A stretch of DNA of 64,000 nt, from positions 64,001-128,000 of the IMG/VR virus record IMGVR_UViG_3300037470_000856; one strand, written 5' to 3'. The position numbers and the translations under genes are program-made. Within the stretch, counting starts at the first letter, position 1; every line of letters starts with the position of its first letter. Positions 1 to 64,000 of the stretch are shown here, piece by piece. The DNA comes from a virus. The notes below the pieces were generated by a model. That model saw only the letters and a list, made by a program, of their open reading frames with translations, searched no databases and was not told the origin of the DNA.

Positions 1-796
1 CCATCGCGTCCTCGCGCACGATGGGCATCGAGGGACGCGCGTCCTGGTTCTCGACGGGCATCGACATGCGCAGGTTCGCGGACGCCCCTGTCCTCATCTG
101 CGAGACGGGATGCATGGCCGCGCGCGTGCGCGGGGCGGATCGACGGGGAGCCCGAGCCGGAGCGTCATCGTCCTCGACCGAGTTGAGCATGGCGAGGATG
201 TCCGCCTCGGCCTGCGCTCGGACGGCGTCCTCGGGATCCTCGTCCTCGGGATTCTCGTCCTCGTCGCGGGACTGCTCGTAGGTCCACATCTGCGAGTCGA
301 GCACGTCGGCGAGGTTGTCAATCTCCTCGTCGCCGCTGCTCCACAGGGGCGCTATCGCGACCTGTGCCTCGCGCGACTGCAATGGCACCTTGCGCGTCGC
401 CTCGGCGTTGGTTTCCTCGCGCCTGCGCCTCCGGTCCTCCACAGACATGATGGCTCGCTCCTCCGCGCGAGTCGTCTCGATAGTGGTCTTGACGGGGCGC
501 TCGGTGCCGCGGTGCTCCGTCGCACGGACCTGGATGCCCGCGGCCTTGGGCCGGTAGGCCGTCACCTCGGACCCCACCTGGGAGATCCAGCCCTCTCGAA
601 TCGCGCTGCGTAGCTGCGGCGCGTCCGAAAACTCCCGGCCGTCCCTGAGGATGACCGTGCTGCCGTCGTACTTGAACGTCTCGCCAAGCGCCGGACTGTA
701 GCCACCCGTCTGCGTGTCGATGAACCCGAAGGAGACACCCTCCCGGACCAACTTGTAGGTTCGGAACTCGTTGACTTGAAAGTTGATCTCCGACAT
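1..796 (-). CDS. Hypothetical protein, runs off the window (3' truncated)
   Basis: Open frame MSEINFQVNEFRTYKLVREG... from ATG at 796 to the window edge, with GC3-rich codons. Not in the ORF track because it has no stop in the window. Confidence 0.75.
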   Translation of the reverse strand, partial: MSEINFQVNEFRTYKLVREGVSFGFIDTQTGGYSPALGETFKYDGSTVILRDGREFSDAPQLRSAIREGWISQVGSEVTAYRPKAAGIQVRATEHRGTERPVKTTIETTRAEERAIMSVEDRRRRREETNAEATRKVPLQSREAQVAIAPLWSSGDEEIDNLADVLDSQMWTYEQSRDEDENPEDEDPEDAVRAQAEADILAMLNSVEDDDAPARAPRRSAPRTRAAMHPVSQMRTGASANLRMSMPVENQDARPSMPIVREDAM

Positions 797-859
797 GAGC
801 CTCGTCCCGGTTCGTGAAAACCAGTGTGAGACACCCTACCGGTCTACGGAGGCCCGGGT

Positions 860-1153
860 TCAGTGGACGGGCTCCTTAGCCTTTCGATAGGCGATCGGAG
901 GCGCCGCCGCGTCCTGGGAGGCGTCCGAGAACGTCACCACGGCGTCGCCGATCTTGCTCCTGATGCCCTCCAGGAAGTCGCGCCGGACGCGAACTCGAGC
1001 AACCACGGTCGCCTCGTTCTCGGCCGCGGAGTAGACCATGAAGTCGAGGAAGCAGTCGGGGCCTGCCTCCTCGACGACTCGGAAAGCGTTGGCGAAGACG
1101 CCGAACTTGACCGCTTCGTCGACGTTGACGTCGATGTGCTCTGGATTAGGCAT
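860..1153 (-). CDS. Small hypothetical protein, DUF3467-like
   Basis: 97 aa; GVFANAFRV...FLDF...VVARVRV pattern resembles DUF3467. Confidence 0.6.
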   Translation of the reverse strand: MPNPEHIDVNVDEAVKFGVFANAFRVVEEAGPDCFLDFMVYSAAENEATVVARVRVRRDFLEGIRSKIGDAVVTFSDASQDAAAPPIAYRKAKEPVH

Positions 1154-1511
1154 CAGAAAACTCGGTCTCGCTTGGCACTGTACCCTCGGGCTCCACGTCG
1201 AGGTCGCCCGCGTTCCAGCCCAGCTCTCGAAGGCGCTGGACCATCCTGCGGGGGACCTGGAACACGAAGGTCAGGTGCCCGTTGATGAAAAAGGTCTGGG
1301 GTGAGTAAGAGGCATCGGGGCACTCCTCGAAGATGTGCGCGAGCGTGTCGAACTGCTCGGCGACTCGCTCCATCTCGGACGCGATCGCGGCCATCCCCGA
1401 CGGCACGTCCTCCTCGTCTCCGATGACGTGGTCGAACCGCGGGACGGTCAGATGGCAGGTGACCTTCTCTCGAGGGACGGGCAGCCGCAGTACTTTCGAC
1501 TCGGATCCCAT
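1146..1511 (-). CDS. Hypothetical protein
   Basis: Probable start MGSESKVLR at 1511; overlaps the next gene by 8 nt. Confidence 0.65.
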   Translation of the reverse strand: MGSESKVLRLPVPREKVTCHLTVPRFDHVIGDEEDVPSGMAAIASEMERVAEQFDTLAHIFEECPDASYSPQTFFINGHLTFVFQVPRRMVQRLRELGWNAGDLDVEPEGTVPSETEFSDA

Positions 1512-1515
1512 GTGC

Positions 1516-2103
1516 CTAAACCTCGGCAGATATAGGGTCGATACCGTTGGCGGCGAGGAAAGCGTGCAGCTCCGGCGCATTTCGGAACCACTCTCCCTCC
1601 ATGCGCAGATGGGCGAAGCGCGCGTGTAATGCAGCTTCCGTCTCTCGCGTCCCCGGAACGGCTCCGAGCACCACGAGCCGTCGCGCGTTGGCCGTCTGGA
1701 GCGACGCGCGTCGTTGAGGGATCTTCTGGCTCCACCCGATCTTGATCGAGCCGCCCTCCCCCGCCTGGATGAAGTAGACGAGTCCCTCGCGCTCGTTCAC
1801 CGGCACGTAGTGCGCGTCGTACCTCACCGGCGTCGCGTCGACGCGTCCGTGCACCTCGAGCGACTGCCAGAGACCCGTGGACAACACGCCGTACAGGGGA
1901 CGCTCCTCGTCGGGGCCGTAGGCGTAACGCACGCCCCGCTCGTCGGTCTCGGAGAGGCACACGTAGTCGAGCCGGATCACGCGAGAGCGATCGCGCGTGT
2001 CCAGCACTCGGGCTCGGTGCGTGGGGGTGAAGGACTCCGGCGATCCGGGGTAGCAGTCCTCGACGTCCGCGCGCGTCACGATGGGGCGACGAGCCACGCT
2101 CAC
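1516..2103 (-). CDS. T5orf172/GIY-YIG-family domain protein
   Basis: C-terminal VYFIQ...IKIGWS...RRASLQTAN...EAALHARF...GEWF motif. Confidence 0.8.
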   Translation of the reverse strand: MSVARRPIVTRADVEDCYPGSPESFTPTHRARVLDTRDRSRVIRLDYVCLSETDERGVRYAYGPDEERPLYGVLSTGLWQSLEVHGRVDATPVRYDAHYVPVNEREGLVYFIQAGEGGSIKIGWSQKIPQRRASLQTANARRLVVLGAVPGTRETEAALHARFAHLRMEGEWFRNAPELHAFLAANGIDPISAEV

Positions 2104-2129
2104 CTCTACCCGCGCGCGCGGAGATCAGA

Positions 2130-2762
2130 CTACGGGGCCACGCTGTCGAGCATCCAGATCTCGATGGCCTTCTCGACCGCGTACTCGCGGGGCATGAGGC
2201 CGAGCTCGTAGCTCTCGTACAGGCTCTCCGCGCGCGGGCGCATGCGGTCCCTGATGCGGTCCTCGGGCACGCCGAAGGTGCGGGCGACGCGGAAGCTCTC
2301 GCGGTACGCCTGGACCTCGAGCGCCCACCGGCCCTCCGCGGTGATGTACATGAGCCCCATCAGCAGCTCGCCGTGCTCGTCGTACTCGCGGACGTGCACG
2401 AGCTCGTGCCAGAGGATCTCCGCCTGCACGTCCTCGGACTTCTCGTCCCAGTCCACGGAGACGTAGATCTTCGTGGGGAAGGTCGTCGTGAACTTCTGCC
2501 ACTGCTCGATGCCCGACGCCTTCGGCAGGATCTCGATGCCGTGATCCTCGATCTCCTGCATCGCGACGAGCCACGCCTCGTGCGGGTCCGAGGGGATGGC
2601 GCCCTCGGGAGCCATCTCCGAGGTGCGCATCGCCAGCTTCTCGTAGTAGGTGTCGGACGGAACTCCGTCCGCATACTGCGGAGGCGCGTGCACGCGGACG
2701 GACGTTCCGGGGCAGCCGGAGAGGAGCAGGCAGGCGGCGAGAGAGGCGAGTAGCTTCCTCAT
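2130..2762 (-). CDS. Putative lipoprotein zinc metallopeptidase
   Basis: Signal peptide/lipobox [17 protein letters not shown]; HELVH (HExxH) plus downstream EVQAY. Confidence 0.7.
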
Positions 2763-2798
2763 GGTCGAACCACGGGCGGGTATAGAGAGAACAGCGCT

Positions 2799-3152
2799 AT
2801 GTGGTGGGTCTATGTCATCCAGAGCGAGCAGCCGAGATTCACGAAGCGAGGATCGGCGCCCGGGTTCTTCTACGTCGGGTCGACCACCAACCCGGCGCGA
2901 CGCCTGAGGCAGCACAACGGCGAGATCAAGGGCGGAGGTCGCTACACGGCCAAGCACCGACCGTGGGTTCCACGAGCCCTCTACGGCCCCTACGCGGACC
3001 GGAGCGAGGCGTTCAAGGCCGAGATCGCGCTCAAACGAGGCAAGCGGGGAGCGGGTCGCGCGAGATGGTCGTCGAGCGACCACACGCTGTGTCGGGGCGA
3101 CGGGCCCGACCATCCGTGGGTGAAGGACGCTAGCTGGAACCCCGACGCCTAG
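2799..3152 (+). CDS. GIY-YIG nuclease (SLX1/UPF0213-like)
   Basis: WVYVIQS...[27 protein letters not shown]...RPW...AFKAE. The only convincing plus-strand gene. Confidence 0.85.
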
Positions 3153-3541
3153 ACGACCGAGCGTACGTGCTTGATCTTCACGAGGGGGTAGGCTCGCCCT
3201 CGGACAGGCTCGTAGACGACGCCCTCGGACTGTCCTCGATCGACGAGCATCTCTCGACCGTCGGGCGACGCGAGCTCGACGCTGCGGTCGGCCGGGTCGT
3301 AGTCGAACATGACGGCTCGCGTGACGTCCTCGGAGGGACGCCCCCCTCCGGTCTCAAACGAGATGCGCACCGTGTCTCCGGCCTTGAGACCGGTGAGCAG
3401 CACCTCCTGCGACTCGCGGTCGACCGCGAAGTCGCGGATGGGCTTCATGCGCCGCATGGCTCCGAGCAGCTCCTCTCGGAACTCCTCGTTGTCCTTGGCG
3501 AGGCGCAGGATGCTCTTGGTGGTGGGGTCCTTGATGGGCAC
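3149..3541 (-). CDS. Hypothetical protein with the shared N-terminal helical motif ([16 protein letters not shown]) and an SH3-like segment
   Basis: GTG at 3541 preceded by AAGGAG; 130 aa. Confidence 0.75.
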
Positions 3542-3554
3542 GGTAGTCTCCTTG

Positions 3555-6500
3555 TCATCTGGCCGCGTCGAGCAGCGCCTTGCGAAGTTGGGGTCTGGCA
3601 AGCGCGAGGCGCAGCACCCGGGCCGCGGTCTTCTTGGCCTGGATCTTCTCCGCGTACCTCTCGCGCTGCTTCTTGAGGCTCTCTCGACGAGCCAGCAGCG
3701 TCTTGTAGAGCTTGTCCTTCTCGGCGCCCTTCGGGCCCCACTGGTCCACGAGCTTCTTGATCTTGCTCTCGGGGATCTCGAGCACGCGGTCGATGCTGTC
3801 CACGATCTGCTGCGGGGTCGCGTGGTGGAAGACGCTCCCGGACTTGCGGTCGGGATCGGTGAAGGTGTCGAGCTCCGTGACCTCGTCTCCGAACGCGTCG
3901 CCCTTCGGCGCTCCCATCGCGCGGTAGCGGAGGGCGCCCCCGGTGTCCACGCGACGGCCTCGTCCCTCCTCGTCCACGAGCAGGTTGTCGTAGTCGAGAC
4001 CGACCACGTCCCAGTTGCCGAGCCACGCGTCCACGGCGATGCCCTCGAGGACTCCGGGCACGTTGCCCTTGCGGAGGGCGCTCGAGTTCTGCTTGAGCCC
4101 CGGGATGATCTTGCTCGCCACGCTGAACTGGCCGTCGCGCGTGGCCGGAGAGAGATCGGGGACGCCGATGCCGGCGAGCTCGTACAGCTTGCCGGCGAGG
4201 ATCTCGTTGCGGGCACGGTCCTCGGACTTCGGCGTCTTCACGTAGTAGCGGTCGCCGTTCTCGGCCTGGTACAGGCCCCCCGGGTTGCTGCCCGTCTGCG
4301 GCCCCACCTGCTTGAACTCGTCCGAGTCGATGTCGAGCACCTCCTGGGACTTCGGAGCCTCGGTCTTCGCGCCGCCTCCAGTCTCGTCGACCTTGGCCTG
4401 GGTCTTGAGGTCCGAGAGGGCCTTCTGCACCGCCTCCACAAGCTCGGGCTGATCCTCGTACACCTCCCACGCCACTTCCTGGATGTCCGCAACGTCGGAG
4501 CCCGAGAGAGGGGCCCCTTTCTGGACCTTGTCGAGAAGCTCGTGCCAGCCGGACTGCGCCTCCTCGTCCCCCTTGTTCATGTCGAGTTTCACGTCGAGCA
4601 CGTCCACGAGGGTGGACTGCGGGGACTTGGGTTTCGGCTTGGGAGGCACGACCTTGAACCCCTTCCCCCAGTTCCACTCGGCACCCGCGGTGTCCTTGAT
4701 GACCCACTTGCCATCGTCTTCGTCTTGGTACACGTCCGCGACCTCGATCTCGTGTCCCTCGAGGTCGGGGTCCGGCACGACGAGGGTGACGCCGGGCTTC
4801 ACCTTCGGGGGAGGCGGACGATGCCAGTCGTCGGCGCGCTCGACCTTGCGTTCCTTCATCTTCTCCGCGTCGAACGACACGGGCTTGAAGCGGACCTGCT
4901 TGCCCGTCTTGGGGTTGTAGACGAGCGCCTTGAAGTCGTCCTCGTCGGCCGAGACGACCTCCCCGATCATCTCCTTGCCCTTGAACGTGTAGCGAATCTT
5001 GTCGCCGATCTTGAGGTCGGATGGCTTGGTGAGATCAGCCGGCTTCTCAGGCTTCTTCGCCTTCGACTCCGTCTCGTCGGGACCCTTGCTCACGGAGCCG
5101 GGGGCCTCCTGCTGGGCCGTCTCCTGCTGGTACTCGGCGTAGACCTTGGCGGCGAACGCCTTGTCCTTCATGGCCGTCGAGGCCGCGACCTCTGGATACT
5201 TGTCCTTGGTCTTCGGGTTTGGGTTTGGGACCTTCTTCTTGCCGCCCTCGTAGCGCTTGCCGAACCACTCGTCGAAGTCGGCGCCTCCCGACGGCTGCTT
5301 CGGGCTCTCCTGCTGAGCTGGAGACGTGGAGGGGGCGTCGAAGATCGAGACCGCCACGCGCTCGGAGGGCGAGTCGAAGATGGTCGTGGCGCGCTTCGGG
5401 ATCTTCCTGATCTGGGCGAACAGTTCGCGCCGGAACCCAACGTTGACGGAGGCGAAACGCAGGATGCGGACGGCCGCGACGCGGGGCGCCTGCTCCTCGA
5501 TGAGCCAATCCTGTGCGTGGCAGTGCTGTGGCCACCATGTGTCCTTGACCGGCGAGCGCAGCCAGTCATCATCCTCGGGCTCGAACTCGATGACGAGTAC
5601 GTCGTCGTCGAAGACCTCGCCGAACAGCGGGCGCCGCTCGTACGAGGCGAGTTTCATCTTCTCCGAGCTGAAGTCGGACATGGAGTGGGGCATGACCTTG
5701 CCCTCCATGCCGTCCTGGCCGGCCACGACGTACTCATTCTCCGAGTACGGCGGCTTGGCCGAGGAGAGGCTCGCGTAGGTCACCGGAGAGACGAACAGGC
5801 GTGAGACGGGCACCTTGTACCTGACGACGCGCTTTTCTGCGCCCGCGAAGTTGTAGGCCACCTGCGGGTCGATCGAGAAGGACGCGAGTTCCCGCGCCGT
5901 GGTCGTCGTGATCTTCTTGCCCTGCGCGGCACCCTGGACCGGCTTGGTCTTGGTGCCGCGGTAGAGGGTGACGTGGTCGACGCCGAGTGCGTCGTAGACG
6001 AGCTGACTGTACGCCATGGCCTTGGAGATGGCGCGGTGCAGGGCCTCGTTCTTGCGCCCCTCCTCGCGATGGTGCTGGACGTTGGCCGCCTCGAAGTACT
6101 TGGGGCCGCCCTCGACACCGAGGTTCTCAAGGCCACCCATGAGTTTGTGGGCCGTTGTTGCACCGCTCGATCCCTGCCAGGAGGAGAGGGCGCCCTGCCA
6201 CGCCTCCCACTCGTCGTCGGTGAGGAGTTTCTTGAACTCGTCCGCGGCGATGTGCCCGGACTGCGCGAGTTTACGTTCGCCCTCGGTCATGTCGTTCCAC
6301 TGGGTCGCGTTCCCGTGCCAGTAACTCTTGCCCGACGACATGTCTTTCACAATGTCCTTGACCTTGTCGCCGATCAGCTCCTTATACTGCTCGAAGAAAC
6401 GGTCAGCGTCACGAGCGATGGAACTGCCGTGGGCCCACGACGAGGGCGGCGAGAGATGCTGGAGCGCGCCCGTGTGGGTCTCCTCCTTGCCCGCCATCGC

Positions 6501-9239
6501 GGCCTCGTACTCGGCCACGTCCTGGGCGTACTGCTCGTCAATCTCCTTGAGCTTCTTGGTGTACTCCTTGACCTGGGCGTCGTACCCCTTCATCTCCTCC
6601 TTCGTGAGGATTCGGGGCTTGCGCTTGTCGATTTTCGCCTGGTCGAAGGAGGGGGTCTTGAAGGTTTTCTCGCCCGTCGTCTCGTCGTACTTCTCGTACT
6701 TGGCGACGTACGCGGGCGGGTAGATGATGCGGACGCGGAACTTCTCGCCGGGCGTGTCCCAAGACACAACCTCGCCACGGTACGCCGTGCCGTTATGCTC
6801 GTACTCGATGACGTCGCCCTCCTGGACCTGGTCAGGAGACGCGACGAGTTTGCCGCTCGGACGCTCAGGGGGCTCTGGAGCCTTGACCTTCTGCGGCTTG
6901 TCGCCGCGCGAGACCTTGAACTTGCCCTTGGTCTTCTCAAGATTCGACTTAGGGAGGACGACTCCACTCTCGAGACGGATACCGGTGGCCGTGCGGCCTA
7001 CGACGCGCTGCGGGCCGTACTCCTTCGTGTGGACCATGTCGCCCGTCTGGATGGCGTCCCAGTCGACCTCGTGGGTCTCGAGTTTCCATTTCCCCTTGTC
7101 GACCTTCTTGGGCTTCTTGGGCTTCCCCTTGCTCTTGGCCTTGGCGAGTTCCTCTTCCGCGTGGAGTTCCATTATGAGAGAAAACGGGTCGACGGGCTCG
7201 CCCTCCTTCTTGGGCTCCTTCTGAAGGGTCTTGGGGACCTTGGACTTCGGCAGCCTCGAGACCTGCAACTCCTCCTCGAAGGTCTTGGGGGAGACCGTAC
7301 GCGTGTCCTTCACCTGCCCAGTCTTCGGGTTGATGATGTTGTAGACGATCCAGCCGTCGTCGTTCTTGATGACCTGCGCGGTGTAGACCTTGCCGCCGTT
7401 GTACTCGTGGATGCGGAGGACGTCCCACTGCTTGAGTTTATTGGGGTCCGTGACCTCCTTGCCGGTGAGACCCTTCTTGACCTTCATCGGCTTGGTCTTC
7501 GTGGTCTCGACCCCCGTCAGCTTGTCGTCGGCGAGGAACCACGGCTTGCCGATGAACTTAGCGGACTTCGGGCTGTAGTCCTGGAGCATCACGCCAGGAC
7601 CGCGCGGGTCGTCGGGCCCTACCACCTCGATGATCTTGCCAAGGTACTCCTCGTTGAAACCATCGGGGTCCGGGATAAGGATCCAGTCGTCCTTGGAGAG
7701 CTGCGACGACGACTGCACCACGTCGCCGACGTCGGCCTTCTCCTTCTCCTTCTCCTTCTCCTTCTTCTTCTCCTTCGTTTTGGAGAGGCCATCCTCGTCT
7801 ACCCACTTGAGGGACCCGTCGGGCATCTCGATCTGGACCTGCATGAAGCCGCCAGGGTGCTTCTTGGAGGTGATCACCTTGACCTCGACGCCAGTCGGTG
7901 TGTAGACCTTTTCGCCAGTCTCGTAGACTGGCCTGAGTTCCCCCTCCTTGTGGTAAAGGTACGAGTGGGCGCCCGGCAGATCGGGCTTGTCTACGTCGTG
8001 CATGTGCACCCACTCGCCGTTGTCGAGCAGGAACTTGTTGCCATGCTTGCTGTCCTCGACCTTCTTGATCTGGTGCGGCTTGCCCTCCATCCAGACGGTG
8101 TCTCCGGCCGAGACATCCTCGCCTCCGGTAACCTTCCCGCCCTCCGGGACCTGCGACGCAGGGTCCTCAACGACCGTGAAGTGCTGACCCGAGAAGTACG
8201 CCTCCGCCTTCTCCTTGGTGATCTTCTGCGTGCCCTTCCACTTGCCGGTGATGTTGTCGAACTGGCGGTAACGGAAACCCCCGTCCGGCAACATGGAGGT
8301 GATCTTGCCAATGGTGCCCCACGCGTTCCCGAAGAAGATTCCGGGAACGATGTCATCGATGCTGTCGAGTTTCGCCCCGACATCCAGTTTCTTGGGTTTC
8401 GGCTTGGTCTTCTTGACCTTGCCCTCCTCCATCGCAATCTCATCCTCGAAGAAGTAGCCGTCCTCCGCCAAGAGAGCGGGCTTGCCCTTCACCTCGCTGT
8501 ACTTCTCGACGGTGAGAGACTTGTCCTCGTGCCCTATCTCGTAGAACGTGTCTCCGGGCTTGAGCGCGGAGAGAGGGCTTTTCTTCTCGTCATCCTTGTC
8601 CTTCTTCTTGGAAACAAAGAAACTCGACCCGTACCCGATGCCTCCGATCGCGGGACGATCAAAATCAAGCTGGCTGACCCACTCGCCCTCCCCCTCGAAT
8701 TTCACCCGAACCCCGAACTTGTCCGGATCGGGCTCAAACTCCGCGACGACCTTCGGACTTCCGCCGTACCAGACTTGGTCCCCCACTTCGAGGTCCTTGT
8801 TGGTGGACACCTTGGCGCCCTCGGGCAGTTCCGTGATTTTCGGAGGCTCAGGCTCCTCCGCCTCGACGCCCTGCTGCAGCCACGCCTGAAACTCCTTCCT
8901 CACCTTCGCGGCGAAGACATGGTCCTTGAGGGCCGTGCTGAGTTGGACCTCGGGATACTGGTCCTTCGTGTCGGGGTTCGGGTTCTTGACCTTCTTCTTG
9001 CCACCCTCGTAGAACAGCTCGAGGAACTCGACCCACTTTCCGGCGTTGCCGTCGGGAGCGGGCACCTCGGCCGGAGGCGGCTCAGGCGGAGGCGGCTCAG
9101 GCGGCTTCTCCTCCTTCGGAGGCTCAGCCTGCACCGACTCGGGCGAGTCGAAGATGGACAGCGCCACCTTCGAACGCGCCTCGGACTGCTCGGCGATCAA
9201 GTCGACGAAGAAATTTGGCCACTCAAGGTCGGACATCAC
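3555..9239 (-). CDS. Giant multidomain protein: SH3/KOW-like repeats, R-S-E ADP-ribosyltransferase (~5690-6250), PI3/4-kinase/HipA-like kinase (~3660-4320)
   Basis: 1894 aa. ART motifs TLYRG / ASFS / ENEYVV. Kinase motifs GSNPGG...YYVK...NEILA...DAWLGNWD...DN...DTGG. About 11 [L/V]xxGDx[V/I]-like units. Confidence 0.85.
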   Translation of the reverse strand: MMSDLEWPNFFVDLIAEQSEARSKVALSIFDSPESVQAEPPKEEKPPEPPPPEPPPAEVPAPDGNAGKWVEFLELFYEGGKKKVKNPNPDTKDQYPEVQLSTALKDHVFAAKVRKEFQAWLQQGVEAEEPEPPKITELPEGAKVSTNKDLEVGDQVWYGGSPKVVAEFEPDPDKFGVRVKFEGEGEWVSQLDFDRPAIGGIGYGSSFFVSKKKDKDDEKKSPLSALKPGDTFYEIGHEDKSLTVEKYSEVKGKPALLAEDGYFFEDEIAMEEGKVKKTKPKPKKLDVGAKLDSIDDIVPGIFFGNAWGTIGKITSMLPDGGFRYRQFDNITGKWKGTQKITKEKAEAYFSGQHFTVVEDPASQVPEGGKVTGGEDVSAGDTVWMEGKPHQIKKVEDSKHGNKFLLDNGEWVHMHDVDKPDLPGAHSYLYHKEGELRPVYETGEKVYTPTGVEVKVITSKKHPGGFMQVQIEMPDGSLKWVDEDGLSKTKEKKKEKEKEKEKADVGDVVQSSSQLSKDDWILIPDPDGFNEEYLGKIIEVVGPDDPRGPGVMLQDYSPKSAKFIGKPWFLADDKLTGVETTKTKPMKVKKGLTGKEVTDPNKLKQWDVLRIHEYNGGKVYTAQVIKNDDGWIVYNIINPKTGQVKDTRTVSPKTFEEELQVSRLPKSKVPKTLQKEPKKEGEPVDPFSLIMELHAEEELAKAKSKGKPKKPKKVDKGKWKLETHEVDWDAIQTGDMVHTKEYGPQRVVGRTATGIRLESGVVLPKSNLEKTKGKFKVSRGDKPQKVKAPEPPERPSGKLVASPDQVQEGDVIEYEHNGTAYRGEVVSWDTPGEKFRVRIIYPPAYVAKYEKYDETTGEKTFKTPSFDQAKIDKRKPRILTKEEMKGYDAQVKEYTKKLKEIDEQYAQDVAEYEAAMAGKEETHTGALQHLSPPSSWAHGSSIARDADRFFEQYKELIGDKVKDIVKDMSSGKSYWHGNATQWNDMTEGERKLAQSGHIAADEFKKLLTDDEWEAWQGALSSWQGSSGATTAHKLMGGLENLGVEGGPKYFEAANVQHHREEGRKNEALHRAISKAMAYSQLVYDALGVDHVTLYRGTKTKPVQGAAQGKKITTTTARELASFSIDPQVAYNFAGAEKRVVRYKVPVSRLFVSPVTYASLSSAKPPYSENEYVVAGQDGMEGKVMPHSMSDFSSEKMKLASYERRPLFGEVFDDDVLVIEFEPEDDDWLRSPVKDTWWPQHCHAQDWLIEEQAPRVAAVRILRFASVNVGFRRELFAQIRKIPKRATTIFDSPSERVAVSIFDAPSTSPAQQESPKQPSGGADFDEWFGKRYEGGKKKVPNPNPKTKDKYPEVAASTAMKDKAFAAKVYAEYQQETAQQEAPGSVSKGPDETESKAKKPEKPADLTKPSDLKIGDKIRYTFKGKEMIGEVVSADEDDFKALVYNPKTGKQVRFKPVSFDAEKMKERKVERADDWHRPPPPKVKPGVTLVVPDPDLEGHEIEVADVYQDEDDGKWVIKDTAGAEWNWGKGFKVVPPKPKPKSPQSTLVDVLDVKLDMNKGDEEAQSGWHELLDKVQKGAPLSGSDVADIQEVAWEVYEDQPELVEAVQKALSDLKTQAKVDETGGGAKTEAPKSQEVLDIDSDEFKQVGPQTGSNPGGLYQAENGDRYYVKTPKSEDRARNEILAGKLYELAGIGVPDLSPATRDGQFSVASKIIPGLKQNSSALRKGNVPGVLEGIAVDAWLGNWDVVGLDYDNLLVDEEGRGRRVDTGGALRYRAMGAPKGDAFGDEVTELDTFTDPDRKSGSVFHHATPQQIVDSIDRVLEIPESKIKKLVDQWGPKGAEKDKLYKTLLARRESLKKQRERYAEKIQAKKTAARVLRLALARPQLRKALLDAAR

Positions 9240-10678
9240 TGTCTCTCTCCGGTCAGGACCCGTCGGAGGGCTCGTCGGAAGTCAGGGTCCTGGAAGGCGC
9301 GATGTCGGAGCGCGGGCACGAGAGGACTTCCTGCGACCTTCTTCTTGCCGGATGAGCGCCACCTCTCTCGCGCCTCGACGAGATTGTCAAACTCCTCCTC
9401 GGTGATCGGGACGGCCCGCTCGGCGAACCAAGCGAGGCTGTCCACGGGGGCGACGAGGTCGCCCCCGTGGATGACCGGCATCTTGGGCTGCACCCACTTC
9501 ACCGGAAGTCCATCGACGTCGAAGTAGAACCCGCTCTCCTCCGCCCGCTTGGACACCGGGGTCTTGCGCTTGCGCCTGGGGATCTTGGGAAGCAGGAGGG
9601 ACTTGGGCGCATCGAAAATGCTCGAGGGCTCAGATTTCGAGGCAGACTCCTGCCACGCGCGCTCGTAGACCTCACGCTGGCGAGAGGTGAGCGTATGGAA
9701 CCGCTCCATCACGTCCTCGGGGATCTCCTCTCTCCTCTTGTCGCGGACCTTGTCGTCGAGCCCCTTGATCTGGGAGTACAGCGCGTGGTTCTGCTCCTTC
9801 GCCTGGAGCATGGGCTTGAGGTGAAGTTGCAGCTCCATAACGTGCCCGTTGGGCAACCTCGCGTTCAGCACGACGTCCCGGTACCCGGCGGCCGTGGCGG
9901 TCCGAAAGCGATTCCGAGGGCGAGAGACGAGTTCTATGCCGCTCTTCTTGAGCTTGTCGATGACCCCTCGGAGGTCCTCGTACTTATCGACGGCGATCGA
10001 CGCCCGCACGAGGTCGACCGCCCCCTCGGACCAGTTCCCTCCGTAGCGCTCTCGAACCTTGTCCTCCGCGGCCTCGCGCTTCTTCGTCGACCCAATCACC
10101 ACGACGGGGCCCGGGGTCGAGTAGTCGATTTCGCCGTCAGGGTCCTCGTCTCGACGGACGACCTCAGCTCCAAGGGCCTTGTCGATCCCCTCACCGCGAT
10201 CGAGCCAGTCGAGCATCTGATCGTGCCCCTCCTCGGCCTGGGCGAAGAGACGGTCCGGGACGGAGTGCGACTGCAAGGCCCACCTGGGGAGTTTCTCGAT
10301 CTCCGCCTCGGAGAACAGGGCCTTCGGCTTGAACTGACGTCTGTGCTCGCCCGGAGGTGCCCACATGCCGCGCCCCCACATCCTCTGCGTCCTGCGTCCC
10401 TTTTGGCGCTTGAGATTCTCGATGAGAAGTTTCCTCTGCTCCGATTTCTGCGGCGCTCCTGGATCGCGCCCGAACACGTAAGCCTCCCACTGCTCGCGGG
10501 GCAGTGGTGTGCCGTTCTCGTCTTTCTTGCGCTGGACGTAGTCCTCGTACTTGGCGTCGGCCGTGAGGACCCGGGCCAGAGATTCACGAAACGCAGGATC
10601 GCTCGCAGCGCGGTGCCGCAGCGCGCGCACGAGGTTCTGGTCAGAAGCGGATCGAAAGTGGGCCATGCGGGCGTTCAC
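9236..10678 (-). CDS. RelA/SpoT-like nucleotidyltransferase domain protein
   Basis: KKREAAEDK, DLVRASI, GYRDVVLN, MELQLH and HALY match RelA_SpoT synthetase-like motifs. Flanked by repeated helical motifs. Confidence 0.75.
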   Translation of the reverse strand: MNARMAHFRSASDQNLVRALRHRAASDPAFRESLARVLTADAKYEDYVQRKKDENGTPLPREQWEAYVFGRDPGAPQKSEQRKLLIENLKRQKGRRTQRMWGRGMWAPPGEHRRQFKPKALFSEAEIEKLPRWALQSHSVPDRLFAQAEEGHDQMLDWLDRGEGIDKALGAEVVRRDEDPDGEIDYSTPGPVVVIGSTKKREAAEDKVRERYGGNWSEGAVDLVRASIAVDKYEDLRGVIDKLKKSGIELVSRPRNRFRTATAAGYRDVVLNARLPNGHVMELQLHLKPMLQAKEQNHALYSQIKGLDDKVRDKRREEIPEDVMERFHTLTSRQREVYERAWQESASKSEPSSIFDAPKSLLLPKIPRRKRKTPVSKRAEESGFYFDVDGLPVKWVQPKMPVIHGGDLVAPVDSLAWFAERAVPITEEEFDNLVEARERWRSSGKKKVAGSPLVPALRHRAFQDPDFRRALRRVLTGERQ

Positions 10679-10689
10679 CTACGGCGACC

Positions 10690-10705
10690 CGATAGAACGA
10701 AAATC
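10690..10705 (-). promoter_or_regulatory. Putative phage late promoter (copy 5)
   Basis: Minus strand GATTTTCGTTCTATCG, just upstream of the RelA/SpoT-ART/kinase operon. Confidence 0.55.
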
Positions 10706-10797
10706 AGGTCTTGAACGTGAGGAGCGGCCACCACTTCACGACAGGCTCGAGAAGCCTTTCCTTGCGCAGGGTGATGCACTCGACGCCTACCGCCCGG

Positions 10798-11136
10798 TCA
10801 TTCCTCGGGCTCCATCATGACCTGGAGCGGGTGCTCGTACTTCTGCGCGTAGGCCATCGAGAGCACCACCTTGGTCTCGGCGATCTCGTGGGTGTAGACC
10901 CCGACCACCGCCGATCCCGCCTGGTGGACCTTGAGCGTGATCTGAGCCGCCTCCTCCGGAGTTTTACGAAACACCGTGGCAACGAGCTGCACGACGAAGT
11001 CGATGGGCGTGAAGTCGTCGTTAAGGATGATGACGCGATACTTCCGGGGGCGCTGAGTGTGCTGCTCCTTGCGCTCCTTGCGCTCCTTGAGACCGACGCC
11101 TTCTCGGCGTTCCTCCTGGCGGTCCTTCTCCGGCAT
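10798..11136 (-). CDS. clpS: ATP-dependent Clp protease adaptor ClpS
   Basis: YRVIILNDDFTPIDFVV...VHQAGSAVVGVYTHEIAETKV...HPL is the ClpS signature. Confidence 0.95.
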   Translation of the reverse strand: MPEKDRQEERREGVGLKERKERKEQHTQRPRKYRVIILNDDFTPIDFVVQLVATVFRKTPEEAAQITLKVHQAGSAVVGVYTHEIAETKVVLSMAYAQKYEHPLQVMMEPEE

Positions 11137-11172
11137 GACCCCCTCTTATACCCCGGAGTGAATAGGGAGACG

Positions 11173-11397
11173 TCACGACCTCCTCGCGATCGCCGCGTTA
11201 GCCCACATCACGCACTGCTCGAGGTTGGTCAGCGCGGTGGCCTGCTCCCGGCTGCTTGGGCAGAGATCCACGATCGCCTCCGCGAGGTTCTTGGCCTTGT
11301 CGCGCAGGGCTTCGTACTTCGCGGGCTGACCTTCCTTGGGAGGATGGTACATGAAGCGGGTGGCAATCTCTTCGGGGGTGATGGGTGGCATCGACAT
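11173..11397 (-). CDS. Acb2/Tad1-like helical-hairpin nucleotide-signal sponge
   Basis: RFMYHPP...YEALR...PSSREQATALTNLEQCVMWANAAIAR. Start could be 11391, 11397 or 11412. Confidence 0.75.
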   Translation of the reverse strand: MSMPPITPEEIATRFMYHPPKEGQPAKYEALRDKAKNLAEAIVDLCPSSREQATALTNLEQCVMWANAAIARRS

Positions 11398-11414
11398 GCG
11401 ACACTGTACCATCG

Positions 11415-11558
11415 TCACTTCTTGAGAACCCACCGATAGATCGGCGCCCGCTGGATCGGAGGATCGGGGTTCCTGTGCCCCTCCTGCGCGATGTTCCACC
11501 GGCAGAAGTGGTGCCGATTCTCGGGGAGGACCCCGAAGCACCTGCGGTGCTGGCTCAT
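11415..11558 (-). CDS. Possible 47-aa small ORF
   Basis: MSQHRRCFGVLP...RWVLKK fills an intergenic gap; no homology evidence. Confidence 0.3.
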   Translation of the reverse strand: MSQHRRCFGVLPENRHHFCRWNIAQEGHRNPDPPIQRAPIYRWVLKK

Positions 11559-11628
11559 TTCGCTCTGAAACGCGACCTACCTCTACGATAGGGGCCTCAT
11601 CGAAGGAAGGGACTCGACGCGCGGGAAC

Positions 11629-12159
11629 TCACTCCTCGCCGAACAGGTCGAGCACGGAGGGCTGGTTCTCCCCGGTGCTCTCCCGGATCTGATGCTCCGT
11701 GCACAGCTCGCCGTCCCCCATGATGTGGACGAGTTCGTAGCCTCGCTCGATGAGGCCCACGCCCACAAGCCGCCTGCGGTGGCACCCGGCCGGGTCCTGC
11801 TCGCTGCACATGAGCGCGAGCGGGGTCATGGGCGACTCAAGGCCCGTGGCGAGGTCGGCGAGGTCGGCGAGGCCGTCCTGGTACGTCTGCGACGCCCTGA
11901 TCTTCGCGTAGTCCGGGCTGCCACGCGTCCTGAGTTTCGGATCGTCGGGCACGCCGCCGAGGGAGTGCCCGAGCCACACGTACGGGATGCCGGCGAGGCG
12001 CAGGGCCTCGGCCACGTCGTGTCGGTTGAACTGCGGGTTGTGCCGACTGAACGGCTTGCTCCGAACGTCGACGAGCACCTTGACGCCGTGTCGCCTGAGG
12101 CGGTCGATCAAGTGACCGACAGGGCGGTTACTGTGCCCGATGGTGTAGACGGTCTTCAC
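11629..12159 (-). CDS. DUF488 family protein
   Basis: VYTIGHSNR...LVDVRSKPFSRHNPQFN...LGG...ALMCSE...CHRR; GTGA overlap with the upstream stop. Confidence 0.9.
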   Translation of the reverse strand: MKTVYTIGHSNRPVGHLIDRLRRHGVKVLVDVRSKPFSRHNPQFNRHDVAEALRLAGIPYVWLGHSLGGVPDDPKLRTRGSPDYAKIRASQTYQDGLADLADLATGLESPMTPLALMCSEQDPAGCHRRRLVGVGLIERGYELVHIMGDGELCTEHQIRESTGENQPSVLDLFGEE

Positions 12160-12473
12160 CGGCGCCCCGCATTGTACTCGTCCCACATGGACTGCCAGTA
12201 CTCGCGGTCGTACTCCGCGCAGTCGGGGCAGTAGGGGACGGGGACGTTGGGGTCCGGGTCCTCCTCGGTCGGCTCATACGCCGTGTGGGCGTCCCAGAAC
12301 TCGACGCCCTCCGTCGTGCCGCAGTGGGTGCAGAGGAGGCCGGCCCCGTGCTGCTCGCCGTCGAGCCACACGCCGTACAGCATCTCGAGCAGCGCGTCCG
12401 AGAACTCCTCGGATCGCTCGCCGAGCCGAGCCTCAAGACGAAGCATGAACAGCGCGTCGTAGCGCGCCTTCAT
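12156..12473 (-). CDS. Hypothetical zinc-finger protein
   Basis: CTHC...CPDC; ATGA-coupled to RNase HII. Confidence 0.7.
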   Translation of the reverse strand: MKARYDALFMLRLEARLGERSEEFSDALLEMLYGVWLDGEQHGAGLLCTHCGTTEGVEFWDAHTAYEPTEEDPDPNVPVPYCPDCAEYDREYWQSMWDEYNAGRR

Positions 12474-13144
12474 GTGGCGCCGTTTAGCAAGTCCGCAATG
12501 TCTGGTCCATCGACGAAGTCTGGCTTCTTCCTCCACGTCCATGATCTGCGCGCCTCCGGTGGAAGTTCTCCGTGCTTGGCCTCATACGCCTCGAGGAACT
12601 TCCGACTGCCCTCGTTAACATACCCGCCGCCAGTGATCTTGCCGAACTCGGTCTCGTACTTGCGCACGATCTCGTCCATCAGTTCGTCGCGCCGGACCTT
12701 GGCGACGATGGACGCCGCGGACACACAGACATGCCTGGCGTCGGCCTTGTTCTCGGCGACGAAATTTGGCCATCTATCCTGGGAAAGGCGGCCAAAAATG
12801 GGAGCACCGTCGCAGATGATCCTGTCATTGGTCGCCGCCCCGATCTTATTGAGGAGCAGCAGGGCTCCCTCGCGCTCAAGGTCGTCGAGCCGTCCCTGCC
12901 GGACGTATCGGTCGATCACCTCGGGCTCGAACACGACGACCCGATGCTCGCAGCGCGACAGGACAGCGGGGAGCGCGGCGAGCCGAGCCGTCTTGGCCTT
13001 CTGGCCGCTCCCGTACTTCTTGCTGTCCTGGATGCCGAGCTTCCTGAGTTCAGCCTCCTGCTCCGTCGTGAGCAACACGGCCGCCATCACCATCGGTCCG
13101 AGCACGGGACCGCGACCGGCCTCGTCGATGCCAATCAACCTCAT
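12470..13144 (-). CDS. rnhB: Ribonuclease HII
   Basis: GIDEAGRGPVLGPMV, DSKK, ICDG, KAD...VSAASIVAKVRRD, GGY, RRSW. Confidence 0.95.
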   Translation of the reverse strand: MRLIGIDEAGRGPVLGPMVMAAVLLTTEQEAELRKLGIQDSKKYGSGQKAKTARLAALPAVLSRCEHRVVVFEPEVIDRYVRQGRLDDLEREGALLLLNKIGAATNDRIICDGAPIFGRLSQDRWPNFVAENKADARHVCVSAASIVAKVRRDELMDEIVRKYETEFGKITGGGYVNEGSRKFLEAYEAKHGELPPEARRSWTWRKKPDFVDGPDIADLLNGAT

Positions 13145-13392
13145 CGCCTGGGCACCCCTGCCTCCGCCATGCACGCGGGGCAGACGATGCCGTCCTTGTT
13201 GCAGCGTCCGATCTCAATGCGCTTCTGGAGGTCAGCGAGCCCCTTCCAGACGTGCCCTCTTCTGCGCGCGAGCTCAACCTCGAACTCCTCCGTCGGGATG
13301 CTCGAGAGATTGATCCCGAACGCGTCTCCTCGCTCCCTCTGGCGCTCGATGGCCCGTCGCGCCGCGGTGTAACTCTTCCCTGTCTCGGTCAT
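13141..13392 (-). CDS. Hypothetical protein (Cys-containing)
   Basis: MTETGKSYTAARR...CPAC; ATGA overlaps on both sides. Confidence 0.6.
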   Translation of the reverse strand: MTETGKSYTAARRAIERQRERGDAFGINLSSIPTEEFEVELARRRGHVWKGLADLQKRIEIGRCNKDGIVCPACMAEAGVPRR

Positions 13393-13832
13393 CCGGACAC
13401 GGACGACTTTCTTGAATTTCCCACGTCTTCCCTCTTCCTCCGCGCCAACGTGTCTCTCAGGTTCTCGATCCCGAGCGCAAATTCGTCTCCCTCGACGAGA
13501 CGCCTCAGCGCCACGGTGACGTGATCGCGCAGCAGCGTGCGGATCTCGGGGTTGTTCAGCACGTCCTTGAGCGGGGAGGAGAAGCGGGGCTGCGGGACGA
13601 ACACAGAGACGCACGCGAGATGCGGCACGTCGGCGAACCCCGCGGCCCTCACCGCTTCCCGGACGCCGAGGACGTGGGACCCGGAGCGCGTGCGCACCGT
13701 GTTGCCCCAGGAGAAGAAGGTCTCGCCGTCGCCCATCTCTTGGCCGGTGTGCCACTGGAACGCGACGTCGAAGGAGAGACCACCCTGATTGACGCGGAGA
13801 CGGAAGGGTCGTGGAGAATCTATTCGGCCCAC
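13389..13832 (-). CDS. Stand-alone DNA gyrase B transducer-domain protein
   Basis: FDVAFQW...FSWGNTVRTRSGSHVLGVR...CVSVFVPQPRF...KDVLNNPEI parallels the GyrB transducer. No ATPase or TOPRIM part. Confidence 0.65.
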   Translation of the reverse strand: MGRIDSPRPFRLRVNQGGLSFDVAFQWHTGQEMGDGETFFSWGNTVRTRSGSHVLGVREAVRAAGFADVPHLACVSVFVPQPRFSSPLKDVLNNPEIRTLLRDHVTVALRRLVEGDEFALGIENLRDTLARRKREDVGNSRKSSVSG

Positions 13833-14113
13833 CGAGCCTTCGGATCTCGATGTGGGTTGGCCACAGAGGCCGGGCGCCAGTCCGGGTCCACACGGGCGAA
13901 TCGCTCGTGCTCTCGGGAGAACTCTCCGAGGCGCTCGGCGATCTCGTCCTGGGACATGTCCTGCGCGGCATCGTGTCCGATGACGATGTTGATGTGGAGG
14001 GACCGCAGCCATCCCCGGAGCATCTCGATGCCAGCCAAGTGGTTTCTATCGGGTTTCTCCGCGTCGAGGCGAATTTTGCGGAGTTCGAAAAGAGGGTCTT
14101 GGTTCGGGCTCAC
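13820..14113 (-). CDS. Hypothetical protein
   Basis: GTG with AGGAG upstream; VSPNQDPLFELRK... with GC3-rich codons. Confidence 0.6.
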   Translation of the reverse strand: MSPNQDPLFELRKIRLDAEKPDRNHLAGIEMLRGWLRSLHINIVIGHDAAQDMSQDEIAERLGEFSREHERFARVDPDWRPASVANPHRDPKARWAE

Positions 14114-14126
14114 CTGCGTACTACTC

Positions 14127-14591
14127 CTACAGGGTTGTGCCCGCATCGGCGTCGAGGAGCGCCTTGCGGAGCATGTCGAGGTTCGGGGCCTCGGTCTCGA
14201 TCTTGAGTGCAGGCGTGTACCAACCCACCCGGAACGGACGCTCAAGTTCGTGCGGCACATGGATGACGACGTCGGAGTCTCCAAGACCCAGGAGTACTAT
14301 CGTGTCCACGAGCCCCTTCTCCATCGCTGCGGCCGCCACCTCGGCATGATCGTCTTCCGCCAGGAAACGGAACACCTCTTCCAACTCGCGGTCTTCACGA
14401 ATGATGGTGTCGTGGGTGTGGTCCCAAACCCCGTGCTCGCCGTCGAACCAGAAGATCTCCGGGGAGCTCGAGAAAGAGGCACCTCGGATCGTCGCGACGA
14501 CTTCTTCGAGATGCTTCCGGTACTCTCCGCGGACACGCTCGGATTCCTTGAGATCGGAGAGGGCCTTATCTCGGAGTTCCGCCAGTTTCAT
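14127..14591 (-). CDS. Hypothetical protein
   Basis: MKLAELRDKAL... is the well-behaved C-terminal half of the 285-aa ORF; true start uncertain. Confidence 0.6.
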   Translation of the reverse strand: MKLAELRDKALSDLKESERVRGEYRKHLEEVVATIRGASFSSSPEIFWFDGEHGVWDHTHDTIIREDRELEEVFRFLAEDDHAEVAAAAMEKGLVDTIVLLGLGDSDVVIHVPHELERPFRVGWYTPALKIETEAPNLDMLRKALLDADAGTTL

Positions 14592-14608
14592 GGGTAGCCT
14601 CATGCGTT

Positions 14609-14984
14609 CTACTCTCTGAAGAAGCTTGGCCGTCGAGGGCCTCTGAGTGTAGGGGTCGATGCCTCGAGCCGCAGCCAGAGAGCAAAGCCATGCCGCTGCC
14701 CGGCGCGATTTTTTCGATCCCGGATGCGGGTCAACATCACCCGGTCCGTCACAAGGCCCTTGCGCCACGCGAGCAGCTCCTCGGGCGGCAGGTACCCGTG
14801 CCTCGTCGCCGCGGTCACCCCGAAGTAGATCAATCCCGAGCCCTCCTTGGACGGCCCAAGAGTAGGTCCATGTGACGTCCTCGACGGTGAGTTCGGGCAC
14901 CTCCTTGTGGAACTTGGCCATGATGTGTGCCACCAACTCCGGGTGATGCTCCACGACTTGCTTGGGTTTCAGGTGGCGTTCCAT
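14609..14984 (-). pseudogene. Probable frameshifted hypothetical gene
   Basis: Codon bias moves from the MERHLKP...WAV frame to the LIYFGVTAATRHG frame near 14850. Confidence 0.4.
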
Positions 14985-14987
14985 CGC

Positions 14988-15383
14988 TCAATCCGTGAAC
15001 GTCCCATCAGGACCAATGCCCAACGCTCCCCCAAGGCTCTTCGTGCCCGGAGCCTGATGAGAGATCGAGCGGGCCTCCACGGTGCCCAGGAGTTGACGGA
15101 CACCCTTCTTCCACTCCTCGACGTCGTCCCAGTCCAGCGACTTCCCATCGTAGGACAGGAGTCGTTTCAGGGCGACTATCCCAGCCGTCAAGTCCAGCGC
15201 CAAGTCCCCGGGCCAGATGCCCTGATACCCGAGGCGTTGCAGCAGGTCGGCGCAGGCGAACACCTCCACCGTGAAATCCGACCGGAGACCTTTGCGAACT
15301 TTCGCAACGACGTCCTGGAGAGCCTCCGCATAGAACTCCTGGCCCATGTCGCTCTCGACGGGATGGTAACCCCAAGCACCCAT
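14988..15383 (-). CDS. DUF4259-like hypothetical protein
   Basis: N-terminal MGAWG....SD.G.E motif. Confidence 0.55.
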   Translation of the reverse strand: MGAWGYHPVESDMGQEFYAEALQDVVAKVRKGLRSDFTVEVFACADLLQRLGYQGIWPGDLALDLTAGIVALKRLLSYDGKSLDWDDVEEWKKGVRQLLGTVEARSISHQAPGTKSLGGALGIGPDGTFTD

Positions 15384-15409
15384 AGCAGCACCCTACCTGG
15401 CTGGCGGCT

Positions 15410-15556
15410 TCAGGGCCACTCCGAACAGGCGACGACCTCCGGCTTGGTCGCGTCGCGTGCCATGTCCCAGAGGAGCCGCTTCGCCCCGGTGCCGTCGTCC
15501 TGGATGTGGATCCCGGCAGCCTCCGACTGGTCTTCCTTGAGTTTCGTGACCGTCAC
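15410..15556 (-). CDS. Small hypothetical protein (48 aa)
   Basis: GTG preceded by AAGGAG; VTVTKLKEDQSEAAG...EWP. Confidence 0.45.
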   Translation of the reverse strand: MTVTKLKEDQSEAAGIHIQDDGTGAKRLLWDMARDATKPEVVACSEWP

Positions 15557-15605
15557 GCTCCTTCTACTCCGAGCTCAACGCGTTGCTACCGCCGCAGGCG
15601 CCGGC

Positions 15606-16142
15606 TCAGCCCTCTTCCGAGATCGCGTGGAGAAGCTGCGAGCAGACCTGGACCCACTGGCGCATCTTCTTGAAGTGATCCTTCGATCCCTCGTCCTTCG
15701 GCATGCGCACCGAGGTCTGGATGCCGGGGCGCACCGGGTCGTCGAGAGGCAGGTCCCGAGGCACCTCCACGATCGTGCACGTCAGGATCTCGCCCTCGGG
15801 ATGCTCGCTGGAGACGCGAACCTGGGCAGCGCGGAACGTGCCGTGCAGCTCCTTCTTCGATGGGTTCCCGTGGCGGTCGAAGCGGAAGCACTCCGCGAGG
15901 TCCTCGCCGACCGGCCGCCAAGCACCCACGATGCGCCCCGCATCGGCCACGACCACGATTGGCCTTTCGAGGCGAGGGAGCGCAGGCTCGTCCGGCATCC
16001 ACTTGTCCACGTCGTGCAGGTACAGCACCTCCGCGACGAAGCCGTGGGTGACGTCGGCGATGACGCTGAGAGAGTCGATCAGCGTCTCCTGCGAGATGCC
16101 GGGCATCTTGCCGGCCATGAAGTCTCCGAGTGTGAAGGACAT
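15606..16142 (-). CDS. Hypothetical protein
   Basis: ATG at 16142 with AGGAGG RBS; MSFTLGDFMAGK... Confidence 0.75.
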   Translation of the reverse strand: MSFTLGDFMAGKMPGISQETLIDSLSVIADVTHGFVAEVLYLHDVDKWMPDEPALPRLERPIVVVADAGRIVGAWRPVGEDLAECFRFDRHGNPSKKELHGTFRAAQVRVSSEHPEGEILTCTIVEVPRDLPLDDPVRPGIQTSVRMPKDEGSKDHFKKMRQWVQVCSQLLHAISEEG

Positions 16143-16168
16143 GTCCCTCCTTTTACACCTTCGTCGGT

Positions 16169-16392
16169 CCGCGATCCTACGGCTTGCGGAACACCAGGAT
16201 GGGCTCTCGTGCCTGGTCCTGCGACCGGTTGAGAGACGAGGTGGGTCGGTGGCGGTGCAATGGCGGTGACCCCGAGACGACCACTGATCCCACCGGTTCG
16301 CCACAGCCTCAAACCCCATCTCGACCGTAGGTCTGCTCGTCCCGCTCCGCGCTCCACGGACAGACGCCAGTAGCCGCGATCCTCCTACGGCT
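16169..16392. repeat. Imperfect direct repeat flanking a probable methyltransferase-tail remnant
   Basis: ccgcgatcctacggct (16169-16184) and ccgcgatcctcctacggct (16374-16392). The interior minus frame ends REPILVFRKP*. Confidence 0.5.
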
Positions 16393-18901
16393 GATCATCG
16401 AGCATGGGGTCGGGCTTGCGGAAATCTTGGACTGACCCCACCTCACCGCGACGCAGCAGTTTCTCCCGACGCCGGTGCTCCTCGTGACAGAACTTCCCGC
16501 TGTTCTGCTTGCTGTAGTCCACGAACTCCCGGCCACAGTGACGGTACGCGCACGTCTTCGTGCGACGTCGAAACTCGTCGGCCTCCATCATCTCGACGCG
16601 GCATTTGGGGCAGTGCTTCGGACGCCCTCCCGTCAAGGACACCTTGAAGTCTTGGCCGCAGCTTTCGTTCTGGCAGGTGAACACACGATGGTCTTTCCGA
16701 GGATGCCTCCTCCGCTGCGCCCTACGTCGTGCTCGAGTAGCACAGGATTCGCCACAGAACCGGTTGTTCGTCCGCGACGCGTGGAACTGGCGCGTGCACC
16801 CTTCGCACACCTTCACGATCTCCTTCTGTGGGCGCTCTGGCAAAGGCATCACTACCTCGACAGGCTCGCGGAACTCCTGCTCCTCGGCGAGGGCCCCGCG
16901 TCTGCACCACACCAAGACCCACTCGCAATTATCAGCCTTCACCGGCGACGGCATCGCGTACCGTATGCGTTCCGGTTGCCCGAGACCGAGTTCGATGCCG
17001 ATGGCGGCGGTGTCTTCCACGAGGTTGTACTTCACACCCCGGTAGATGAAATCGTCCACGTTCAGCACGAGCCAGCCCCCTGGCGCCAAGGTACGCACGG
17101 CACGCTCCACCACAACCTTCCAGAACCGCTCAAGCCATACCTCGTAGGTCCCATAGCGCGCGCTCGACTGCGTGTTCTCGTCGGCGTAGTGCTCCTGTTT
17201 CCAGTACGGAGGCGATGTGAGCACCATGTCAACGCCGGGGGGAGGCTCAAACTCTTCGGCAGCCACGCAGCTCAGCTCGACGCGCTTTTCAGATCCCGGC
17301 ACGTAACGATCCACCCACCGCGCGAGCTCGTGCAGCCCTTGGAACGATTTCGTGCTCGGCTCGCAGGCGATGTACCGTGCCTTGGCCGAGGAGGTGAGCG
17401 CCCCGAGCATGCGCCCTCCCCATCCCCCGCACGGGTCGAACACGGTGCCCCCCTCGGGGCAGTAACGGTCCACGAGGACCTTCGCCACCGAGGGTCGGAA
17501 GTTGTAGACGCCCGACAGCCGGTAGCGGAGCCCTCTGCGAACGCCGGCCGCGTTGGGGACTTGTCCACGCTCAAGCACCCCCTCAAGGACACGGCGCAGC
17601 TCTGTGTCGTCGTCGAACATGGCCTTCGGACTGACGCGGCTCCCCGCGTTGTGGGCGTCCCAGATGTGAGGCATGAACGCCTGGCAGCTAGACTGACCCA
17701 CCTGCCGCGCCTTGAGGGTGTCTCTTTGCAGGATGTGGCCGAGTTCAAGACGCGCGAGGGTAGACAAGTCCTCTGGCCGTGCGACGTGATAGGGGAACCC
17801 GGCACCTCTCCAGAAAGCGAGCAGATCATCAACTAGCTGATTGTCACCCTTCGCCCATGCCTTGCAGCGCTCGCGAAGTTCCTTCGGCAGCGATATCCTC
17901 TCGCTGGTCTGGATCTTCGGAAGCGGCCGCACTTCCTTCGGCCAGAATCGTTCCGGGAGCTTGTGCAGCATGTCGGGGGTGATATGCGGAGCGACTATCT
18001 CGAACAGGCGCCTTGCTGAGGCGGCTCGAATTTTGACCATCTTGCAGGTGGGATGGTGAGTAGTGACGTAGATCCTCAGGTTGAATCGCCTTCCCAGACC
18101 CTCCGCAATCTCCTGTGCTTGCTCTTCCGAAAAGTCCCCCACAGCGAAAGCCGGGATGCCGCCGTCCTCCAAGGTTCCATCATCGAAATACCAGAACGCC
18201 AAGGACCTCTCCGTCAGAGACTCGATGATCGAGGGCAGGAATACTTTCTCGCCGTTCGGATAGAGCAGCCGCCGCATCGCTTTAAGCCAGACGTGCTGGT
18301 CTGTGCGGAACCCGAAGCCGGCCCGTACCTCACCGGAGTCGTGCATCTGCTTCTCCTCGTAGAACATGGGGCGCGAAATCGGGGACAAAATGTCGTGGAC
18401 GTGCTTGAGGTAGGCGTGCGTGACCTTGAAAATCCCTCGCTCAAGCAGATGCCCGTCGCCCAGCATCGACCCGATGATGACCTCCTTCTGCTCTTCGGTG
18501 AGCTCAACGACCGACGTTGACCGCTCCGTCTTACTGATCGCCTCGATGCCCCACAGTTTCCGGAGCCGTTGGATCGCGGACTTTTTGACGCCGTAGTGCT
18601 TGGCGATTTGGCGCTCGCCCATACGGCTGTAGAGGTCCCGCAGGATGGCGGGCGTCACGTCGTCGAGAGACGGCCCAGCATGGCCCTCCTGCCGTTCCCT
18701 CCTCTGTCGCGGGGTGATGGGGCCGATGCCCCAACGCTTCCTCAAGCGCGCCACAGCAACGTCGCTGAACGCCGTCTCAAGGCCAAGGTCAGCGGCCACC
18801 TTCGCCGCGATCTGCGCGTCGGTCAGCAGATCCTCTTTGTAAAGGCGCCGCAGTTTCATCTCATCCAGGGCCTTGGAGAGCATCCCGTATTTGGTGGCCA
18901 T
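16385..18901 (-). CDS. HTH + LAGLIDADG homing endonuclease + amino-DNA methyltransferase + zinc-finger fusion
   Basis: IIGSMLGDG and LAFWYFDDG (LAGLIDADG_2); FDPCGGWGGR (motif I) and TSPPY (motif IV); C-terminal CxxC repeats. Confidence 0.85.
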   Translation of the reverse strand: MATKYGMLSKALDEMKLRRLYKEDLLTDAQIAAKVAADLGLETAFSDVAVARLRKRWGIGPITPRQRRERQEGHAGPSLDDVTPAILRDLYSRMGERQIAKHYGVKKSAIQRLRKLWGIEAISKTERSTSVVELTEEQKEVIIGSMLGDGHLLERGIFKVTHAYLKHVHDILSPISRPMFYEEKQMHDSGEVRAGFGFRTDQHVWLKAMRRLLYPNGEKVFLPSIIESLTERSLAFWYFDDGTLEDGGIPAFAVGDFSEEQAQEIAEGLGRRFNLRIYVTTHHPTCKMVKIRAASARRLFEIVAPHITPDMLHKLPERFWPKEVRPLPKIQTSERISLPKELRERCKAWAKGDNQLVDDLLAFWRGAGFPYHVARPEDLSTLARLELGHILQRDTLKARQVGQSSCQAFMPHIWDAHNAGSRVSPKAMFDDDTELRRVLEGVLERGQVPNAAGVRRGLRYRLSGVYNFRPSVAKVLVDRYCPEGGTVFDPCGGWGGRMLGALTSSAKARYIACEPSTKSFQGLHELARWVDRYVPGSEKRVELSCVAAEEFEPPPGVDMVLTSPPYWKQEHYADENTQSSARYGTYEVWLERFWKVVVERAVRTLAPGGWLVLNVDDFIYRGVKYNLVEDTAAIGIELGLGQPERIRYAMPSPVKADNCEWVLVWCRRGALAEEQEFREPVEVVMPLPERPQKEIVKVCEGCTRQFHASRTNNRFCGESCATRARRRAQRRRHPRKDHRVFTCQNESCGQDFKVSLTGGRPKHCPKCRVEMMEADEFRRRTKTCAYRHCGREFVDYSKQNSGKFCHEEHRRREKLLRRGEVGSVQDFRKPDPMLDDQP

Positions 18902-18968
18902 ACTCGGGATACTACCGAACCCATGCCCGAACGTCCAGACTAACGGATGAGTCCAACCGTAGACGTAG

Positions 18969-19000
18969 AAAAGGCCACTCCGGCGAACCGGAGCGACCTT
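18969..19000 (-). terminator. Rho-independent terminator after the major capsid gene
   Basis: Minus strand GGTCGCTCCGG-TTCG-CCGGAGTGGCC-TTTT. Confidence 0.8.
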
Positions 19001-19019
19001 CTCAGATCAGTCGCTATTC

Positions 19020-19895
19020 CTAGCGAGTGACCGTCAGGCGCGTCAACCCACGTGGGTTGTAGGCCCCAATGCCAAGGTTCTCGAACACACTGAAGCCAAT
19101 GGTTCTAGCCTTCGGATCGTCGGCAGACAGAACGGTCAGCTCCGTCCTGACCGGGATCCTCCCGAACATCTCGGGTTCGCAACACACGTACACGGTGCCC
19201 GCGGGCACGATGCGGCTCGTGATGACCTGGGAACCCCAGAGGGTGGCCTGGAGGCCGGTCTTGAGCAGTGTCGCCTGGCTCTCGATGTCCAGGATGTCCC
19301 GACCGAACTTGCGGATGTCGGCGTAGTCCCGAGCGTTCAGGTACACGCGCGCGACCCGGAGGTCGTGGCGCTCGATGAGCGCGAAGGCATCGGCCAGCAC
19401 CGCACCGGAGATCGGAGCGACCACCGGGATGTCGGGGTTGGTTCCACCGGGGATCGAGTCGAACCCGTTGGTGGCGATGGCATCCAGAACGGCGAACACT
19501 CGCTCGTCCTCGGCGGCCTGGATCTGCGCTCGCGCGAGGTTCTGGGCACGCTCGATGAGGTCGAAGCGGCGCTCCTTGATCTGGGTGAGGGGAATCTCCG
19601 GGTTCGAGGCGATCTCGAACAGCGGGAAGATCACGCGACGCGGCTTGGTGACCGCGATGATGTTCTCGCCCTCTTCGCCGACCACGAACGCGGTGACGTC
19701 GGGGTCTTTGTCGTAGATGGGCAGAGCACCGTCGGGGAGTTGCTCGACCAGGAAGGTCTTGCGTCCCACCGAGGTGTAGTCTCGCCGAGTACGGAGAGGC
19801 TGCGTCAGCGACGCGGCCAGCTTGGCACGACCCGCGGGGGTCTTGATGTACTCGGAGATGAGTCTTTGCTTCACAGCGTTGGAAACACCGGTCAT
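19020..19895 (-). CDS. Major capsid protein (HK97-like fold)
   Basis: 291 aa, start MTGVSNAVK with AAGGAG RBS; QPLRTRRDY..VGRKTFLVEQLPDGALPIYDKD. Last gene of the protease-scaffold operon, followed by a terminator. Confidence 0.85.
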   Translation of the reverse strand: MTGVSNAVKQRLISEYIKTPAGRAKLAASLTQPLRTRRDYTSVGRKTFLVEQLPDGALPIYDKDPDVTAFVVGEEGENIIAVTKPRRVIFPLFEIASNPEIPLTQIKERRFDLIERAQNLARAQIQAAEDERVFAVLDAIATNGFDSIPGGTNPDIPVVAPISGAVLADAFALIERHDLRVARVYLNARDYADIRKFGRDILDIESQATLLKTGLQATLWGSQVITSRIVPAGTVYVCCEPEMFGRIPVRTELTVLSADDPKARTIGFSVFENLGIGAYNPRGLTRLTVTR

Positions 19896-19911
19896 TGTCT
19901 CTTCTCCTTTC

Positions 19912-20571
19912 CTAGACGCGCTGGTCGTAGACCAACTCGAACTGCTCCGAGTCGGGCGGCATCTTGAGGATGCCCAGCAGGGTGGAGGCCGCCGCACCGT
20001 TTGCGACCTGGGACGTGATCGTCGCGATGTCGAGGGACACCGCGGCGCCGGTTTGGGTGGTGACACGCATCATCAGGTAGCCGTTGCGCGAAGCGACGAG
20101 TTCCTGACCGGCCGTGTAGATGAGGTCGTCGCCCGCGGCGAGCGGAGCGGCGGCGGCCAACGCCTGCGTCTCGAAGAGTTGGTTCCCGTAGGTTCCCTGG
20201 GCGGACACGTAGGTGTTTTTGCCCGAGGCGGGTCCCGGCTGGTTCTCGAACGCGTTCCCGACAGCCGTGTTCACGAACACGCCGAGAGGCTGGATGAGGA
20301 TGTTGTCGGGGGCGCCCGGCTCGACCGGACCTCCGATGAAGTTCGACCCTTGGTCGGGTCGGGTGAAGGCGACGCTGCCGCTCAGGACACCGAGCACTCC
20401 GGTGTTGGTCTGAGTGGAAATCGTGCCTGCGGTGGTGACGATGGGCGGGTTGGTCTGAGTGAAGCCATCCGCCGTCAGAACGCCGGTGGCGTTCCTGATC
20501 CCTACGTGCAAAAGACGCAGGGCAGCGGAGCTCTCGGTCCACCCACCACTCGCCTGTCCAAGCATCGGCAT
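19912..20571 (-). CDS. Putative capsid decoration/cement protein
   Basis: 219 aa, Gly/Ala/Thr-rich, directly upstream of the capsid gene; positional inference. Confidence 0.55.
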   Translation of the reverse strand: MPMLGQASGGWTESSAALRLLHVGIRNATGVLTADGFTQTNPPIVTTAGTISTQTNTGVLGVLSGSVAFTRPDQGSNFIGGPVEPGAPDNILIQPLGVFVNTAVGNAFENQPGPASGKNTYVSAQGTYGNQLFETQALAAAAPLAAGDDLIYTAGQELVASRNGYLMMRVTTQTGAAVSLDIATITSQVANGAAASTLLGILKMPPDSEQFELVYDQRV

Positions 20572-20699
20572 TTGCTGTTGCTCCTTGTTTACTGGCTGAG
20601 TGAGGTGGGGTTCGTGTCGGCGGACCTGGGAATCAGAGTCACTTCACGCTACCGGCCCGAACCATTCACATATAGGCGCCCTGGATAGGGGCTTTACCG

Positions 20700-20742
20700 A
20701 GGTCGAAGGGGCTTATAGGGAAACTAAAAACCCCTTCGACCT
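20700..20742. repeat. 12-bp inverted repeat with AT-rich loop (hairpin)
   Basis: aggtcgaagggg ... ccccttcgacct, downstream of the scaffold stop. Confidence 0.65.
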
Positions 20743-20757
20743 GGAGGGGCCGTTCGA

Positions 20758-22218
20758 CTAGCGCGAGCGGGGGAGTCCGAAGACCTCGGCGACGTCGGGA
20801 GCGGTGTCCCAGATCTTGCCGAGCTCGGCGATCTCATCGTGGGCAGCCTTGGGCATGCCCGCGACGTTGCCAAGCGACTTGGCGCCGGCGGAGGCGGCCT
20901 TGGGCTGCGGGCGCAGCTTGGGGGCGCCGGCCTTCTTGCCGCCCTTCTTCTCGTCGGAGCCGAAGTCGAAGTCGTCCTTCTCGGCCTTCTCGTCGGTGCC
21001 GGCGTCGGCGTCCTCGGGCTCCTCCTTGGACTCCTCCTCCATCTCCTCTTCCTCGCCGCCCTTCTTGGCGGTCTTCGGGAGGTCGAGGTCGGCGTAGAGC
21101 GCGAGCAACTCGTCGTCGGCGGAGGCTTCCTTGTCGGACTCCATGAGGCCCATCGGGTCGGTGCCCGCGGTGATCTCGATGTCGTTCTCGGTCGGGTCGC
21201 CCTCGCCGGCCTTCTTCTCCGAGCCGTTGCTCTGTGCGACGACGGGGGTGTGTGCGGCGGGATCGGGGTTGACGTTGCCGCCCTCGCCCGACTGGATATC
21301 CGCGCCCTTGGCGAGGGGATCCCGGTTGTCCTCGGCCTTCTTGCCGGCCATGACGGACATCTCCTCGTCCATCTCCTCGAGCATGGCGCGGAGCATAGCC
21401 TCTTCCTCCTCTTCCTCCTCTTCCTCCTCCATGGCGCCCTTCTCGCCGGAGTAGCTGTAGTCGGCCTTGTTCTGGTCGACGCCGTCGCCGTCCATGTCCT
21501 CGGCCATGAGGTAGGCCATGAGTTCCTTGTCGCTCATGCCCTCGTCCTCGTCGTCGTCGGCGCCAAAGAAGTGGCCCATCGCCTTGACGATGCGGCCAAG
21601 CGCGCCATCGATCTTGTCGAGGCGGGCGGTCATCTCGTGAGCGGCCTTCTTGCCGCCCTCGTCGAAGAGTTTGGTGCCCTCCGACTCCTCGCCCTTCTCG
21701 AAGTCCTTCTCGAAGTCCTTGTCGTCGTCAGCATCCTCGCCGGCGAGGACGGAGAAGGTCTCCATCGCCGCCTTGAGTTTGGCGTCGTCGAGGTCCATGA
21801 GCCGCACGGCGCGGTCCTCGACCGCGCTGACCAAGGCGTTGGGCAGCATGGCCGACGCGAGGCGGACGCACAGTGCGGCGCGCTGCTCGGCGAGCTGCTT
21901 GAGGGATGCCTGCTTGCCGCCACCCTCCGCCATCGCCTGCTCGGGCTTCTTCTGGAATTCCGAAGTGGCGGGATGGTCGAGTTTCTCCGTCGTCAGGTTG
22001 CCGGGCATCGCCGGAGACGGAGACTCGGGCTCCATCGGCTTGTGGAGGTCTTCCGCCCACGAGATAGTGTCGCCGTTCTCGTACTTGTCGGCGTCGGGAT
22101 CAGGGTAATAGGCTGGGGACGCAGGGCCTTCGGTGCGGTCCACCGCAGGCATCTGCGGAGGCGGCGAAGCCTTCTTGCCCTGCTCGGCCAGTTTTCGGGT
22201 GAGTCGTTGACGTGCCAT
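20758..22218 (-). CDS. Putative prohead scaffolding/core protein
   Basis: 486 aa, very acidic and low-complexity, between protease and capsid genes; many K-x-A motifs. Confidence 0.7.
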   Translation of the reverse strand: MARQRLTRKLAEQGKKASPPPQMPAVDRTEGPASPAYYPDPDADKYENGDTISWAEDLHKPMEPESPSPAMPGNLTTEKLDHPATSEFQKKPEQAMAEGGGKQASLKQLAEQRAALCVRLASAMLPNALVSAVEDRAVRLMDLDDAKLKAAMETFSVLAGEDADDDKDFEKDFEKGEESEGTKLFDEGGKKAAHEMTARLDKIDGALGRIVKAMGHFFGADDDEDEGMSDKELMAYLMAEDMDGDGVDQNKADYSYSGEKGAMEEEEEEEEEEAMLRAMLEEMDEEMSVMAGKKAEDNRDPLAKGADIQSGEGGNVNPDPAAHTPVVAQSNGSEKKAGEGDPTENDIEITAGTDPMGLMESDKEASADDELLALYADLDLPKTAKKGGEEEEMEEESKEEPEDADAGTDEKAEKDDFDFGSDEKKGGKKAGAPKLRPQPKAASAGAKSLGNVAGMPKAAHDEIAELGKIWDTAPDVAEVFGLPRSR

Positions 22219-22245
22219 CGTGGTTTCTCCTCTTGGTGTGCCTGG

Positions 22246-25200
22246 CTAGAACCGGGTCTGCTTTCGCAGCGAAAGGATTCGCCCAAGACGCACCAAGGTC
22301 TTGGCTTCTCCCGTTTGTGGTTTGCGACCGAGCACCTCGGCACAGCGCGCGAGGTACTTATCGAGGGACGGATGCCCGTCGGTAGACCCGACCCGGAGAG
22401 CGGTCCTGTAGAGATCCCTCGAAACTTGGAAGTCGTGGGTCTGCTTGAGCCGGGCGATCCCGTCGATCAACTCCACGTCGGACCGGGCGATGCAAAGCAG
22501 CGCCTCGGTCCCGGCGGCCAGCTTGGCCATGGCCGCCTGGTGGTTGATGTTCTCGTTGGTGGAGGTCTCGAGTTCGGCGGGCGAGGGCTCGTCCTTGTCG
22601 CCCTCGTCGCCCTGCATCTTGTCGCGGAGCTTCTTCTTGATCTTGTCGAGGACGTACTTCTCGACCGCGTCCTCGAGATCCTTCATCGGGTCCGCGTCCT
22701 CGCCCCCGCCCGGGTCGCCTGGCATCCCGGGCATGCCGCCTCCGGCGTCGTCTCCGGCGTCGTCTCCGGGAGGAGCGGTGAGCTGCGCGAGGCGAGCGTG
22801 CGCGAGGCGGGCCTGGCGACGCTCCTCGGCGAGCTCGGCCGCGGTCTTGGATCCCTCGAAGCTGACGGTCATGTCGCGCGCGGCCTTGGCCATCTCGTCC
22901 TCGCTGGCCGTCCACTGGCGCGGGGGCTCCGAGAGGAGGCGCTGCATCTGGCTGCGTGTGTCGAGGTTGATACTGTCGGGCTGCAGGATGTTGCGCATCA
23001 CGGCGCCCTGGAACGCCGGGACGTCGACCCAGGATGCCTCGATGAAGGTAACGCCACCCGTGGGGTCGAGCGTCTCGTGGCCGCACAACTCGGCGACCCG
23101 AAATTTGTTGCCAAGCTGGTCGTACTCGTACTGGCCCTTGCCATACTTGACGTGCTCGCAGTTGTGAACGGCAAGGCCCTCGACCACATATGAATGATCG
23201 CCCTCGACCCCGAAGTTGTGGACCGGACCAGAGTAGGGCTCGCAGGAGACGCCCCGAACGCGGTAAATGAGCCAGTTACCGACGCGCTTGAACCCATCGG
23301 TCACGGCCGACATCGTGACACGGGCTGTCTCCCGGTCAGAGAACCTGACCTCATCACCGAACCCTTGAGGATCGGAGACCACAAGACCGAACGAGGGGAG
23401 CCACCCACGGTGGTCGCGTACGGTAACGGAACCGTCACCGTTCACCACTTGGTCGAGGGTCGCGCTGCGACCTCCAAAGGTGACCTTCTTGTACGAGTAC
23501 AAGCCGCACCGCGCGGCTAAGATGTGCATCTGGTTCAACAGGTTGAGTGATGTAGTGGAGCCAACGATACCGACGTCCGCCTGCGTTGCATCACCGCCGA
23601 GCCACCCGAACAGGACGTGCTTCTGCACCTCAGGACTCCATCGGAGAATTGAGGGATCAAGACGTTTTTCGTGCGAATACTCGCCGCAGTACCGGAAAAA
23701 GAACTCGGCGACCTGGGCATCCATGAAACGGACATCCACGGACCCGCTGTCCTCTGTGCTGCCGGAATTCCGGTTCCGATGCACCCGGACCGACCTGTCT
23801 GCGCTCCCCACCCACTGCCGGTTGCAAACCTTGCACTGGTAACAGTCATCGGCCCCTTTCTTGAACCGGACGTTGTACGCGTACTCCGAGGGAGCCCGGC
23901 ACCCCGGGCACATGACGTCAGAGGAGACCGACCGGCTCGTGCTACGTCGATGGACCGGAGTCACGCTGTCGCGGGCGACCAAGGTGCGCCAGTTTTCCGA
24001 CGAAACCCGTCGCTCGTCGCGGCCGAACTCCTCGTTCAGGAGCTTCTCCACCTCAGCCGCGAGAGTGTCATGCTCGTGGTGGCCGAATGTGAAACTGACC
24101 CCGACCCTCTCACTGTCCCGCTTGATGAAGGATCCCTCGGCCAGGAAATAGCCAATAAGCCGCGCCCTGTTGACGGTAGCGTCGTCTGTGTTCTCCGTCT
24201 CCTGCGGGATGGGGAAAGCGAGATAGTCCCCAGCCCTGAGGTCTCTAGCCGCGACGAATTCCAAGTCCACGTCGAACAGGCGTTTATAATCCCCCATCTC
24301 CACGACGTTCACGGCATAGGGATTCGGGTTTTGCAGCCGCGTGTTGTGGCCTGGGAGGAACCGGCGCCGGAACGCCTTCACCGAACCGCGCTCGTGCTCC
24401 ACCGTACGCCGAAGCGGAGCTCCACAGCCGCACGCGCAGATCTGTGCGGGTCGGAGCGTCCAGTACGGATGGTTGGGGGTGGAGCGCAATCCAACTGGGA
24501 CCCCGTCGACGTCGAGCGAGATGAGATGCCCCTCGTACGGACGGCGCATTGTCTCTGTGACGGCGCCCGTCAAACCTGTGTGGGTAACGACGGCATCTCC
24601 CTCGACAATCTCCTCGATCGGCACGTACCGTCCGTCCGCCAGGAGCACACGGGTGCCGGGAGGGAAACACATCTCGGTCTCGTCCGCAGCCACGTTCCCG
24701 CACTTCGTGCAGATCGTCTCCGTGACGCTGCAGCCCATGCTCATCGTGCCCATGCGGCCCGACTCGATGTCGCGGATCAGGCTCGCGTGGCGACGGCTCG
24801 TGGCGATGAGGATGTCGACGTAGACCGAGTCGCCGATGTCGCGGGCGGCGGCGTCGATGATGCGGCCCTTGGACTGGTCCTCGATCTGGACGTGCTCCAC
24901 GAAGTTGTGGGCGCCGACGAAGGTGCGGTAGCTCTTGAGCAGCACCGGGCGGTCCCACGCGTCGTGGTTGTTGTTGATGTAGATGTCGCACTTCGGGAGG
25001 ATGTGGTAGTTCGCCCACCGCCGATTCACCCGACGTCCCATCTCGCTGACGTTGCCGAGTTTGACGTTCGACACCTCGGAGGTGTCCACCGACGCCACGA
25101 TGGTCGCGTGCGTCAGGAGATACTTCTCCGGGGAGAACTGGTCCTGGAGGATCTCCGACGCCTGCGCCACGAGGTTCGGCGAGCTCGAGGCGGTGCGGAC

Positions 25201-25293
25201 GCGGCCCCTGGCACGCTGCACGAAGTTCCCCCAGTAGTCGATCGACCACGAGGGCTGTGTCACGTCCGCGCGGGCGTACTTGAGGAAGGCCAT
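22246..25293 (-). CDS. Prohead maturation protease, intein-containing
   Basis: Extein motifs HNFVEH, MSMGC and TFIEASWVDVPAF resemble HK97/assemblin-type proteases; position in the head operon. Confidence 0.75.
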   Translation of the reverse strand: MAFLKYARADVTQPSWSIDYWGNFVQRARGRVRTASSSPNLVAQASEILQDQFSPEKYLLTHATIVASVDTSEVSNVKLGNVSEMGRRVNRRWANYHILPKCDIYINNNHDAWDRPVLLKSYRTFVGAHNFVEHVQIEDQSKGRIIDAAARDIGDSVYVDILIATSRRHASLIRDIESGRMGTMSMGCSVTETICTKCGNVAADETEMCFPPGTRVLLADGRYVPIEEIVEGDAVVTHTGLTGAVTETMRRPYEGHLISLDVDGVPVGLRSTPNHPYWTLRPAQICACGCGAPLRRTVEHERGSVKAFRRRFLPGHNTRLQNPNPYAVNVVEMGDYKRLFDVDLEFVAARDLRAGDYLAFPIPQETENTDDATVNRARLIGYFLAEGSFIKRDSERVGVSFTFGHHEHDTLAAEVEKLLNEEFGRDERRVSSENWRTLVARDSVTPVHRRSTSRSVSSDVMCPGCRAPSEYAYNVRFKKGADDCYQCKVCNRQWVGSADRSVRVHRNRNSGSTEDSGSVDVRFMDAQVAEFFFRYCGEYSHEKRLDPSILRWSPEVQKHVLFGWLGGDATQADVGIVGSTTSLNLLNQMHILAARCGLYSYKKVTFGGRSATLDQVVNGDGSVTVRDHRGWLPSFGLVVSDPQGFGDEVRFSDRETARVTMSAVTDGFKRVGNWLIYRVRGVSCEPYSGPVHNFGVEGDHSYVVEGLAVHNCEHVKYGKGQYEYDQLGNKFRVAELCGHETLDPTGGVTFIEASWVDVPAFQGAVMRNILQPDSINLDTRSQMQRLLSEPPRQWTASEDEMAKAARDMTVSFEGSKTAAELAEERRQARLAHARLAQLTAPPGDDAGDDAGGGMPGMPGDPGGGEDADPMKDLEDAVEKYVLDKIKKKLRDKMQGDEGDKDEPSPAELETSTNENINHQAAMAKLAAGTEALLCIARSDVELIDGIARLKQTHDFQVSRDLYRTALRVGSTDGHPSLDKYLARCAEVLGRKPQTGEAKTLVRLGRILSLRKQTRF
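23161..24669 (-). mobile_element. Intein with LAGLIDADG endonuclease in the prohead protease (503 aa)
   Basis: Begins CFPPGTRV, has STPNHP block B and LIGYFLAEG / LFGWLGGD, ends AVHN followed by Cys. Confidence 0.95.
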
Positions 25294-25294
25294 C

Positions 25295-25945
25295 TCAGCA
25301 GGCTCCTTCCGCGGGCGCGCAGTGGTCGTCGAGGATGTCCGAGGCCCGGATCATGAACAGGCACCGCGGACACGCGTGGAGTTTGACCATCTGGCCGTCC
25401 TCCATCTTGTAGGAGGCGCGACGCAGGGTGCCGCCGCACGCCTTGGCGGGGCAGCCGTAGCTCCCGCTCGCGTGCTCGTTCCGGCTCACGCGGTACTTTC
25501 GGTCGCGCGCGTGCCAGTAGAGCGACTTCTTCACGAAGGCCTGAGCGACGCGCTGCGTCATCACGCTGCGGCTGGCGGCCTGCTTGCCCCCGACGCCGTC
25601 GGGGCCGACCTCGTGGACGAGCTCGACCTGGGGGACCTTGCGCTCGATCGTGTTCGTCGCGGGAGCGCCCACGGCCACGTCGCCGGAGATCCCCGCGCCG
25701 CCGGGCACGTCCTCGTGCATCGGGGAGATGAAGGGGTTGTCGCCCGGGTTGACAATCTGGAGGGACTCGACGGGGATGCGGTACGATGTGTGCGGGAACT
25801 GGACGTCGCACATGCCGATCCCGGGCCACGTCGCGACGACGCGCCCGATGTCGGTCGCCCCGCCGTTCACGAGCCGGACGGAGTGCCCGACCTCGAACTC
25901 CTGGCCTCGGGCCTGCCAGTTCCCCTCGTCTGCGCGTCGTTCCAT
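25295..25945 (-). CDS. Hypothetical head-region protein (SH3-like + zinc ribbon)
   Basis: Start MERRADEG; FEVGHSVR...; CPAKAC...CPRC. Confidence 0.7.
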   Translation of the reverse strand: MERRADEGNWQARGQEFEVGHSVRLVNGGATDIGRVVATWPGIGMCDVQFPHTSYRIPVESLQIVNPGDNPFISPMHEDVPGGAGISGDVAVGAPATNTIERKVPQVELVHEVGPDGVGGKQAASRSVMTQRVAQAFVKKSLYWHARDRKYRVSRNEHASGSYGCPAKACGGTLRRASYKMEDGQMVKLHACPRCLFMIRASDILDDHCAPAEGAC

Positions 25946-25950
25946 AGTCC

Positions 25951-26898
25951 CTACGCGGTCAGGCTGTAGCCGTGATCCGCGGCCTCCTTCCCCTTGTCGT
26001 CGGTGCGGTGGCCCGGGACCCACCCCTCGTCCTCGTCGCCCTCCTCCTTCGGTCCCTTGGACTCGTTGCCGGGGACCCGCGACTCCGCCGTGAGGACGTA
26101 GCCGTGCTCGGGGACCGGGACCGACGCCTTCTTGTCGTCCTTCTTGTCGTCCTTCTTGTCGTCCTTCTTGTCGTCCTTCTTGTCGTCCTTCTTGTCGTCC
26201 TTCTTGTCGTCCTTCTTCGCCTTGGCCTCGTCCTTCTTCTTCTGCGCGTTCTCGAGGAACTCGGGCGGCAGGCCGGCGGTGAGGCTGTAGCCGTGCGCGC
26301 TGGCCTCGACGTCGACCTCCTCGACGTCGCCGGGCTCCACGACCTCGACCCCGGACTCCTCAACCTCGGGGGCCGTGGCCTGGGCCGGCTCGTGCTCCTT
26401 CATGCCCTCGCGGATGGCCTTCTCGGCCGCGTCGCAGATCTTCTCGACCGCCTTGGCGCTGGCCTTCGCGGAGATGTCTCCCTCCTTGCCGGCCCTCGAC
26501 TCGCGCATGTCCTTGACGGCCCCCGCGATCCTGCGGAGCGCCTCGATCGCCTCGCTGACGAGGGTCTCGACGTGGTGCTCAAGGGCGCGGCCCATGCAAG
26601 CCCCGACCTCGTTGAGATAGGAGACCCGGTGCGGTCGCTTGAGTGACTCCCGGATCTTCTCCGTCTGCGCGTGCAGGAACCCGTCGAACTCGAGAAGATG
26701 TTCCTTGGCCCCCCCGACGTACTGGACGTGCTCTCGCGCGGAGTCACAAGCATCCTTGAGCCTACCTGCCGCGACCGCCTGGTCCTTGCCGGCGTCCTTG
26801 GCCATCACCTCGGCGACACGGCAAGACCGGGTGAGTTCGTTCTCAAGATCACCCAGCTTGTCGATGTACGCTCGGGTCTGGTGTAGGGAGAGTGCCAT
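25951..26898 (-). CDS. Hypothetical head-region protein with KKDD and HGYxLTA repeats
   Basis: 315 aa; helical N-terminus and low-complexity C-terminus. Confidence 0.75.
   Translation of the reverse strand: MALSLHQTRAYIDKLGDLENELTRSCRVAEVMAKDAGKDQAVAAGRLKDACDSAREHVQYVGGAKEHLLEFDGFLHAQTEKIRESLKRPHRVSYLNEVGACMGRALEHHVETLVSEAIEALRRIAGAVKDMRESRAGKEGDISAKASAKAVEKICDAAEKAIREGMKEHEPAQATAPEVEESGVEVVEPGDVEEVDVEASAHGYSLTAGLPPEFLENAQKKKDEAKAKKDDKKDDKKDDKKDDKKDDKKDDKKDDKKASVPVPEHGYVLTAESRVPGNESKGPKEEGDEDEGWVPGHRTDDKGKEAADHGYSLTA
26128..26217. repeat. Perfect 12-bp tandem repeat (cttcttgtcgtc)x7.5 encoding KKDD
   Basis: Directly visible in the sequence. Confidence 0.95.
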
Positions 26899-26919
26899 TC
26901 GTGCTTCCCAGGGGGGCTA

Positions 26920-27435
26920 CTAGCCGGCGGCGACCGGGACCTTGACGTCGTTGGTGCTCAGGAGTTTGGCCATCTTGGCGATGAGCGCCGAGGCGGCCTT
27001 GGCGTTCGAGAACATGCCGTCCTGCTGGACCTGGCGAAGCTGGTCGAACTCGTCCTGCTTGAAGACGTCCATGTAGGGCTCGTCCTGGTTGCGCAGGAGG
27101 GCGCCGGACTGCTCCTCCCCGATCTCCGCGGGGTTGAACTCGTTCGGCTTCACGTCCTCCATCGTGTAATTCTTCTTCGGGTCCATCTGGGCCCGCTTCG
27201 ACAGGGCGGAGGCGTACCTGGCCAGCTCGGGGTCCTTGAGGGTGCCGTCTTCGGTGCGCTCGACGCCGGCACGCTTCTCGACGTGGTCGGAGAGGATGTC
27301 GCAGCGGAGGGCGAAGTCCTTGGCGATCTTCGCGGAGAGCCTCAAGGTCTCGGTCTCGGACATGAAGAGGGTGGCGAGGCGATCGAGGTCGGCGGTGACC
27401 TGCAGGGCGCCCTGTTTCGTGAGCTGATTCGGCAT
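26920..27435 (-). CDS. Hypothetical head-region protein (first gene of the head operon)
   Basis: 171 aa with AGGAG RBS. Confidence 0.8.
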   Translation of the reverse strand: MPNQLTKQGALQVTADLDRLATLFMSETETLRLSAKIAKDFALRCDILSDHVEKRAGVERTEDGTLKDPELARYASALSKRAQMDPKKNYTMEDVKPNEFNPAEIGEEQSGALLRNQDEPYMDVFKQDEFDQLRQVQQDGMFSNAKAASALIAKMAKLLSTNDVKVPVAAG

Positions 27436-27541
27436 TGAACTTCTCCTGGCGTGTCAGCGAAGAGGTTTGGTTGCTGACGAAAGCGGGCGCGCATAGGACC
27501 CTCAAGATGGAGGGGCAGCCCTTCGTCCTATTTGGGCCGCG

Positions 27542-27557
27542 CTATAAGGCGAAAAAC
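27542..27557 (-). promoter_or_regulatory. Putative phage late promoter (copy 4)
   Basis: Minus strand GTTTTTCGCCTTATAG; 14 nt identical to the copy at 49695. Confidence 0.6.
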
Positions 27558-27726
27558 GGCGACTTCTGCACTTTTTCTGGGAGGCAAACCTCCCCCGAAC
27601 GCGCCCGTCCGACCTCGACCGGAGTTTCTCGGGAGGATCTGACGACTCTCAGGTGCCCAAGGAGGACAAACCGTTCCAGTCAAGGGATCTCTGCATACTC
27701 GGAACCCTTCTAAGGAGCATTCAGGC

Positions 27727-27768
27727 CCCTAGAACCCACGTGGCCGGAGACCGCGTGAGGTTCTAGGG
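27727..27768 (-). terminator. Long hairpin after the 2019-aa gene (possible terminator)
   Basis: ccctagaacc / ggttctaggg perfect 10-bp arms plus inner cacg/cgtg; no clear U-tract. Confidence 0.5.
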
Positions 27769-27781
27769 ATGTTTTCGACCT

Positions 27782-30700
27782 TCAGGCCACGTCGAGCACG
27801 ACGACGGGGCGAAGCGGGTCGTCCGGGTGGAACGACCGGACGTGCGCGAGCCAATCGCCAGCCATACGTCCGTGGCGACCGCGCTCAAGCCACACCTGGG
27901 CAACGCGCTCAACCGCGAAGCGGGTCGGGCCGCGCTCCTCGAAGTCGCCGAACTCGGCGGAGAATTCCTCGCCGGGAGCCTCGCCCCCGCGCGCCGGCTT
28001 CTTCTCGTCCTCGTCGCCACCCTTGTCGGCGTAGCGCTCGGCCTCGTCGCGCTTCTTGAAACTCTTGGGGACGCCGTCCTCGTTCTTGGCGCGCCAGTTC
28101 CCCTGCTCGGTCCCCCAGACGTCGCCGGGGCCGTGCTCCTCGTCGTCCTTGACCTCCTCAGAGTCCGCACTCTCGGGAGTTTCACGATCGGAGGTCTCTG
28201 CCTTCTCATGCTCCTCCCTGGAGCGTGGCTCCTTGGCCTTCTCGTCGGGGTGCGGCAGCGTCTCCTGCTCGAGCACCTCACGCTCGCCGGTCTGCACGAA
28301 GTGGTTGAGCACCGCGGAGGCAGGCGAAATCACCACCTTGTCGAACTTGTCGCGGATCGTGTTGAGGATGGCCTTCGCCTTCTCGCGCAGTCCGGTTCCC
28401 TTCTTGGGATCGAACGTGCCCTCGACCATCTCGAGGTCCTCAGCCGAGGGCTGCTCGCCGTTCCTCTGCGCCTCCGCGATCCGCTCCTGCGCCTCGAGCA
28501 CCTTCTCCATGCGGGGCTTCATCCGGGAGGTCGCCTCGCCGAGCACCTCGGCGCGCGCCTCGGGGTCGTCGGCGTCGGCGATGCCGGCCGCCTGCATGGT
28601 GTCGCGCACGGCCCGGTCTCCCCACTGGTCGTTGAGGATGTCTTGGACCAGGAAGTCCTTCATCATCGCTCGCAGGACGTCGGGCGTGCCGTCGTTCTTC
28701 ATGAGGTCGACGAGGTCCGCGTAGCCATGCTCCTCGTCGCCGCCCGTGGTGAGATCGCCGAGCTGCTCAAAATTCATGTCGTCGAGCCCCTCCTGCATCT
28801 TGCGGCGCGCCTGCTCGGCGAAGTAGTCCTCGGTCGTCCTGAACAGCTCGGACCCCTTCCCGTCCACGACCATCTGCTTGACCAGCGCGGCCATGCCCTT
28901 GCTCGGCTGCGGACGACCTGGGAGCGACTCGCCAGTCACGGCGACCTGCGCGATGTTCATGCCGGTCAAAATCGCGTTGAGCTCCTGCGCCCGGTTGGTC
29001 TCGGGATCGAGACCCTTGAGGGCCCGCGCGACCTGATCGGCCGCGCGCCTGCGCAGGGACGACGGGAGGCGCTCGAACTGCTTGAACGCCGCCTGCGCCC
29101 GCTCCGAGTACTTCTCGGAGTCCATCTCGGTGACGCCGACCGGCGTCCCTCCGATGTTCATCGGGTTGCCCACGATGCGCTCGGCGTAGCTGAGTTGTGC
29201 GAGGCGCTCCGCGAGCTCTTTCGGGTCGGTGAGGCCGTGCAGATCTCCGAACTTGGCGGCTCTCGACGCGACGTCGACGGCCTCCTCGGAGCTTGGGTCC
29301 ATCTGCTTGAGATTCTTGAGCGTGTCCTGGAAATCGATCGAGAAGCTCTCGACCTGCGCCTCGTCGAGGTCGTTGAGGGCGCCGCCGATCTGCGTGGCGA
29401 GGTCGGGGGGAAGCCGCGTTTCCTTGCCGAGCATCTCCTCCATGTTGGTCTGCGCGCGCTCGACGGCGCGCTCGACCTTCTTGGCCCGCTCCTGGCGCAG
29501 CTTCTCCTCGCGCTTCTCCTTGGCGAAGCCCGGGTCCTTGCGCTCGCGCCTGAGCTCGTCGACGCGCGCCTTGGCGTCCGCGTGCTCCTCCTTCTTGTCG
29601 TCGAGCTCGTCCTGCTTGCGCCCCATCTCGCGCTGCATCTTCTGCATCGAGTCGAGTAGCTGCTGCCTGCCGGGGCCCTCTCCCATGTGAGGCAGGTACT
29701 CGTCGCGCTGCTGATTGATCTTGGACTTGAGGTCCTTGATCTCGTCGGTGAGGTCCCCCATCTGGGCCTCGATGTCGCGCATCTCGTCGCGCGCCTGCTC
29801 GAGCTCGACGTGCACGTCCTCGGTGGTGCGCTCCTTGTCCTCCTCGGTCTTCTTCCCCTTGTCGGTGCCCTCCTCCTCGGGCTGCTGCTGGCCCCGCCAC
29901 TTCTCGCGGATCTTGGTCTGCTCGTCAGGGGGCAGCGAGGTGAAGCCGACGTCGTTCCCGGTCTCGGGGTGCTTGAACTTCTGGTTCTTGACCCACTCCT
30001 CGAAACTCAGGCCGCTCTTGGGCTGCACCGGGGCCTCGGCCATGACGTGGCGCAGGGCCACGCGACGCGCGACCTTGTTCCACTTCATGGACAGGTCGGG
30101 GTCTCCCTTGTCGCCGCCGCCCATGCCGTCGAGGTCAGGGTCTTCCTCGTCCAGAGTCCGGTTGTCGCGGAGGTCGTAGCGCGGAGGCTTCTTCTTGGGC
30201 TCCGTGCGGAGCATCTTCTCGACGGCCTCATCCTCCTTCTCCGCGGGCGACTTCGTGGCCGTCTTCGCCTGCGGAGTCCTGATCATCGCGTCCTGAAAGC
30301 GGAAGTCCTTGTTGCGCCCCTTGTTGGGCCCCTTGTTGGGCACGAAGCCCATGCCGCGGTACCACTTCTCGAGGTGCTTCTTCGACGAGCCGAACTCGGA
30401 GGTCGGGGTGAACGTCACGGTCACGCCGTTGCTGTCAACCCAGTCGAGCGTCTCCTCCATTGCTCTCGAGGCGCTGCCCGACCCGCGCCTGTCCTCGTTC
30501 ACCCGGATCAGGTCCACGGACATGTGGCGGTGCTGCGGACGGTAGGCGGCGTGGGAATCTGTGAGGCTGTGCCTCTCGATCATAGACTTGCGCAGAGCGT
30601 CCCACTCCTCGCGGCTCGGGGGCTCGCGCTCGGGCGCGTCCTCGTCGTCGACGCCCATGACCCTGGCCTCCCACTCTTCGCGGGACAGAGCGGGACCTCC

Positions 30701-33700
30701 CTCTCGGCGCTTGCGCTGCACGTAGGCGTCGTAGGTCGGAGCGGCGAGCCTCGCGTTCGGGCGCGGCCGGTACTGCTCCTCGGGCGAATTGTCGACGTGC
30801 CGGCACATGTCGCAGCGTGTCCCGCACCGCCAGTACTCCTCGGAGTCAAAGGGGTAGCCGTCGTCGAGACCGTAGTGGTCGAGCAGCACGTTGAGGCAGC
30901 GCTCGCAGCTCTTCGCGGCGACCATGATGGCGTCGCCGACGTCCCACTGTCCGCTGCGCACCATGGTGTTGACGAGGTCGGTCGGGTACGACGACTCGCC
31001 CGCGCCTACGTCGGTGCTCGTGCCATCCTCGTTCAGACGTAGGATGCTGTGGTGCAAGACGTGGGGGAACTGGCTGTGCATGTACTCGGCGCCCTCGGGG
31101 GGCTGCCACGTCTCGTACTCGCCGAGGTCGCCGCCGCCGAGGCGGTTGCCATGGGCGTCCTCGTACCAGAGGATCGTGAAAATCTGGGGGTCGAACTCAA
31201 GCCCCTCGACGTGAGGGCGCGGACGCTCGTGCTCTCGGGCGATCCGGTAGACGGCCGGCGCGTTGCGGAGCCACCACCGACGGTCTCGGGACACGAGGAC
31301 CGGGGCAACCCCGGCGTGCGCCAAAATGAGGCGCTCGGTGTCGGTGCCGAGGAGCGCCGCCGTGCGCATGATTTTGGGGTCCGACGCCTTCCTCGTGTGG
31401 CTCTCGTTGACGGTGCCGTCCTTCATGTAGCCGTCCTCCAAACCCGGCACGAGGTACTGGCTGCGAAGGGTCGAAGGATCGTGCCCCACGGCCTCCGCCG
31501 TCGCTTCGAGGGCCTTCTTGAACTCGTCCTTGAGTTTCTTCTCGCGCTCCTTTCTGTCCTCGGGGAGTTTGCCCTTACGGACCTTGCGGAGTTGCGCCTT
31601 CATCTCGCGGTTGGCGTGGAACCCACGGAGGTCCTTCGCGGTGATGTCAAGCGGCTCGAGGTACTCGTTGACCTCCTGCGCCGAGACGCTCAGGACGCAG
31701 TCGTTGGGCTTCTTGCCCTTGCACGCCTCCTTGAGCGCCGAGACAACTCGCGGGTTACTGATCTTCTTCTTCTGCTCGACGCCCGACTTGCCGACGTAGG
31801 AGACCGTGACGGAGCCCCGGCCGAGGGTGATGTGCTTGACGCGCCAGGTTGTGACGCCGAAATGGCCCTCCTTGGCGCTGTCGTCGTTCCCGACGCGCTC
31901 AAACGTCTCGTCCATGAGGCCCACGGCCAACGCGAGATCGCGGGTCTTTTCGTCCTTCGACTTCACGTCCTTGCGGACCTTGGTCTGGAGTTTCTTCATC
32001 TGGCGTCGCAGCTTCTCGACGCGCTCCGCCTTCTTGCGGTTGCGGTCGGCCACCTGACGGTCGCTGTACTCGTAGACCGTCATCTCGTCCCCGTCCTTGG
32101 TCTTGACCTTCTTCTTAGACTTGTAGCGGACGGCGATGGCGGAGCACGTCGCCATCTTGCCCAGGTCAGGCTCGCGGGCCTCCATCTTGTCGCGGTAGCG
32201 GAACACGCGGACGGGGATCTTAGGCTCGCGATCATCGGGCAGCAGGTTGCGACGCCGCACCACCTCCGCGTGCTCAGGGACGAGGTACAGGAACAGCGCG
32301 GGGTGCGTGGTGTCGATGGTGAGCTGGCTCGTCGTCCGCATCTTGTCGGTGACGCGAACCGGGTTGAAGGGGCTGTCGGCGTCGTGAATCGCCTTGACGA
32401 GGGCCACCGCGGCGGCCTCGGGGCGTCGCACGTCCTGAAGGCGCTTCTGGGCCTCCCACCGGCGCACGATCGAGCTGACGTAGTCGTCGCCGTGCGTGTA
32501 GCCGGCGTCCGGGTAATTCACACCGTGGTTCGTCCGCGTGTTGACGCGGTCCGAATCGAGCTCAGTGACATGCGCAGGGTGATTCTTGCTGCACTCGATG
32601 CTGAACAGCTTGTTGCCGTCCGCCACAAACGTGTGTCCCCGGATGCCGCCGTTGTCGGTGCGCAGGGATCCCACGGCGTCGTCGATGTTGTCAAACGCGA
32701 GCGCGCGGTAGATCTTGGGGCCGTCCTTGGAGGTCAAGGGCCTCTTGCCCTTGCCCTTCCCCGGCGACTTTTTCTTGCCCTCGGCCTCGTCGCGTACGAC
32801 CATGAGGGTGGTGTTGACGGCCGCGATGCCGTGCTCGTTGACCCCCTCGAGGTAGCCGGTGACCGTGTCGAGGACGACGGCCATCTCGGTGCCGTCCTTC
32901 TCGATGTGCACGATCTCGAGCTTCGCGTCGTAGGCTCGGTCGCGGTTCTTGAGCAGGCACAGGCTGTCGCCGAAACGGCGCCCCGCGATGATGCACGCCT
33001 CCCTCAGCATGGCGGTCTTCTTGACGGACCTTCCCGAGTCGAGCACGACGATCTCGGACGTGTACGGCTTGCCTCGCACCTCGGTCACCGTGACGACCCC
33101 GTCGTAGCCGTCCTTCTGGAGCGCCTTGGTCAGCGCCTGCCCGCGCTTGCGGTACCGTCGCTCGAGCTGCGCCTTCCACGAGTTGTCGTCGTAAATCAGC
33201 CCGTCGGGGTCGGTGTTGACGGCGAGCACGAGAGGGTTGTCGAGTTTCACGGTGCCCGTGACGTATCCGGGCAGCGGGTCGTCGTCGTCGTCGTCGGTAG
33301 TTTTGTGCGTGACGTAGAACCCCGCGGGCTCGATCTTCTGCTGGTACGGGTCCGACCCCTTCGGGGCCCGCGGTGCCTTCTCGGTGTTGCGCAGGAACTC
33401 AAACTCGACCGGCGTGCCCGTCTCGAACTTGCGACCGCGCTCCTCGACGGTGCGGAGGGGCATCTCGTCGGACCTCCGCGAACTACTCCAGCGCTCGTAG
33501 ACCTTCCGCTGTTCGGCGTCCGGCAGCGAGTCGAAGACGACGTCGTTGCCCGTGTCGGGGTTGCGGAAACGCTGCCCCTTCACCAAGTCGAGAAACTCCC
33601 TGGAGTACGCAGCCTGCTTGCGCCGGTCGGCTCGCCAGATCTTGTAGAGACCGATGACGCGGTTCTTCTTGCGGCCCTTGGGGATCGGCTCGATCTCCAC

Positions 33701-33841
33701 GGACGGCACCCCGCGATCGTCGTCGAACAGGCGCACGACCCGGCCGCGCTTGTTCTTGCCGAACAGCACCTCGTCGCCGACCTTGAAGTCGTCCTGCGCT
33801 GCCAGGTGGCGCATGGCCACGCGTGCGACGAGAGCACTCAC
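27782..33841 (-). CDS. Giant multidomain protein: KOW, ART-like, Ntn-hydrolase (C45-like), DNA topoisomerase IB, GNAT, coiled coil
   Basis: Likely start GTG at 33841 (GTGA overlap), 2019 aa. TopoIB motifs RVGN, GKSG, KDLR, GH, QYL. Ntn motifs CIIAG...KNRD...EGVNEHG. GNAT motifs RRGSG...WYRGMGF. ART-like motifs GFY...NPL...GYDGV...EIVV. Confidence 0.85.
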   Translation of the reverse strand: MSALVARVAMRHLAAQDDFKVGDEVLFGKNKRGRVVRLFDDDRGVPSVEIEPIPKGRKKNRVIGLYKIWRADRRKQAAYSREFLDLVKGQRFRNPDTGNDVVFDSLPDAEQRKVYERWSSSRRSDEMPLRTVEERGRKFETGTPVEFEFLRNTEKAPRAPKGSDPYQQKIEPAGFYVTHKTTDDDDDDPLPGYVTGTVKLDNPLVLAVNTDPDGLIYDDNSWKAQLERRYRKRGQALTKALQKDGYDGVVTVTEVRGKPYTSEIVVLDSGRSVKKTAMLREACIIAGRRFGDSLCLLKNRDRAYDAKLEIVHIEKDGTEMAVVLDTVTGYLEGVNEHGIAAVNTTLMVVRDEAEGKKKSPGKGKGKRPLTSKDGPKIYRALAFDNIDDAVGSLRTDNGGIRGHTFVADGNKLFSIECSKNHPAHVTELDSDRVNTRTNHGVNYPDAGYTHGDDYVSSIVRRWEAQKRLQDVRRPEAAAVALVKAIHDADSPFNPVRVTDKMRTTSQLTIDTTHPALFLYLVPEHAEVVRRRNLLPDDREPKIPVRVFRYRDKMEAREPDLGKMATCSAIAVRYKSKKKVKTKDGDEMTVYEYSDRQVADRNRKKAERVEKLRRQMKKLQTKVRKDVKSKDEKTRDLALAVGLMDETFERVGNDDSAKEGHFGVTTWRVKHITLGRGSVTVSYVGKSGVEQKKKISNPRVVSALKEACKGKKPNDCVLSVSAQEVNEYLEPLDITAKDLRGFHANREMKAQLRKVRKGKLPEDRKEREKKLKDEFKKALEATAEAVGHDPSTLRSQYLVPGLEDGYMKDGTVNESHTRKASDPKIMRTAALLGTDTERLILAHAGVAPVLVSRDRRWWLRNAPAVYRIAREHERPRPHVEGLEFDPQIFTILWYEDAHGNRLGGGDLGEYETWQPPEGAEYMHSQFPHVLHHSILRLNEDGTSTDVGAGESSYPTDLVNTMVRSGQWDVGDAIMVAAKSCERCLNVLLDHYGLDDGYPFDSEEYWRCGTRCDMCRHVDNSPEEQYRPRPNARLAAPTYDAYVQRKRREGGPALSREEWEARVMGVDDEDAPEREPPSREEWDALRKSMIERHSLTDSHAAYRPQHRHMSVDLIRVNEDRRGSGSASRAMEETLDWVDSNGVTVTFTPTSEFGSSKKHLEKWYRGMGFVPNKGPNKGRNKDFRFQDAMIRTPQAKTATKSPAEKEDEAVEKMLRTEPKKKPPRYDLRDNRTLDEEDPDLDGMGGGDKGDPDLSMKWNKVARRVALRHVMAEAPVQPKSGLSFEEWVKNQKFKHPETGNDVGFTSLPPDEQTKIREKWRGQQQPEEEGTDKGKKTEEDKERTTEDVHVELEQARDEMRDIEAQMGDLTDEIKDLKSKINQQRDEYLPHMGEGPGRQQLLDSMQKMQREMGRKQDELDDKKEEHADAKARVDELRRERKDPGFAKEKREEKLRQERAKKVERAVERAQTNMEEMLGKETRLPPDLATQIGGALNDLDEAQVESFSIDFQDTLKNLKQMDPSSEEAVDVASRAAKFGDLHGLTDPKELAERLAQLSYAERIVGNPMNIGGTPVGVTEMDSEKYSERAQAAFKQFERLPSSLRRRAADQVARALKGLDPETNRAQELNAILTGMNIAQVAVTGESLPGRPQPSKGMAALVKQMVVDGKGSELFRTTEDYFAEQARRKMQEGLDDMNFEQLGDLTTGGDEEHGYADLVDLMKNDGTPDVLRAMMKDFLVQDILNDQWGDRAVRDTMQAAGIADADDPEARAEVLGEATSRMKPRMEKVLEAQERIAEAQRNGEQPSAEDLEMVEGTFDPKKGTGLREKAKAILNTIRDKFDKVVISPASAVLNHFVQTGEREVLEQETLPHPDEKAKEPRSREEHEKAETSDRETPESADSEEVKDDEEHGPGDVWGTEQGNWRAKNEDGVPKSFKKRDEAERYADKGGDEDEKKPARGGEAPGEEFSAEFGDFEERGPTRFAVERVAQVWLERGRHGRMAGDWLAHVRSFHPDDPLRPVVVLDVA

Positions 33842-36800
33842 CGGCGCAGCTCCTCGATCACCCGGTCGGTCAAGTGTTGTCCCTTGACCGCGAGCTTGGG
33901 GTCCTGGAGGATGATGTGACGAGCCGTCGGCACGATGTGACGACGGTCGGGCCCGGGCAGCTTGAGGACGTCGATGATGCGGGGGTTGTCCACGGGCGGC
34001 TTGATGAGTTTCTCGACGAGCGCGACAGCGTCCTTCTCGGGCATCGAGACGGTCAGGGCTCGCAGGCGGTCGCGTCCCGACGGATCGAGGAAGGAGATCG
34101 GCGTGGAGGCGGGCACGCCCAGCTCGAGCAGGTCGAGCAAGAACTGCACCTTTCGGTTGCGCCGGAGCTGGTTCGCCATGTACGCGGCGAAGGGCTTCTG
34201 CTCCTGGATCATCTCGGACACCACGTCGAGCAGCCCGAGCATCTTCATCTCCTTGAGGGAGCGCCGGGCGGTCGGCTGGTTGAGGACGTCGTTGACGAGG
34301 ATGGACGCGACGGCCTCCCATGGCATGCGCTTGAGCTTGGGCGCGTTCTTGCGGATCGACCGGATCACGTCGGGAGGGATCTTGAACCCGTACTTGCCCG
34401 TGAACTTGATAGCCCGGAGCATGCGCGTGGGGTCGTCGGAAAACACCCGGTCGGGCTCCTGCGGGCACTTGATGACGCGGCGCTTGAGGTCGGCTCGGCC
34501 GCACCCCGTCAGGTCGATGATCTCCGCCTTGTCGGGCCCGTGCGCCAGGTCGAGCATGCGCCACAGCAGCGTGTTGTGGACTACCACCCCGTTTGCAACG
34601 AAGGCCGGCTCGATCCCGTCACCCATCGAGATGTCGAATACGTCTTGGTCTCCGGCGTCCTCAACCGAGACGACCTCAACGTACTGGTATCCCAGTTCAA
34701 ACAACCGTTGGAGTTTGACATGTTCACTTGCGCTGATAGCCATGAGGCTCGCCAGGAACTCCCCGAAATCACCGCGAACGTAAGCGTCGTGCAGAAGTCG
34801 TTTCGGACGGCGGAGCGCCTCCAAAATACCGCTTTCGGCGACCTCACCACCCTCGTCCGTTCGGTACATCGAAGGTCCTTGGTTGTTTCCGACCCGTGTC
34901 CTGCGTCCCTTCAAAAACCCTTGGAGGTGTTCTTTCGGGACCCCATACCGGTTCCGGCTCTTGCAGGTCTGCTGCGCGTAGTCGAACCCCTTGGTCACCA
35001 TCCACGGCTGGATCTTTTCCCACAGGAGGGCCGAGTCCACGGCATTGAGGTAGACGAACCTGTCCTTCACCTTGCTCAGGACGCCGTGAGCACCGAGGAG
35101 CGCCTGCAACTGCTGTCGGACATGAGGCGACGCCGAGCAGAAGGTGATACGACCCGTGTCAAGTCGAATGGAGCCGTCACCCTCGAGGTAGGCGGCCAAG
35201 AAGGCCCACTGACTCCGCTCGTCGGCTTGGAGGATGGACCAAGGCACCACCTTGTGGTGAGAAGGAGACTTTCCATCCCGCGCACCTCCGCAGTACAGGC
35301 CCAGTTCATCCAGCCACCCCACAACTGCCTTGCTGTCGGCGTAGATGTCGTAGCCGTCTGAGTTCGCGACGAACTCGACGCCCCGCAAGACCCTCACCGA
35401 GCCCTTCTCGATCACCTTGTTCTGCAAAGGTTGGAACCCGAACACAGTGTTGAAACACTCGACGTAGCGGGAAATGAGAGCCCGATCCGAGTTGCTGAAT
35501 GACACCCGCTTGTGTGTGTTCGATCCCTCAGCCACCACGCACCCGATCACGAACGCCAGCTCGGGCGTCATCGCTTCGGGTTTGTGCGCCGCCTTGAGAG
35601 TGCCGCGCTTCGGCTGTGCGGGGTCTTTCAACTCCAAAGTCAGCGGCTCCTGCCTCGTCACCTGCCGCACGGGAACGCAGAGAAGGTCGCCCTCTTCAAG
35701 TTGATCGGCCTGCACCCAAACGTGGTTGTGCCCTCGGAGGACCAAGACTGGATGGTGGTGCGTGCAGGAGAAGGAGTGGCCCCACTCGGTCGTCACCCGA
35801 AGCGTAGGGGCACAGCCGCTGTACTGCCACCCCACAGCCACCGCGGGACCGTCTTTCCCCGCCACGGTCAAATTGAGATCCTGATGGTCTCCCTTCTCTC
35901 GAGAGGCGATCTGGTCGATGCGAAGGATGCCCCTCTCCGTAGGAATGAGGGTGTCTCCGGCCATGCAGTTGAAGGTGAACTCCCGGCGCAGGACGTCCTC
36001 CTCGATCGTCGCGGGGGCGACCGAGTGGGGCTTGTACCCCTTGCCGCCGCTGCCCCCGTAGCTCTCCTTGCGGGCGTTGGCGATCTCGAGCACCTCGCCG
36101 TCGAGATCCTCGCCGCCCACGATCCACGGCCCCTTCACGGTCAGGATGGCGACGCCGTACTGGTTCGTCGTTACGTTGGTCGGCGCCGGGATGTTCCGGG
36201 CGATCTGCTTGGCGAGCCAGTCGGAGTCGCGGCCGGCCTTGGTCATGTCGATGACGATGTCGATGTCCTTGATCGGCTGGTTGATCAGAAAGTTGCGCAC
36301 AGCCCCGCCCACGACGTAGGTGTCCCGGCCCACCCCGAGGCGACGGGTGAGATCGGACAGCCACTTCATCAGGGCCACGTTTTTGCGATGGACGGAGCCT
36401 TCCACGGTCAAGGATGCTACCCGACGCCGGATCCACGTCGAGGCGACCTTCGCCGCGGAGGGCCCCATCTTGAGCTTGTGGACCTCGGGGAGCCCCCAAA
36501 CCTCCATCTCGTCGAAGGCCCATGATCCCTCGGGCACGGGGCCGTCCCACTCGGCGTCCATGCCGGGCATGTAGGCGAGGGTGACGTGGGGCTTGTACTC
36601 GGGGAAGCTGTCCCCGACCTCAATGCCCGCGTCGTGGAGCTCCTGCTTGACGCGGTGCTTGAAGCCCGACAGATCCTTGTCGAACTCGACGGCGACGTGC
36701 GGGACGCGGCGATCCTTGTCGTGGTGATCGAAGTACTCGAGTCCGTTGAGCCGCGCCTCGCACTTGGGCCACCACTTGCGGCAGCACTCGCGGAGCACCT

Positions 36801-37944
36801 CGACGAGCTTCTCCTGCTGCTTCTCGCCCTTGAAGTCGCCGATGTAGAGGAACGTGACGTGGCTCGGAGAGTCGTCGTTCTCGCCCAGGCTCGGAAACTT
36901 CTTCGCCAGGTCCTTGGGCAGCGGGATGAACATGCCGACGGACTCGCCGTCCCCGGTCTTGCTTCCCGTGGCCTTGGCTGTCTTGCCCTTGGGGTACTCG
37001 CCGTACTTCTCGCCCACGACGCCGTCGGGCACCCTGCGCTCGCGCACGATGTCCTTCGGCATCTCGGACTTCTCGTTCTTCCAGGCCTCGAAATGCTTCT
37101 CGCAGAACCAGGCGCGCCCGCGACCGTCTGCCCAGATGCCCTCGCGCTCGGGCGGCTTCTCGCATCCGGCGTGCATGCACTTCGACATGCTGTGACGGCT
37201 GGCGGCGTATCTCCAGAGCTGCGCCACCCGGATCGCGGTTTTCCGGCTGCCTCCGCGCCACTCCGCGAACTCCTTCTGCACCTGGGCGCGGAAGTGCGGA
37301 CTCGTTTTGAGCAGCGTGGAGGCAGCTACCTCGGGGTAGCGCTTCCGCGTCTGCGGATTGGTGTTCAGGACCTTCTTCTTGCCACCGTCGTAGCGTTCCG
37401 CGAGGAACTGCTCCCACTCGGCGCTGGTGGGCTTGCCAGGGTCCTTGGGAGGCTCCTTCTTGGGAGGCTCCTTCTTGGGCTCGGGCTTTTTCTTCGGCTG
37501 CTCCTCGGAGGCCGGCCCCACACGCTCTCCGTGGAGCGCGTTCTTGCCTCGGCCCAACTGGCTCGACGGGCGGTCCACGAGGGCGAACAGGCGTCCTCGA
37601 TCCACAAATCTCAGACCGTGCTTCGGGGCCACGTCCGAGAATTCCATGAGGGGGCCCGAGAACAGGGAGGAGCCGTCGGGCTTCTTGATGTGCACCTCGG
37701 TGTTCGTCACCTTGTCGGCCCACGCCTTGGCCTCGTCCTCCGTCTTGAACCCTTGCAAGACGGCGCCGCCCCTCTGCTGGTGCGCGATCGCCTTGTGCCG
37801 GTCCACCACGCGGACGGGGCCCGAGGGCCACTGGTTCGGGTTCACGTCGGCGACGACGGCGTAGTTGGCCTTCGCCTTCGCCACCCGCACGCGCAGCCAA
37901 GAGTTTGCGGCTTTCGTGAAGTTCTGAATTGCGGAACGCGGCAC
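33838..37944 (-). CDS. Multidomain protein: repeat module + 2H phosphoesterase + class II CCA/poly(A)-type nucleotidyltransferase with intein
   Basis: HVTF and HVTL (two HxT motifs); VVGGAVRN...DIDI, EDVLRREFTFN, DDPTRMLRAIKF. Confidence 0.9.
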   Translation of the reverse strand: MPRSAIQNFTKAANSWLRVRVAKAKANYAVVADVNPNQWPSGPVRVVDRHKAIAHQQRGGAVLQGFKTEDEAKAWADKVTNTEVHIKKPDGSSLFSGPLMEFSDVAPKHGLRFVDRGRLFALVDRPSSQLGRGKNALHGERVGPASEEQPKKKPEPKKEPPKKEPPKDPGKPTSAEWEQFLAERYDGGKKKVLNTNPQTRKRYPEVAASTLLKTSPHFRAQVQKEFAEWRGGSRKTAIRVAQLWRYAASRHSMSKCMHAGCEKPPEREGIWADGRGRAWFCEKHFEAWKNEKSEMPKDIVRERRVPDGVVGEKYGEYPKGKTAKATGSKTGDGESVGMFIPLPKDLAKKFPSLGENDDSPSHVTFLYIGDFKGEKQQEKLVEVLRECCRKWWPKCEARLNGLEYFDHHDKDRRVPHVAVEFDKDLSGFKHRVKQELHDAGIEVGDSFPEYKPHVTLAYMPGMDAEWDGPVPEGSWAFDEMEVWGLPEVHKLKMGPSAAKVASTWIRRRVASLTVEGSVHRKNVALMKWLSDLTRRLGVGRDTYVVGGAVRNFLINQPIKDIDIVIDMTKAGRDSDWLAKQIARNIPAPTNVTTNQYGVAILTVKGPWIVGGEDLDGEVLEIANARKESYGGSGGKGYKPHSVAPATIEEDVLRREFTFNCMAGDTLIPTERGILRIDQIASREKGDHQDLNLTVAGKDGPAVAVGWQYSGCAPTLRVTTEWGHSFSCTHHHPVLVLRGHNHVWVQADQLEEGDLLCVPVRQVTRQEPLTLELKDPAQPKRGTLKAAHKPEAMTPELAFVIGCVVAEGSNTHKRVSFSNSDRALISRYVECFNTVFGFQPLQNKVIEKGSVRVLRGVEFVANSDGYDIYADSKAVVGWLDELGLYCGGARDGKSPSHHKVVPWSILQADERSQWAFLAAYLEGDGSIRLDTGRITFCSASPHVRQQLQALLGAHGVLSKVKDRFVYLNAVDSALLWEKIQPWMVTKGFDYAQQTCKSRNRYGVPKEHLQGFLKGRRTRVGNNQGPSMYRTDEGGEVAESGILEALRRPKRLLHDAYVRGDFGEFLASLMAISASEHVKLQRLFELGYQYVEVVSVEDAGDQDVFDISMGDGIEPAFVANGVVVHNTLLWRMLDLAHGPDKAEIIDLTGCGRADLKRRVIKCPQEPDRVFSDDPTRMLRAIKFTGKYGFKIPPDVIRSIRKNAPKLKRMPWEAVASILVNDVLNQPTARRSLKEMKMLGLLDVVSEMIQEQKPFAAYMANQLRRNRKVQFLLDLLELGVPASTPISFLDPSGRDRLRALTVSMPEKDAVALVEKLIKPPVDNPRIIDVLKLPGPDRRHIVPTARHIILQDPKLAVKGQHLTDRVIEELRR
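34573..35967 (-). mobile_element. Intein with LAGLIDADG endonuclease in the CCA-type nucleotidyltransferase (465 aa)
   Basis: Begins CMAGDTLI, has CTHHHP and VIGCVVAEG / FLAAYLEGDG, ends VVHN followed by Thr. Confidence 0.95.
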
Positions 37945-37970
37945 GCGGAAGGTCTCCGCTAGACGGGACG

Positions 37971-37986
37971 CGATAGACCGAAAACC
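37971..37986 (-). promoter_or_regulatory. Putative phage late promoter (copy 3)
   Basis: Minus strand GGTTTTCGGTCTATCG, about 28 nt upstream of the start at 37944. Confidence 0.55.
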
Positions 37987-37990
37987 GTCG

Positions 37991-38527
37991 CTAAAACCCG
38001 CTTGGCCGTGATCTTCGCCGGGCCTGTCGGGCGGCTTCCTCAGCGGCCGCGGCCTCCTGCTCGAGCATCTCGGCCTCGCTCTCCGCGAGCTCGCGGGCGT
38101 GCTCCACCTGATCCCTTGCGTGCCGTGCCTGCTTCCGGGCCGTCTCGGCCCGACCCTCGGCGATCTCGGCCTTGGCTTCGCCGAACGACTGCACCCGCAT
38201 CTTGCGGCCTCCCGTCATTGGAGAATGCACATGGTCGGGAGGTACCGGAACGAAGGGCCCCGTCAGGTTCCTCGGATCGGCCGGCACCGTGATTCCCCCC
38301 ATGTCGGGAATCGGAGGGCCTTCGTGGTAGGCCCCGCGCTCGGGGTATTCCTCGGCCACGCGATGACCTTCTCGGGCCTGCTCCATCTGGCGCTGGATGA
38401 CGCCCCTGGTCGGCGCGAGCACCTCGACGATGTGCTCCTCGGGATCCCCGTCTCCGGGCATCATGGAGGTGCGGTTCTCGATGAGTGCGTGGAGGGTCTC
38501 AATCTCCTCGTCCAAAAGGTCGGTCAC
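37991..38527 (-). CDS. Hypothetical protein
   Basis: 178 aa, coupled to the portal stop. Confidence 0.75.
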   Translation of the reverse strand: MTDLLDEEIETLHALIENRTSMMPGDGDPEEHIVEVLAPTRGVIQRQMEQAREGHRVAEEYPERGAYHEGPPIPDMGGITVPADPRNLTGPFVPVPPDHVHSPMTGGRKMRVQSFGEAKAEIAEGRAETARKQARHARDQVEHARELAESEAEMLEQEAAAAEEAARQARRRSRPSGF

Positions 38528-40506
38528 TCTTCGCTCTTCTTCCTGGTCCCGATCAGACGCTCGACCACCGCGTCGGCGATCTTGGCGACCATGTCGTCGG
38601 AGAGCTCAAGGGCCTTGGCGGAGGCGGTCCGGAGCGATGCGAAACGTCCCATGGGCCCCTCCTCCGGCTTCGTGTAGTCGAGCCCGAGCCGCTCGGCGAT
38701 CTTCTCGGCGATGTTGGAGTTCTCGGCGAGCTGGTCTCCAGTGCGACCGTAGACGGACCGAAGCACCTCGTTGAACTGCGCGTCGTTGAAGGTGGCGAAG
38801 TCCCGCTCGAGGCGCTCCTTGACCACCACGGGGTCGATGTTGAGCAGGTCGAGGATGGTCTCGACGTCCAGGGACCCCTTCTGGTAGAGTTGCATGAGCG
38901 CATCGAAGGTGTCCTGGTTGTCCCGGAGCGCGAGCCTCGTGAAACTCAGCTTCGGGTAGATGACGACCATTTCGCCGTCCGCGTCCTTCTCCACGAATCC
39001 CATGCGGCGGCACATGGGCTTGAAGAAGTACTGCTCGACGAGACGCTGCACGTTCTCGCGCAGCAGCATGTAGCGCGTGTTGATGACCTCGAGGTTGATC
39101 CGGTCACCGCTGTAGGAGGACTCGCCGTTGAGCAGCGTCTCGGTCACGCCGAGGCCCGCGTAGAGCTGCCGGCTGATCAGGTCGTACTCGCCGGTGAGCT
39201 CGAGCAGGCGCCCGTTCGAGTTCATCTCCTCCCAGGTGACCGGGAAGTTCGTGACGATCGAGTAATCCGGGTCCTGAAGCGCAAGGTCAATCTGGTCGCG
39301 CAGGTTCTCCGTGTCAGACTCGCTCATGTCCTCCGCGTACACGAGCCGCACGGGCGTCATGTGGCGCGAGGCGATGGATGTCTGTGCCTGGCGGAGTTTG
39401 TCGAAGTAGACGAGGACGCGGAGGCAGCGCTGGAGGATGCTGTGGCCGCGAGGCTCGTACTGCGACTTCTTGTTCGCCATGTAGTGGACGAACGAACCCC
39501 CGTCGGGGTCCGTCGAAAGCGGAATGTTGTCGCCTCGACGCAGGGCTTCGACGACGACGGGGTCCATCGACTCGGCGACGCGCTGCGCGTTCCTGTCGCC
39601 CTGCTCCGCCATCTCGAGAACGTGTTTCGTCTTCGCGTCGGGGATCAACTCGATGATGACTTGGTCCGTGAACGGGAAAGTCTGGATGTGCACCTGCTCG
39701 GGAGGCAGGATGCGGATGTTCGTGAGACCCCGGTAGTTCTGCTTGAGCCAGTCGACCGCGAGGTCGTCGGCCTCGTCTCGCTCGACCCACTCCTCCCTCA
39801 GCGTGCTGTCGCGCTCGACGCGACGCACGATCTTCTCCCGGATCTCCCGAGGCATCTCCGGGTTTCCATCCTCGCAGAAGATGAACACCTCGCCGATGAG
39901 AAAGTAGTCGTGGACGATCTCGAGCAGCCGCTGCAGCAGCCCGATGTTCTCCACCCACTTCTCGCAGAACCTCAGGGCCCTGTCCGCGAGGTCCCGGCTC
40001 TTGGCCTTCGGACGCGCGAGCCGGACCTTCGACAGGGGAAGCTCCGTGTGCAGGTCGATGGCCTGCCCGACGAACGGCTCGTTGTTATAGAAGAACCGGT
40101 AGTAGTTCCACTGCTCGTTGAGCGACTGTGGGAGCTCGAGGAAGTCGGGGGACAACTCGGGCGAGTAGAAGTTGCCCGCGGACGCCTGCGAGACCGCGCC
40201 GGGTCCCGCGTTGCCCCCGAAACCTCCGCCCCCTCCGAAACCTCCGCCCCCTCCGACCACGCCGCCACCGAAGCCAGTACCCCCGAACGAACCGGAGCCC
40301 GGGCCGCAGGAGGCAGCCACCTTGGCGCGGAAGCTCGTGGTCGCCTTCGACCTCATGGAGCCGACAACGACGCGCGATGGCTTGCCCACGCGGACGTGGG
40401 TCCGGTGGTTGGGCACCTCTGCGACGACGCGCTCGTCCTCGTTCCGCCGCGTAGACGCGACGGTCGCGGGGCCTGCGATCGCCTTACCTGATCCTTCCGC
40501 TGGCAT
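38524..40506 (-). CDS. Portal protein
   Basis: FYNNEPFVGQAIDLHTELPLS, YFLIGEVF, PRGHSILQR, LYAGLGV..LL.GE..Y; lies near the terminase gene. Confidence 0.8.
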   Translation of the reverse strand: MPAEGSGKAIAGPATVASTRRNEDERVVAEVPNHRTHVRVGKPSRVVVGSMRSKATTSFRAKVAASCGPGSGSFGGTGFGGGVVGGGGGFGGGGGFGGNAGPGAVSQASAGNFYSPELSPDFLELPQSLNEQWNYYRFFYNNEPFVGQAIDLHTELPLSKVRLARPKAKSRDLADRALRFCEKWVENIGLLQRLLEIVHDYFLIGEVFIFCEDGNPEMPREIREKIVRRVERDSTLREEWVERDEADDLAVDWLKQNYRGLTNIRILPPEQVHIQTFPFTDQVIIELIPDAKTKHVLEMAEQGDRNAQRVAESMDPVVVEALRRGDNIPLSTDPDGGSFVHYMANKKSQYEPRGHSILQRCLRVLVYFDKLRQAQTSIASRHMTPVRLVYAEDMSESDTENLRDQIDLALQDPDYSIVTNFPVTWEEMNSNGRLLELTGEYDLISRQLYAGLGVTETLLNGESSYSGDRINLEVINTRYMLLRENVQRLVEQYFFKPMCRRMGFVEKDADGEMVVIYPKLSFTRLALRDNQDTFDALMQLYQKGSLDVETILDLLNIDPVVVKERLERDFATFNDAQFNEVLRSVYGRTGDQLAENSNIAEKIAERLGLDYTKPEEGPMGRFASLRTASAKALELSDDMVAKIADAVVERLIGTRKKSEE

Positions 40507-40547
40507 TGCTGCTCATCTCCTGTGGTCCTGTATTCTGTGGGTGCAGA

Positions 40548-41006
40548 TCACCCGACGTCGAGATCGAGATCGACCTCCACGTTGGCTTCGTCAAGCTCGG
40601 TCGTGCGAACGCGGCGAAGACAGTTCATGGCGTCCTTAATGGCACGGATGATCTGGACCTGAGCGCGGTGCTCGGCGCTGTGGCGAGGGAGGGAGACCTC
40701 GCACGCGTCCCGGAGAGCGGCCCGCAAGGAGCAACTGGCCGCGAGAATGTGCCTTGTCGCTCGGACGTTGGCCTCGTTCAGGGTCCGCAGACGGCGTCCC
40801 TTCTGGTCTCGGGCCTCGCGAATGGACGTCTCCCGGCGGCGTTCCTGCTTCTCGTGCCGGACCCGTCGCCGTTTTGCGGCCTCACGCTCCTGGAGCCCCA
40901 GGAGCTCCAGGCGGTGCGCTTCGACCTGCGCGAGGATAACCTCCCGGATCGTCTGGCGATCGACGGGAAGTTCACGGTCCTGGTCGTTGTCCTGACCTTC
41001 AGACAT
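40548..41006 (-). CDS. Hypothetical protein (basic, helical)
   Basis: 152-aa ORF in the terminase-portal operon. Confidence 0.7.
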   Translation of the reverse strand: MSEGQDNDQDRELPVDRQTIREVILAQVEAHRLELLGLQEREAAKRRRVRHEKQERRRETSIREARDQKGRRLRTLNEANVRATRHILAASCSLRAALRDACEVSLPRHSAEHRAQVQIIRAIKDAMNCLRRVRTTELDEANVEVDLDLDVG

Positions 41007-41015
41007 CTCGACACC

Positions 41016-41273
41016 CTACCGAAAAGACGGCTCCTTGGTGACGTAACCGTGCTTGACGGCCAGCTTGAGAATCTTGCGGAGAAGCACCACGTCGCGAGCC
41101 GATCCCCTGAACAGGCGCTCCCACGAGCCGCCGGCTCGGGCGAACGCGCGGGCCACCCTGTCGAACTCCTTCGGCAGATGAAGGCACTTCGGCTTCATGA
41201 AATTGTCGAGTTGATAGGCGATGAACCGGTGGTCCGCCCGGTTGGGGTCGCCCGGCATGATCCCCTTCGCCAT
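41016..41273 (-). CDS. Hypothetical protein
   Basis: 85-aa ORF directly after the terminase gene. Confidence 0.7.
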   Translation of the reverse strand: MAKGIMPGDPNRADHRFIAYQLDNFMKPKCLHLPKEFDRVARAFARAGGSWERLFRGSARDVVLLRKILKLAVKHGYVTKEPSFR

Positions 41274-41276
41274 GGC

Positions 41277-44200
41277 CTATCGCCCCCGCCTGCGAGGAAC
41301 CTGCCGCTTCGGGTCGGAGCCGCCGAGCAGCCTCTTCCTGTGGTTGATGCGTCGGACCTTGGCCGAGACGCCGGGCTGGTTCGGATCGGCGTTCGTCTGG
41401 GAGCCCGCGATGTGCTTCAGCTTCCCAAGATGCATACTCGCGAGATAGAGCGAGCGCGCGAGCGCGTCCGCCATATCGTCGTGCTTCCCGTCGGACTGCG
41501 GCGCCTGGACGTCGATGATGTACTTGGCCTTGTAGGTCGCTTGGAGGGAGCGGATCTCCTCAAGGTACTCAAGGTGCTCGGGAGGGGTCTCCTCGCGCCG
41601 GAGGTATGCCTGCTTCTCCTGGTCGGTGATGTCGTAGAGGGAGAGGCGCGACGTATCACCGACGCGGTCCCACAACAGCGACTTGAAGTTCTGCCAGATC
41701 TGGCTCTTCTCGGTCTGCGAGAAGAGTTTGCCCTCGAGCATGGTCAGGCCCTTCTTAGCGAGCGCCTGCTCAAGGGGGATGGCGCCCCACTGGTCGAAGA
41801 GGCCCTTGTAGAACCGGAAGCGGCGGGAGAGCAGGTAGATCCAGTTGGCGACGTCCTCGAACTCAAGCCGGTCCTTGTCGATGAACTCGCCCTCGCCGGC
41901 CTTCATCTTGCCGATGAAGTCGAGGATGATGCGGCCCTGCGGGTCGATGTGCGTGATGGCGATCGACGAGGCGTCGTGGACGAGGCCGAGGTCGAACCCG
42001 ACGAAGTACGCCTGCCGAGGCTCCCCGCGGTGACGTGGGCGAAGGTTCTTGTCGATGCAGTCCCACAGATCCTGGTCCGAGTCGAGCCAGCCGAGGGTGC
42101 GGTCGGTGAACTCAGCCCCGAACTCAACCTGGAACTTGCGCGGGTCGAAGGCGTACTCCTCCTTGAACGCGGCCGCGGACATGGTCGGGTTCACCTCCCA
42201 CGTCGGCGCCTGCACGGCGAGCATGTTGCGGGTAGAGTCCCCCCCGTTCATCGCCTGCTTGAACTTGTCGTAGAAAAGACCCTGCTTGCCGAGGGGGCTC
42301 GAGATCATGATGATCCGGCCCTCGGACTCGGTGTCATCGCCGTCGGCCGGGTTGCCGAACGCGTCCTTCGGAGTGAACGTCTTGTTCGACGGCGACAGGG
42401 CCGTGTAGACCTCCTCGGCCGAGCTGCCGCCCTGCTCGAGGAAGTGCGCGACCTCGTCGAGGATGATGACGATGTTGCCCGGACCGCGGAGGCTCTTGGC
42501 GTTGCAGGCCGCGAACGAGACGCGCACGGAGGCGCGGGCCCGGGGGTTCTCGACGTAGGAACCGAACTCCTCGATGTCGTACGGAGTCTGGAAACGCGCG
42601 TAGGAGAGGGTGTTGTTCGCCGTGTACCGCTTGAAGAACGAGCACTTGGCGAAGTGGTGGCTCACCTCCTCGTAAAGAAGACCCGCCTGGTCCTTGCCCG
42701 TCGCCACCGAGAGGAGGCGGATCGGGTTGGAGGGGGCGAGCCCGTAATACCTCTGCGGGTTGCCTTTGTTGATCAGCTTGTACGTCTCGTACGCGGAGAT
42801 GCACGCGGAGATCGTCGTGTTGTGATTGGTCAGACCGTTGGCCACGAAGCTCTCGCCCTCGGGCACGTTGAGATCGTAGACCTCGTCATGGTCCTCCACC
42901 ACGAACTCGACGGGATCGTAGAAGTAATCGGCGGAGAAAATCTCGTCGAAATGCTCGATGAAGTCACGAGACGCTCCTTGGCCCAGGGCCACCGGTCGCG
43001 CCTCCCTCCAACGGGGGTAGGTCATCTCGTCGGGCGCAGAGAGCTTGATCGTGTTGCCGAGTTTGTCGCGCAGCTTGGACCGTTGCCAGCCATTGCCCAT
43101 GCTTTTGTGCTCCGTGGGAACGGAGTCCAGCAGTCTCCGGCACCACGAGCGCTGGTGAGGAACACCCTCCGTGTCGCCCCTCTCTCGGGACACCGACCGA
43201 ATCTTTGCGACAAGAGGGGCCATCTTCTTGCGCGTCATGAACCCCACGCGCTCAGCAAACATCGTGCGCGACCGCAACCCCCGAATCGTGAGGACGTGGT
43301 AGTCGCGTCGATGCTTCTTGTTCCACTTGGCCTTGCGACGGCTCACAATGCCCAAGTTAAGGAGCAACACCTGAACCTCGCGAGCAAGACGCTCGCTGGC
43401 CGTCGAGAACGAGACGGTGTTTCCGACTGACTCGACGTCTCCGTCCGTCTCGAACAGACCCCGCAGGAACGCCTGCACGACAGGTACCGGAGACTTCATG
43501 ATCGACCACGGGACGTGCTTGCTGTACCGGTCGCAGTCCCAGTCCCACCCCAGCTCGTGCAGGAATTCGCGAGCGGCCACGCTGTGAAAGCGCAACGCAC
43601 CCGTGTTCTCCGTCCTCTTGTCCATCGTGCGTGTGGATGGCCCGAGCAGCTCCTCGAAGAGACCCTCAGCCAGTTCCCACATCTCGTCGTGCTCGACGGT
43701 CATGCAGATGCCGTTCTGGGGCTTCCAGTGACCGTCTCCCACCAGCATCCCGAGAAGGAGGCCCCACTTCTCGTCGACGTGAGCTGGGAATTGAACGTTC
43801 TTGCGTCCCGGATGAAGCAGACGCTCGACAACATCGGTCGTCGAGACCTGTTCGGACGCCCACAGATCCGTCCCACGGTGAACCGCGATCTGATCTCTCT
43901 CACGGATCTCGTCCAGCCTGCGCCAGTCGATGACCCCTTCCTCCGTCATAACCCTGACGCGGTGGTTGGGGGTGCCCGCGATCTCGTACCCGCAGTGCGT
44001 CTTGACTCGACGAATCTCTCGGTGGCCTCCTCGATAGAAGTAGGCCGACTTGCTGCGCTTCCGTGCCCCCTCCTGTGCGACGGTGATCTCGAGAGGGAAG
44101 TGCTCCTCGCCAGGGTACTGAACCCACGACAAGAAATCGTCGAAGCTGTCGATCCTGACCACTCCTTGGTCGGTGAAAACGAGAGTGTCGCCGACAACAC

Positions 44201-44564
44201 ATTTGCCCGAGCGGCGTCCGATGGGGAGGATGAGGTTGCGACGCTCGTGGCCCGGCTCTACCTCGGCGATGTTGCACTCATCGCGGTCGTGCTTCCACCG
44301 CAGGTACTCGGCCTCGGTGAACCACTGCTCATTCTCCCGTTTCCAGTCCGTGATGCGGAACCGGTTGTTCGAATTGTCGTCGAGCGGGATGCCGTAGTGC
44401 GCCTTGAGGATGACGCGCTGGACGGGCCAGAGCTTGAAATTGAGGCCCCAGTCCGCCTCGATGAACGTGACGATGTCGACGACGTCGCGCTTGCCGTCGT
44501 CGACATGGAGACGCCCGGCGTTTAGTGCGATCCGGGCAAGGTTCGCTGCTGCCTTCCCTGCCAC
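41277..44564 (-). CDS. terL: Terminase large subunit, intein-containing
   Basis: Walker A GRRSGK|TT split by the intein; Walker B VIILDE; ISSP coupling motif; nuclease GFDLG...HDDMADA. Confidence 0.92.
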   Translation of the reverse strand: MAGKAAANLARIALNAGRLHVDDGKRDVVDIVTFIEADWGLNFKLWPVQRVILKAHYGIPLDDNSNNRFRITDWKRENEQWFTEAEYLRWKHDRDECNIAEVEPGHERRNLILPIGRRSGKCVVGDTLVFTDQGVVRIDSFDDFLSWVQYPGEEHFPLEITVAQEGARKRSKSAYFYRGGHREIRRVKTHCGYEIAGTPNHRVRVMTEEGVIDWRRLDEIRERDQIAVHRGTDLWASEQVSTTDVVERLLHPGRKNVQFPAHVDEKWGLLLGMLVGDGHWKPQNGICMTVEHDEMWELAEGLFEELLGPSTRTMDKRTENTGALRFHSVAAREFLHELGWDWDCDRYSKHVPWSIMKSPVPVVQAFLRGLFETDGDVESVGNTVSFSTASERLAREVQVLLLNLGIVSRRKAKWNKKHRRDYHVLTIRGLRSRTMFAERVGFMTRKKMAPLVAKIRSVSRERGDTEGVPHQRSWCRRLLDSVPTEHKSMGNGWQRSKLRDKLGNTIKLSAPDEMTYPRWREARPVALGQGASRDFIEHFDEIFSADYFYDPVEFVVEDHDEVYDLNVPEGESFVANGLTNHNTTISACISAYETYKLINKGNPQRYYGLAPSNPIRLLSVATGKDQAGLLYEEVSHHFAKCSFFKRYTANNTLSYARFQTPYDIEEFGSYVENPRARASVRVSFAACNAKSLRGPGNIVIILDEVAHFLEQGGSSAEEVYTALSPSNKTFTPKDAFGNPADGDDTESEGRIIMISSPLGKQGLFYDKFKQAMNGGDSTRNMLAVQAPTWEVNPTMSAAAFKEEYAFDPRKFQVEFGAEFTDRTLGWLDSDQDLWDCIDKNLRPRHRGEPRQAYFVGFDLGLVHDASSIAITHIDPQGRIILDFIGKMKAGEGEFIDKDRLEFEDVANWIYLLSRRFRFYKGLFDQWGAIPLEQALAKKGLTMLEGKLFSQTEKSQIWQNFKSLLWDRVGDTSRLSLYDITDQEKQAYLRREETPPEHLEYLEEIRSLQATYKAKYIIDVQAPQSDGKHDDMADALARSLYLASMHLGKLKHIAGSQTNADPNQPGVSAKVRRINHRKRLLGGSDPKRQVPRRRGR
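42819..44201 (-). mobile_element. Intein with LAGLIDADG endonuclease in the terminase Walker A (461 aa)
   Basis: Begins CVVGDTLV, has GTPNHR and LLGMLVGDG / FLRGLFETDG, ends TNHN followed by Thr. Confidence 0.95.
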
Positions 44565-44568
44565 GAAC

Positions 44569-45267
44569 TCACGACCCCCTCATCCTCTTGCGGGCCTCTT
44601 CCTCCCACGTCTCGTCGGTCATGCGCTCCGACAGTTCGACAAAGACGGTCTCGGCCTGGTCGCGCGGGACGCCTCCCTTGTGCATGGACTCCCGGAAGCA
44701 GTCGAGCATGAACTCAAACAGCTTGCGGAAGGCCGGGCTCTCAAGGTCGATCATGCGACCCGCGAGCTGTTCCTTGCGCTTGATCCACGTCTCGCCGAGG
44801 GCCTTGAGGGCGTTGATGCGACGGATGGAGAGTTGGCTCGTCTCCTTGCCGGTACGCTCGGCCTCGATGCGCTCGAAGTTGAGCGACGCGGCCTCCTGCG
44901 CGAACCCGGTCATGACGAGATGGAGCACGTCCTCCGCGTCGATGCCCGACTCGAGCTGCTGGAGCAGCGCGTCGTTCTCGAAGAACTCCTGCTTCTGCTG
45001 CACGAGCACCGCGACCGTCTGGTTGACGGGAGGCGGGGGCTTCGGTACCGGGGCCTGCTTGCGGCGCCCGGGCTTGTCCTGCATCACGACGAGTTTGCCG
45101 CGGTGGACGACAATCTCGTCCGAGTCGAGGATCGCGTCGAGACCGTCACTCGCTACATCGCGGTAGCGCTCGTTCCCCTTCTCGTCGATCACCTTCACCC
45201 GGACGGCGTCGTCCGGGATCATGGAGAGGATCTGGTCTCGTGTCTTCTTGGCTGCGCTCATGCTCAC
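44569..45267 (-). CDS. Hypothetical protein, candidate terminase small subunit
   Basis: 232 aa, helical, immediately upstream of terL; positional inference only. Confidence 0.45.
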   Translation of the reverse strand: MSMSAAKKTRDQILSMIPDDAVRVKVIDEKGNERYRDVASDGLDAILDSDEIVVHRGKLVVMQDKPGRRKQAPVPKPPPPVNQTVAVLVQQKQEFFENDALLQQLESGIDAEDVLHLVMTGFAQEAASLNFERIEAERTGKETSQLSIRRINALKALGETWIKRKEQLAGRMIDLESPAFRKLFEFMLDCFRESMHKGGVPRDQAETVFVELSERMTDETWEEEARKRMRGS

Positions 45268-45279
45268 CGTGCCCGGCTA

Positions 45280-45903
45280 CTAGGGAGCCACCCCGTTCGG
45301 CGTACCGGGCGGAAGTATGGTGGGGGGCTCGACTGGACCCTCTCCGATGCCCTGGCTGAGGACGCCATCCTCGGCGACGTACGTGAAGTCGAAGTTCATC
45401 TCGCCGCCTCTGTAGGCGGCGACGAAACGCAGGGTCGCCTGCCCCTGCGGGCCGTTGACCGTCACGACCGCCCCGACCAAGACGGCCGAGTAACCGGGTA
45501 GCGCGTCGATGGCCGCCTCGATGTTGGCGGCCGTCGCCGCAACCCCGCCCCCGGTGACGAAGTCGCGATTCGAGACGAGCTCGAACGGTCCGACGAAGAG
45601 GCTCGCCGAGGTCCCCGCGAAGACGTCGCTGACCACTTCGACGTCGCCGGTCGGAGGAGGCGTCCCGACGAACGGGTCGAGCCGCGCGTTGATCGTGTTG
45701 GTGATGACAGACCGCGCGGGCGCGTAGGTGTCGTTCGTCAGGTTGTCCGAGAACCCGAGGTTCTGGACGTGCTGGAAGACGAACCCCGTCCTCGTCTTGG
45801 TGGGGGCCATGTGGGACGTGTCCGAGCCCGTGATGAGGCTCTGCGTCGGCCGCGAGAAGTTCGCGACGAGCAGTTCGTACGGGGGCTGTGCGGCGGTGGG
45901 CAT
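45280..45903 (-). CDS. Hypothetical, probably virion structural protein
   Basis: 207 aa, Thr/Gly/Val-rich. Confidence 0.6.
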   Translation of the reverse strand: MPTAAQPPYELLVANFSRPTQSLITGSDTSHMAPTKTRTGFVFQHVQNLGFSDNLTNDTYAPARSVITNTINARLDPFVGTPPPTGDVEVVSDVFAGTSASLFVGPFELVSNRDFVTGGGVAATAANIEAAIDALPGYSAVLVGAVVTVNGPQGQATLRFVAAYRGGEMNFDFTYVAEDGVLSQGIGEGPVEPPTILPPGTPNGVAP

Positions 45904-45906
45904 GGC

Positions 45907-46380
45907 TTACCTCTCTGCGGCCTCCTTGGATCGCAGCACCTGCCGCAGAAGGTACTGGTTGGTCTCGTGGTCGCTGGCGATCGACATCAGAAAATCGTCC
46001 ATCCCGAGGCTGAGCTCACCGAGACCCTTGAGGCGGTCATAGCACTTGCGCGTCACATCCTGAAAATCGTTCTCGGACAGCAGACCGCGCTCGTGGAGGC
46101 ACGGAACCTGAATCCATCGAGCCACGAACTTCTGGAATTTCGGAGAGACGTGGGCGGCCGAGACGACCTCGGGGCCGTAGGTGCCAACCATCTTCTCCGC
46201 GAGCGTGTCGATCTGGTCGGCGACACTCTCGTAGAGGCGCTGAAACAGCAGGTGATTGCCATAGTAGGCGGAGCCGCGCGTCTGCCAGTGCGACTCCTGG
46301 TAGTTCCAGATCTGCGCGCGGAGCAGCCCGAGCAGGTGCTGCAGCAGGTAGATCGCCGTCTGCTTCTCGGGGGTCATCAC
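45907..46380 (-). CDS. Dps/ferritin-like protein
   Basis: SHWQTRG..YYGNHLLFQRLY....QIDTLAEK matches the Dps ferroxidase pattern. Confidence 0.8.
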   Translation of the reverse strand: MMTPEKQTAIYLLQHLLGLLRAQIWNYQESHWQTRGSAYYGNHLLFQRLYESVADQIDTLAEKMVGTYGPEVVSAAHVSPKFQKFVARWIQVPCLHERGLLSENDFQDVTRKCYDRLKGLGELSLGMDDFLMSIASDHETNQYLLRQVLRSKEAAER

Positions 46381-48646
46381 AACTCAAACCCCCCGAAGAA
46401 TATACCGTCGAGGCTGGGGCGGGTCGCGTCCTCGGTCTCCACCTCGTCGAGCGACGAGTTGTGCAGGCCGAACTCGTCCACCGGGTTGGGATTGGACGCG
46501 GCCCGGATGTCATTGTCGTGGAACATCGACGCCGTCTCCTCGGCGTCGCTCATGTCGTGCGACGCCAGTGCCTGGCGCCGGAACGCCTCGGCCCCGTCGG
46601 GGATCTCGTCGATGAGCGTCTTGTTGTACTTCTGGCAGACGCCGTCCACGTTCTTGAACACGCAGCCGTCGCACCGCTCCATGGCGAGCACGTAGCGGAG
46701 CTGGTTCGCACGGTGGCGCAGCGCCCCCTCCTCGCACCCCTTCGCGGTTTTGGGCGTCGCGTAGGCCGCCGCGTCCACGTAGAGGTGACCCGAAAGACCC
46801 TCGTGCTTCCCGCGGACATGGACGAGTTGCTGCTGTGCCGCCCATTTCACGCGGGGCTCCACACGATAAGCGATGAGCGAGTCGAGGTCTCGCGACGCGA
46901 ACCCCTCGCTCATCTGCTGACGAGCCCACCGGACTGTCTGGGCGATCTCCTTCGGAGACACAACCTGCTCGGGGTGACGGTACTCCGCCTCCCGCTGCAC
47001 GGCGCCCTGGTACTCGCGAGGCTGGCCCGCGTTCTCGTCGTCGTAGTAGCCACCCTTGACGAGCACGGGGTCCATCTCGGCCGCGATCATCTTGCGCTCG
47101 GCGTCATCGAACAGGCTCCCCACCATCTCGCGCAGGCCTGGGCCGTCAACCTCGCGCTTGAGCACGGCGTCGAGCACCTTGGCGAACTTCTCCCGCGCGG
47201 CCTGGTAGCGGGCCTCGAGACGCTTGAACCCCTCGAGCAGCCGATGACGCTCGGCCTCCTCGGAGACGGACGCGGTGCGGGCGTGGTACTGCGCCTGCTT
47301 GCCCCGCCCCCCGGCCGCGGCGAACTCCTCGGCCGTGATGGACACGCGAGCGTCGCCGGACATGCCCCCGCTGTACTCGGCCGTCTTGGTCCGTGCCGCG
47401 AGCCGGTGTGCCATGCGGAGGCGCGTCTGCATCGGCTGGTCGGAGTCCATGAGGATCTTGGTCTCATCGAGCGTGATCAGGTTCACTCTCGCCAGGGCGC
47501 CGAGTTTCCTGGCGAGTTGGCGTCGCTGCGCCTCGGACTCCTTCCCAGAAAGGTCGAGGCGCTCGCGCTGCTGCCGATACGCGAGGATGGTCTGCACGGC
47601 CTCATGACGAGAGACCCGATCGGCCTCCACCGTGTGGCGGACCTTGGTGGTCTCGACGTGGGTGGTCGGGACCTTTTCCTCCGCCAGGAAGGCGTGCTGG
47701 AGCGCGACGCGCTTGTCCATTACCGTAGCCGTGCGATCGAGACGGCCGGTGGCATCGAGTTTGGGGGAGTAGTGGTCGTAGGCGTCGTTCCAGTCGATCT
47801 GGTTCGGGTGCTCGACGAGCGTGAGGCCGAGGCTGCACGCACAGCTCGAGCAATCCTGCCCGCACGCGGCGACCATGTAGCGAGCGCCCTTGGCGGCCTT
47901 CACGAGCTCGTCGCGCCACTTGCCTCGCTCGAGACCTGGGTACGCCGAGGCTCGTACGTAGACCTTGCCCGCGAGCCCGTGCTCGGCCTCGACGGCCTTC
48001 ACGGCGTTGGCAATCTTGCGTGCCGACGCGACGTTCATCTGAGACGCGAGACGCCGCTTGATGGAGCCCATCAGCTCGCCGGCCGCGGACCGACGCATGG
48101 TCGACTGCACCAGAGCCGCGAGTTTGTCGGCGTGCAAGGTGTCGTCATCCTCCTCTCCCTGGAACGCGTCCTCGTAGCGAACCGCGTCGCGTTCTCTGAG
48201 GTCGAGACGCACGATGCCGTCCGTGCGATCACCCCACGCCTCCTGGAGCTCGCGGATGCCATTGTCGACGGGCTTGTCGGGCAGCCGCGTGGGGTCCTGG
48301 GCGGCGCCCCCGAACCATGTGTGGTCGACGATCCCCATGTCCGCGCGGTCGACGTCGAAGTCGATCGTCGGGTGGACTTCGCTCGCCACGATGCCGAGGC
48401 CCTCGAGATTGAGACCCTCCTTGTCATCCTGCGCGAGCACGTCGAGCTCCTCCTCAAGTGCGAGGATCATCCCGTCGGGGAGTTGCGCCATGCCGGAGGT
48501 GGCCGGCTGCGGCACCGGCTGCGATCCCGGGTTCTCTCGAAGGCCGTGCTCGTACTCCATGTCGTGCCAGAAGCCGTCCATCATGTAGTTAGAGCCCCAG
48601 TTCTCGTTGAGCTCGGCGGGAAGTTTGGACTCAGACTTCTTGGACA

Positions 48647-48647
<1 letters not shown>
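46377..48647 (-). CDS. Large hypothetical protein with Cys clusters
   Basis: 756 aa; two related YVxAxAY...Cys segments. Confidence 0.75.
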
Positions 48648-49669
<1,022 letters not shown>

Positions 49670-49694
49670 TGTGAAACTTCCTGCCAAGGGATGT

Positions 49695-49710
49695 CTATAA
49701 GGCGAAAACC
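49695..49710 (-). promoter_or_regulatory. Putative phage late promoter (copy 2)
   Basis: Minus strand GGTTTTCGCCTTATAG, about 27 nt upstream of GTG at 49669. Confidence 0.6.
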
Positions 49711-49757
49711 ACGCCCGCTCGGCCGCTACGGCCCAGACGCAACACGCGCCCTGTGTC

Positions 49758-50339
49758 CTACACCTTGAGTGGCTCGCCAGAATCATCGAACAGGCGCGAG
49801 ATCACGAAGCTGTTGCCCATGTTCTCGAAGGCCCACAAGTCTTTCGTGGCCTTGTGGACGAGTTCGTTGTTGTTGTTGTTGTCGCCCCCCCGAAGGAACC
49901 CAGAAAGATCACCGAGGCTCGAAACACGCATCGCGAAGTTGCTCGCGCGCTTACGGTTAGGAGCAGCCGCATGAAGGTGTTCGGGGTGGATCGCCATGAA
50001 CTGCCCGGCATCGAATTTCACGAAGACCCACCCTCCGAGTCCGGTCTGGTCCCCCTCGACCGTGCGCACCATGACGACGGTGCCCTCCGCGTCGGGAACT
50101 GGCGGGTCGGCGTAGGACAAGACGCTCCCGATGTTCGTCACGAACGAAACGCGCGTCCCCGCCTCCACCGGGATCTCGAGCGCGTTGGCGGCCCGTCCTC
50201 GATCGGTGAGGGACCGAAGGCCGGCAAACTCGACACGCTCCTCATGCTCCTCACGACTGCTCAGGTAGTCGTCGAGCGCCGAGGCCGTACGGCTCTGCTG
50301 ACCGAGCATCAGGTTCTCCCAGAATTCGTCGTTGGACAT
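49758..50339 (-). CDS. Hypothetical protein
   Basis: 193 aa with AGGAG RBS; SH3-like centre; LVHKATKDLW. Confidence 0.75.
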   Translation of the reverse strand: MSNDEFWENLMLGQQSRTASALDDYLSSREEHEERVEFAGLRSLTDRGRAANALEIPVEAGTRVSFVTNIGSVLSYADPPVPDAEGTVVMVRTVEGDQTGLGGWVFVKFDAGQFMAIHPEHLHAAAPNRKRASNFAMRVSSLGDLSGFLRGGDNNNNNELVHKATKDLWAFENMGNSFVISRLFDDSGEPLKV

Positions 50340-50349
50340 GACTGTTCTC

Positions 50350-51957
50350 CTAGATATCGCGCTTCACAACGTAGTTGATGGTCAGCGCCTGCGGAGCGCC
50401 AAAGGCGATATCGAACCCGAGGACGGTCTTGGCCGCGTTCGGCACGAACGGGATGTCCGTGACAGCGACCGGAGGCCCCTCGGGCTCGATAAGGACCGTG
50501 TAAGCGGTGTCGGGCTGTGGCTCCGGGAAGAGCACCGTCACCACCATCCCGGCCGCGAACACGGCCGACCCGTAGGCAGTCGTCTCGGCCAGCGTCCCCG
50601 TGCTGGCGCCGACCAGAGCACCGCGCGTGCAGTTACTCAGAACCGTGGCCGGGGCGACTCCGCCGACGATCATCGGACCGAACGCGCACCTGCGCGCCGT
50701 GAAACTCTGCGCAGGCGCGTCGCCGCTGTATGTTGTGGACCCGGCGACCGTGCAGTCCGTCAGCGTCAGGCTGCCCACGCCGACGTAGCCCGCCAAAAGC
50801 CCCGTGCCGCCGATCAACACGTTGTTGAGTTCGTAGATCGAGGTTCCGATGACGGGGAGATCGGGGTTCGTGTTATCGTAGTTGAGAGCCGCCCCTTCGA
50901 TCTCGACGCCGTACAGGTGGCACGCGGCGCAGTCGTCGACACTGAAGGTCGTGCCGGTCGCGGCTTCGAGCCAGTTGCCCCCGCTCACATAGAGGTTGTT
51001 GACGGCCGAGGCACGCAGGGTGAACCCGGTCGCCGCGGCGGGCACAAGGTCGCAGCCGAGGACCTGGATCAGGTCATCTCCGACCGTCGATCCTGGCGAG
51101 CTGTCCGCGCCCCCGGTGAGCGTCGCACCCGAAGGGACGATGACCAGGACGACCGTGCTCAAGAGCGTGATGGCGTTGCCCGCCACGCCGTCCTCAAGGG
51201 CTCGGATCGTCACGACGGAGCCCGTGACGGTGGCTACCACGAGACCCGTGATGCCGTTGACGGGGTCGTTGATCGCATCGGCCAGGTTGGCGGCAGTCGT
51301 GTTCTCGTCCGTCCCCAGCTCGAACTCTCCGGGCGCCGGGACGCTGCCGTTGGCGATGGCTGTGAAGGTGGTGCCGTCGACGTCCGCGACGTCGCCGATG
51401 TTAGGAACTGAGGCGATAGTGAACGACCCCGCTGCGAACTGCGCGCTCGAGATGTCGATGCAGGCCTCGCCGGGCTCTGTGTTCTCGATCCGCATGTCGC
51501 GGATCGCGACGCGGCGAGGAACCGTGTTGACGCCCTCGCGCATGCGGAGGGTCGAGACGGCCGAGGCGTTGCGTAGTCGCACGGTGCCGAGACCCTGGAG
51601 GGTCACCCCGTCTTTGAGGAAGTAGACGTCCTCGACGTAGAAGCCCGGAGCCACGAAGACCGTCCATGGGTCGTTCACGTCGGACCCGTCGGGCACCGCG
51701 TCGAGGGCCGCCTGGATGGTCGTGATCGGGTCGCCGTTGGCGTCCTTGCTCGCGCCAGCGCCGGTCGGGGAGACCACGATCGTGTTGTTGACCTGCTGGA
51801 GGCCCGCAAGTTCATAGAGGCTGATGCCTCCGGGGATGCGAATGTCCGTGAACCGCAGCGACCCGTCGCTCACGGCGGCCTCGATCAGGCGTGGGCCCGC
51901 GGGGGCGTCGGCGTTCTCGACTTCGTATGCGTCACTTCTGAATGGAGGCTGCGCCAT
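50350..51957 (-). CDS. Putative virion structural protein with beta-helix-like region
   Basis: 535 aa; TTIQAALDA...VFVAPGFYVEDV beta-helix cap motif; Thr/Gly/Ala-rich. Confidence 0.6.
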   Translation of the reverse strand: MAQPPFRSDAYEVENADAPAGPRLIEAAVSDGSLRFTDIRIPGGISLYELAGLQQVNNTIVVSPTGAGASKDANGDPITTIQAALDAVPDGSDVNDPWTVFVAPGFYVEDVYFLKDGVTLQGLGTVRLRNASAVSTLRMREGVNTVPRRVAIRDMRIENTEPGEACIDISSAQFAAGSFTIASVPNIGDVADVDGTTFTAIANGSVPAPGEFELGTDENTTAANLADAINDPVNGITGLVVATVTGSVVTIRALEDGVAGNAITLLSTVVLVIVPSGATLTGGADSSPGSTVGDDLIQVLGCDLVPAAATGFTLRASAVNNLYVSGGNWLEAATGTTFSVDDCAACHLYGVEIEGAALNYDNTNPDLPVIGTSIYELNNVLIGGTGLLAGYVGVGSLTLTDCTVAGSTTYSGDAPAQSFTARRCAFGPMIVGGVAPATVLSNCTRGALVGASTGTLAETTAYGSAVFAAGMVVTVLFPEPQPDTAYTVLIEPEGPPVAVTDIPFVPNAAKTVLGFDIAFGAPQALTINYVVKRDI

Positions 51958-51966
51958 GGTCTACTC

Positions 51967-52410
51967 CTAGACGAACACGTCGTACTGAACCGTCCCCGTG
52001 TAGGTCACGTTGAGCTCGATGTCGAAGCCCGTGGTGGTCTTGTTAACGATCCGCCAGTCGATGAATTCCTCGAGCGTCACGTACACGCGGTAGTTCGTGT
52101 TCGCGAACGGCGTGGCGAACACGATCGACTGGCTCGTCTGGTCGACGAAGTTGAGAGTCCCATTTACTGCGCTCGACTGTGCCAAGATGTTCTCCACATC
52201 CGCCTTCGCGGCGTTGATCTCGTCGAGGACGCAGCCTGGGATCTGCGTGTTCGAGCCGCAGATGCTGCCGTTCGGCGACTTGATGCCGCTGACTCCGCAG
52301 GTCCCGTCCTGGTTGACGTCGATGGTGAACATCCACGACGGGTTGCATGGGTCGTTGACCCGCACCATGTAGACGAAGCAACTCTTGATGCGCGTTCGAA
52401 CACCCGACAT
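51967..52410 (-). CDS. Hypothetical, probably structural protein
   Basis: C-terminal IVFATPFANTNYRV...KTTTGFDI resembles the C-terminus of the neighbouring 535-aa protein. Confidence 0.65.
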   Translation of the reverse strand: MSGVRTRIKSCFVYMVRVNDPCNPSWMFTIDVNQDGTCGVSGIKSPNGSICGSNTQIPGCVLDEINAAKADVENILAQSSAVNGTLNFVDQTSQSIVFATPFANTNYRVYVTLEEFIDWRIVNKTTTGFDIELNVTYTGTVQYDVFV

Positions 52411-52411
52411 C

Positions 52412-52729
52412 TCACCAGATCCAGTTGGTTTCGAGTCCGCGCTTCGCGAGCCAGCGCTCCAGGGTCCTCAGGGCGTCACGGTCCGAGGACCACACGTAGA
52501 ATCCCTCGAAGTCCTCGCTGACTCCGAGATCGGGGATGGGCTGAACTTCCGAACCACCTGAGCCGAGCTTGAGTTTTCCATCCCGGAACGAGCGCAGCAC
52601 CGAGGCGTAGTCTTTCGCGTTCGGGTTGAACACGCGGAACCGGTACTCGGGACTGGCCTGCGCCAGCAGCCACTGCCGGGCGACCTTCTTGGTCATGATG
52701 GCCCGACGTGCTGAGTGTTCCTCGGACAT
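52412..52729 (-). CDS. Hypothetical protein
   Basis: 105 aa; N-terminal KKVARQWL motif. Confidence 0.75.
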   Translation of the reverse strand: MSEEHSARRAIMTKKVARQWLLAQASPEYRFRVFNPNAKDYASVLRSFRDGKLKLGSGGSEVQPIPDLGVSEDFEGFYVWSSDRDALRTLERWLAKRGLETNWIW

Positions 52730-52754
52730 GGGTTGCTCCTCGCCGGCCGTCCGG

Positions 52755-53531
52755 CTAGCCCTCCTTGCACCCGCTGAGGTCGATAACCACCGAGGGGACG
52801 GGCATCTTGCCGTCCGGCTCCGCGATCTCGTCGGCGACGGGCTTGATCATCCCCCCAACGTAGTTGACAGCACCGATCGCAGCGGTGCCCTTCTTGCAGT
52901 TGGCGCTCTGTAACTTCGTCGCGTAGTGCAGGACCGCGGCGATGGTGATGCCGGCGATGGCCTCGACGAGCGCGGCCGCCTCGGGGTGACCCATCGTAGC
53001 CGCGACGTCGGGCTCGACCGGGGGCTCGGGCTCCTCTGGGAGGGCTTCCTCGGCCGGAGAAACTTCCTCGGCCGCGGGCTCCGGCTCGGCCGGGGGGGCT
53101 TCTTCGGACGGCGCCTCTTCCTTGGCCGGAGCGACGTAACCCGCGATCTGTGTCACGACGACGATCGGCCCGTGAAGGCTCACGCTCTCGGTCACGTCCG
53201 CGTCGGCCCGGAGTGCCAAGCACCCGGACACGTCGATGTCGACGGCCGGGATGACGATCTTGTCCTGGAGACGCCCGGCGAGCACCTCGGCCGCGCTGTC
53301 GAACGCGGTGATGAGGAATGTGGCAGCGACGCACCCTTCGAAGTTCTTGGCCTTGATCGCCTCGTTGTAGCCAATCATGGACGCCGTGCCGCCGCCCGCG
53401 AACGCGACCTGGATCAGGGGGAAGTATTCCTCGGGATTCGCAGTGCCTTTGGTGGGCCTGCATCCGCCGAGGGCGATCGGGAGGATGAGAAGGGCGCTTG
53501 CTGCGAGTTTGCCGAACCGGGCCATGGACAT
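52755..53531 (-). CDS. Putative lipoprotein
   Basis: MSMARFGKLAASALLILPIALGG-C lipobox; Pro/Glu-rich linker. Confidence 0.65.
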   Translation of the reverse strand: MSMARFGKLAASALLILPIALGGCRPTKGTANPEEYFPLIQVAFAGGGTASMIGYNEAIKAKNFEGCVAATFLITAFDSAAEVLAGRLQDKIVIPAVDIDVSGCLALRADADVTESVSLHGPIVVVTQIAGYVAPAKEEAPSEEAPPAEPEPAAEEVSPAEEALPEEPEPPVEPDVAATMGHPEAAALVEAIAGITIAAVLHYATKLQSANCKKGTAAIGAVNYVGGMIKPVADEIAEPDGKMPVPSVVIDLSGCKEG

Positions 53532-53552
53532 GGTCTCCTACCCGATGTGCCA

Positions 53553-53568
53553 AAATAGGAGGAAAACC
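53553..53568 (-). promoter_or_regulatory. Putative phage late promoter (copy 1)
   Basis: Minus strand GGTTTTCCTCCTATTT, about 23 nt upstream of the start at 53531. Confidence 0.5.
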
Positions 53569-53579
53569 GGCGCCCGGGG

Positions 53580-54191
53580 TCAGTCCACGACGAAGTGGAC
53601 CTTCTCGTCCCACTTCGGGCGGTCCACCTCACGCATGATGTTCAAGTTCTCCGCGATGGCCTGAAAGATTTTCGCGTAGGGTCCCATCTGCGGGTTCTCG
53701 ACCATCCTACGCGTGGACCGCATGAACCGGTGCCGCACCTTACCCTGCGTGATGCGCATGGCCTTGGCCACCGCGCTCTGGCAAGTCGTCTCATACATCC
53801 GCATCATGATCTCGACGTCCTCCTCGTCGCCGAGGAACTCCCGAAGCGCGCGCTCCATCTCGTGCTCCAAAATGTCGGGCAGGCTGAGCACGAACTGGAT
53901 GCGAGCTGTCGCGCGCTGCAGCCGGTAGCAGACGGTCGGCTGGCTCACCCGGAAAATCTCGGCGATGTCGGTCTGCGTCTTGTGGGAGAAGAAGTAGAGT
54001 TCGACAAAGTCGGCCTCGCGCAGGGGGAGTTCCTGCATGATCTCCCGGACGCGCTCGAGGTTGCGAGCAGACTCCTCGGTGGGCTCCTCGGAGAGGACCT
54101 GCTCGAGGAACTCCATGTTGTCCTCGACGCTAACGCGGGACTCTATCTCGGAAGGGTCTACGGATCGGCAATCGGCCCAAACGCTTGGCAT
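53580..54191 (-). CDS. Tandem sigma-70 region-4-like HTH protein
   Basis: LPLREADFVELYFFSHKTQTDIAEIFRVSQPTVCYRL and a second HTH QSAVAKAMRITQGKVRHRF. Confidence 0.75.
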   Translation of the reverse strand: MPSVWADCRSVDPSEIESRVSVEDNMEFLEQVLSEEPTEESARNLERVREIMQELPLREADFVELYFFSHKTQTDIAEIFRVSQPTVCYRLQRATARIQFVLSLPDILEHEMERALREFLGDEEDVEIMMRMYETTCQSAVAKAMRITQGKVRHRFMRSTRRMVENPQMGPYAKIFQAIAENLNIMREVDRPKWDEKVHFVVD

Positions 54192-54197
54192 CGGTAC

Positions 54198-54731
54198 TCA
54201 CACGGTCTCCAAGAACACCTTCGGCACCTTGAAGATGACTACGAGGGAACGCAGCTCAAAGCGGACGATCGCGTAATCGCCCTCCACGTCGAGGACTTCG
54301 CCCTCGAGTTTACTGTAAATTCCGTCCGTTACCAAAACAGTCATGCCTGGGACGATGTCGGACGCGACCTCCTCGTTGAGCTGTCGCCGAAGTTCGGTGA
54401 CTCGAGAGTCGGGAATCGTCGAGAGGACCCGGATCCCCCGTGGCCCCTTGCGTTCCGAGAGGACCTGCTCCACGAGTTTCGTCTGCTCGAGACGGAAGTA
54501 GCGCACCTCGTCGAGTCCCGTAGCGACGAAGGCGTACCCCTCCATGAGATGCACGGCGACGCTGCGGCCCTTCTTCTCGTAGATCCAGGCCGGCACGAAC
54601 ACCGGCCAGTCCGAGTCTACCTCCAGGGCCTTGCGAATCTCCTGTGCGAGGGTGCCATTCTCGACGAGTTTCTCGCCTGGTTGGCTCAGCTCAAGAGCTA
54701 CCCACGTCGTTGAGTCTCGCTGGTCTGCCAC
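54198..54731 (-). CDS. NusG/RfaH-family transcription factor
   Basis: NGN domain (VFVP...LMEGYAFV) plus KOW (PGMTVLVTDGIYSKLEGEV). Confidence 0.85.
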   Translation of the reverse strand: MADQRDSTTWVALELSQPGEKLVENGTLAQEIRKALEVDSDWPVFVPAWIYEKKGRSVAVHLMEGYAFVATGLDEVRYFRLEQTKLVEQVLSERKGPRGIRVLSTIPDSRVTELRRQLNEEVASDIVPGMTVLVTDGIYSKLEGEVLDVEGDYAIVRFELRSLVVIFKVPKVFLETV

Positions 54732-56163
54732 TGGACGACTGTTCCTCTGTCAGCTCAATGACCCGGCGCTTGAGTATTTGGGCGAACGCGCCCGCCTCCA
54801 AGGAGGGGAGCTCTCCCGCCGAAGGCCGAATTTCTCGGCCCCGAAGGGTGTTCTGCGCGAGCGGGTGAATGCCGATGCCCATGCGTGTGAGAATCGGTCC
54901 TTCGGCTACAGTACCCGTGCTCGTCACCTGTTTCTCGGCAATCGAAGCGTTCTGAGGCTTCGGCTTCGGTGATTGTTCGATAGGAGCGGAAGCCAAGTTC
55001 CCGGCCAGTGGAGAAGTGGCAGTCGAGGTCGAAACCGACGCTGGAGCGCCCGTGACGGCCGGGACGGCCACCTCGCTGCGCGTGGCAACCACAACAATCC
55101 CGGCGCGGCGCTGATGAAGAGCCGCGACGTCGCAGGCGAACATAGCGGACGAGGCGTGCGCAGGGCGCGACGCGAACCGCTGTGCGAACTCGACGAGGAA
55201 TTCCTTGTGGAGATCTCCTGCCGCCTGGAGGCGATCCCGGTCCCAGTAGGACGGCACCGAGGCGGCACCAAAGCGCGAGAGACGATACGCGATCATACAC
55301 ACGTCGGCCATGCGCTCGTACCGGGTGGCCGGCGAGACCTTCTCGTCGAGTTCGTCGAGGGCCTTCACGACGGCCGCCTGGTCGGACCCGATCTTCTCGA
55401 GCAGGTCGAGGTACAGGGCGTTCGCGTCCATGTGGAGGTACGCGGTGACGTTGGCCAGGTTGACCTTGCCGAGCATCGAGACGCCCTCGACGGCCTTGAT
55501 GGAGTCGCGGACGTGGCACTCGCACACCTCAGCGACGAGGGGGAGCACGTCGGGCTCGTACTCGATCTTCTCCTCCTCGCAGATGTACGCGAGCCGGGCA
55601 CCGATCTCGTTCGGAGTGTTCTGGCGGAGACGAAACAGCGGCGCGCAGCGGGAGAGAATGGCTCCCCGCATCTTCTCGGGTTCCGTCGTGCAGAAGATGC
55701 AGACGAGCTGCTTGTCCTGCGTACCGCGGAGGTTGTCCTCGAGCGGCTTGAGCATCGCGTCCATGGCCTGGCGCGAGAGCTCGTGGCACTCGTCGAAGAG
55801 GTAGATCTTGCGCTTGCCCGAGAAACTCCCGAACTGTGCCTCCTGCGTGATGCGCTTGACGTCGTCCTTGCCCGAGTTGGTCGCGGCGTCGACCTCGAGG
55901 AAGTTCTCGGACTTGTCTGCCAGCATCGCCTTGCACGACTGACACTCGTCGCAGGGCTCCCCGTCCTGCGGGTTCTCGCACAGCAGGGCTCGCGCGAGGA
56001 TGCGGCCGCACGTTGTCTTGCCGCCACCGTGGGCCCCCGCGAACACGTAGCTCTGCCGGAAACCATGGCCCGTGCGCACATACTCCTTGCAGACCTTGAT
56101 GGTCGCGTCCTGGCCCAGCACGTCTGCGTAGCGCAGCGGTCGATACTTGGTGTCGAGGCTCAC
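54691..56163 (-). CDS. dnaX: DNA polymerase III gamma/tau clamp-loader subunit
   Basis: LDTKYRP...GQ, GAHGGGKTT, C4 zinc motif, EVDAA, DECH, TTEPEK, ILSRC. Confidence 0.93.
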   Translation of the reverse strand: MSLDTKYRPLRYADVLGQDATIKVCKEYVRTGHGFRQSYVFAGAHGGGKTTCGRILARALLCENPQDGEPCDECQSCKAMLADKSENFLEVDAATNSGKDDVKRITQEAQFGSFSGKRKIYLFDECHELSRQAMDAMLKPLEDNLRGTQDKQLVCIFCTTEPEKMRGAILSRCAPLFRLRQNTPNEIGARLAYICEEEKIEYEPDVLPLVAEVCECHVRDSIKAVEGVSMLGKVNLANVTAYLHMDANALYLDLLEKIGSDQAAVVKALDELDEKVSPATRYERMADVCMIAYRLSRFGAASVPSYWDRDRLQAAGDLHKEFLVEFAQRFASRPAHASSAMFACDVAALHQRRAGIVVVATRSEVAVPAVTGAPASVSTSTATSPLAGNLASAPIEQSPKPKPQNASIAEKQVTSTGTVAEGPILTRMGIGIHPLAQNTLRGREIRPSAGELPSLEAGAFAQILKRRVIELTEEQSSSGRPARLNDVGSS

Positions 56164-56217
56164 GTCTCCTCTTCTACCCCTCCGGGCCGACGGGCCAGGA
56201 ATCTACCCGTGCCAGCC

Positions 56218-56772
56218 CTAGTTGTCATCGTCATCGTCGGCGCCGTTGAGGGCGTCGAGCACGTCGTCGAGGTCGTCCGTGTCGGCCACCCGCTTGCGTA
56301 CCTCGGCCGCGTGCTCCTCGGCCTTCTTGCCGAACATCTGCTCGATGATGCTGAGCGTGTCCTCGTCCATCGGCCGCCACATGCCGTGGCGCTCGACCTC
56401 CTCCTTGTAGCCGACGAAGTCGGGAGGCCGGAGGCTGCACTTGAGGCCCCCGTTCTTCTCGTCCTCCTCGACCTTCATCGCGCACAGGTGGTGGTCGAGG
56501 AGCGCCTCGCGCTGGTTATCGGCGAGTTCGTTCCACACGTCGGCGCCCAGCTCGACGATGAACTTGTAGTCGAACTTCTTGTCCGTCAGGACCCTCATCA
56601 GCGGGGGAGCCCTCTTCGTGTTGCCCGGGATCACCAGGCCGCACTTCTCGGTCGCCTTGTCCTTGAACACGACGACGATGTCATCCTCGATCAGCGCGAG
56701 GTGGGGGTGATGATTGGCGATGAGCGTCTTCACGATGCTCATCACTTCCTTGCCGGCTTTCCAGTAGTCCAC
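56218..56772 (-). CDS. Putative phage metallopeptidase-like protein
   Basis: W..L...QREALLDHHLC...PPDF...EVERHG.W; the HExxH motif is degenerate. Confidence 0.65.
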   Translation of the reverse strand: MDYWKAGKEVMSIVKTLIANHHPHLALIEDDIVVVFKDKATEKCGLVIPGNTKRAPPLMRVLTDKKFDYKFIVELGADVWNELADNQREALLDHHLCAMKVEEDEKNGGLKCSLRPPDFVGYKEEVERHGMWRPMDEDTLSIIEQMFGKKAEEHAAEVRKRVADTDDLDDVLDALNGADDDDDN

Positions 56773-56784
56773 GATTGTTCTCCT

Positions 56785-57477
56785 TCAGAGGTGGGGAAAC
56801 GTTTCCCGGAGGGCCTCGACGCCGCCCTTGTCCCAGATGGCGCCCGGGTCCTCTCCGGCGCGCCCGTAGCGAATCCTGCTGCACGCTACCCGAGCGCCAT
56901 TCAGGTATTTCAACGCGTCGTCGGTGCCCTTACGGCCGGCCGCGTCGTTGTCGTAGGCCATGTAGACGTCGCCGAGCACCCACCGTCGCAGGAACTCGAC
57001 GTGCTTCCAGGTGAGATGGGCGGAGTTCGACCCCAGGATGGCCTGCTCTCGGGTGACGGCGTGGAGCATGGCCCACACGTCGTAGCGGCCCTCCACGACG
57101 ACGACGTCGCGTCCCGCCCAGATGCCCGACATCGCCGACGGCATGCCCGACCAGACCACGTTCCAGCGCGCGGCGGGGAGGAGGTACAGGTCGTCGTCCT
57201 TCCGGTACGGCGTCCGGCTGTCGAAACCCATCAGCTTCCCCCGCGGGCTGTAGAGCGGGTAGATGAGTTTGCCCTCAAAGCGGTCGAAGTGCTCGCCGAA
57301 ATGGTGGTGCAGTCTCGGGTCCGGGCACGGGTCCGGGGGCGTCTCGAACGTCCTGATGCCCCACTCGTCGATGATCTGGTCGGTGGCTCCGCGGCCCATC
57401 ACGTAGTCGCGCCCCTCCTCGGAGATCGAGCAGAGCGAGAACGCGGAGGCCAACCACGCACCGACCGTGGTCGTCAT
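56785..57477 (-). CDS. DnaG-like TOPRIM primase lacking the zinc-binding domain
   Basis: DYVMGRG, LIYPL...GFDSR, VVVEGRYD, AYDNDAAGRKG, EDPG; ATGA-coupled start. Confidence 0.85.
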   Translation of the reverse strand: MTTTVGAWLASAFSLCSISEEGRDYVMGRGATDQIIDEWGIRTFETPPDPCPDPRLHHHFGEHFDRFEGKLIYPLYSPRGKLMGFDSRTPYRKDDDLYLLPAARWNVVWSGMPSAMSGIWAGRDVVVVEGRYDVWAMLHAVTREQAILGSNSAHLTWKHVEFLRRWVLGDVYMAYDNDAAGRKGTDDALKYLNGARVACSRIRYGRAGEDPGAIWDKGGVEALRETFPHL

Positions 57478-58058
57478 GCGACCCCCACGGCGGCGCCGGG
57501 GATCTCTTCCGGGCCGAGACGGGCGGCCACGGCGATTCCGCGGCTCGCGTTGTGGATGACGGTGAAGGCATTGTACTGGCCGATGGTGCCGAGGGTGCCG
57601 ACGAACCCGCGGTCCACCGGGACGACGGCCAGCGCGTTGAGGGGCATCCACTCCGCGTGCAACACCGTGATCTCGGGCAGCACGACGCCCTCGAGATTCG
57701 TGTCGGGTGCCACGAGAATCTCGAGCGGCTTGAGCTCGTAGGACGCGACGTGCTCGACACACATGAGGACTCCCTCGGTGGTGAGATCCTGGACGTTCCC
57801 CCACTCGGCCTGGCGCCCCATGTGCGTGACCGCCGCAACAACGTCGGCCTCGATCCCCTGACGCTTGCGCACGGCGGCGCGGATGATTCCGGTCTGAGAC
57901 GGCGCCGCGACCCACTGCACGGAGCGCGTGCTCGAGACAAGGTACGGCGCGAGGTCGGCGTTGACGTGAAACTCCATCATGAGAGGAGCGGCCGCTCCTC
58001 GGCGCGTCTGCTTCACCGTGGAGTCGAAGTTGACAATCTCAAGCAGGCTAGCGCCCAT
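57474..58058 (-). CDS. Hypothetical protein
   Basis: Start M(M)GASLLEIV with GGAGG RBS. Confidence 0.7.
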   Translation of the reverse strand: MGASLLEIVNFDSTVKQTRRGAAAPLMMEFHVNADLAPYLVSSTRSVQWVAAPSQTGIIRAAVRKRQGIEADVVAAVTHMGRQAEWGNVQDLTTEGVLMCVEHVASYELKPLEILVAPDTNLEGVVLPEITVLHAEWMPLNALAVVPVDRGFVGTLGTIGQYNAFTVIHNASRGIAVAARLGPEEIPGAAVGVA

Positions 58059-58569
58059 CATCGTCCTCCACGAGCGGGCGTTCGGGCACGACGTCGGGTT
58101 CCTCGATGTTCTCGCCGAAAAATGCCAAGATACCCGGGCCCTCCGAATCAGAGGGTGCCTTCCTGTCGACGTTCTGGCCGGGGCCCAGGGCCCACATGAG
58201 CGCCGCCACGTCCGGGTACTCCTTCGCGATGAGGCCGATGTTGACTGCACTGCCGTCGAGCCCGAGTTTCCTCTTGAACTCGTCCTTAAGTTCCTCGCCC
58301 GACTTCCGGTGGTGGAAGTAAGGACACTCGGCCGCCTGCTGATCCCCGGCCATGCTCGAGTCGCAGACGACGGCGTTGCGGTTTCGCCCGTCGGGGCAGT
58401 ACCCGCAGACGCGGATGACAGCACGGTTCGCGGTGTGCAGCGGGAGGCGGATCTGTTCGTTATGAGCGCAGTTCTGCGGGCGCTGATCGAGGGCGTGCTC
58501 TACATAGTTCTTGCGGTGACGGAAAATCACCTGCTTGAGTTTCTGCTTGATCTGACCCTCCGTCTTCAC
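58048..58569 (-). CDS. Cys-rich hypothetical protein
   Basis: 173 aa; GTGA overlap. Confidence 0.7.
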   Translation of the reverse strand: MKTEGQIKQKLKQVIFRHRKNYVEHALDQRPQNCAHNEQIRLPLHTANRAVIRVCGYCPDGRNRNAVVCDSSMAGDQQAAECPYFHHRKSGEELKDEFKRKLGLDGSAVNIGLIAKEYPDVAALMWALGPGQNVDRKAPSDSEGPGILAFFGENIEEPDVVPERPLVEDDDGR

Positions 58570-59240
58570 CCTGCTACCTCCTTCTTCTTGAGATCCCGCG
58601 CCGTCACCTTACGGAAAACCGCCCGGTCTTTCACGTAGGTCACGTAGTACGCGCTGGAGGCAGCCCCCACAAGGGCCTCATCGTGGGAGATCAGGAGAAT
58701 GTCGAGGTCGAGGCGCTTTGAGAGCGTCGACAGGAACCTCGCCGCGCGATCGACGTACCGATTCGCCACGGCCGCCAGCGTCTCGTCGAGCAGGAGGAGC
58801 GGCCGCATCTTCCGGCGGAAGATGACCGTAATGCGCATGAGCACGCTCTGCATGGTGAGAATCGAGCCGCCGAACGACTGATCGGCCACACCCTCGACGA
58901 CGGTGCCGTCCTTGCGCTCGCGCGCGGTGAAGAACGTGACGGACACTTTTCCGCGAGCCTCCTCCACCTCCGCGCGCACGGAGAGGTTCTGGTCGTGGAA
59001 GATCTCTTGGAGCCCCTCGGTCTGGAGTTTCTCGACTGCCTTGACGCCGTCGGTGACCTCCGCGTCGATCAGGCGTCGCAGCAGGTTGCCGACGAGGTCG
59101 AGCAACTCGTCCTCGTTCTCGAGCGCCTTGATCTCCGCGTCGTTCTCCGCGATCTGAGCCTCCAGCGCTGCCCGGAGGGCCAAAGCCTTCGTGGCCTTGG
59201 CCCTCGCGCGGGTCAGGTCTGGGAGCTCGGGCAGAGACAT
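58566..59240 (-). CDS. Rad50/SbcC-like ABC ATPase, C-terminal half only
   Basis: Coiled coil, then SFGG signature, LLLLDE Walker B and ISHD; no Walker A. Confidence 0.8.
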   Translation of the reverse strand: MSLPELPDLTRARAKATKALALRAALEAQIAENDAEIKALENEDELLDLVGNLLRRLIDAEVTDGVKAVEKLQTEGLQEIFHDQNLSVRAEVEEARGKVSVTFFTARERKDGTVVEGVADQSFGGSILTMQSVLMRITVIFRRKMRPLLLLDETLAAVANRYVDRAARFLSTLSKRLDLDILLISHDEALVGAASSAYYVTYVKDRAVFRKVTARDLKKKEVAG

Positions 59241-59244
59241 CGGC

Positions 59245-60399
59245 TCACTGCAACCAGACGAAGAGGGTGAGGTAGTCGTCGCCGTCGCGGTCCTCGCGAA
59301 ACCGGACCCATCCGCCCTTCGGCTTCCTGGTCTTCTTATCACGCTGCGGGTTGAGCCCGAACCTGAGGGTGTCTCCGCGATGCTGGCTGAGGAGTTTGAG
59401 CAGGTACGGGTACGCGACGTCGAACCCTTCCGCGGGCATGTCGGCCTGTGCATTCTCGGCCGTGTCACGCTCGATGGTCTCAAGGTGCATCGTCACCTTG
59501 TCGCCCGAGGTGCTCGTCATGGACAGCGCCACGGTGCCGCCCGCGAGAGCGAAGTTGAGGCGTGTGTCCTCCTTGGAGGCCGACGCCGTGAGGGCGTTGA
59601 TGGTCGACTGCAGGTCGTCCGTCTTAAGGACCCACGAATGCGGATCGTCGGGCTTCTTGTCGAGGATGATGTCCGGGAACGCGTGGTGCGGGCGCCCCAC
59701 CGAAAGGACGCCCTGGTCCTGGCGCACCAGGAACAGGCACCGCTCGTGCTCGCGTACCTCTACGGGGCCATCTCCGCACGAGCCGAGGAAGGAGATCACC
59801 TGCCCGAGGTCCTTGCCGTGAATGCGCAGGTTGCTGTTCTTGAGCTCCTTGATGGTCACGACCGCGAGCGCGCCCTTGTCCGTGGCCTGGAGAGACTCGT
59901 TGTGAACCTCGGTGACGGCCAGCTTCGGCGTGGTCGTGTCCTTGTCCGAAATGAAGAGTTTGACGTGGCTCAGCGCTCCATGGAGACGCTTGGCGCTGAT
60001 GGTCGTTCCCTTCGGGGCCTCGGACAACGTCTCGTCCCAGAAGGGGAACTGCGACGGGTCGAGGGACTGGAACTTCCCAACCCCTTTGGGGCTCGTCGCC
60101 CTCACGGTGCCCTCCACGAGTTGGAGGCTCAAGGGCGCGTCCTCGACGGCCGCGATCCACTTGTTGAGACGCCACGACTCGACCGTGAACGCATCGCTGC
60201 TCTCGTCCCCGCTGACGTTGCAGCCCGCGATGGGCATCGAGCAGCCGAGACGGTTGTTGTTCGACAGCACCTCGACGACTCCATCGTCGCGCCGCCGAAA
60301 GACGTAGTGGGTGGTGAGATCGCCTCCGGTCGAGGCGGTACCGATCGACACCACCTGGAGGGCCGCCTCGAGATCAGGCTTGGCAACTTCGATTTTCAT
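59245..60399 (-). CDS. dnaN: DNA polymerase III beta sliding clamp
   Basis: 384 aa; MKIEV...LEAALQ, LDPSQFP, LQATD; near dnaX. Confidence 0.8.
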   Translation of the reverse strand: MKIEVAKPDLEAALQVVSIGTASTGGDLTTHYVFRRRDDGVVEVLSNNNRLGCSMPIAGCNVSGDESSDAFTVESWRLNKWIAAVEDAPLSLQLVEGTVRATSPKGVGKFQSLDPSQFPFWDETLSEAPKGTTISAKRLHGALSHVKLFISDKDTTTPKLAVTEVHNESLQATDKGALAVVTIKELKNSNLRIHGKDLGQVISFLGSCGDGPVEVREHERCLFLVRQDQGVLSVGRPHHAFPDIILDKKPDDPHSWVLKTDDLQSTINALTASASKEDTRLNFALAGGTVALSMTSTSGDKVTMHLETIERDTAENAQADMPAEGFDVAYPYLLKLLSQHRGDTLRFGLNPQRDKKTRKPKGGWVRFREDRDGDDYLTLFVWLQ

Positions 60400-60677
60400 G
60401 GGGTTCCTTCTCCTCCGATGAACGGAGCCAGAGCCCGTTCTGCTTCTTCGGTGTCCTTCTTGAGGACACTGATCTGCTCGCGATACTTGCCCTCAAGCTG
60501 CGCGATGATGTCGTCGATCTTGTCCGGGTCGATGTTCTTCGCCCGGCACTCGGCCTCGACGGCGGCGAGACCGGACTCGGCCTGCTCCTTGCGCCCCTTG
60601 AGACGCTCGATGGCCTCCGCCACCTTTTTCCTGCGCTCGACGATCTGGTCGAGTTCCTGGTCGAGGTTCTCGCTCAT
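60396..60677 (-). CDS. Coiled-coil hypothetical protein
   Basis: 93 aa, heptad-rich. Confidence 0.75.
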   Translation of the reverse strand: MSENLDQELDQIVERRKKVAEAIERLKGRKEQAESGLAAVEAECRAKNIDPDKIDDIIAQLEGKYREQISVLKKDTEEAERALAPFIGGEGTP

Positions 60678-60688
60678 GGTCCCTCCTT

Positions 60689-61615
60689 CTACTCGCTGCC
60701 GAAACCGAACTTCACGACCGATCCCTCGGCCTGGTCAATGACCGGAAGACTCCGAATTTTACGTTGTCGCTTGGCGGCGTTCTCGGCCTTCGCCTCCTGG
60801 CGCTGCGGGCACACGGACTCGTAGTCGCAGAAGCGGCAGACCTTGTAGGAGGGGGTAGCCTTGAACTTCTCCGTCTCCTGGCCTCGGCGCACCTTCTTGG
60901 CTCGATCCACGAGGGCCACGAGATCCCGTTTCATGAAATCCACCCAGTCCACTCCCTGCTCGCCCGATCCCTCTTCGTAGGGGTAGCGAAACCAGACGAA
61001 CCCGAGCCGGTCCGGCATCCGCCGGTAGGCCAGGGAGAAGCACAACGCATACCAGCGGAGCTGGTCCTGATCGACCCACTTCATCTTGGTCCCGCTGTTC
61101 TTGCCGTCGAGCAGCGTGATGCCCACATCATCGCGCCGGATCACGAAGTCGGCGCGCCCCCCGAGGGGGAGCCAGTTCGCGGCGAACCCGTAGAGCTCGA
61201 CCTCGCTGCGCGCGTAGACCCCGAGCAGCTTGTGGGCCTTCATGGTCTGGAGGTAGCCCAGGACGCCGTCGATGCAGACGGTCTCCATCTCCTGGAAGGA
61301 GGGCGCGTCGTCCCAGTCGATGTAGAACCTCGGCAGCGTCGAGGTGAGTTTCTCCTTCGTCGTGTCGACGAGGAGCTTCGTGAGGCCGCTCTGCTGCTTC
61401 CACAACTCCTTGTTGTAGAAGTCCTCGAGGACCGCCTGGATCACGATGCCCATGACTGCGTGGTGCATCGACTTGTCGAGCGGCTTGGGCTTGCCCTTGC
61501 CGGGGCCCCGGCCGAGGTCGAGGTCCCCCCACCCGTACTGCCACAGGCACTTCTGAGGGCACTCCTCGTAGGCTTGGAGATGGGACCAGTACAGGGTCCT
61601 GACGTGCTTCACCAT
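60689..61615 (-). CDS. PD-(D/E)XK (RecB/Cas4-like) nuclease
   Basis: SHLQAYEECP, GRADF...LLDGK, QLRWY, CRFCDYESVC. Confidence 0.9.
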   Translation of the reverse strand: MVKHVRTLYWSHLQAYEECPQKCLWQYGWGDLDLGRGPGKGKPKPLDKSMHHAVMGIVIQAVLEDFYNKELWKQQSGLTKLLVDTTKEKLTSTLPRFYIDWDDAPSFQEMETVCIDGVLGYLQTMKAHKLLGVYARSEVELYGFAANWLPLGGRADFVIRRDDVGITLLDGKNSGTKMKWVDQDQLRWYALCFSLAYRRMPDRLGFVWFRYPYEEGSGEQGVDWVDFMKRDLVALVDRAKKVRRGQETEKFKATPSYKVCRFCDYESVCPQRQEAKAENAAKRQRKIRSLPVIDQAEGSVVKFGFGSE

Positions 61616-61627
61616 CGCGCGATCACC

Positions 61628-62611
61628 CTACCTGCGCGCCCTGTCGATGTATTCAACGGCGCGCTCCTTGACCCGGTCGGGCAGGTCGAGCCCCGCGATG
61701 ATCTCCGGGAAGGGCTTGTCCGAGGACGCCTCAAGCTCCCTCTTCACCGACTCCACGAACGCGTCGACGGTCATCGCCCTCGTCTCCTCGCGCACTCGCT
61801 TCTCCATGTCGAAGATCTCCGTGGCGGGCTTGACAGTGATTTTCACGAACTCGAGGGTGGGGGGCATCTTGCGATCCCGGGGCCAGAACCCCATGACGAC
61901 GACGCCCGGCTCGCGCTCCACGTTGTCCTGGGTCAGGGCCCCGCGCGTCAGGCTCCCGACATTCACCACCCACTTATCGTCGGCGATCTGCTTGACCCCC
62001 TGGTTCTTGTGCCAGTGGCCGAACGCCCAGACGTCCACATTCGGGTTCAGCTTGGGGAGGTCGGAGTAGCGCAGGATGTCCTCGCCCTTGAACATTTCAC
62101 CGCCCTGGGGAGAGGCGAGGACGTGCGCGTTGCAGACGAGGTAATCCTCGTCGCGGCGCTCGACGGCGCGGAACCTGTCGAGGTCGTAGCGCGGGCCGTG
62201 GTACGGGATGCCCACGACGCGGACCTTCACGCCGTCCTTCTCCAGGACGCACTCGTGCTCGTCGTAGAGACGCAGGAACACCCCCGAGGCGAATAGCACC
62301 TCGAGCGGGTTCTCGTGGAGGTTGCCGAGCTGTGCGAGGCGCACGTCGTGGTTGCCGACGTTGGCGAACACCGGGCACGGGTAGCCAGCGTGGACCCGGG
62401 CCACGCGGCTCACGAGGCGGTGGGGCGTGCGGATGGGCGTCTTGTCGTCGAAGAAATCGCCCCCGTCGATGACCGCGTCGCACGTGTACTTCCGCGCGAT
62501 CTCCCCGACCTCGGTGAGTTTCACCATCACGGTGTCGGCCCAGTCGTCGACGCGGGACTCAGGCCCCGAGTCGCTCGTGTGCACATCCGTGCGCCAGAGG
62601 AGGCGAATCAT
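61628..62611 (-). CDS. Mre11/SbcD-like metallophosphoesterase
   Basis: TDVH, GGDFFD, GNHD, AH, FGHWH, NVGSL. Confidence 0.9.
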   Translation of the reverse strand: MIRLLWRTDVHTSDSGPESRVDDWADTVMVKLTEVGEIARKYTCDAVIDGGDFFDDKTPIRTPHRLVSRVARVHAGYPCPVFANVGNHDVRLAQLGNLHENPLEVLFASGVFLRLYDEHECVLEKDGVKVRVVGIPYHGPRYDLDRFRAVERRDEDYLVCNAHVLASPQGGEMFKGEDILRYSDLPKLNPNVDVWAFGHWHKNQGVKQIADDKWVVNVGSLTRGALTQDNVEREPGVVVMGFWPRDRKMPPTLEFVKITVKPATEIFDMEKRVREETRAMTVDAFVESVKRELEASSDKPFPEIIAGLDLPDRVKERAVEYIDRARR

Positions 62612-62649
62612 CAGGGATTCTACCCACCCCCGAGGTCAGCTTCGTGAAA

Positions 62650-63192
62650 CTACGAGTCCACTCCGCGACGTCGTCGACGCTTCTTGGAAACGCGCTCCGC
62701 GAACTCTTCCCCGTAGTACCACGTCAATTCTTCGTCCTTCTTGATCGTCCGCGCTGCCCAGAAGTGGTAGTTCTCGTCCATCTCGAGATTGGGGTCGTCG
62801 AAGTGGTTGAGGAACCGGAACTCGTTGGTCCCGACGCGCCAGCCCGTCGGCTCGGCGGCGGGGTCCTCCTCGTCGTAGTTGTAGATGACGTAGCGCTCGT
62901 TACTCCGCGTCACGTCGCCATCGTCCACACCCTCGTACGTTCCCACGTAGGTGCCCTTTCGGATGTACTGGCCCGCGAAGACGCCGCGCTCGTGGATGGG
63001 GGACGTGGCGACGTAGACGACGCACCGGGTCTTCTCGATCTCCTCTTGGAGAATCGACACTGCCTGCATGATGCAGGTCTCGCAGATGGTCGGGCCCTCC
63101 CGGAGCGTCCTCCCGTGGCGCCACAGGGTCGTATGGTTTCGCGAGGTCGACCGATCGCAGAACGAGCAGGCGGGCTTGGGCGCCTTGGCCAT
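62650..63192 (-). CDS. ClpX-type C4 zinc finger fused to SET-domain methyltransferase
   Basis: CSFC...GPTICETC; SPIHERGVFA...YEG...RFLNH..PN...IKKDEELTWYY. Confidence 0.85.
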   Translation of the reverse strand: MAKAPKPACSFCDRSTSRNHTTLWRHGRTLREGPTICETCIMQAVSILQEEIEKTRCVVYVATSPIHERGVFAGQYIRKGTYVGTYEGVDDGDVTRSNERYVIYNYDEEDPAAEPTGWRVGTNEFRFLNHFDDPNLEMDENYHFWAARTIKKDEELTWYYGEEFAERVSKKRRRRRGVDS

Positions 63193-63378
63193 GACCAGAC
63201 ACCTTACCGGGGTAGGGTGCATCGTGTCGCGAAGGAAACGCAGGGGGAGCGGGACGGCGTCACGGAAGCGTGACCGAGATCTTGTTGCCCGCTACGAGTG
63301 TCTCGGATGCGGTCGGAAGTGGGGCGAGAGTCTCGACGAGCTGCAACGGATGCGGGCCGACGGGAGTCTTCCCTCGAC

Positions 63379-63693
63379 CTACTCGGGAACGAACTGCTCC
63401 TGCAGACACCCTTGGAAACGTCTCCCCGACGGCGCTGCTTTCGTGGCCGAGCCGGGTCCGTCGGGAACTTCGAGACCGCAAGCACAACACCTCGGCACGA
63501 CAAGGTCATCGTCCATCACCCCGTGGCACCCTTCCGCTCCGCATCGTCGAAAGTCGAAAGCCCAGTCGTCAGAATCGTCGGCCGTCGCCGGCCACACCTT
63601 CTTCGCGACTTCCCTCCCCTCCACACGGTCGAGTTGCAGGAGGTTCGTGAAGAACTGGGTGAAGAACTGGGCGAAGATCTCGATCTTGGTCAT
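63379..63693 (-). CDS. Hypothetical Cys-containing protein
   Basis: Start MTKIEIFAQ with AGGA RBS. Confidence 0.55.
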   Translation of the reverse strand: MTKIEIFAQFFTQFFTNLLQLDRVEGREVAKKVWPATADDSDDWAFDFRRCGAEGCHGVMDDDLVVPRCCACGLEVPDGPGSATKAAPSGRRFQGCLQEQFVPE

Positions 63694-63706
63694 CGTGGTC
63701 GTCCTT

Positions 63707-64000
63707 TCAGACCGCGTAGCCTTCTTCGGGTGCGTCGTCTCTGTCTCCCACGAGCCACTCCAGGACGTCCACAAGACCACCGTAGATGATGCGCACGCGC
63801 TCCTGCTGTGCCAACGCAGCTGCAGCGAGGCGATGGTGGCCATCGAGGACGACGGGGTACGGCAGGATGCGGCCGCCTTCGCACACATTGTCCACTTCGA
63901 TCGGGTCCGGAGGGATGTCCTCGCGCATCGCGTCGAGGAAGAAACGGATGCGGCCGTAGTCGTAGCTGCCGAAACCGGCGGGACGCTTCCACGGGTCCAC
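63707..64000 (-). CDS. ParB/Srx-like domain protein (5' truncated)
   Basis: PIEV...VVLDGHHRLAAA. Confidence 0.75.
   Translation of the reverse strand: MDPWKRPAGFGSYDYGRIRFFLDAMREDIPPDPIEVDNVCEGGRILPYPVVLDGHHRLAAAALAQQERVRIIYGGLVDVLEWLVGDRDDAPEEGYAV

What the first reader, a model, noticed from the sequence alone, without database searches (positions are those of the whole stretch)
33838..36935. 2H phosphoesterase fused to a CCA-type nucleotidyltransferase: possible injected tRNA-repair or anti-CBASS enzyme
A 2H domain (~36480-36935) precedes a class II NTase with no visible HD domain. Known: 2H enzymes open 2',3'-cyclic phosphates, and Acb1 is a 2H enzyme that degrades cyclic nucleotides. 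Inference: it repairs tRNA 3' ends damaged by host defence, or the two domains have separate anti-defence roles. The NTase has variant motifs (GGAVRN, RRE instead of RRD, DDPTR), so its specificity is uncertain.
Basis: partly seen in the sequence, partly recalled or inferred. Interest (0 to 1): 0.75.

Follow-up and report, generated by a model that had tools for sequence, protein, structure and literature searches.

The report
Portal-adjacent phage 2H–CCA-type enzyme polyprotein
An uncultivated giant phage from sediment encodes, right after its portal gene, one 1368-residue protein that joins an RNA cyclic-phosphate-opening enzyme to an intein-interrupted tRNA-tail (CCA-type) polymerase. It most likely mends or completes tRNA 3' ends and may travel in the capsid, but neither activity nor packaging has been measured.

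Summary
The gene is 33838-37944 (-), 1368 aa, not 33838-36935. It has N-terminal modules (aa 1-336), an intact LigT/ThpR-like 2H phosphoesterase (aa 337-480) and a class II CCA-type nucleotidyltransferase (aa 511-659 and 1125-1368). A 465-aa LAGLIDADG intein splits the nucleotidyltransferase inside motif B. There is no HD domain.

The "variant" motifs GGAVRN, RRE and DDPTR are conserved hallmarks of a distinct, metagenome-only phage clade of about 217 clusters at 50% identity. They are not signs of decay.

The gene lies between the portal and the prohead protease. Its stop overlaps the start (GTGA) of a 2019-aa topoisomerase-IB protein, and in some relatives all these domains form one chain. 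It is therefore a new mosaic of the known phage "polyvalent" proteins.

2H is a frequent partner of this nucleotidyltransferase (42 of 120 long forms) but not a fixed one, and its position varies. No specific likeness to Acb1 was found.

tRNA 3'-end repair or maturation is the best-supported function. Capsid delivery rests on gene position alone. CCA versus A or poly(A) specificity is unresolved.

This scan already found the same architecture in at least 8 other genomes.

The parts
33838..37944 (-). Whole ORF, 1368 aa (P0001). GTG start with a GGAG 9 nt upstream. The TGA stop overlaps the GTG start of the next ORF (GTGA).
36937..37944 (-). N-terminal part, aa 1-336. Clearly coding (GC3 0.85-0.92). 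Contains a tag-like motif at aa 11, a K/P/E-rich linker, a repeated module and a Zn-ribbon module. The fold is mostly unresolved.
37258..37428 (-). Repeated module, aa 173-229 (YDGGKKKV..NPxT..YPEV). It occurs twice more in the 1894-aa protein, at window 5124-5333 and 8880-9047.
37213..37230 (-). Border tag RVAQLW (aa 239-244), matching the pattern [RK][VIMLA]A..[WYHF].
37090..37179 (-). Cys/His module CMHAGC...FCEKH (aa 256-285), a putative zinc ribbon. It is conserved in relatives, often near their N-terminus. Model pLDDT is 82-95 over aa 251-320.
36505..36936 (-). 2H phosphoesterase domain, aa 337-480, with HVTF (aa 362) and HVTL (aa 453). LigT/ThpR-like.
36433..36450 (-). Border tag KVASTW (aa 499-504), in the linker between 2H and the nucleotidyltransferase.
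35968..36414 (-). N-extein of the class II nucleotidyltransferase, aa 511-659: leader helix, GGAVRN, DIDIV, flexible loop, RREFTFN.
34573..35967 (-). Intein, aa 660-1124 (465 aa): Cys1, THHH block B, two LAGLIDADG motifs, terminal HN, with Thr at +1. GC3 is lower (0.68-0.83) than in the exteins.
33841..34572 (-). C-extein of the nucleotidyltransferase, aa 1125-1368: rest of head, neck (DDPTRMLRAIKF), body and tail.
38524..40506 (-). Portal gene (context). One 178-aa ORF (37991-38527) lies between it and P0001.
27782..33841 (-). Next ORF, 2019 aa, with a topoisomerase IB core (context). In relatives such as P0021 it is fused to 2H and the nucleotidyltransferase in one chain.

Best explanation
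P0001 is a portal-adjacent 'polyvalent' multi-enzyme protein of an uncultivated huge phage. The contig is 141 kb, CheckV rates it 31% complete, and it comes from sediment.

After the intein splices out, the protein carries two active enzymes. One is a LigT/ThpR-like 2H phosphoesterase that opens RNA 2',3'-cyclic phosphate ends. The other is a class II CCA-type nucleotidyltransferase that adds C and/or A to tRNA 3' ends.

The most likely job is upkeep of tRNA 3' ends during infection. That would mean rebuilding tails removed by host tRNA-tail-cutting defences and completing the phage's own CCA-less tRNAs.

Gene position, the modular build and the border tags suggest that the protein is loaded into the prohead, perhaps cut into separate enzymes, and delivered with the DNA.

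Shown: domain identities, intact motifs, folds, the intein, gene context and the clade.
Inferred: tRNA as substrate, cooperation of the two enzymes, processing and packaging.
For: Domains:
- Pfam, PHROG and NCBIfam assign the domains.
- Catalytic motifs are conserved at 95% or more in 103 relatives.
- 81 of 82 2H domains keep two Hx[TS] motifs.

Fold:
- A model of a 70%-identical intein-free relative has pLDDT 89.5.
- Its nucleotidyltransferase part aligns over about 390-460 columns to full-length CCA-adding or A-adding enzymes, some solved with tRNA bound (5hc9, 4wc2, 6qy6, 1miv).
- Its 2H part aligns to LigT 5ldm, CPDase 5h7e and 4qak.

Intein:
- Intein-free alleles read RREF(T/S)FNTLLWR, exactly the predicted splice product.

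Context:
- The order is large terminase, portal, a 178-aa ORF, P0001, the 2019-aa TopoIB protein, then the prohead protease.
- The same position right after the portal is seen in L002 and L005, and probably L001.
- Relatives fuse this nucleotidyltransferase to 2H, TopoIB, PAP2, HAD_SAK_1 ('Swiss Army Knife RNA repair'), RNA ligase, InPase and ART-PolyVal domains.

Links to RNA repair:
- Stand-alone clade members lie near a T4-type RNA ligase 1 (five genes away, L003) or next to a histidine phosphatase (L004).
- One member carries an HD domain (P0178).
- 2H is present in 42 of 120 long forms and in 12 of 30 two-module forms.
- Two of the phage's 7 tRNA genes lack an encoded CCA.

Processing:
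- Border tags are enriched upstream of the nucleotidyltransferase (41 of 122 observed, 9.7 expected) and after 2H (29 of 60 observed, 4.4 expected).

Literature:
- CCA-adding enzymes of jumbo phages are read as RNA repair (PMC7824862).
- tRNA CCA-tail cleavage is now a proven phage defence, and no viral counter is known (PMC12851939).
Against: - No NCBIfam equivalog cut-off is reached. PcnB scores 88 bits, actinobacterial CCA 78 and CCA 71, against cut-offs of 290-440. CCA, A-only and poly(A) addition cannot be told apart.
- By my own knowledge of the enzymology, LigT-type 2H enzymes leave a 2'-phosphate. No phosphomonoesterase is recognisable in P0001, so the healing pathway looks incomplete here.
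- The order of 2H and the nucleotidyltransferase varies: 12 adjacent on the N side, 11 distant on the N side, 19 on the C side. 78 of 120 long forms and 90 of 120 short forms lack 2H. The two may be independent cargo.
- Iyer et al. 2017 (PMC5512222) predicted that 2H domains of polyvalent proteins are RNases or signal-nucleotide degraders, not repair enzymes.
- Cas12a3 uses a RuvC site, so by my own knowledge it should leave a 3'-OH and need no 2H. It also trims into the discriminator base, which a CCA enzyme would not be expected to restore.
- Packaging rests on gene position alone. No MuF domain was found and there is no proteomics.
- No RNA ligase was found on the fragment, which is only 31% complete.
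Confidence: 0.55

Rival explanations
1. Independent cargo. The two enzymes share a chain only because this phage lineage strings unrelated host-takeover enzymes together. The nucleotidyltransferase serves tRNA ends. The 2H domain degrades host immune signal nucleotides (2'-5' or cyclic oligonucleotides) or acts as an RNase.
For: - The order of 2H and the nucleotidyltransferase is free, and 2H is absent from most clade members.
- Tags are enriched at module borders, which suggests cleavage into separate units.
- The linker has low confidence and pTM is 0.62, so the model gives no fixed geometry between the domains.
- Iyer et al. 2017 made this prediction for 2H domains in polyvalent proteins.
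Against: - The 2H domain matches LigT, ThpR and CPDase, and TIGR02258 'RNA 2',3'-cyclic phosphodiesterase'. It does not reach the Acb1 cut-off (15.6 bits against 27).
- Among two-module forms, 12 of 30 carry 2H.
- Other partners are RNA-end enzymes: HAD_SAK_1, PAP2 and RNA ligase.
- One clade member carries an HD domain instead.
Confidence: 0.25
2. Not a tRNA enzyme. The nucleotidyltransferase is a poly(A)- or other RNA-tailing polymerase that marks host or phage RNAs for decay or control.
For: - The best NCBIfam score is to the PcnB subfamily (88.4 bits).
- No CCA equivalog cut-off is reached.
- The clade is far from every characterised enzyme: about 20% identity to PDB chains.
Against: - The templating motif D (DDPTR) and the flexible loop are conserved.
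- The best fold matches are CCA-adding and A-adding enzymes over their full length, and E. coli PAP ranks lower.
- The PHROG name is tRNA nucleotidyltransferase.
- The partner domains are RNA-end healing enzymes.
Confidence: 0.1
3. Not packaged. The gene is merely co-transcribed with the head genes and acts in the cytoplasm late in infection, for example to mature the phage's CCA-less tRNAs.
For: - There is no direct evidence of packaging.
- Two of the 7 phage tRNAs need CCA added.
- Stand-alone clade members lie in non-structural regions.
Against: - The multi-domain forms examined lie right after the portal in four unrelated contigs. This is the position that the 2017 polyvalent-protein paper treats as typical of packaged proteins.
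- Tags are shared with other giant head-module proteins.
- A maturation enzyme made late would come too late for most phage translation.
Confidence: 0.25

Closest known systems
Phage-type polyvalent proteins (Iyer, Burroughs, Anand, de Souza, Aravind 2017, PMC5512222)
   Same: Several unrelated enzymes sit in one very large chain, in the phage head module near the portal. The 2H, InPase, ART and GNAT domains recur, and the architecture is a mosaic that reshuffles between relatives.
   Different: That paper never mentions a CCA-type class II nucleotidyltransferase (0 occurrences of 'CCA'). Its Pol-beta NTases are minimal protein-modifying domains of conjugative elements. No MuF or zincin domain was found here. 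It reported that 2H never occurs with RNA ligases, yet in this clade P0043 and P0064 combine the nucleotidyltransferase, 2H and an RNA ligase.
Class II CCA-adding and A-adding enzymes (T. maritima 3h37/5hc9, P. halocryophilus 6qy6, B. stearothermophilus 1miv, A. aeolicus 4wc2)
   Same: The head-neck-body-tail fold aligns over the whole chain. The DxD motif, the flexible loop and the motif D Asp and Arg are present.
   Different: Identity is only about 20%. The clade has GGAVRN instead of GGxVRD and RRE instead of RRD. It is fused into giant proteins and split by an intein. It falls below every NCBIfam equivalog cut-off.
E. coli-type multifunctional CCA addition/repair protein (NF008137), with its C-terminal HD domain
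   Same: A CCA-type nucleotidyltransferase is joined to a phosphoesterase. By my own knowledge (Yakunin et al. 2004), the HD domain can open 2',3'-cyclic phosphates. The logic would be the same: clean the 3' end, then rebuild it.
   Different: The phosphoesterase here is an unrelated 2H fold, lies on the N-terminal side and is absent from many relatives. There is no HD domain. NF008137 scores 48.8 bits against a cut-off of 451.
LigT/ThpR RNA 2',3'-cyclic phosphodiesterases (5ldm, 4qak, 5h7e; TIGR02258)
   Same: Two HxT motifs and the same fold (TM-score 0.56-0.67 normalised to the target).
   Different: It scores below the TIGR02258 cut-off (38.3 bits against 65.7). It is embedded in a polyprotein.
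Acb1 anti-CBASS 2H phosphodiesterase (PF23474)
   Same: Both belong to the 2H superfamily and are phage-encoded.
   Different: The match is 15.6 bits against a cut-off of 27, over 25 residues around the second HxT only. It is not among the fold matches shown.
Stand-alone CCA-adding enzymes of jumbo phages (PMC7824862; Bacillus phage G gp522, Aeromonas phage 65)
   Same: They are phage-encoded and read as tRNA repair.
   Different: Identity is at most 34%, over the head and neck only. They are not fused and not in the head module.

Membership tests
Class II nucleotidyltransferase superfamily (PF01743 PolyA_pol head) | Pfam score above the gathering cut-off | tested here: met
   49 bits against a cut-off of 23, even with the domain split by the intein. 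Intein-free relatives score 55-63 bits.
Class II nucleotidyltransferase superfamily (PF01743 PolyA_pol head) | Motif A GG..R. plus DxD carboxylates, motif B RRD, motif D (E/D)DxxR | tested here: met
   GGAVRN, DIDIV, RREFTFN and DDPTR are present. Two positions (D to N, D to E) differ from the textbook consensus but are at least 95% conserved in the clade.
Class II nucleotidyltransferase superfamily (PF01743 PolyA_pol head) | Head-neck-body-tail fold | tested here: met
   The model of relative P0010 aligns over 390-460 columns to 6qy6, 5hc9, 1miv and 4wc2, with E 1e-12 to 1e-11.
CCA tRNA nucleotidyltransferase (NCBIfam equivalogs NF009814, TIGR02692, NF008137) | Score above the curated equivalog cut-off | tested here: not met
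   Scores are 71.5, 78.5 and 53 bits against cut-offs of 290, 439 and 451. PcnB scores 88.4 against 306.
CCA tRNA nucleotidyltransferase (NCBIfam equivalogs NF009814, TIGR02692, NF008137) | Adds C, C, A to the tRNA 3' end without a template | not testable with these tools
   Needs an enzyme assay.
2H phosphoesterase, LigT/ThpR-like (PF13563, PF02834) | Two H-x-T/S motifs and a Pfam score above the cut-off | tested here: met
   HVTF at aa 362 and HVTL at aa 453. PF13563 scores 32.1 bits against 27.
2H phosphoesterase, LigT/ThpR-like (PF13563, PF02834) | LigT-like fold | tested here: met
   Matches to 5ldm, 5h7e and 4qak at E about 2e-6, for a relative whose 2H domain is 76% identical.
Acb1 anti-CBASS (PF23474) | Pfam score above the cut-off | tested here: not met
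   15.6 bits against 27, over 25 residues only.
Multifunctional CCA/repair enzyme with HD domain | C-terminal HD phosphohydrolase domain | tested here: not met
   No PF01966 hit at E<=1. The chain ends with the nucleotidyltransferase tail.
Class 1 intein with LAGLIDADG homing endonuclease | Cys1, block B TxxH, terminal His-Asn, a nucleophile at +1, two LAGLIDADG motifs, and intein-free alleles at the same site | tested here: met
   - The sequence shows C660, THHH, HN1124 and T1125.
- PF14890 scores 47.3 bits and PF14528 41 bits.
- 103 relatives run uninterrupted across the site.
- 15 relatives carry an intein-like insert, 62-78% identical where BLAST compared them.
Phage polyvalent proteins (Iyer et al. 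2017) | Two or more unrelated effector domains in one chain, encoded in the phage head module near the portal or MuF | tested here: met
   2H plus the nucleotidyltransferase plus N-terminal modules. The gene lies between the portal and the prohead protease. Relatives carry ART-PolyVal and InPase domains.
Phage polyvalent proteins (Iyer et al. 2017) | Packaged in the capsid and delivered with the DNA | not testable with these tools
   Needs virion proteomics. No cultured relative exists in the phage collection.

The most novel reading that the evidence does not exclude
A ready-made tRNA-tail repair kit, a 2H end-healing enzyme plus a CCA-type polymerase, is packed in the capsid and injected with the DNA. 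It would undo tRNA-tail cleavage by host immunity (HEPN-type RNases, Cas12a3-like nucleases) before any phage gene is expressed. This would be the 'yet unknown means of resistance' that the Cas12a3 paper (PMC12851939) asks for.
Probability: 0.2. Interest if true: 0.8.

Novelty: new variant of a known kind. Interest (0 to 1): 0.55.

Why it matters
Cutting the universal CCA tail of tRNAs is now a demonstrated anti-phage strategy (Cas12a3, PMC12851939). It cannot be evaded by phage-encoded tRNAs, and no viral counter-measure is known.

This nucleotidyltransferase belongs to a distinct phage-only clade of about 217 clusters at 50% identity. Members are often chained to RNA-end healing enzymes and, in the four contigs examined, encoded next to the portal. 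That makes the clade an obvious candidate counter-measure, and natural intein-free alleles make it directly testable.

It also adds a domain to the polyvalent-protein repertoire that the defining 2017 paper does not list. In addition, it documents an intein insertion site in motif B of a CCA-type enzyme.

Tried and rejected
- Acb1/anti-CBASS membership: rejected, because the match is below the cut-off and the fold matches are LigT-like.
- HD domain: absent.
- Cultured relatives: tblastn against 50,697 phage records found only intein hits or nucleotidyltransferase heads at 34% identity or less. No fusion was found.
- RNA ligase (PF09414), RtcB and TROVE: not found on the 141-kb fragment. The fragment is only 31% complete, so this says little. 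The PF09511 search rang in no control genome and is uninformative.
- Expression: no RNA holder listed.
- Intein-free allele of this phage: no contig joins across 34573-35967 in four sediment runs. Contigs from three further runs bridge the intein-extein junctions with identical sequence. Coverage is patchy, so nothing follows about absence.
- N-terminal 140 aa: the ESM Atlas search gave no usable hit.
- N-terminal 336 aa: the model is poor (pLDDT 61), except for the Cys/His module.
- NCBIfam could not separate CCA, A-adding and PcnB.
- Burroughs & Aravind 2016 (the 'Swiss Army Knife' RNA repair proteins) is not held, so I could not check whether it lists a 2H-CCA fusion.
- Complex prediction was not used, because the two domains are in one chain and the model's linker is flexible.


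Full report
**What is there**

The window is bases 64001-128000 of a single 141,029-bp IMG/VR virus record. The record is linear and CheckV rates it 31% complete, so it is a fragment of a huge phage. GC content is about 65%. The record's DNA is found in sediment metagenomes.

On the minus strand one open frame runs from GTG 37944 to TGA 33838, giving 1368 aa (P0001).
- A GGAG lies 9 nt before the GTG.
It falls to 0.68-0.83 inside the intein.
- The database's own gene call has 1348 aa (P0002).

**Anatomy**

| Residues | Feature |
|---|---|
| 1-336 | N-terminal modules |
| 337-480 | 2H phosphoesterase (HVTF at 362, HVTL at 453) |
| 481-510 | Linker holding the tag KVASTW (aa 499) |
| 511-659 | Nucleotidyltransferase, first part (GGAVRN 546, DIDIV 560, RREFTFN 653-659) |
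| 660-1124 | Intein: Cys1, THHH, two LAGLIDADG motifs, terminal HN, Thr at +1 |
| 1125-1368 | Nucleotidyltransferase, second part (DDPTR 1170, RAIKF 1177) |

No HD domain is present.

**The nucleotidyltransferase**

A homology search found hundreds of metagenomic relatives.
- 103 intein-free relatives align along the whole module. GGAVRN, RREFTFN|TLLW and DDPTRMLRAIKF are conserved at 95% or more.
- Intein-free alleles read exactly the predicted splice junction.
- 15 relatives carry an intein-like insert. In those that BLAST compared it sits at the same site and is 62-78% identical.
- An exhaustive HMMER search over 1.84 billion representatives gave 217 clusters at E<=1e-30, against 1,333 at 1e-10 and 14,068 at 1e-3. 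The best solved structures score only about E 1e-13. I read this as a separate clade.
- A model of the 70%-identical relative P0010 (aa 240-840) has pLDDT 89.5.
- Its nucleotidyltransferase part matches full-length CCA-adding and A-adding enzymes over 390-460 columns, so head, neck, body and tail are all present.
- No NCBIfam equivalog cut-off is reached, and PcnB, CCA and A-adding models score alike. Specificity therefore stays open.

**The 2H domain**

- It matches PF13563 above the cut-off.
- It matches TIGR02258 "RNA 2',3'-cyclic phosphodiesterase" below the cut-off.
- Its fold matches E. coli LigT, D. radiodurans CPDase and 4qak.
- The Acb1 model gives 15.6 bits against a cut-off of 27.
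- 81 of 82 2H domains in the relatives keep two Hx[TS] motifs.

**Context**

The gene order on the minus strand is as follows:
1. Large terminase, with its own intein.
2. Portal (38524-40506).
3. A 178-aa ORF.
4. P0001.
5. A 2019-aa protein with a topoisomerase IB core, whose GTG start overlaps the P0001 stop (GTGA).
6. Two small ORFs.
7. Prohead protease, with intein-type Hint and LAGLIDADG hits.

Relatives show the same placement.
- P0010 follows a 620-aa gene with no family annotation, probably the portal, and precedes a protein of more than 1462 aa.
- P0021 is one 2268-aa chain with 2H, the nucleotidyltransferase and TopoIB, right after a portal.
- P0123 (2H plus the nucleotidyltransferase, 707 aa) lies between a likely portal (661 aa) and a protein of more than 3113 aa.

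Partner domains in the clade include the following:
- 2H
- topoisomerase IB
- DUF5661
- HAD_SAK_1 ("Swiss Army Knife RNA repair")
- PAP2
- InPase
- ART-PolyVal
- RNA ligase
- Fic
- superoxide dismutase (SOD)
- C39 peptidase
- a Zeta-type kinase

This is the polyvalent-protein pattern of Iyer et al. 2017. That paper, however, never mentions a CCA-type enzyme and read its 2H domains as RNases or degraders of signal nucleotides.

**Is the 2H-nucleotidyltransferase pairing meaningful?**

I counted 2H domains in two searches seeded with the nucleotidyltransferase C-terminal half alone.
- Long forms: 42 of 120 carry 2H. Twelve have it adjacent on the N side, 11 distant on the N side and 19 on the C side.
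- Short forms: 90 of 120 are stand-alone enzymes of under 540 aa. Of the 30 longer ones, 12 carry 2H.
- One member carries an HD domain instead (P0178).
- Stand-alone members lie in non-structural regions. One is five genes from a T4-type RNA ligase 1, with an AAA_28 gene two genes away (L003). Another is next to a histidine phosphatase (L004).

So 2H is the most frequent single partner and the company is RNA-end chemistry, but the pair is neither fixed nor obligatory. I could not measure the background frequency of 2H in polyvalent proteins that lack this nucleotidyltransferase.

**Modules and tags**

I tested the pattern [RK][VIMLA]A..[WYHF] on the relatives.
- It occurs 10-70 aa upstream of the nucleotidyltransferase in 41 of 122 proteins, against 9.7 expected.
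- It occurs just after 2H in 29 of 60, against 4.4 expected.
- P0001 has three copies, at aa 11, 239 and 499. They split it into an N-terminal unit, a Zn-ribbon plus 2H unit, and the nucleotidyltransferase.
- The model's inter-domain linker has low confidence and pTM is 0.62.

This fits a chain of separable units. Cleavage itself is not shown.

**Function**

The phage fragment carries seven tRNA genes, and two of them (Leu-CAG, Pro-GGG) lack an encoded CCA.

From my own knowledge, HEPN-type toxins also trim tRNA 3' ends and leave cyclic phosphates, which a 2H enzyme would open.

There are gaps.
- LigT-type enzymes leave a 2'-phosphate, and P0001 has no recognisable phosphatase, although relatives have PAP2, HAD or His_Phos domains.
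- Cas12a3 probably leaves a 3'-OH, so 2H would not be needed against it.

**Verdict**

- The protein is a new mosaic of a known class (polyvalent proteins). It carries a clade of CCA-type enzymes that I did not find described in the searchable literature.
- The same architecture was already reported by this scan in at least 8 other genomes.
- Activity, specificity, processing and packaging all still need experiments.

Noticed in passing
window 41277-44564 (-), 34573-35967 (-), 22246-25293 (-): Intein signatures occur in three genes of one head module. The large terminase (LAGLIDADG_3 70.6 bits, Intein_splicing 47.7 bits) and the nucleotidyltransferase have clear inteins. The prohead protease has weaker Hint and LAGLIDADG hits.
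   Followed up: partly
window 37090-37179 (-), aa 256-285 of P0001: A Cys/His module (CMHAGC...FCEKH) is conserved in relatives, often near their N-terminus, and is confidently modelled (pLDDT 82-95 over aa 251-320). It is a possible zinc ribbon of unknown role.
   Followed up: partly
window 37258-37428, 5124-5333 and 8880-9047 (all -): A module of about 57 aa (YDGGKKKV.N.NP.T...YPEV) occurs once in P0001 and twice in the 1894-aa protein (44-51% identity).
   Followed up: partly
genome 128381-130013, i.e. 381-2013 bases beyond the window's end: A cluster of seven tRNA genes (Leu x2, Pro x3, Arg x2). Leu-CAG and Pro-GGG lack an encoded CCA; the other five have it.
   Followed up: yes
window 33838-33841: The TGA stop of P0001 overlaps the GTG start of the 2019-aa topoisomerase-IB protein (GTGA), which suggests coupled translation. 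Relatives have both parts in one ORF.
   Followed up: partly
L003:9545-11588 and L003:1508-2914: On a 151-kb contig with a stand-alone clade member, Cas6 and Cas8b genes lie about 1.3 kb downstream of the nucleotidyltransferase. A T4-type RNA ligase 1 lies about 4 kb upstream.
   Followed up: no
window 16385-18901 (-): An 838-aa protein combines a LAGLIDADG_2 endonuclease with a borderline DNA methylase hit (26.6 bits against a cut-off of 26.7) and zinc-finger-like motifs.
   Followed up: no
P0178 (692 aa, on a 363-kb contig): One clade member combines the nucleotidyltransferase with an HD domain (PF01966), the arrangement of the bacterial multifunctional CCA enzymes.
   Followed up: no
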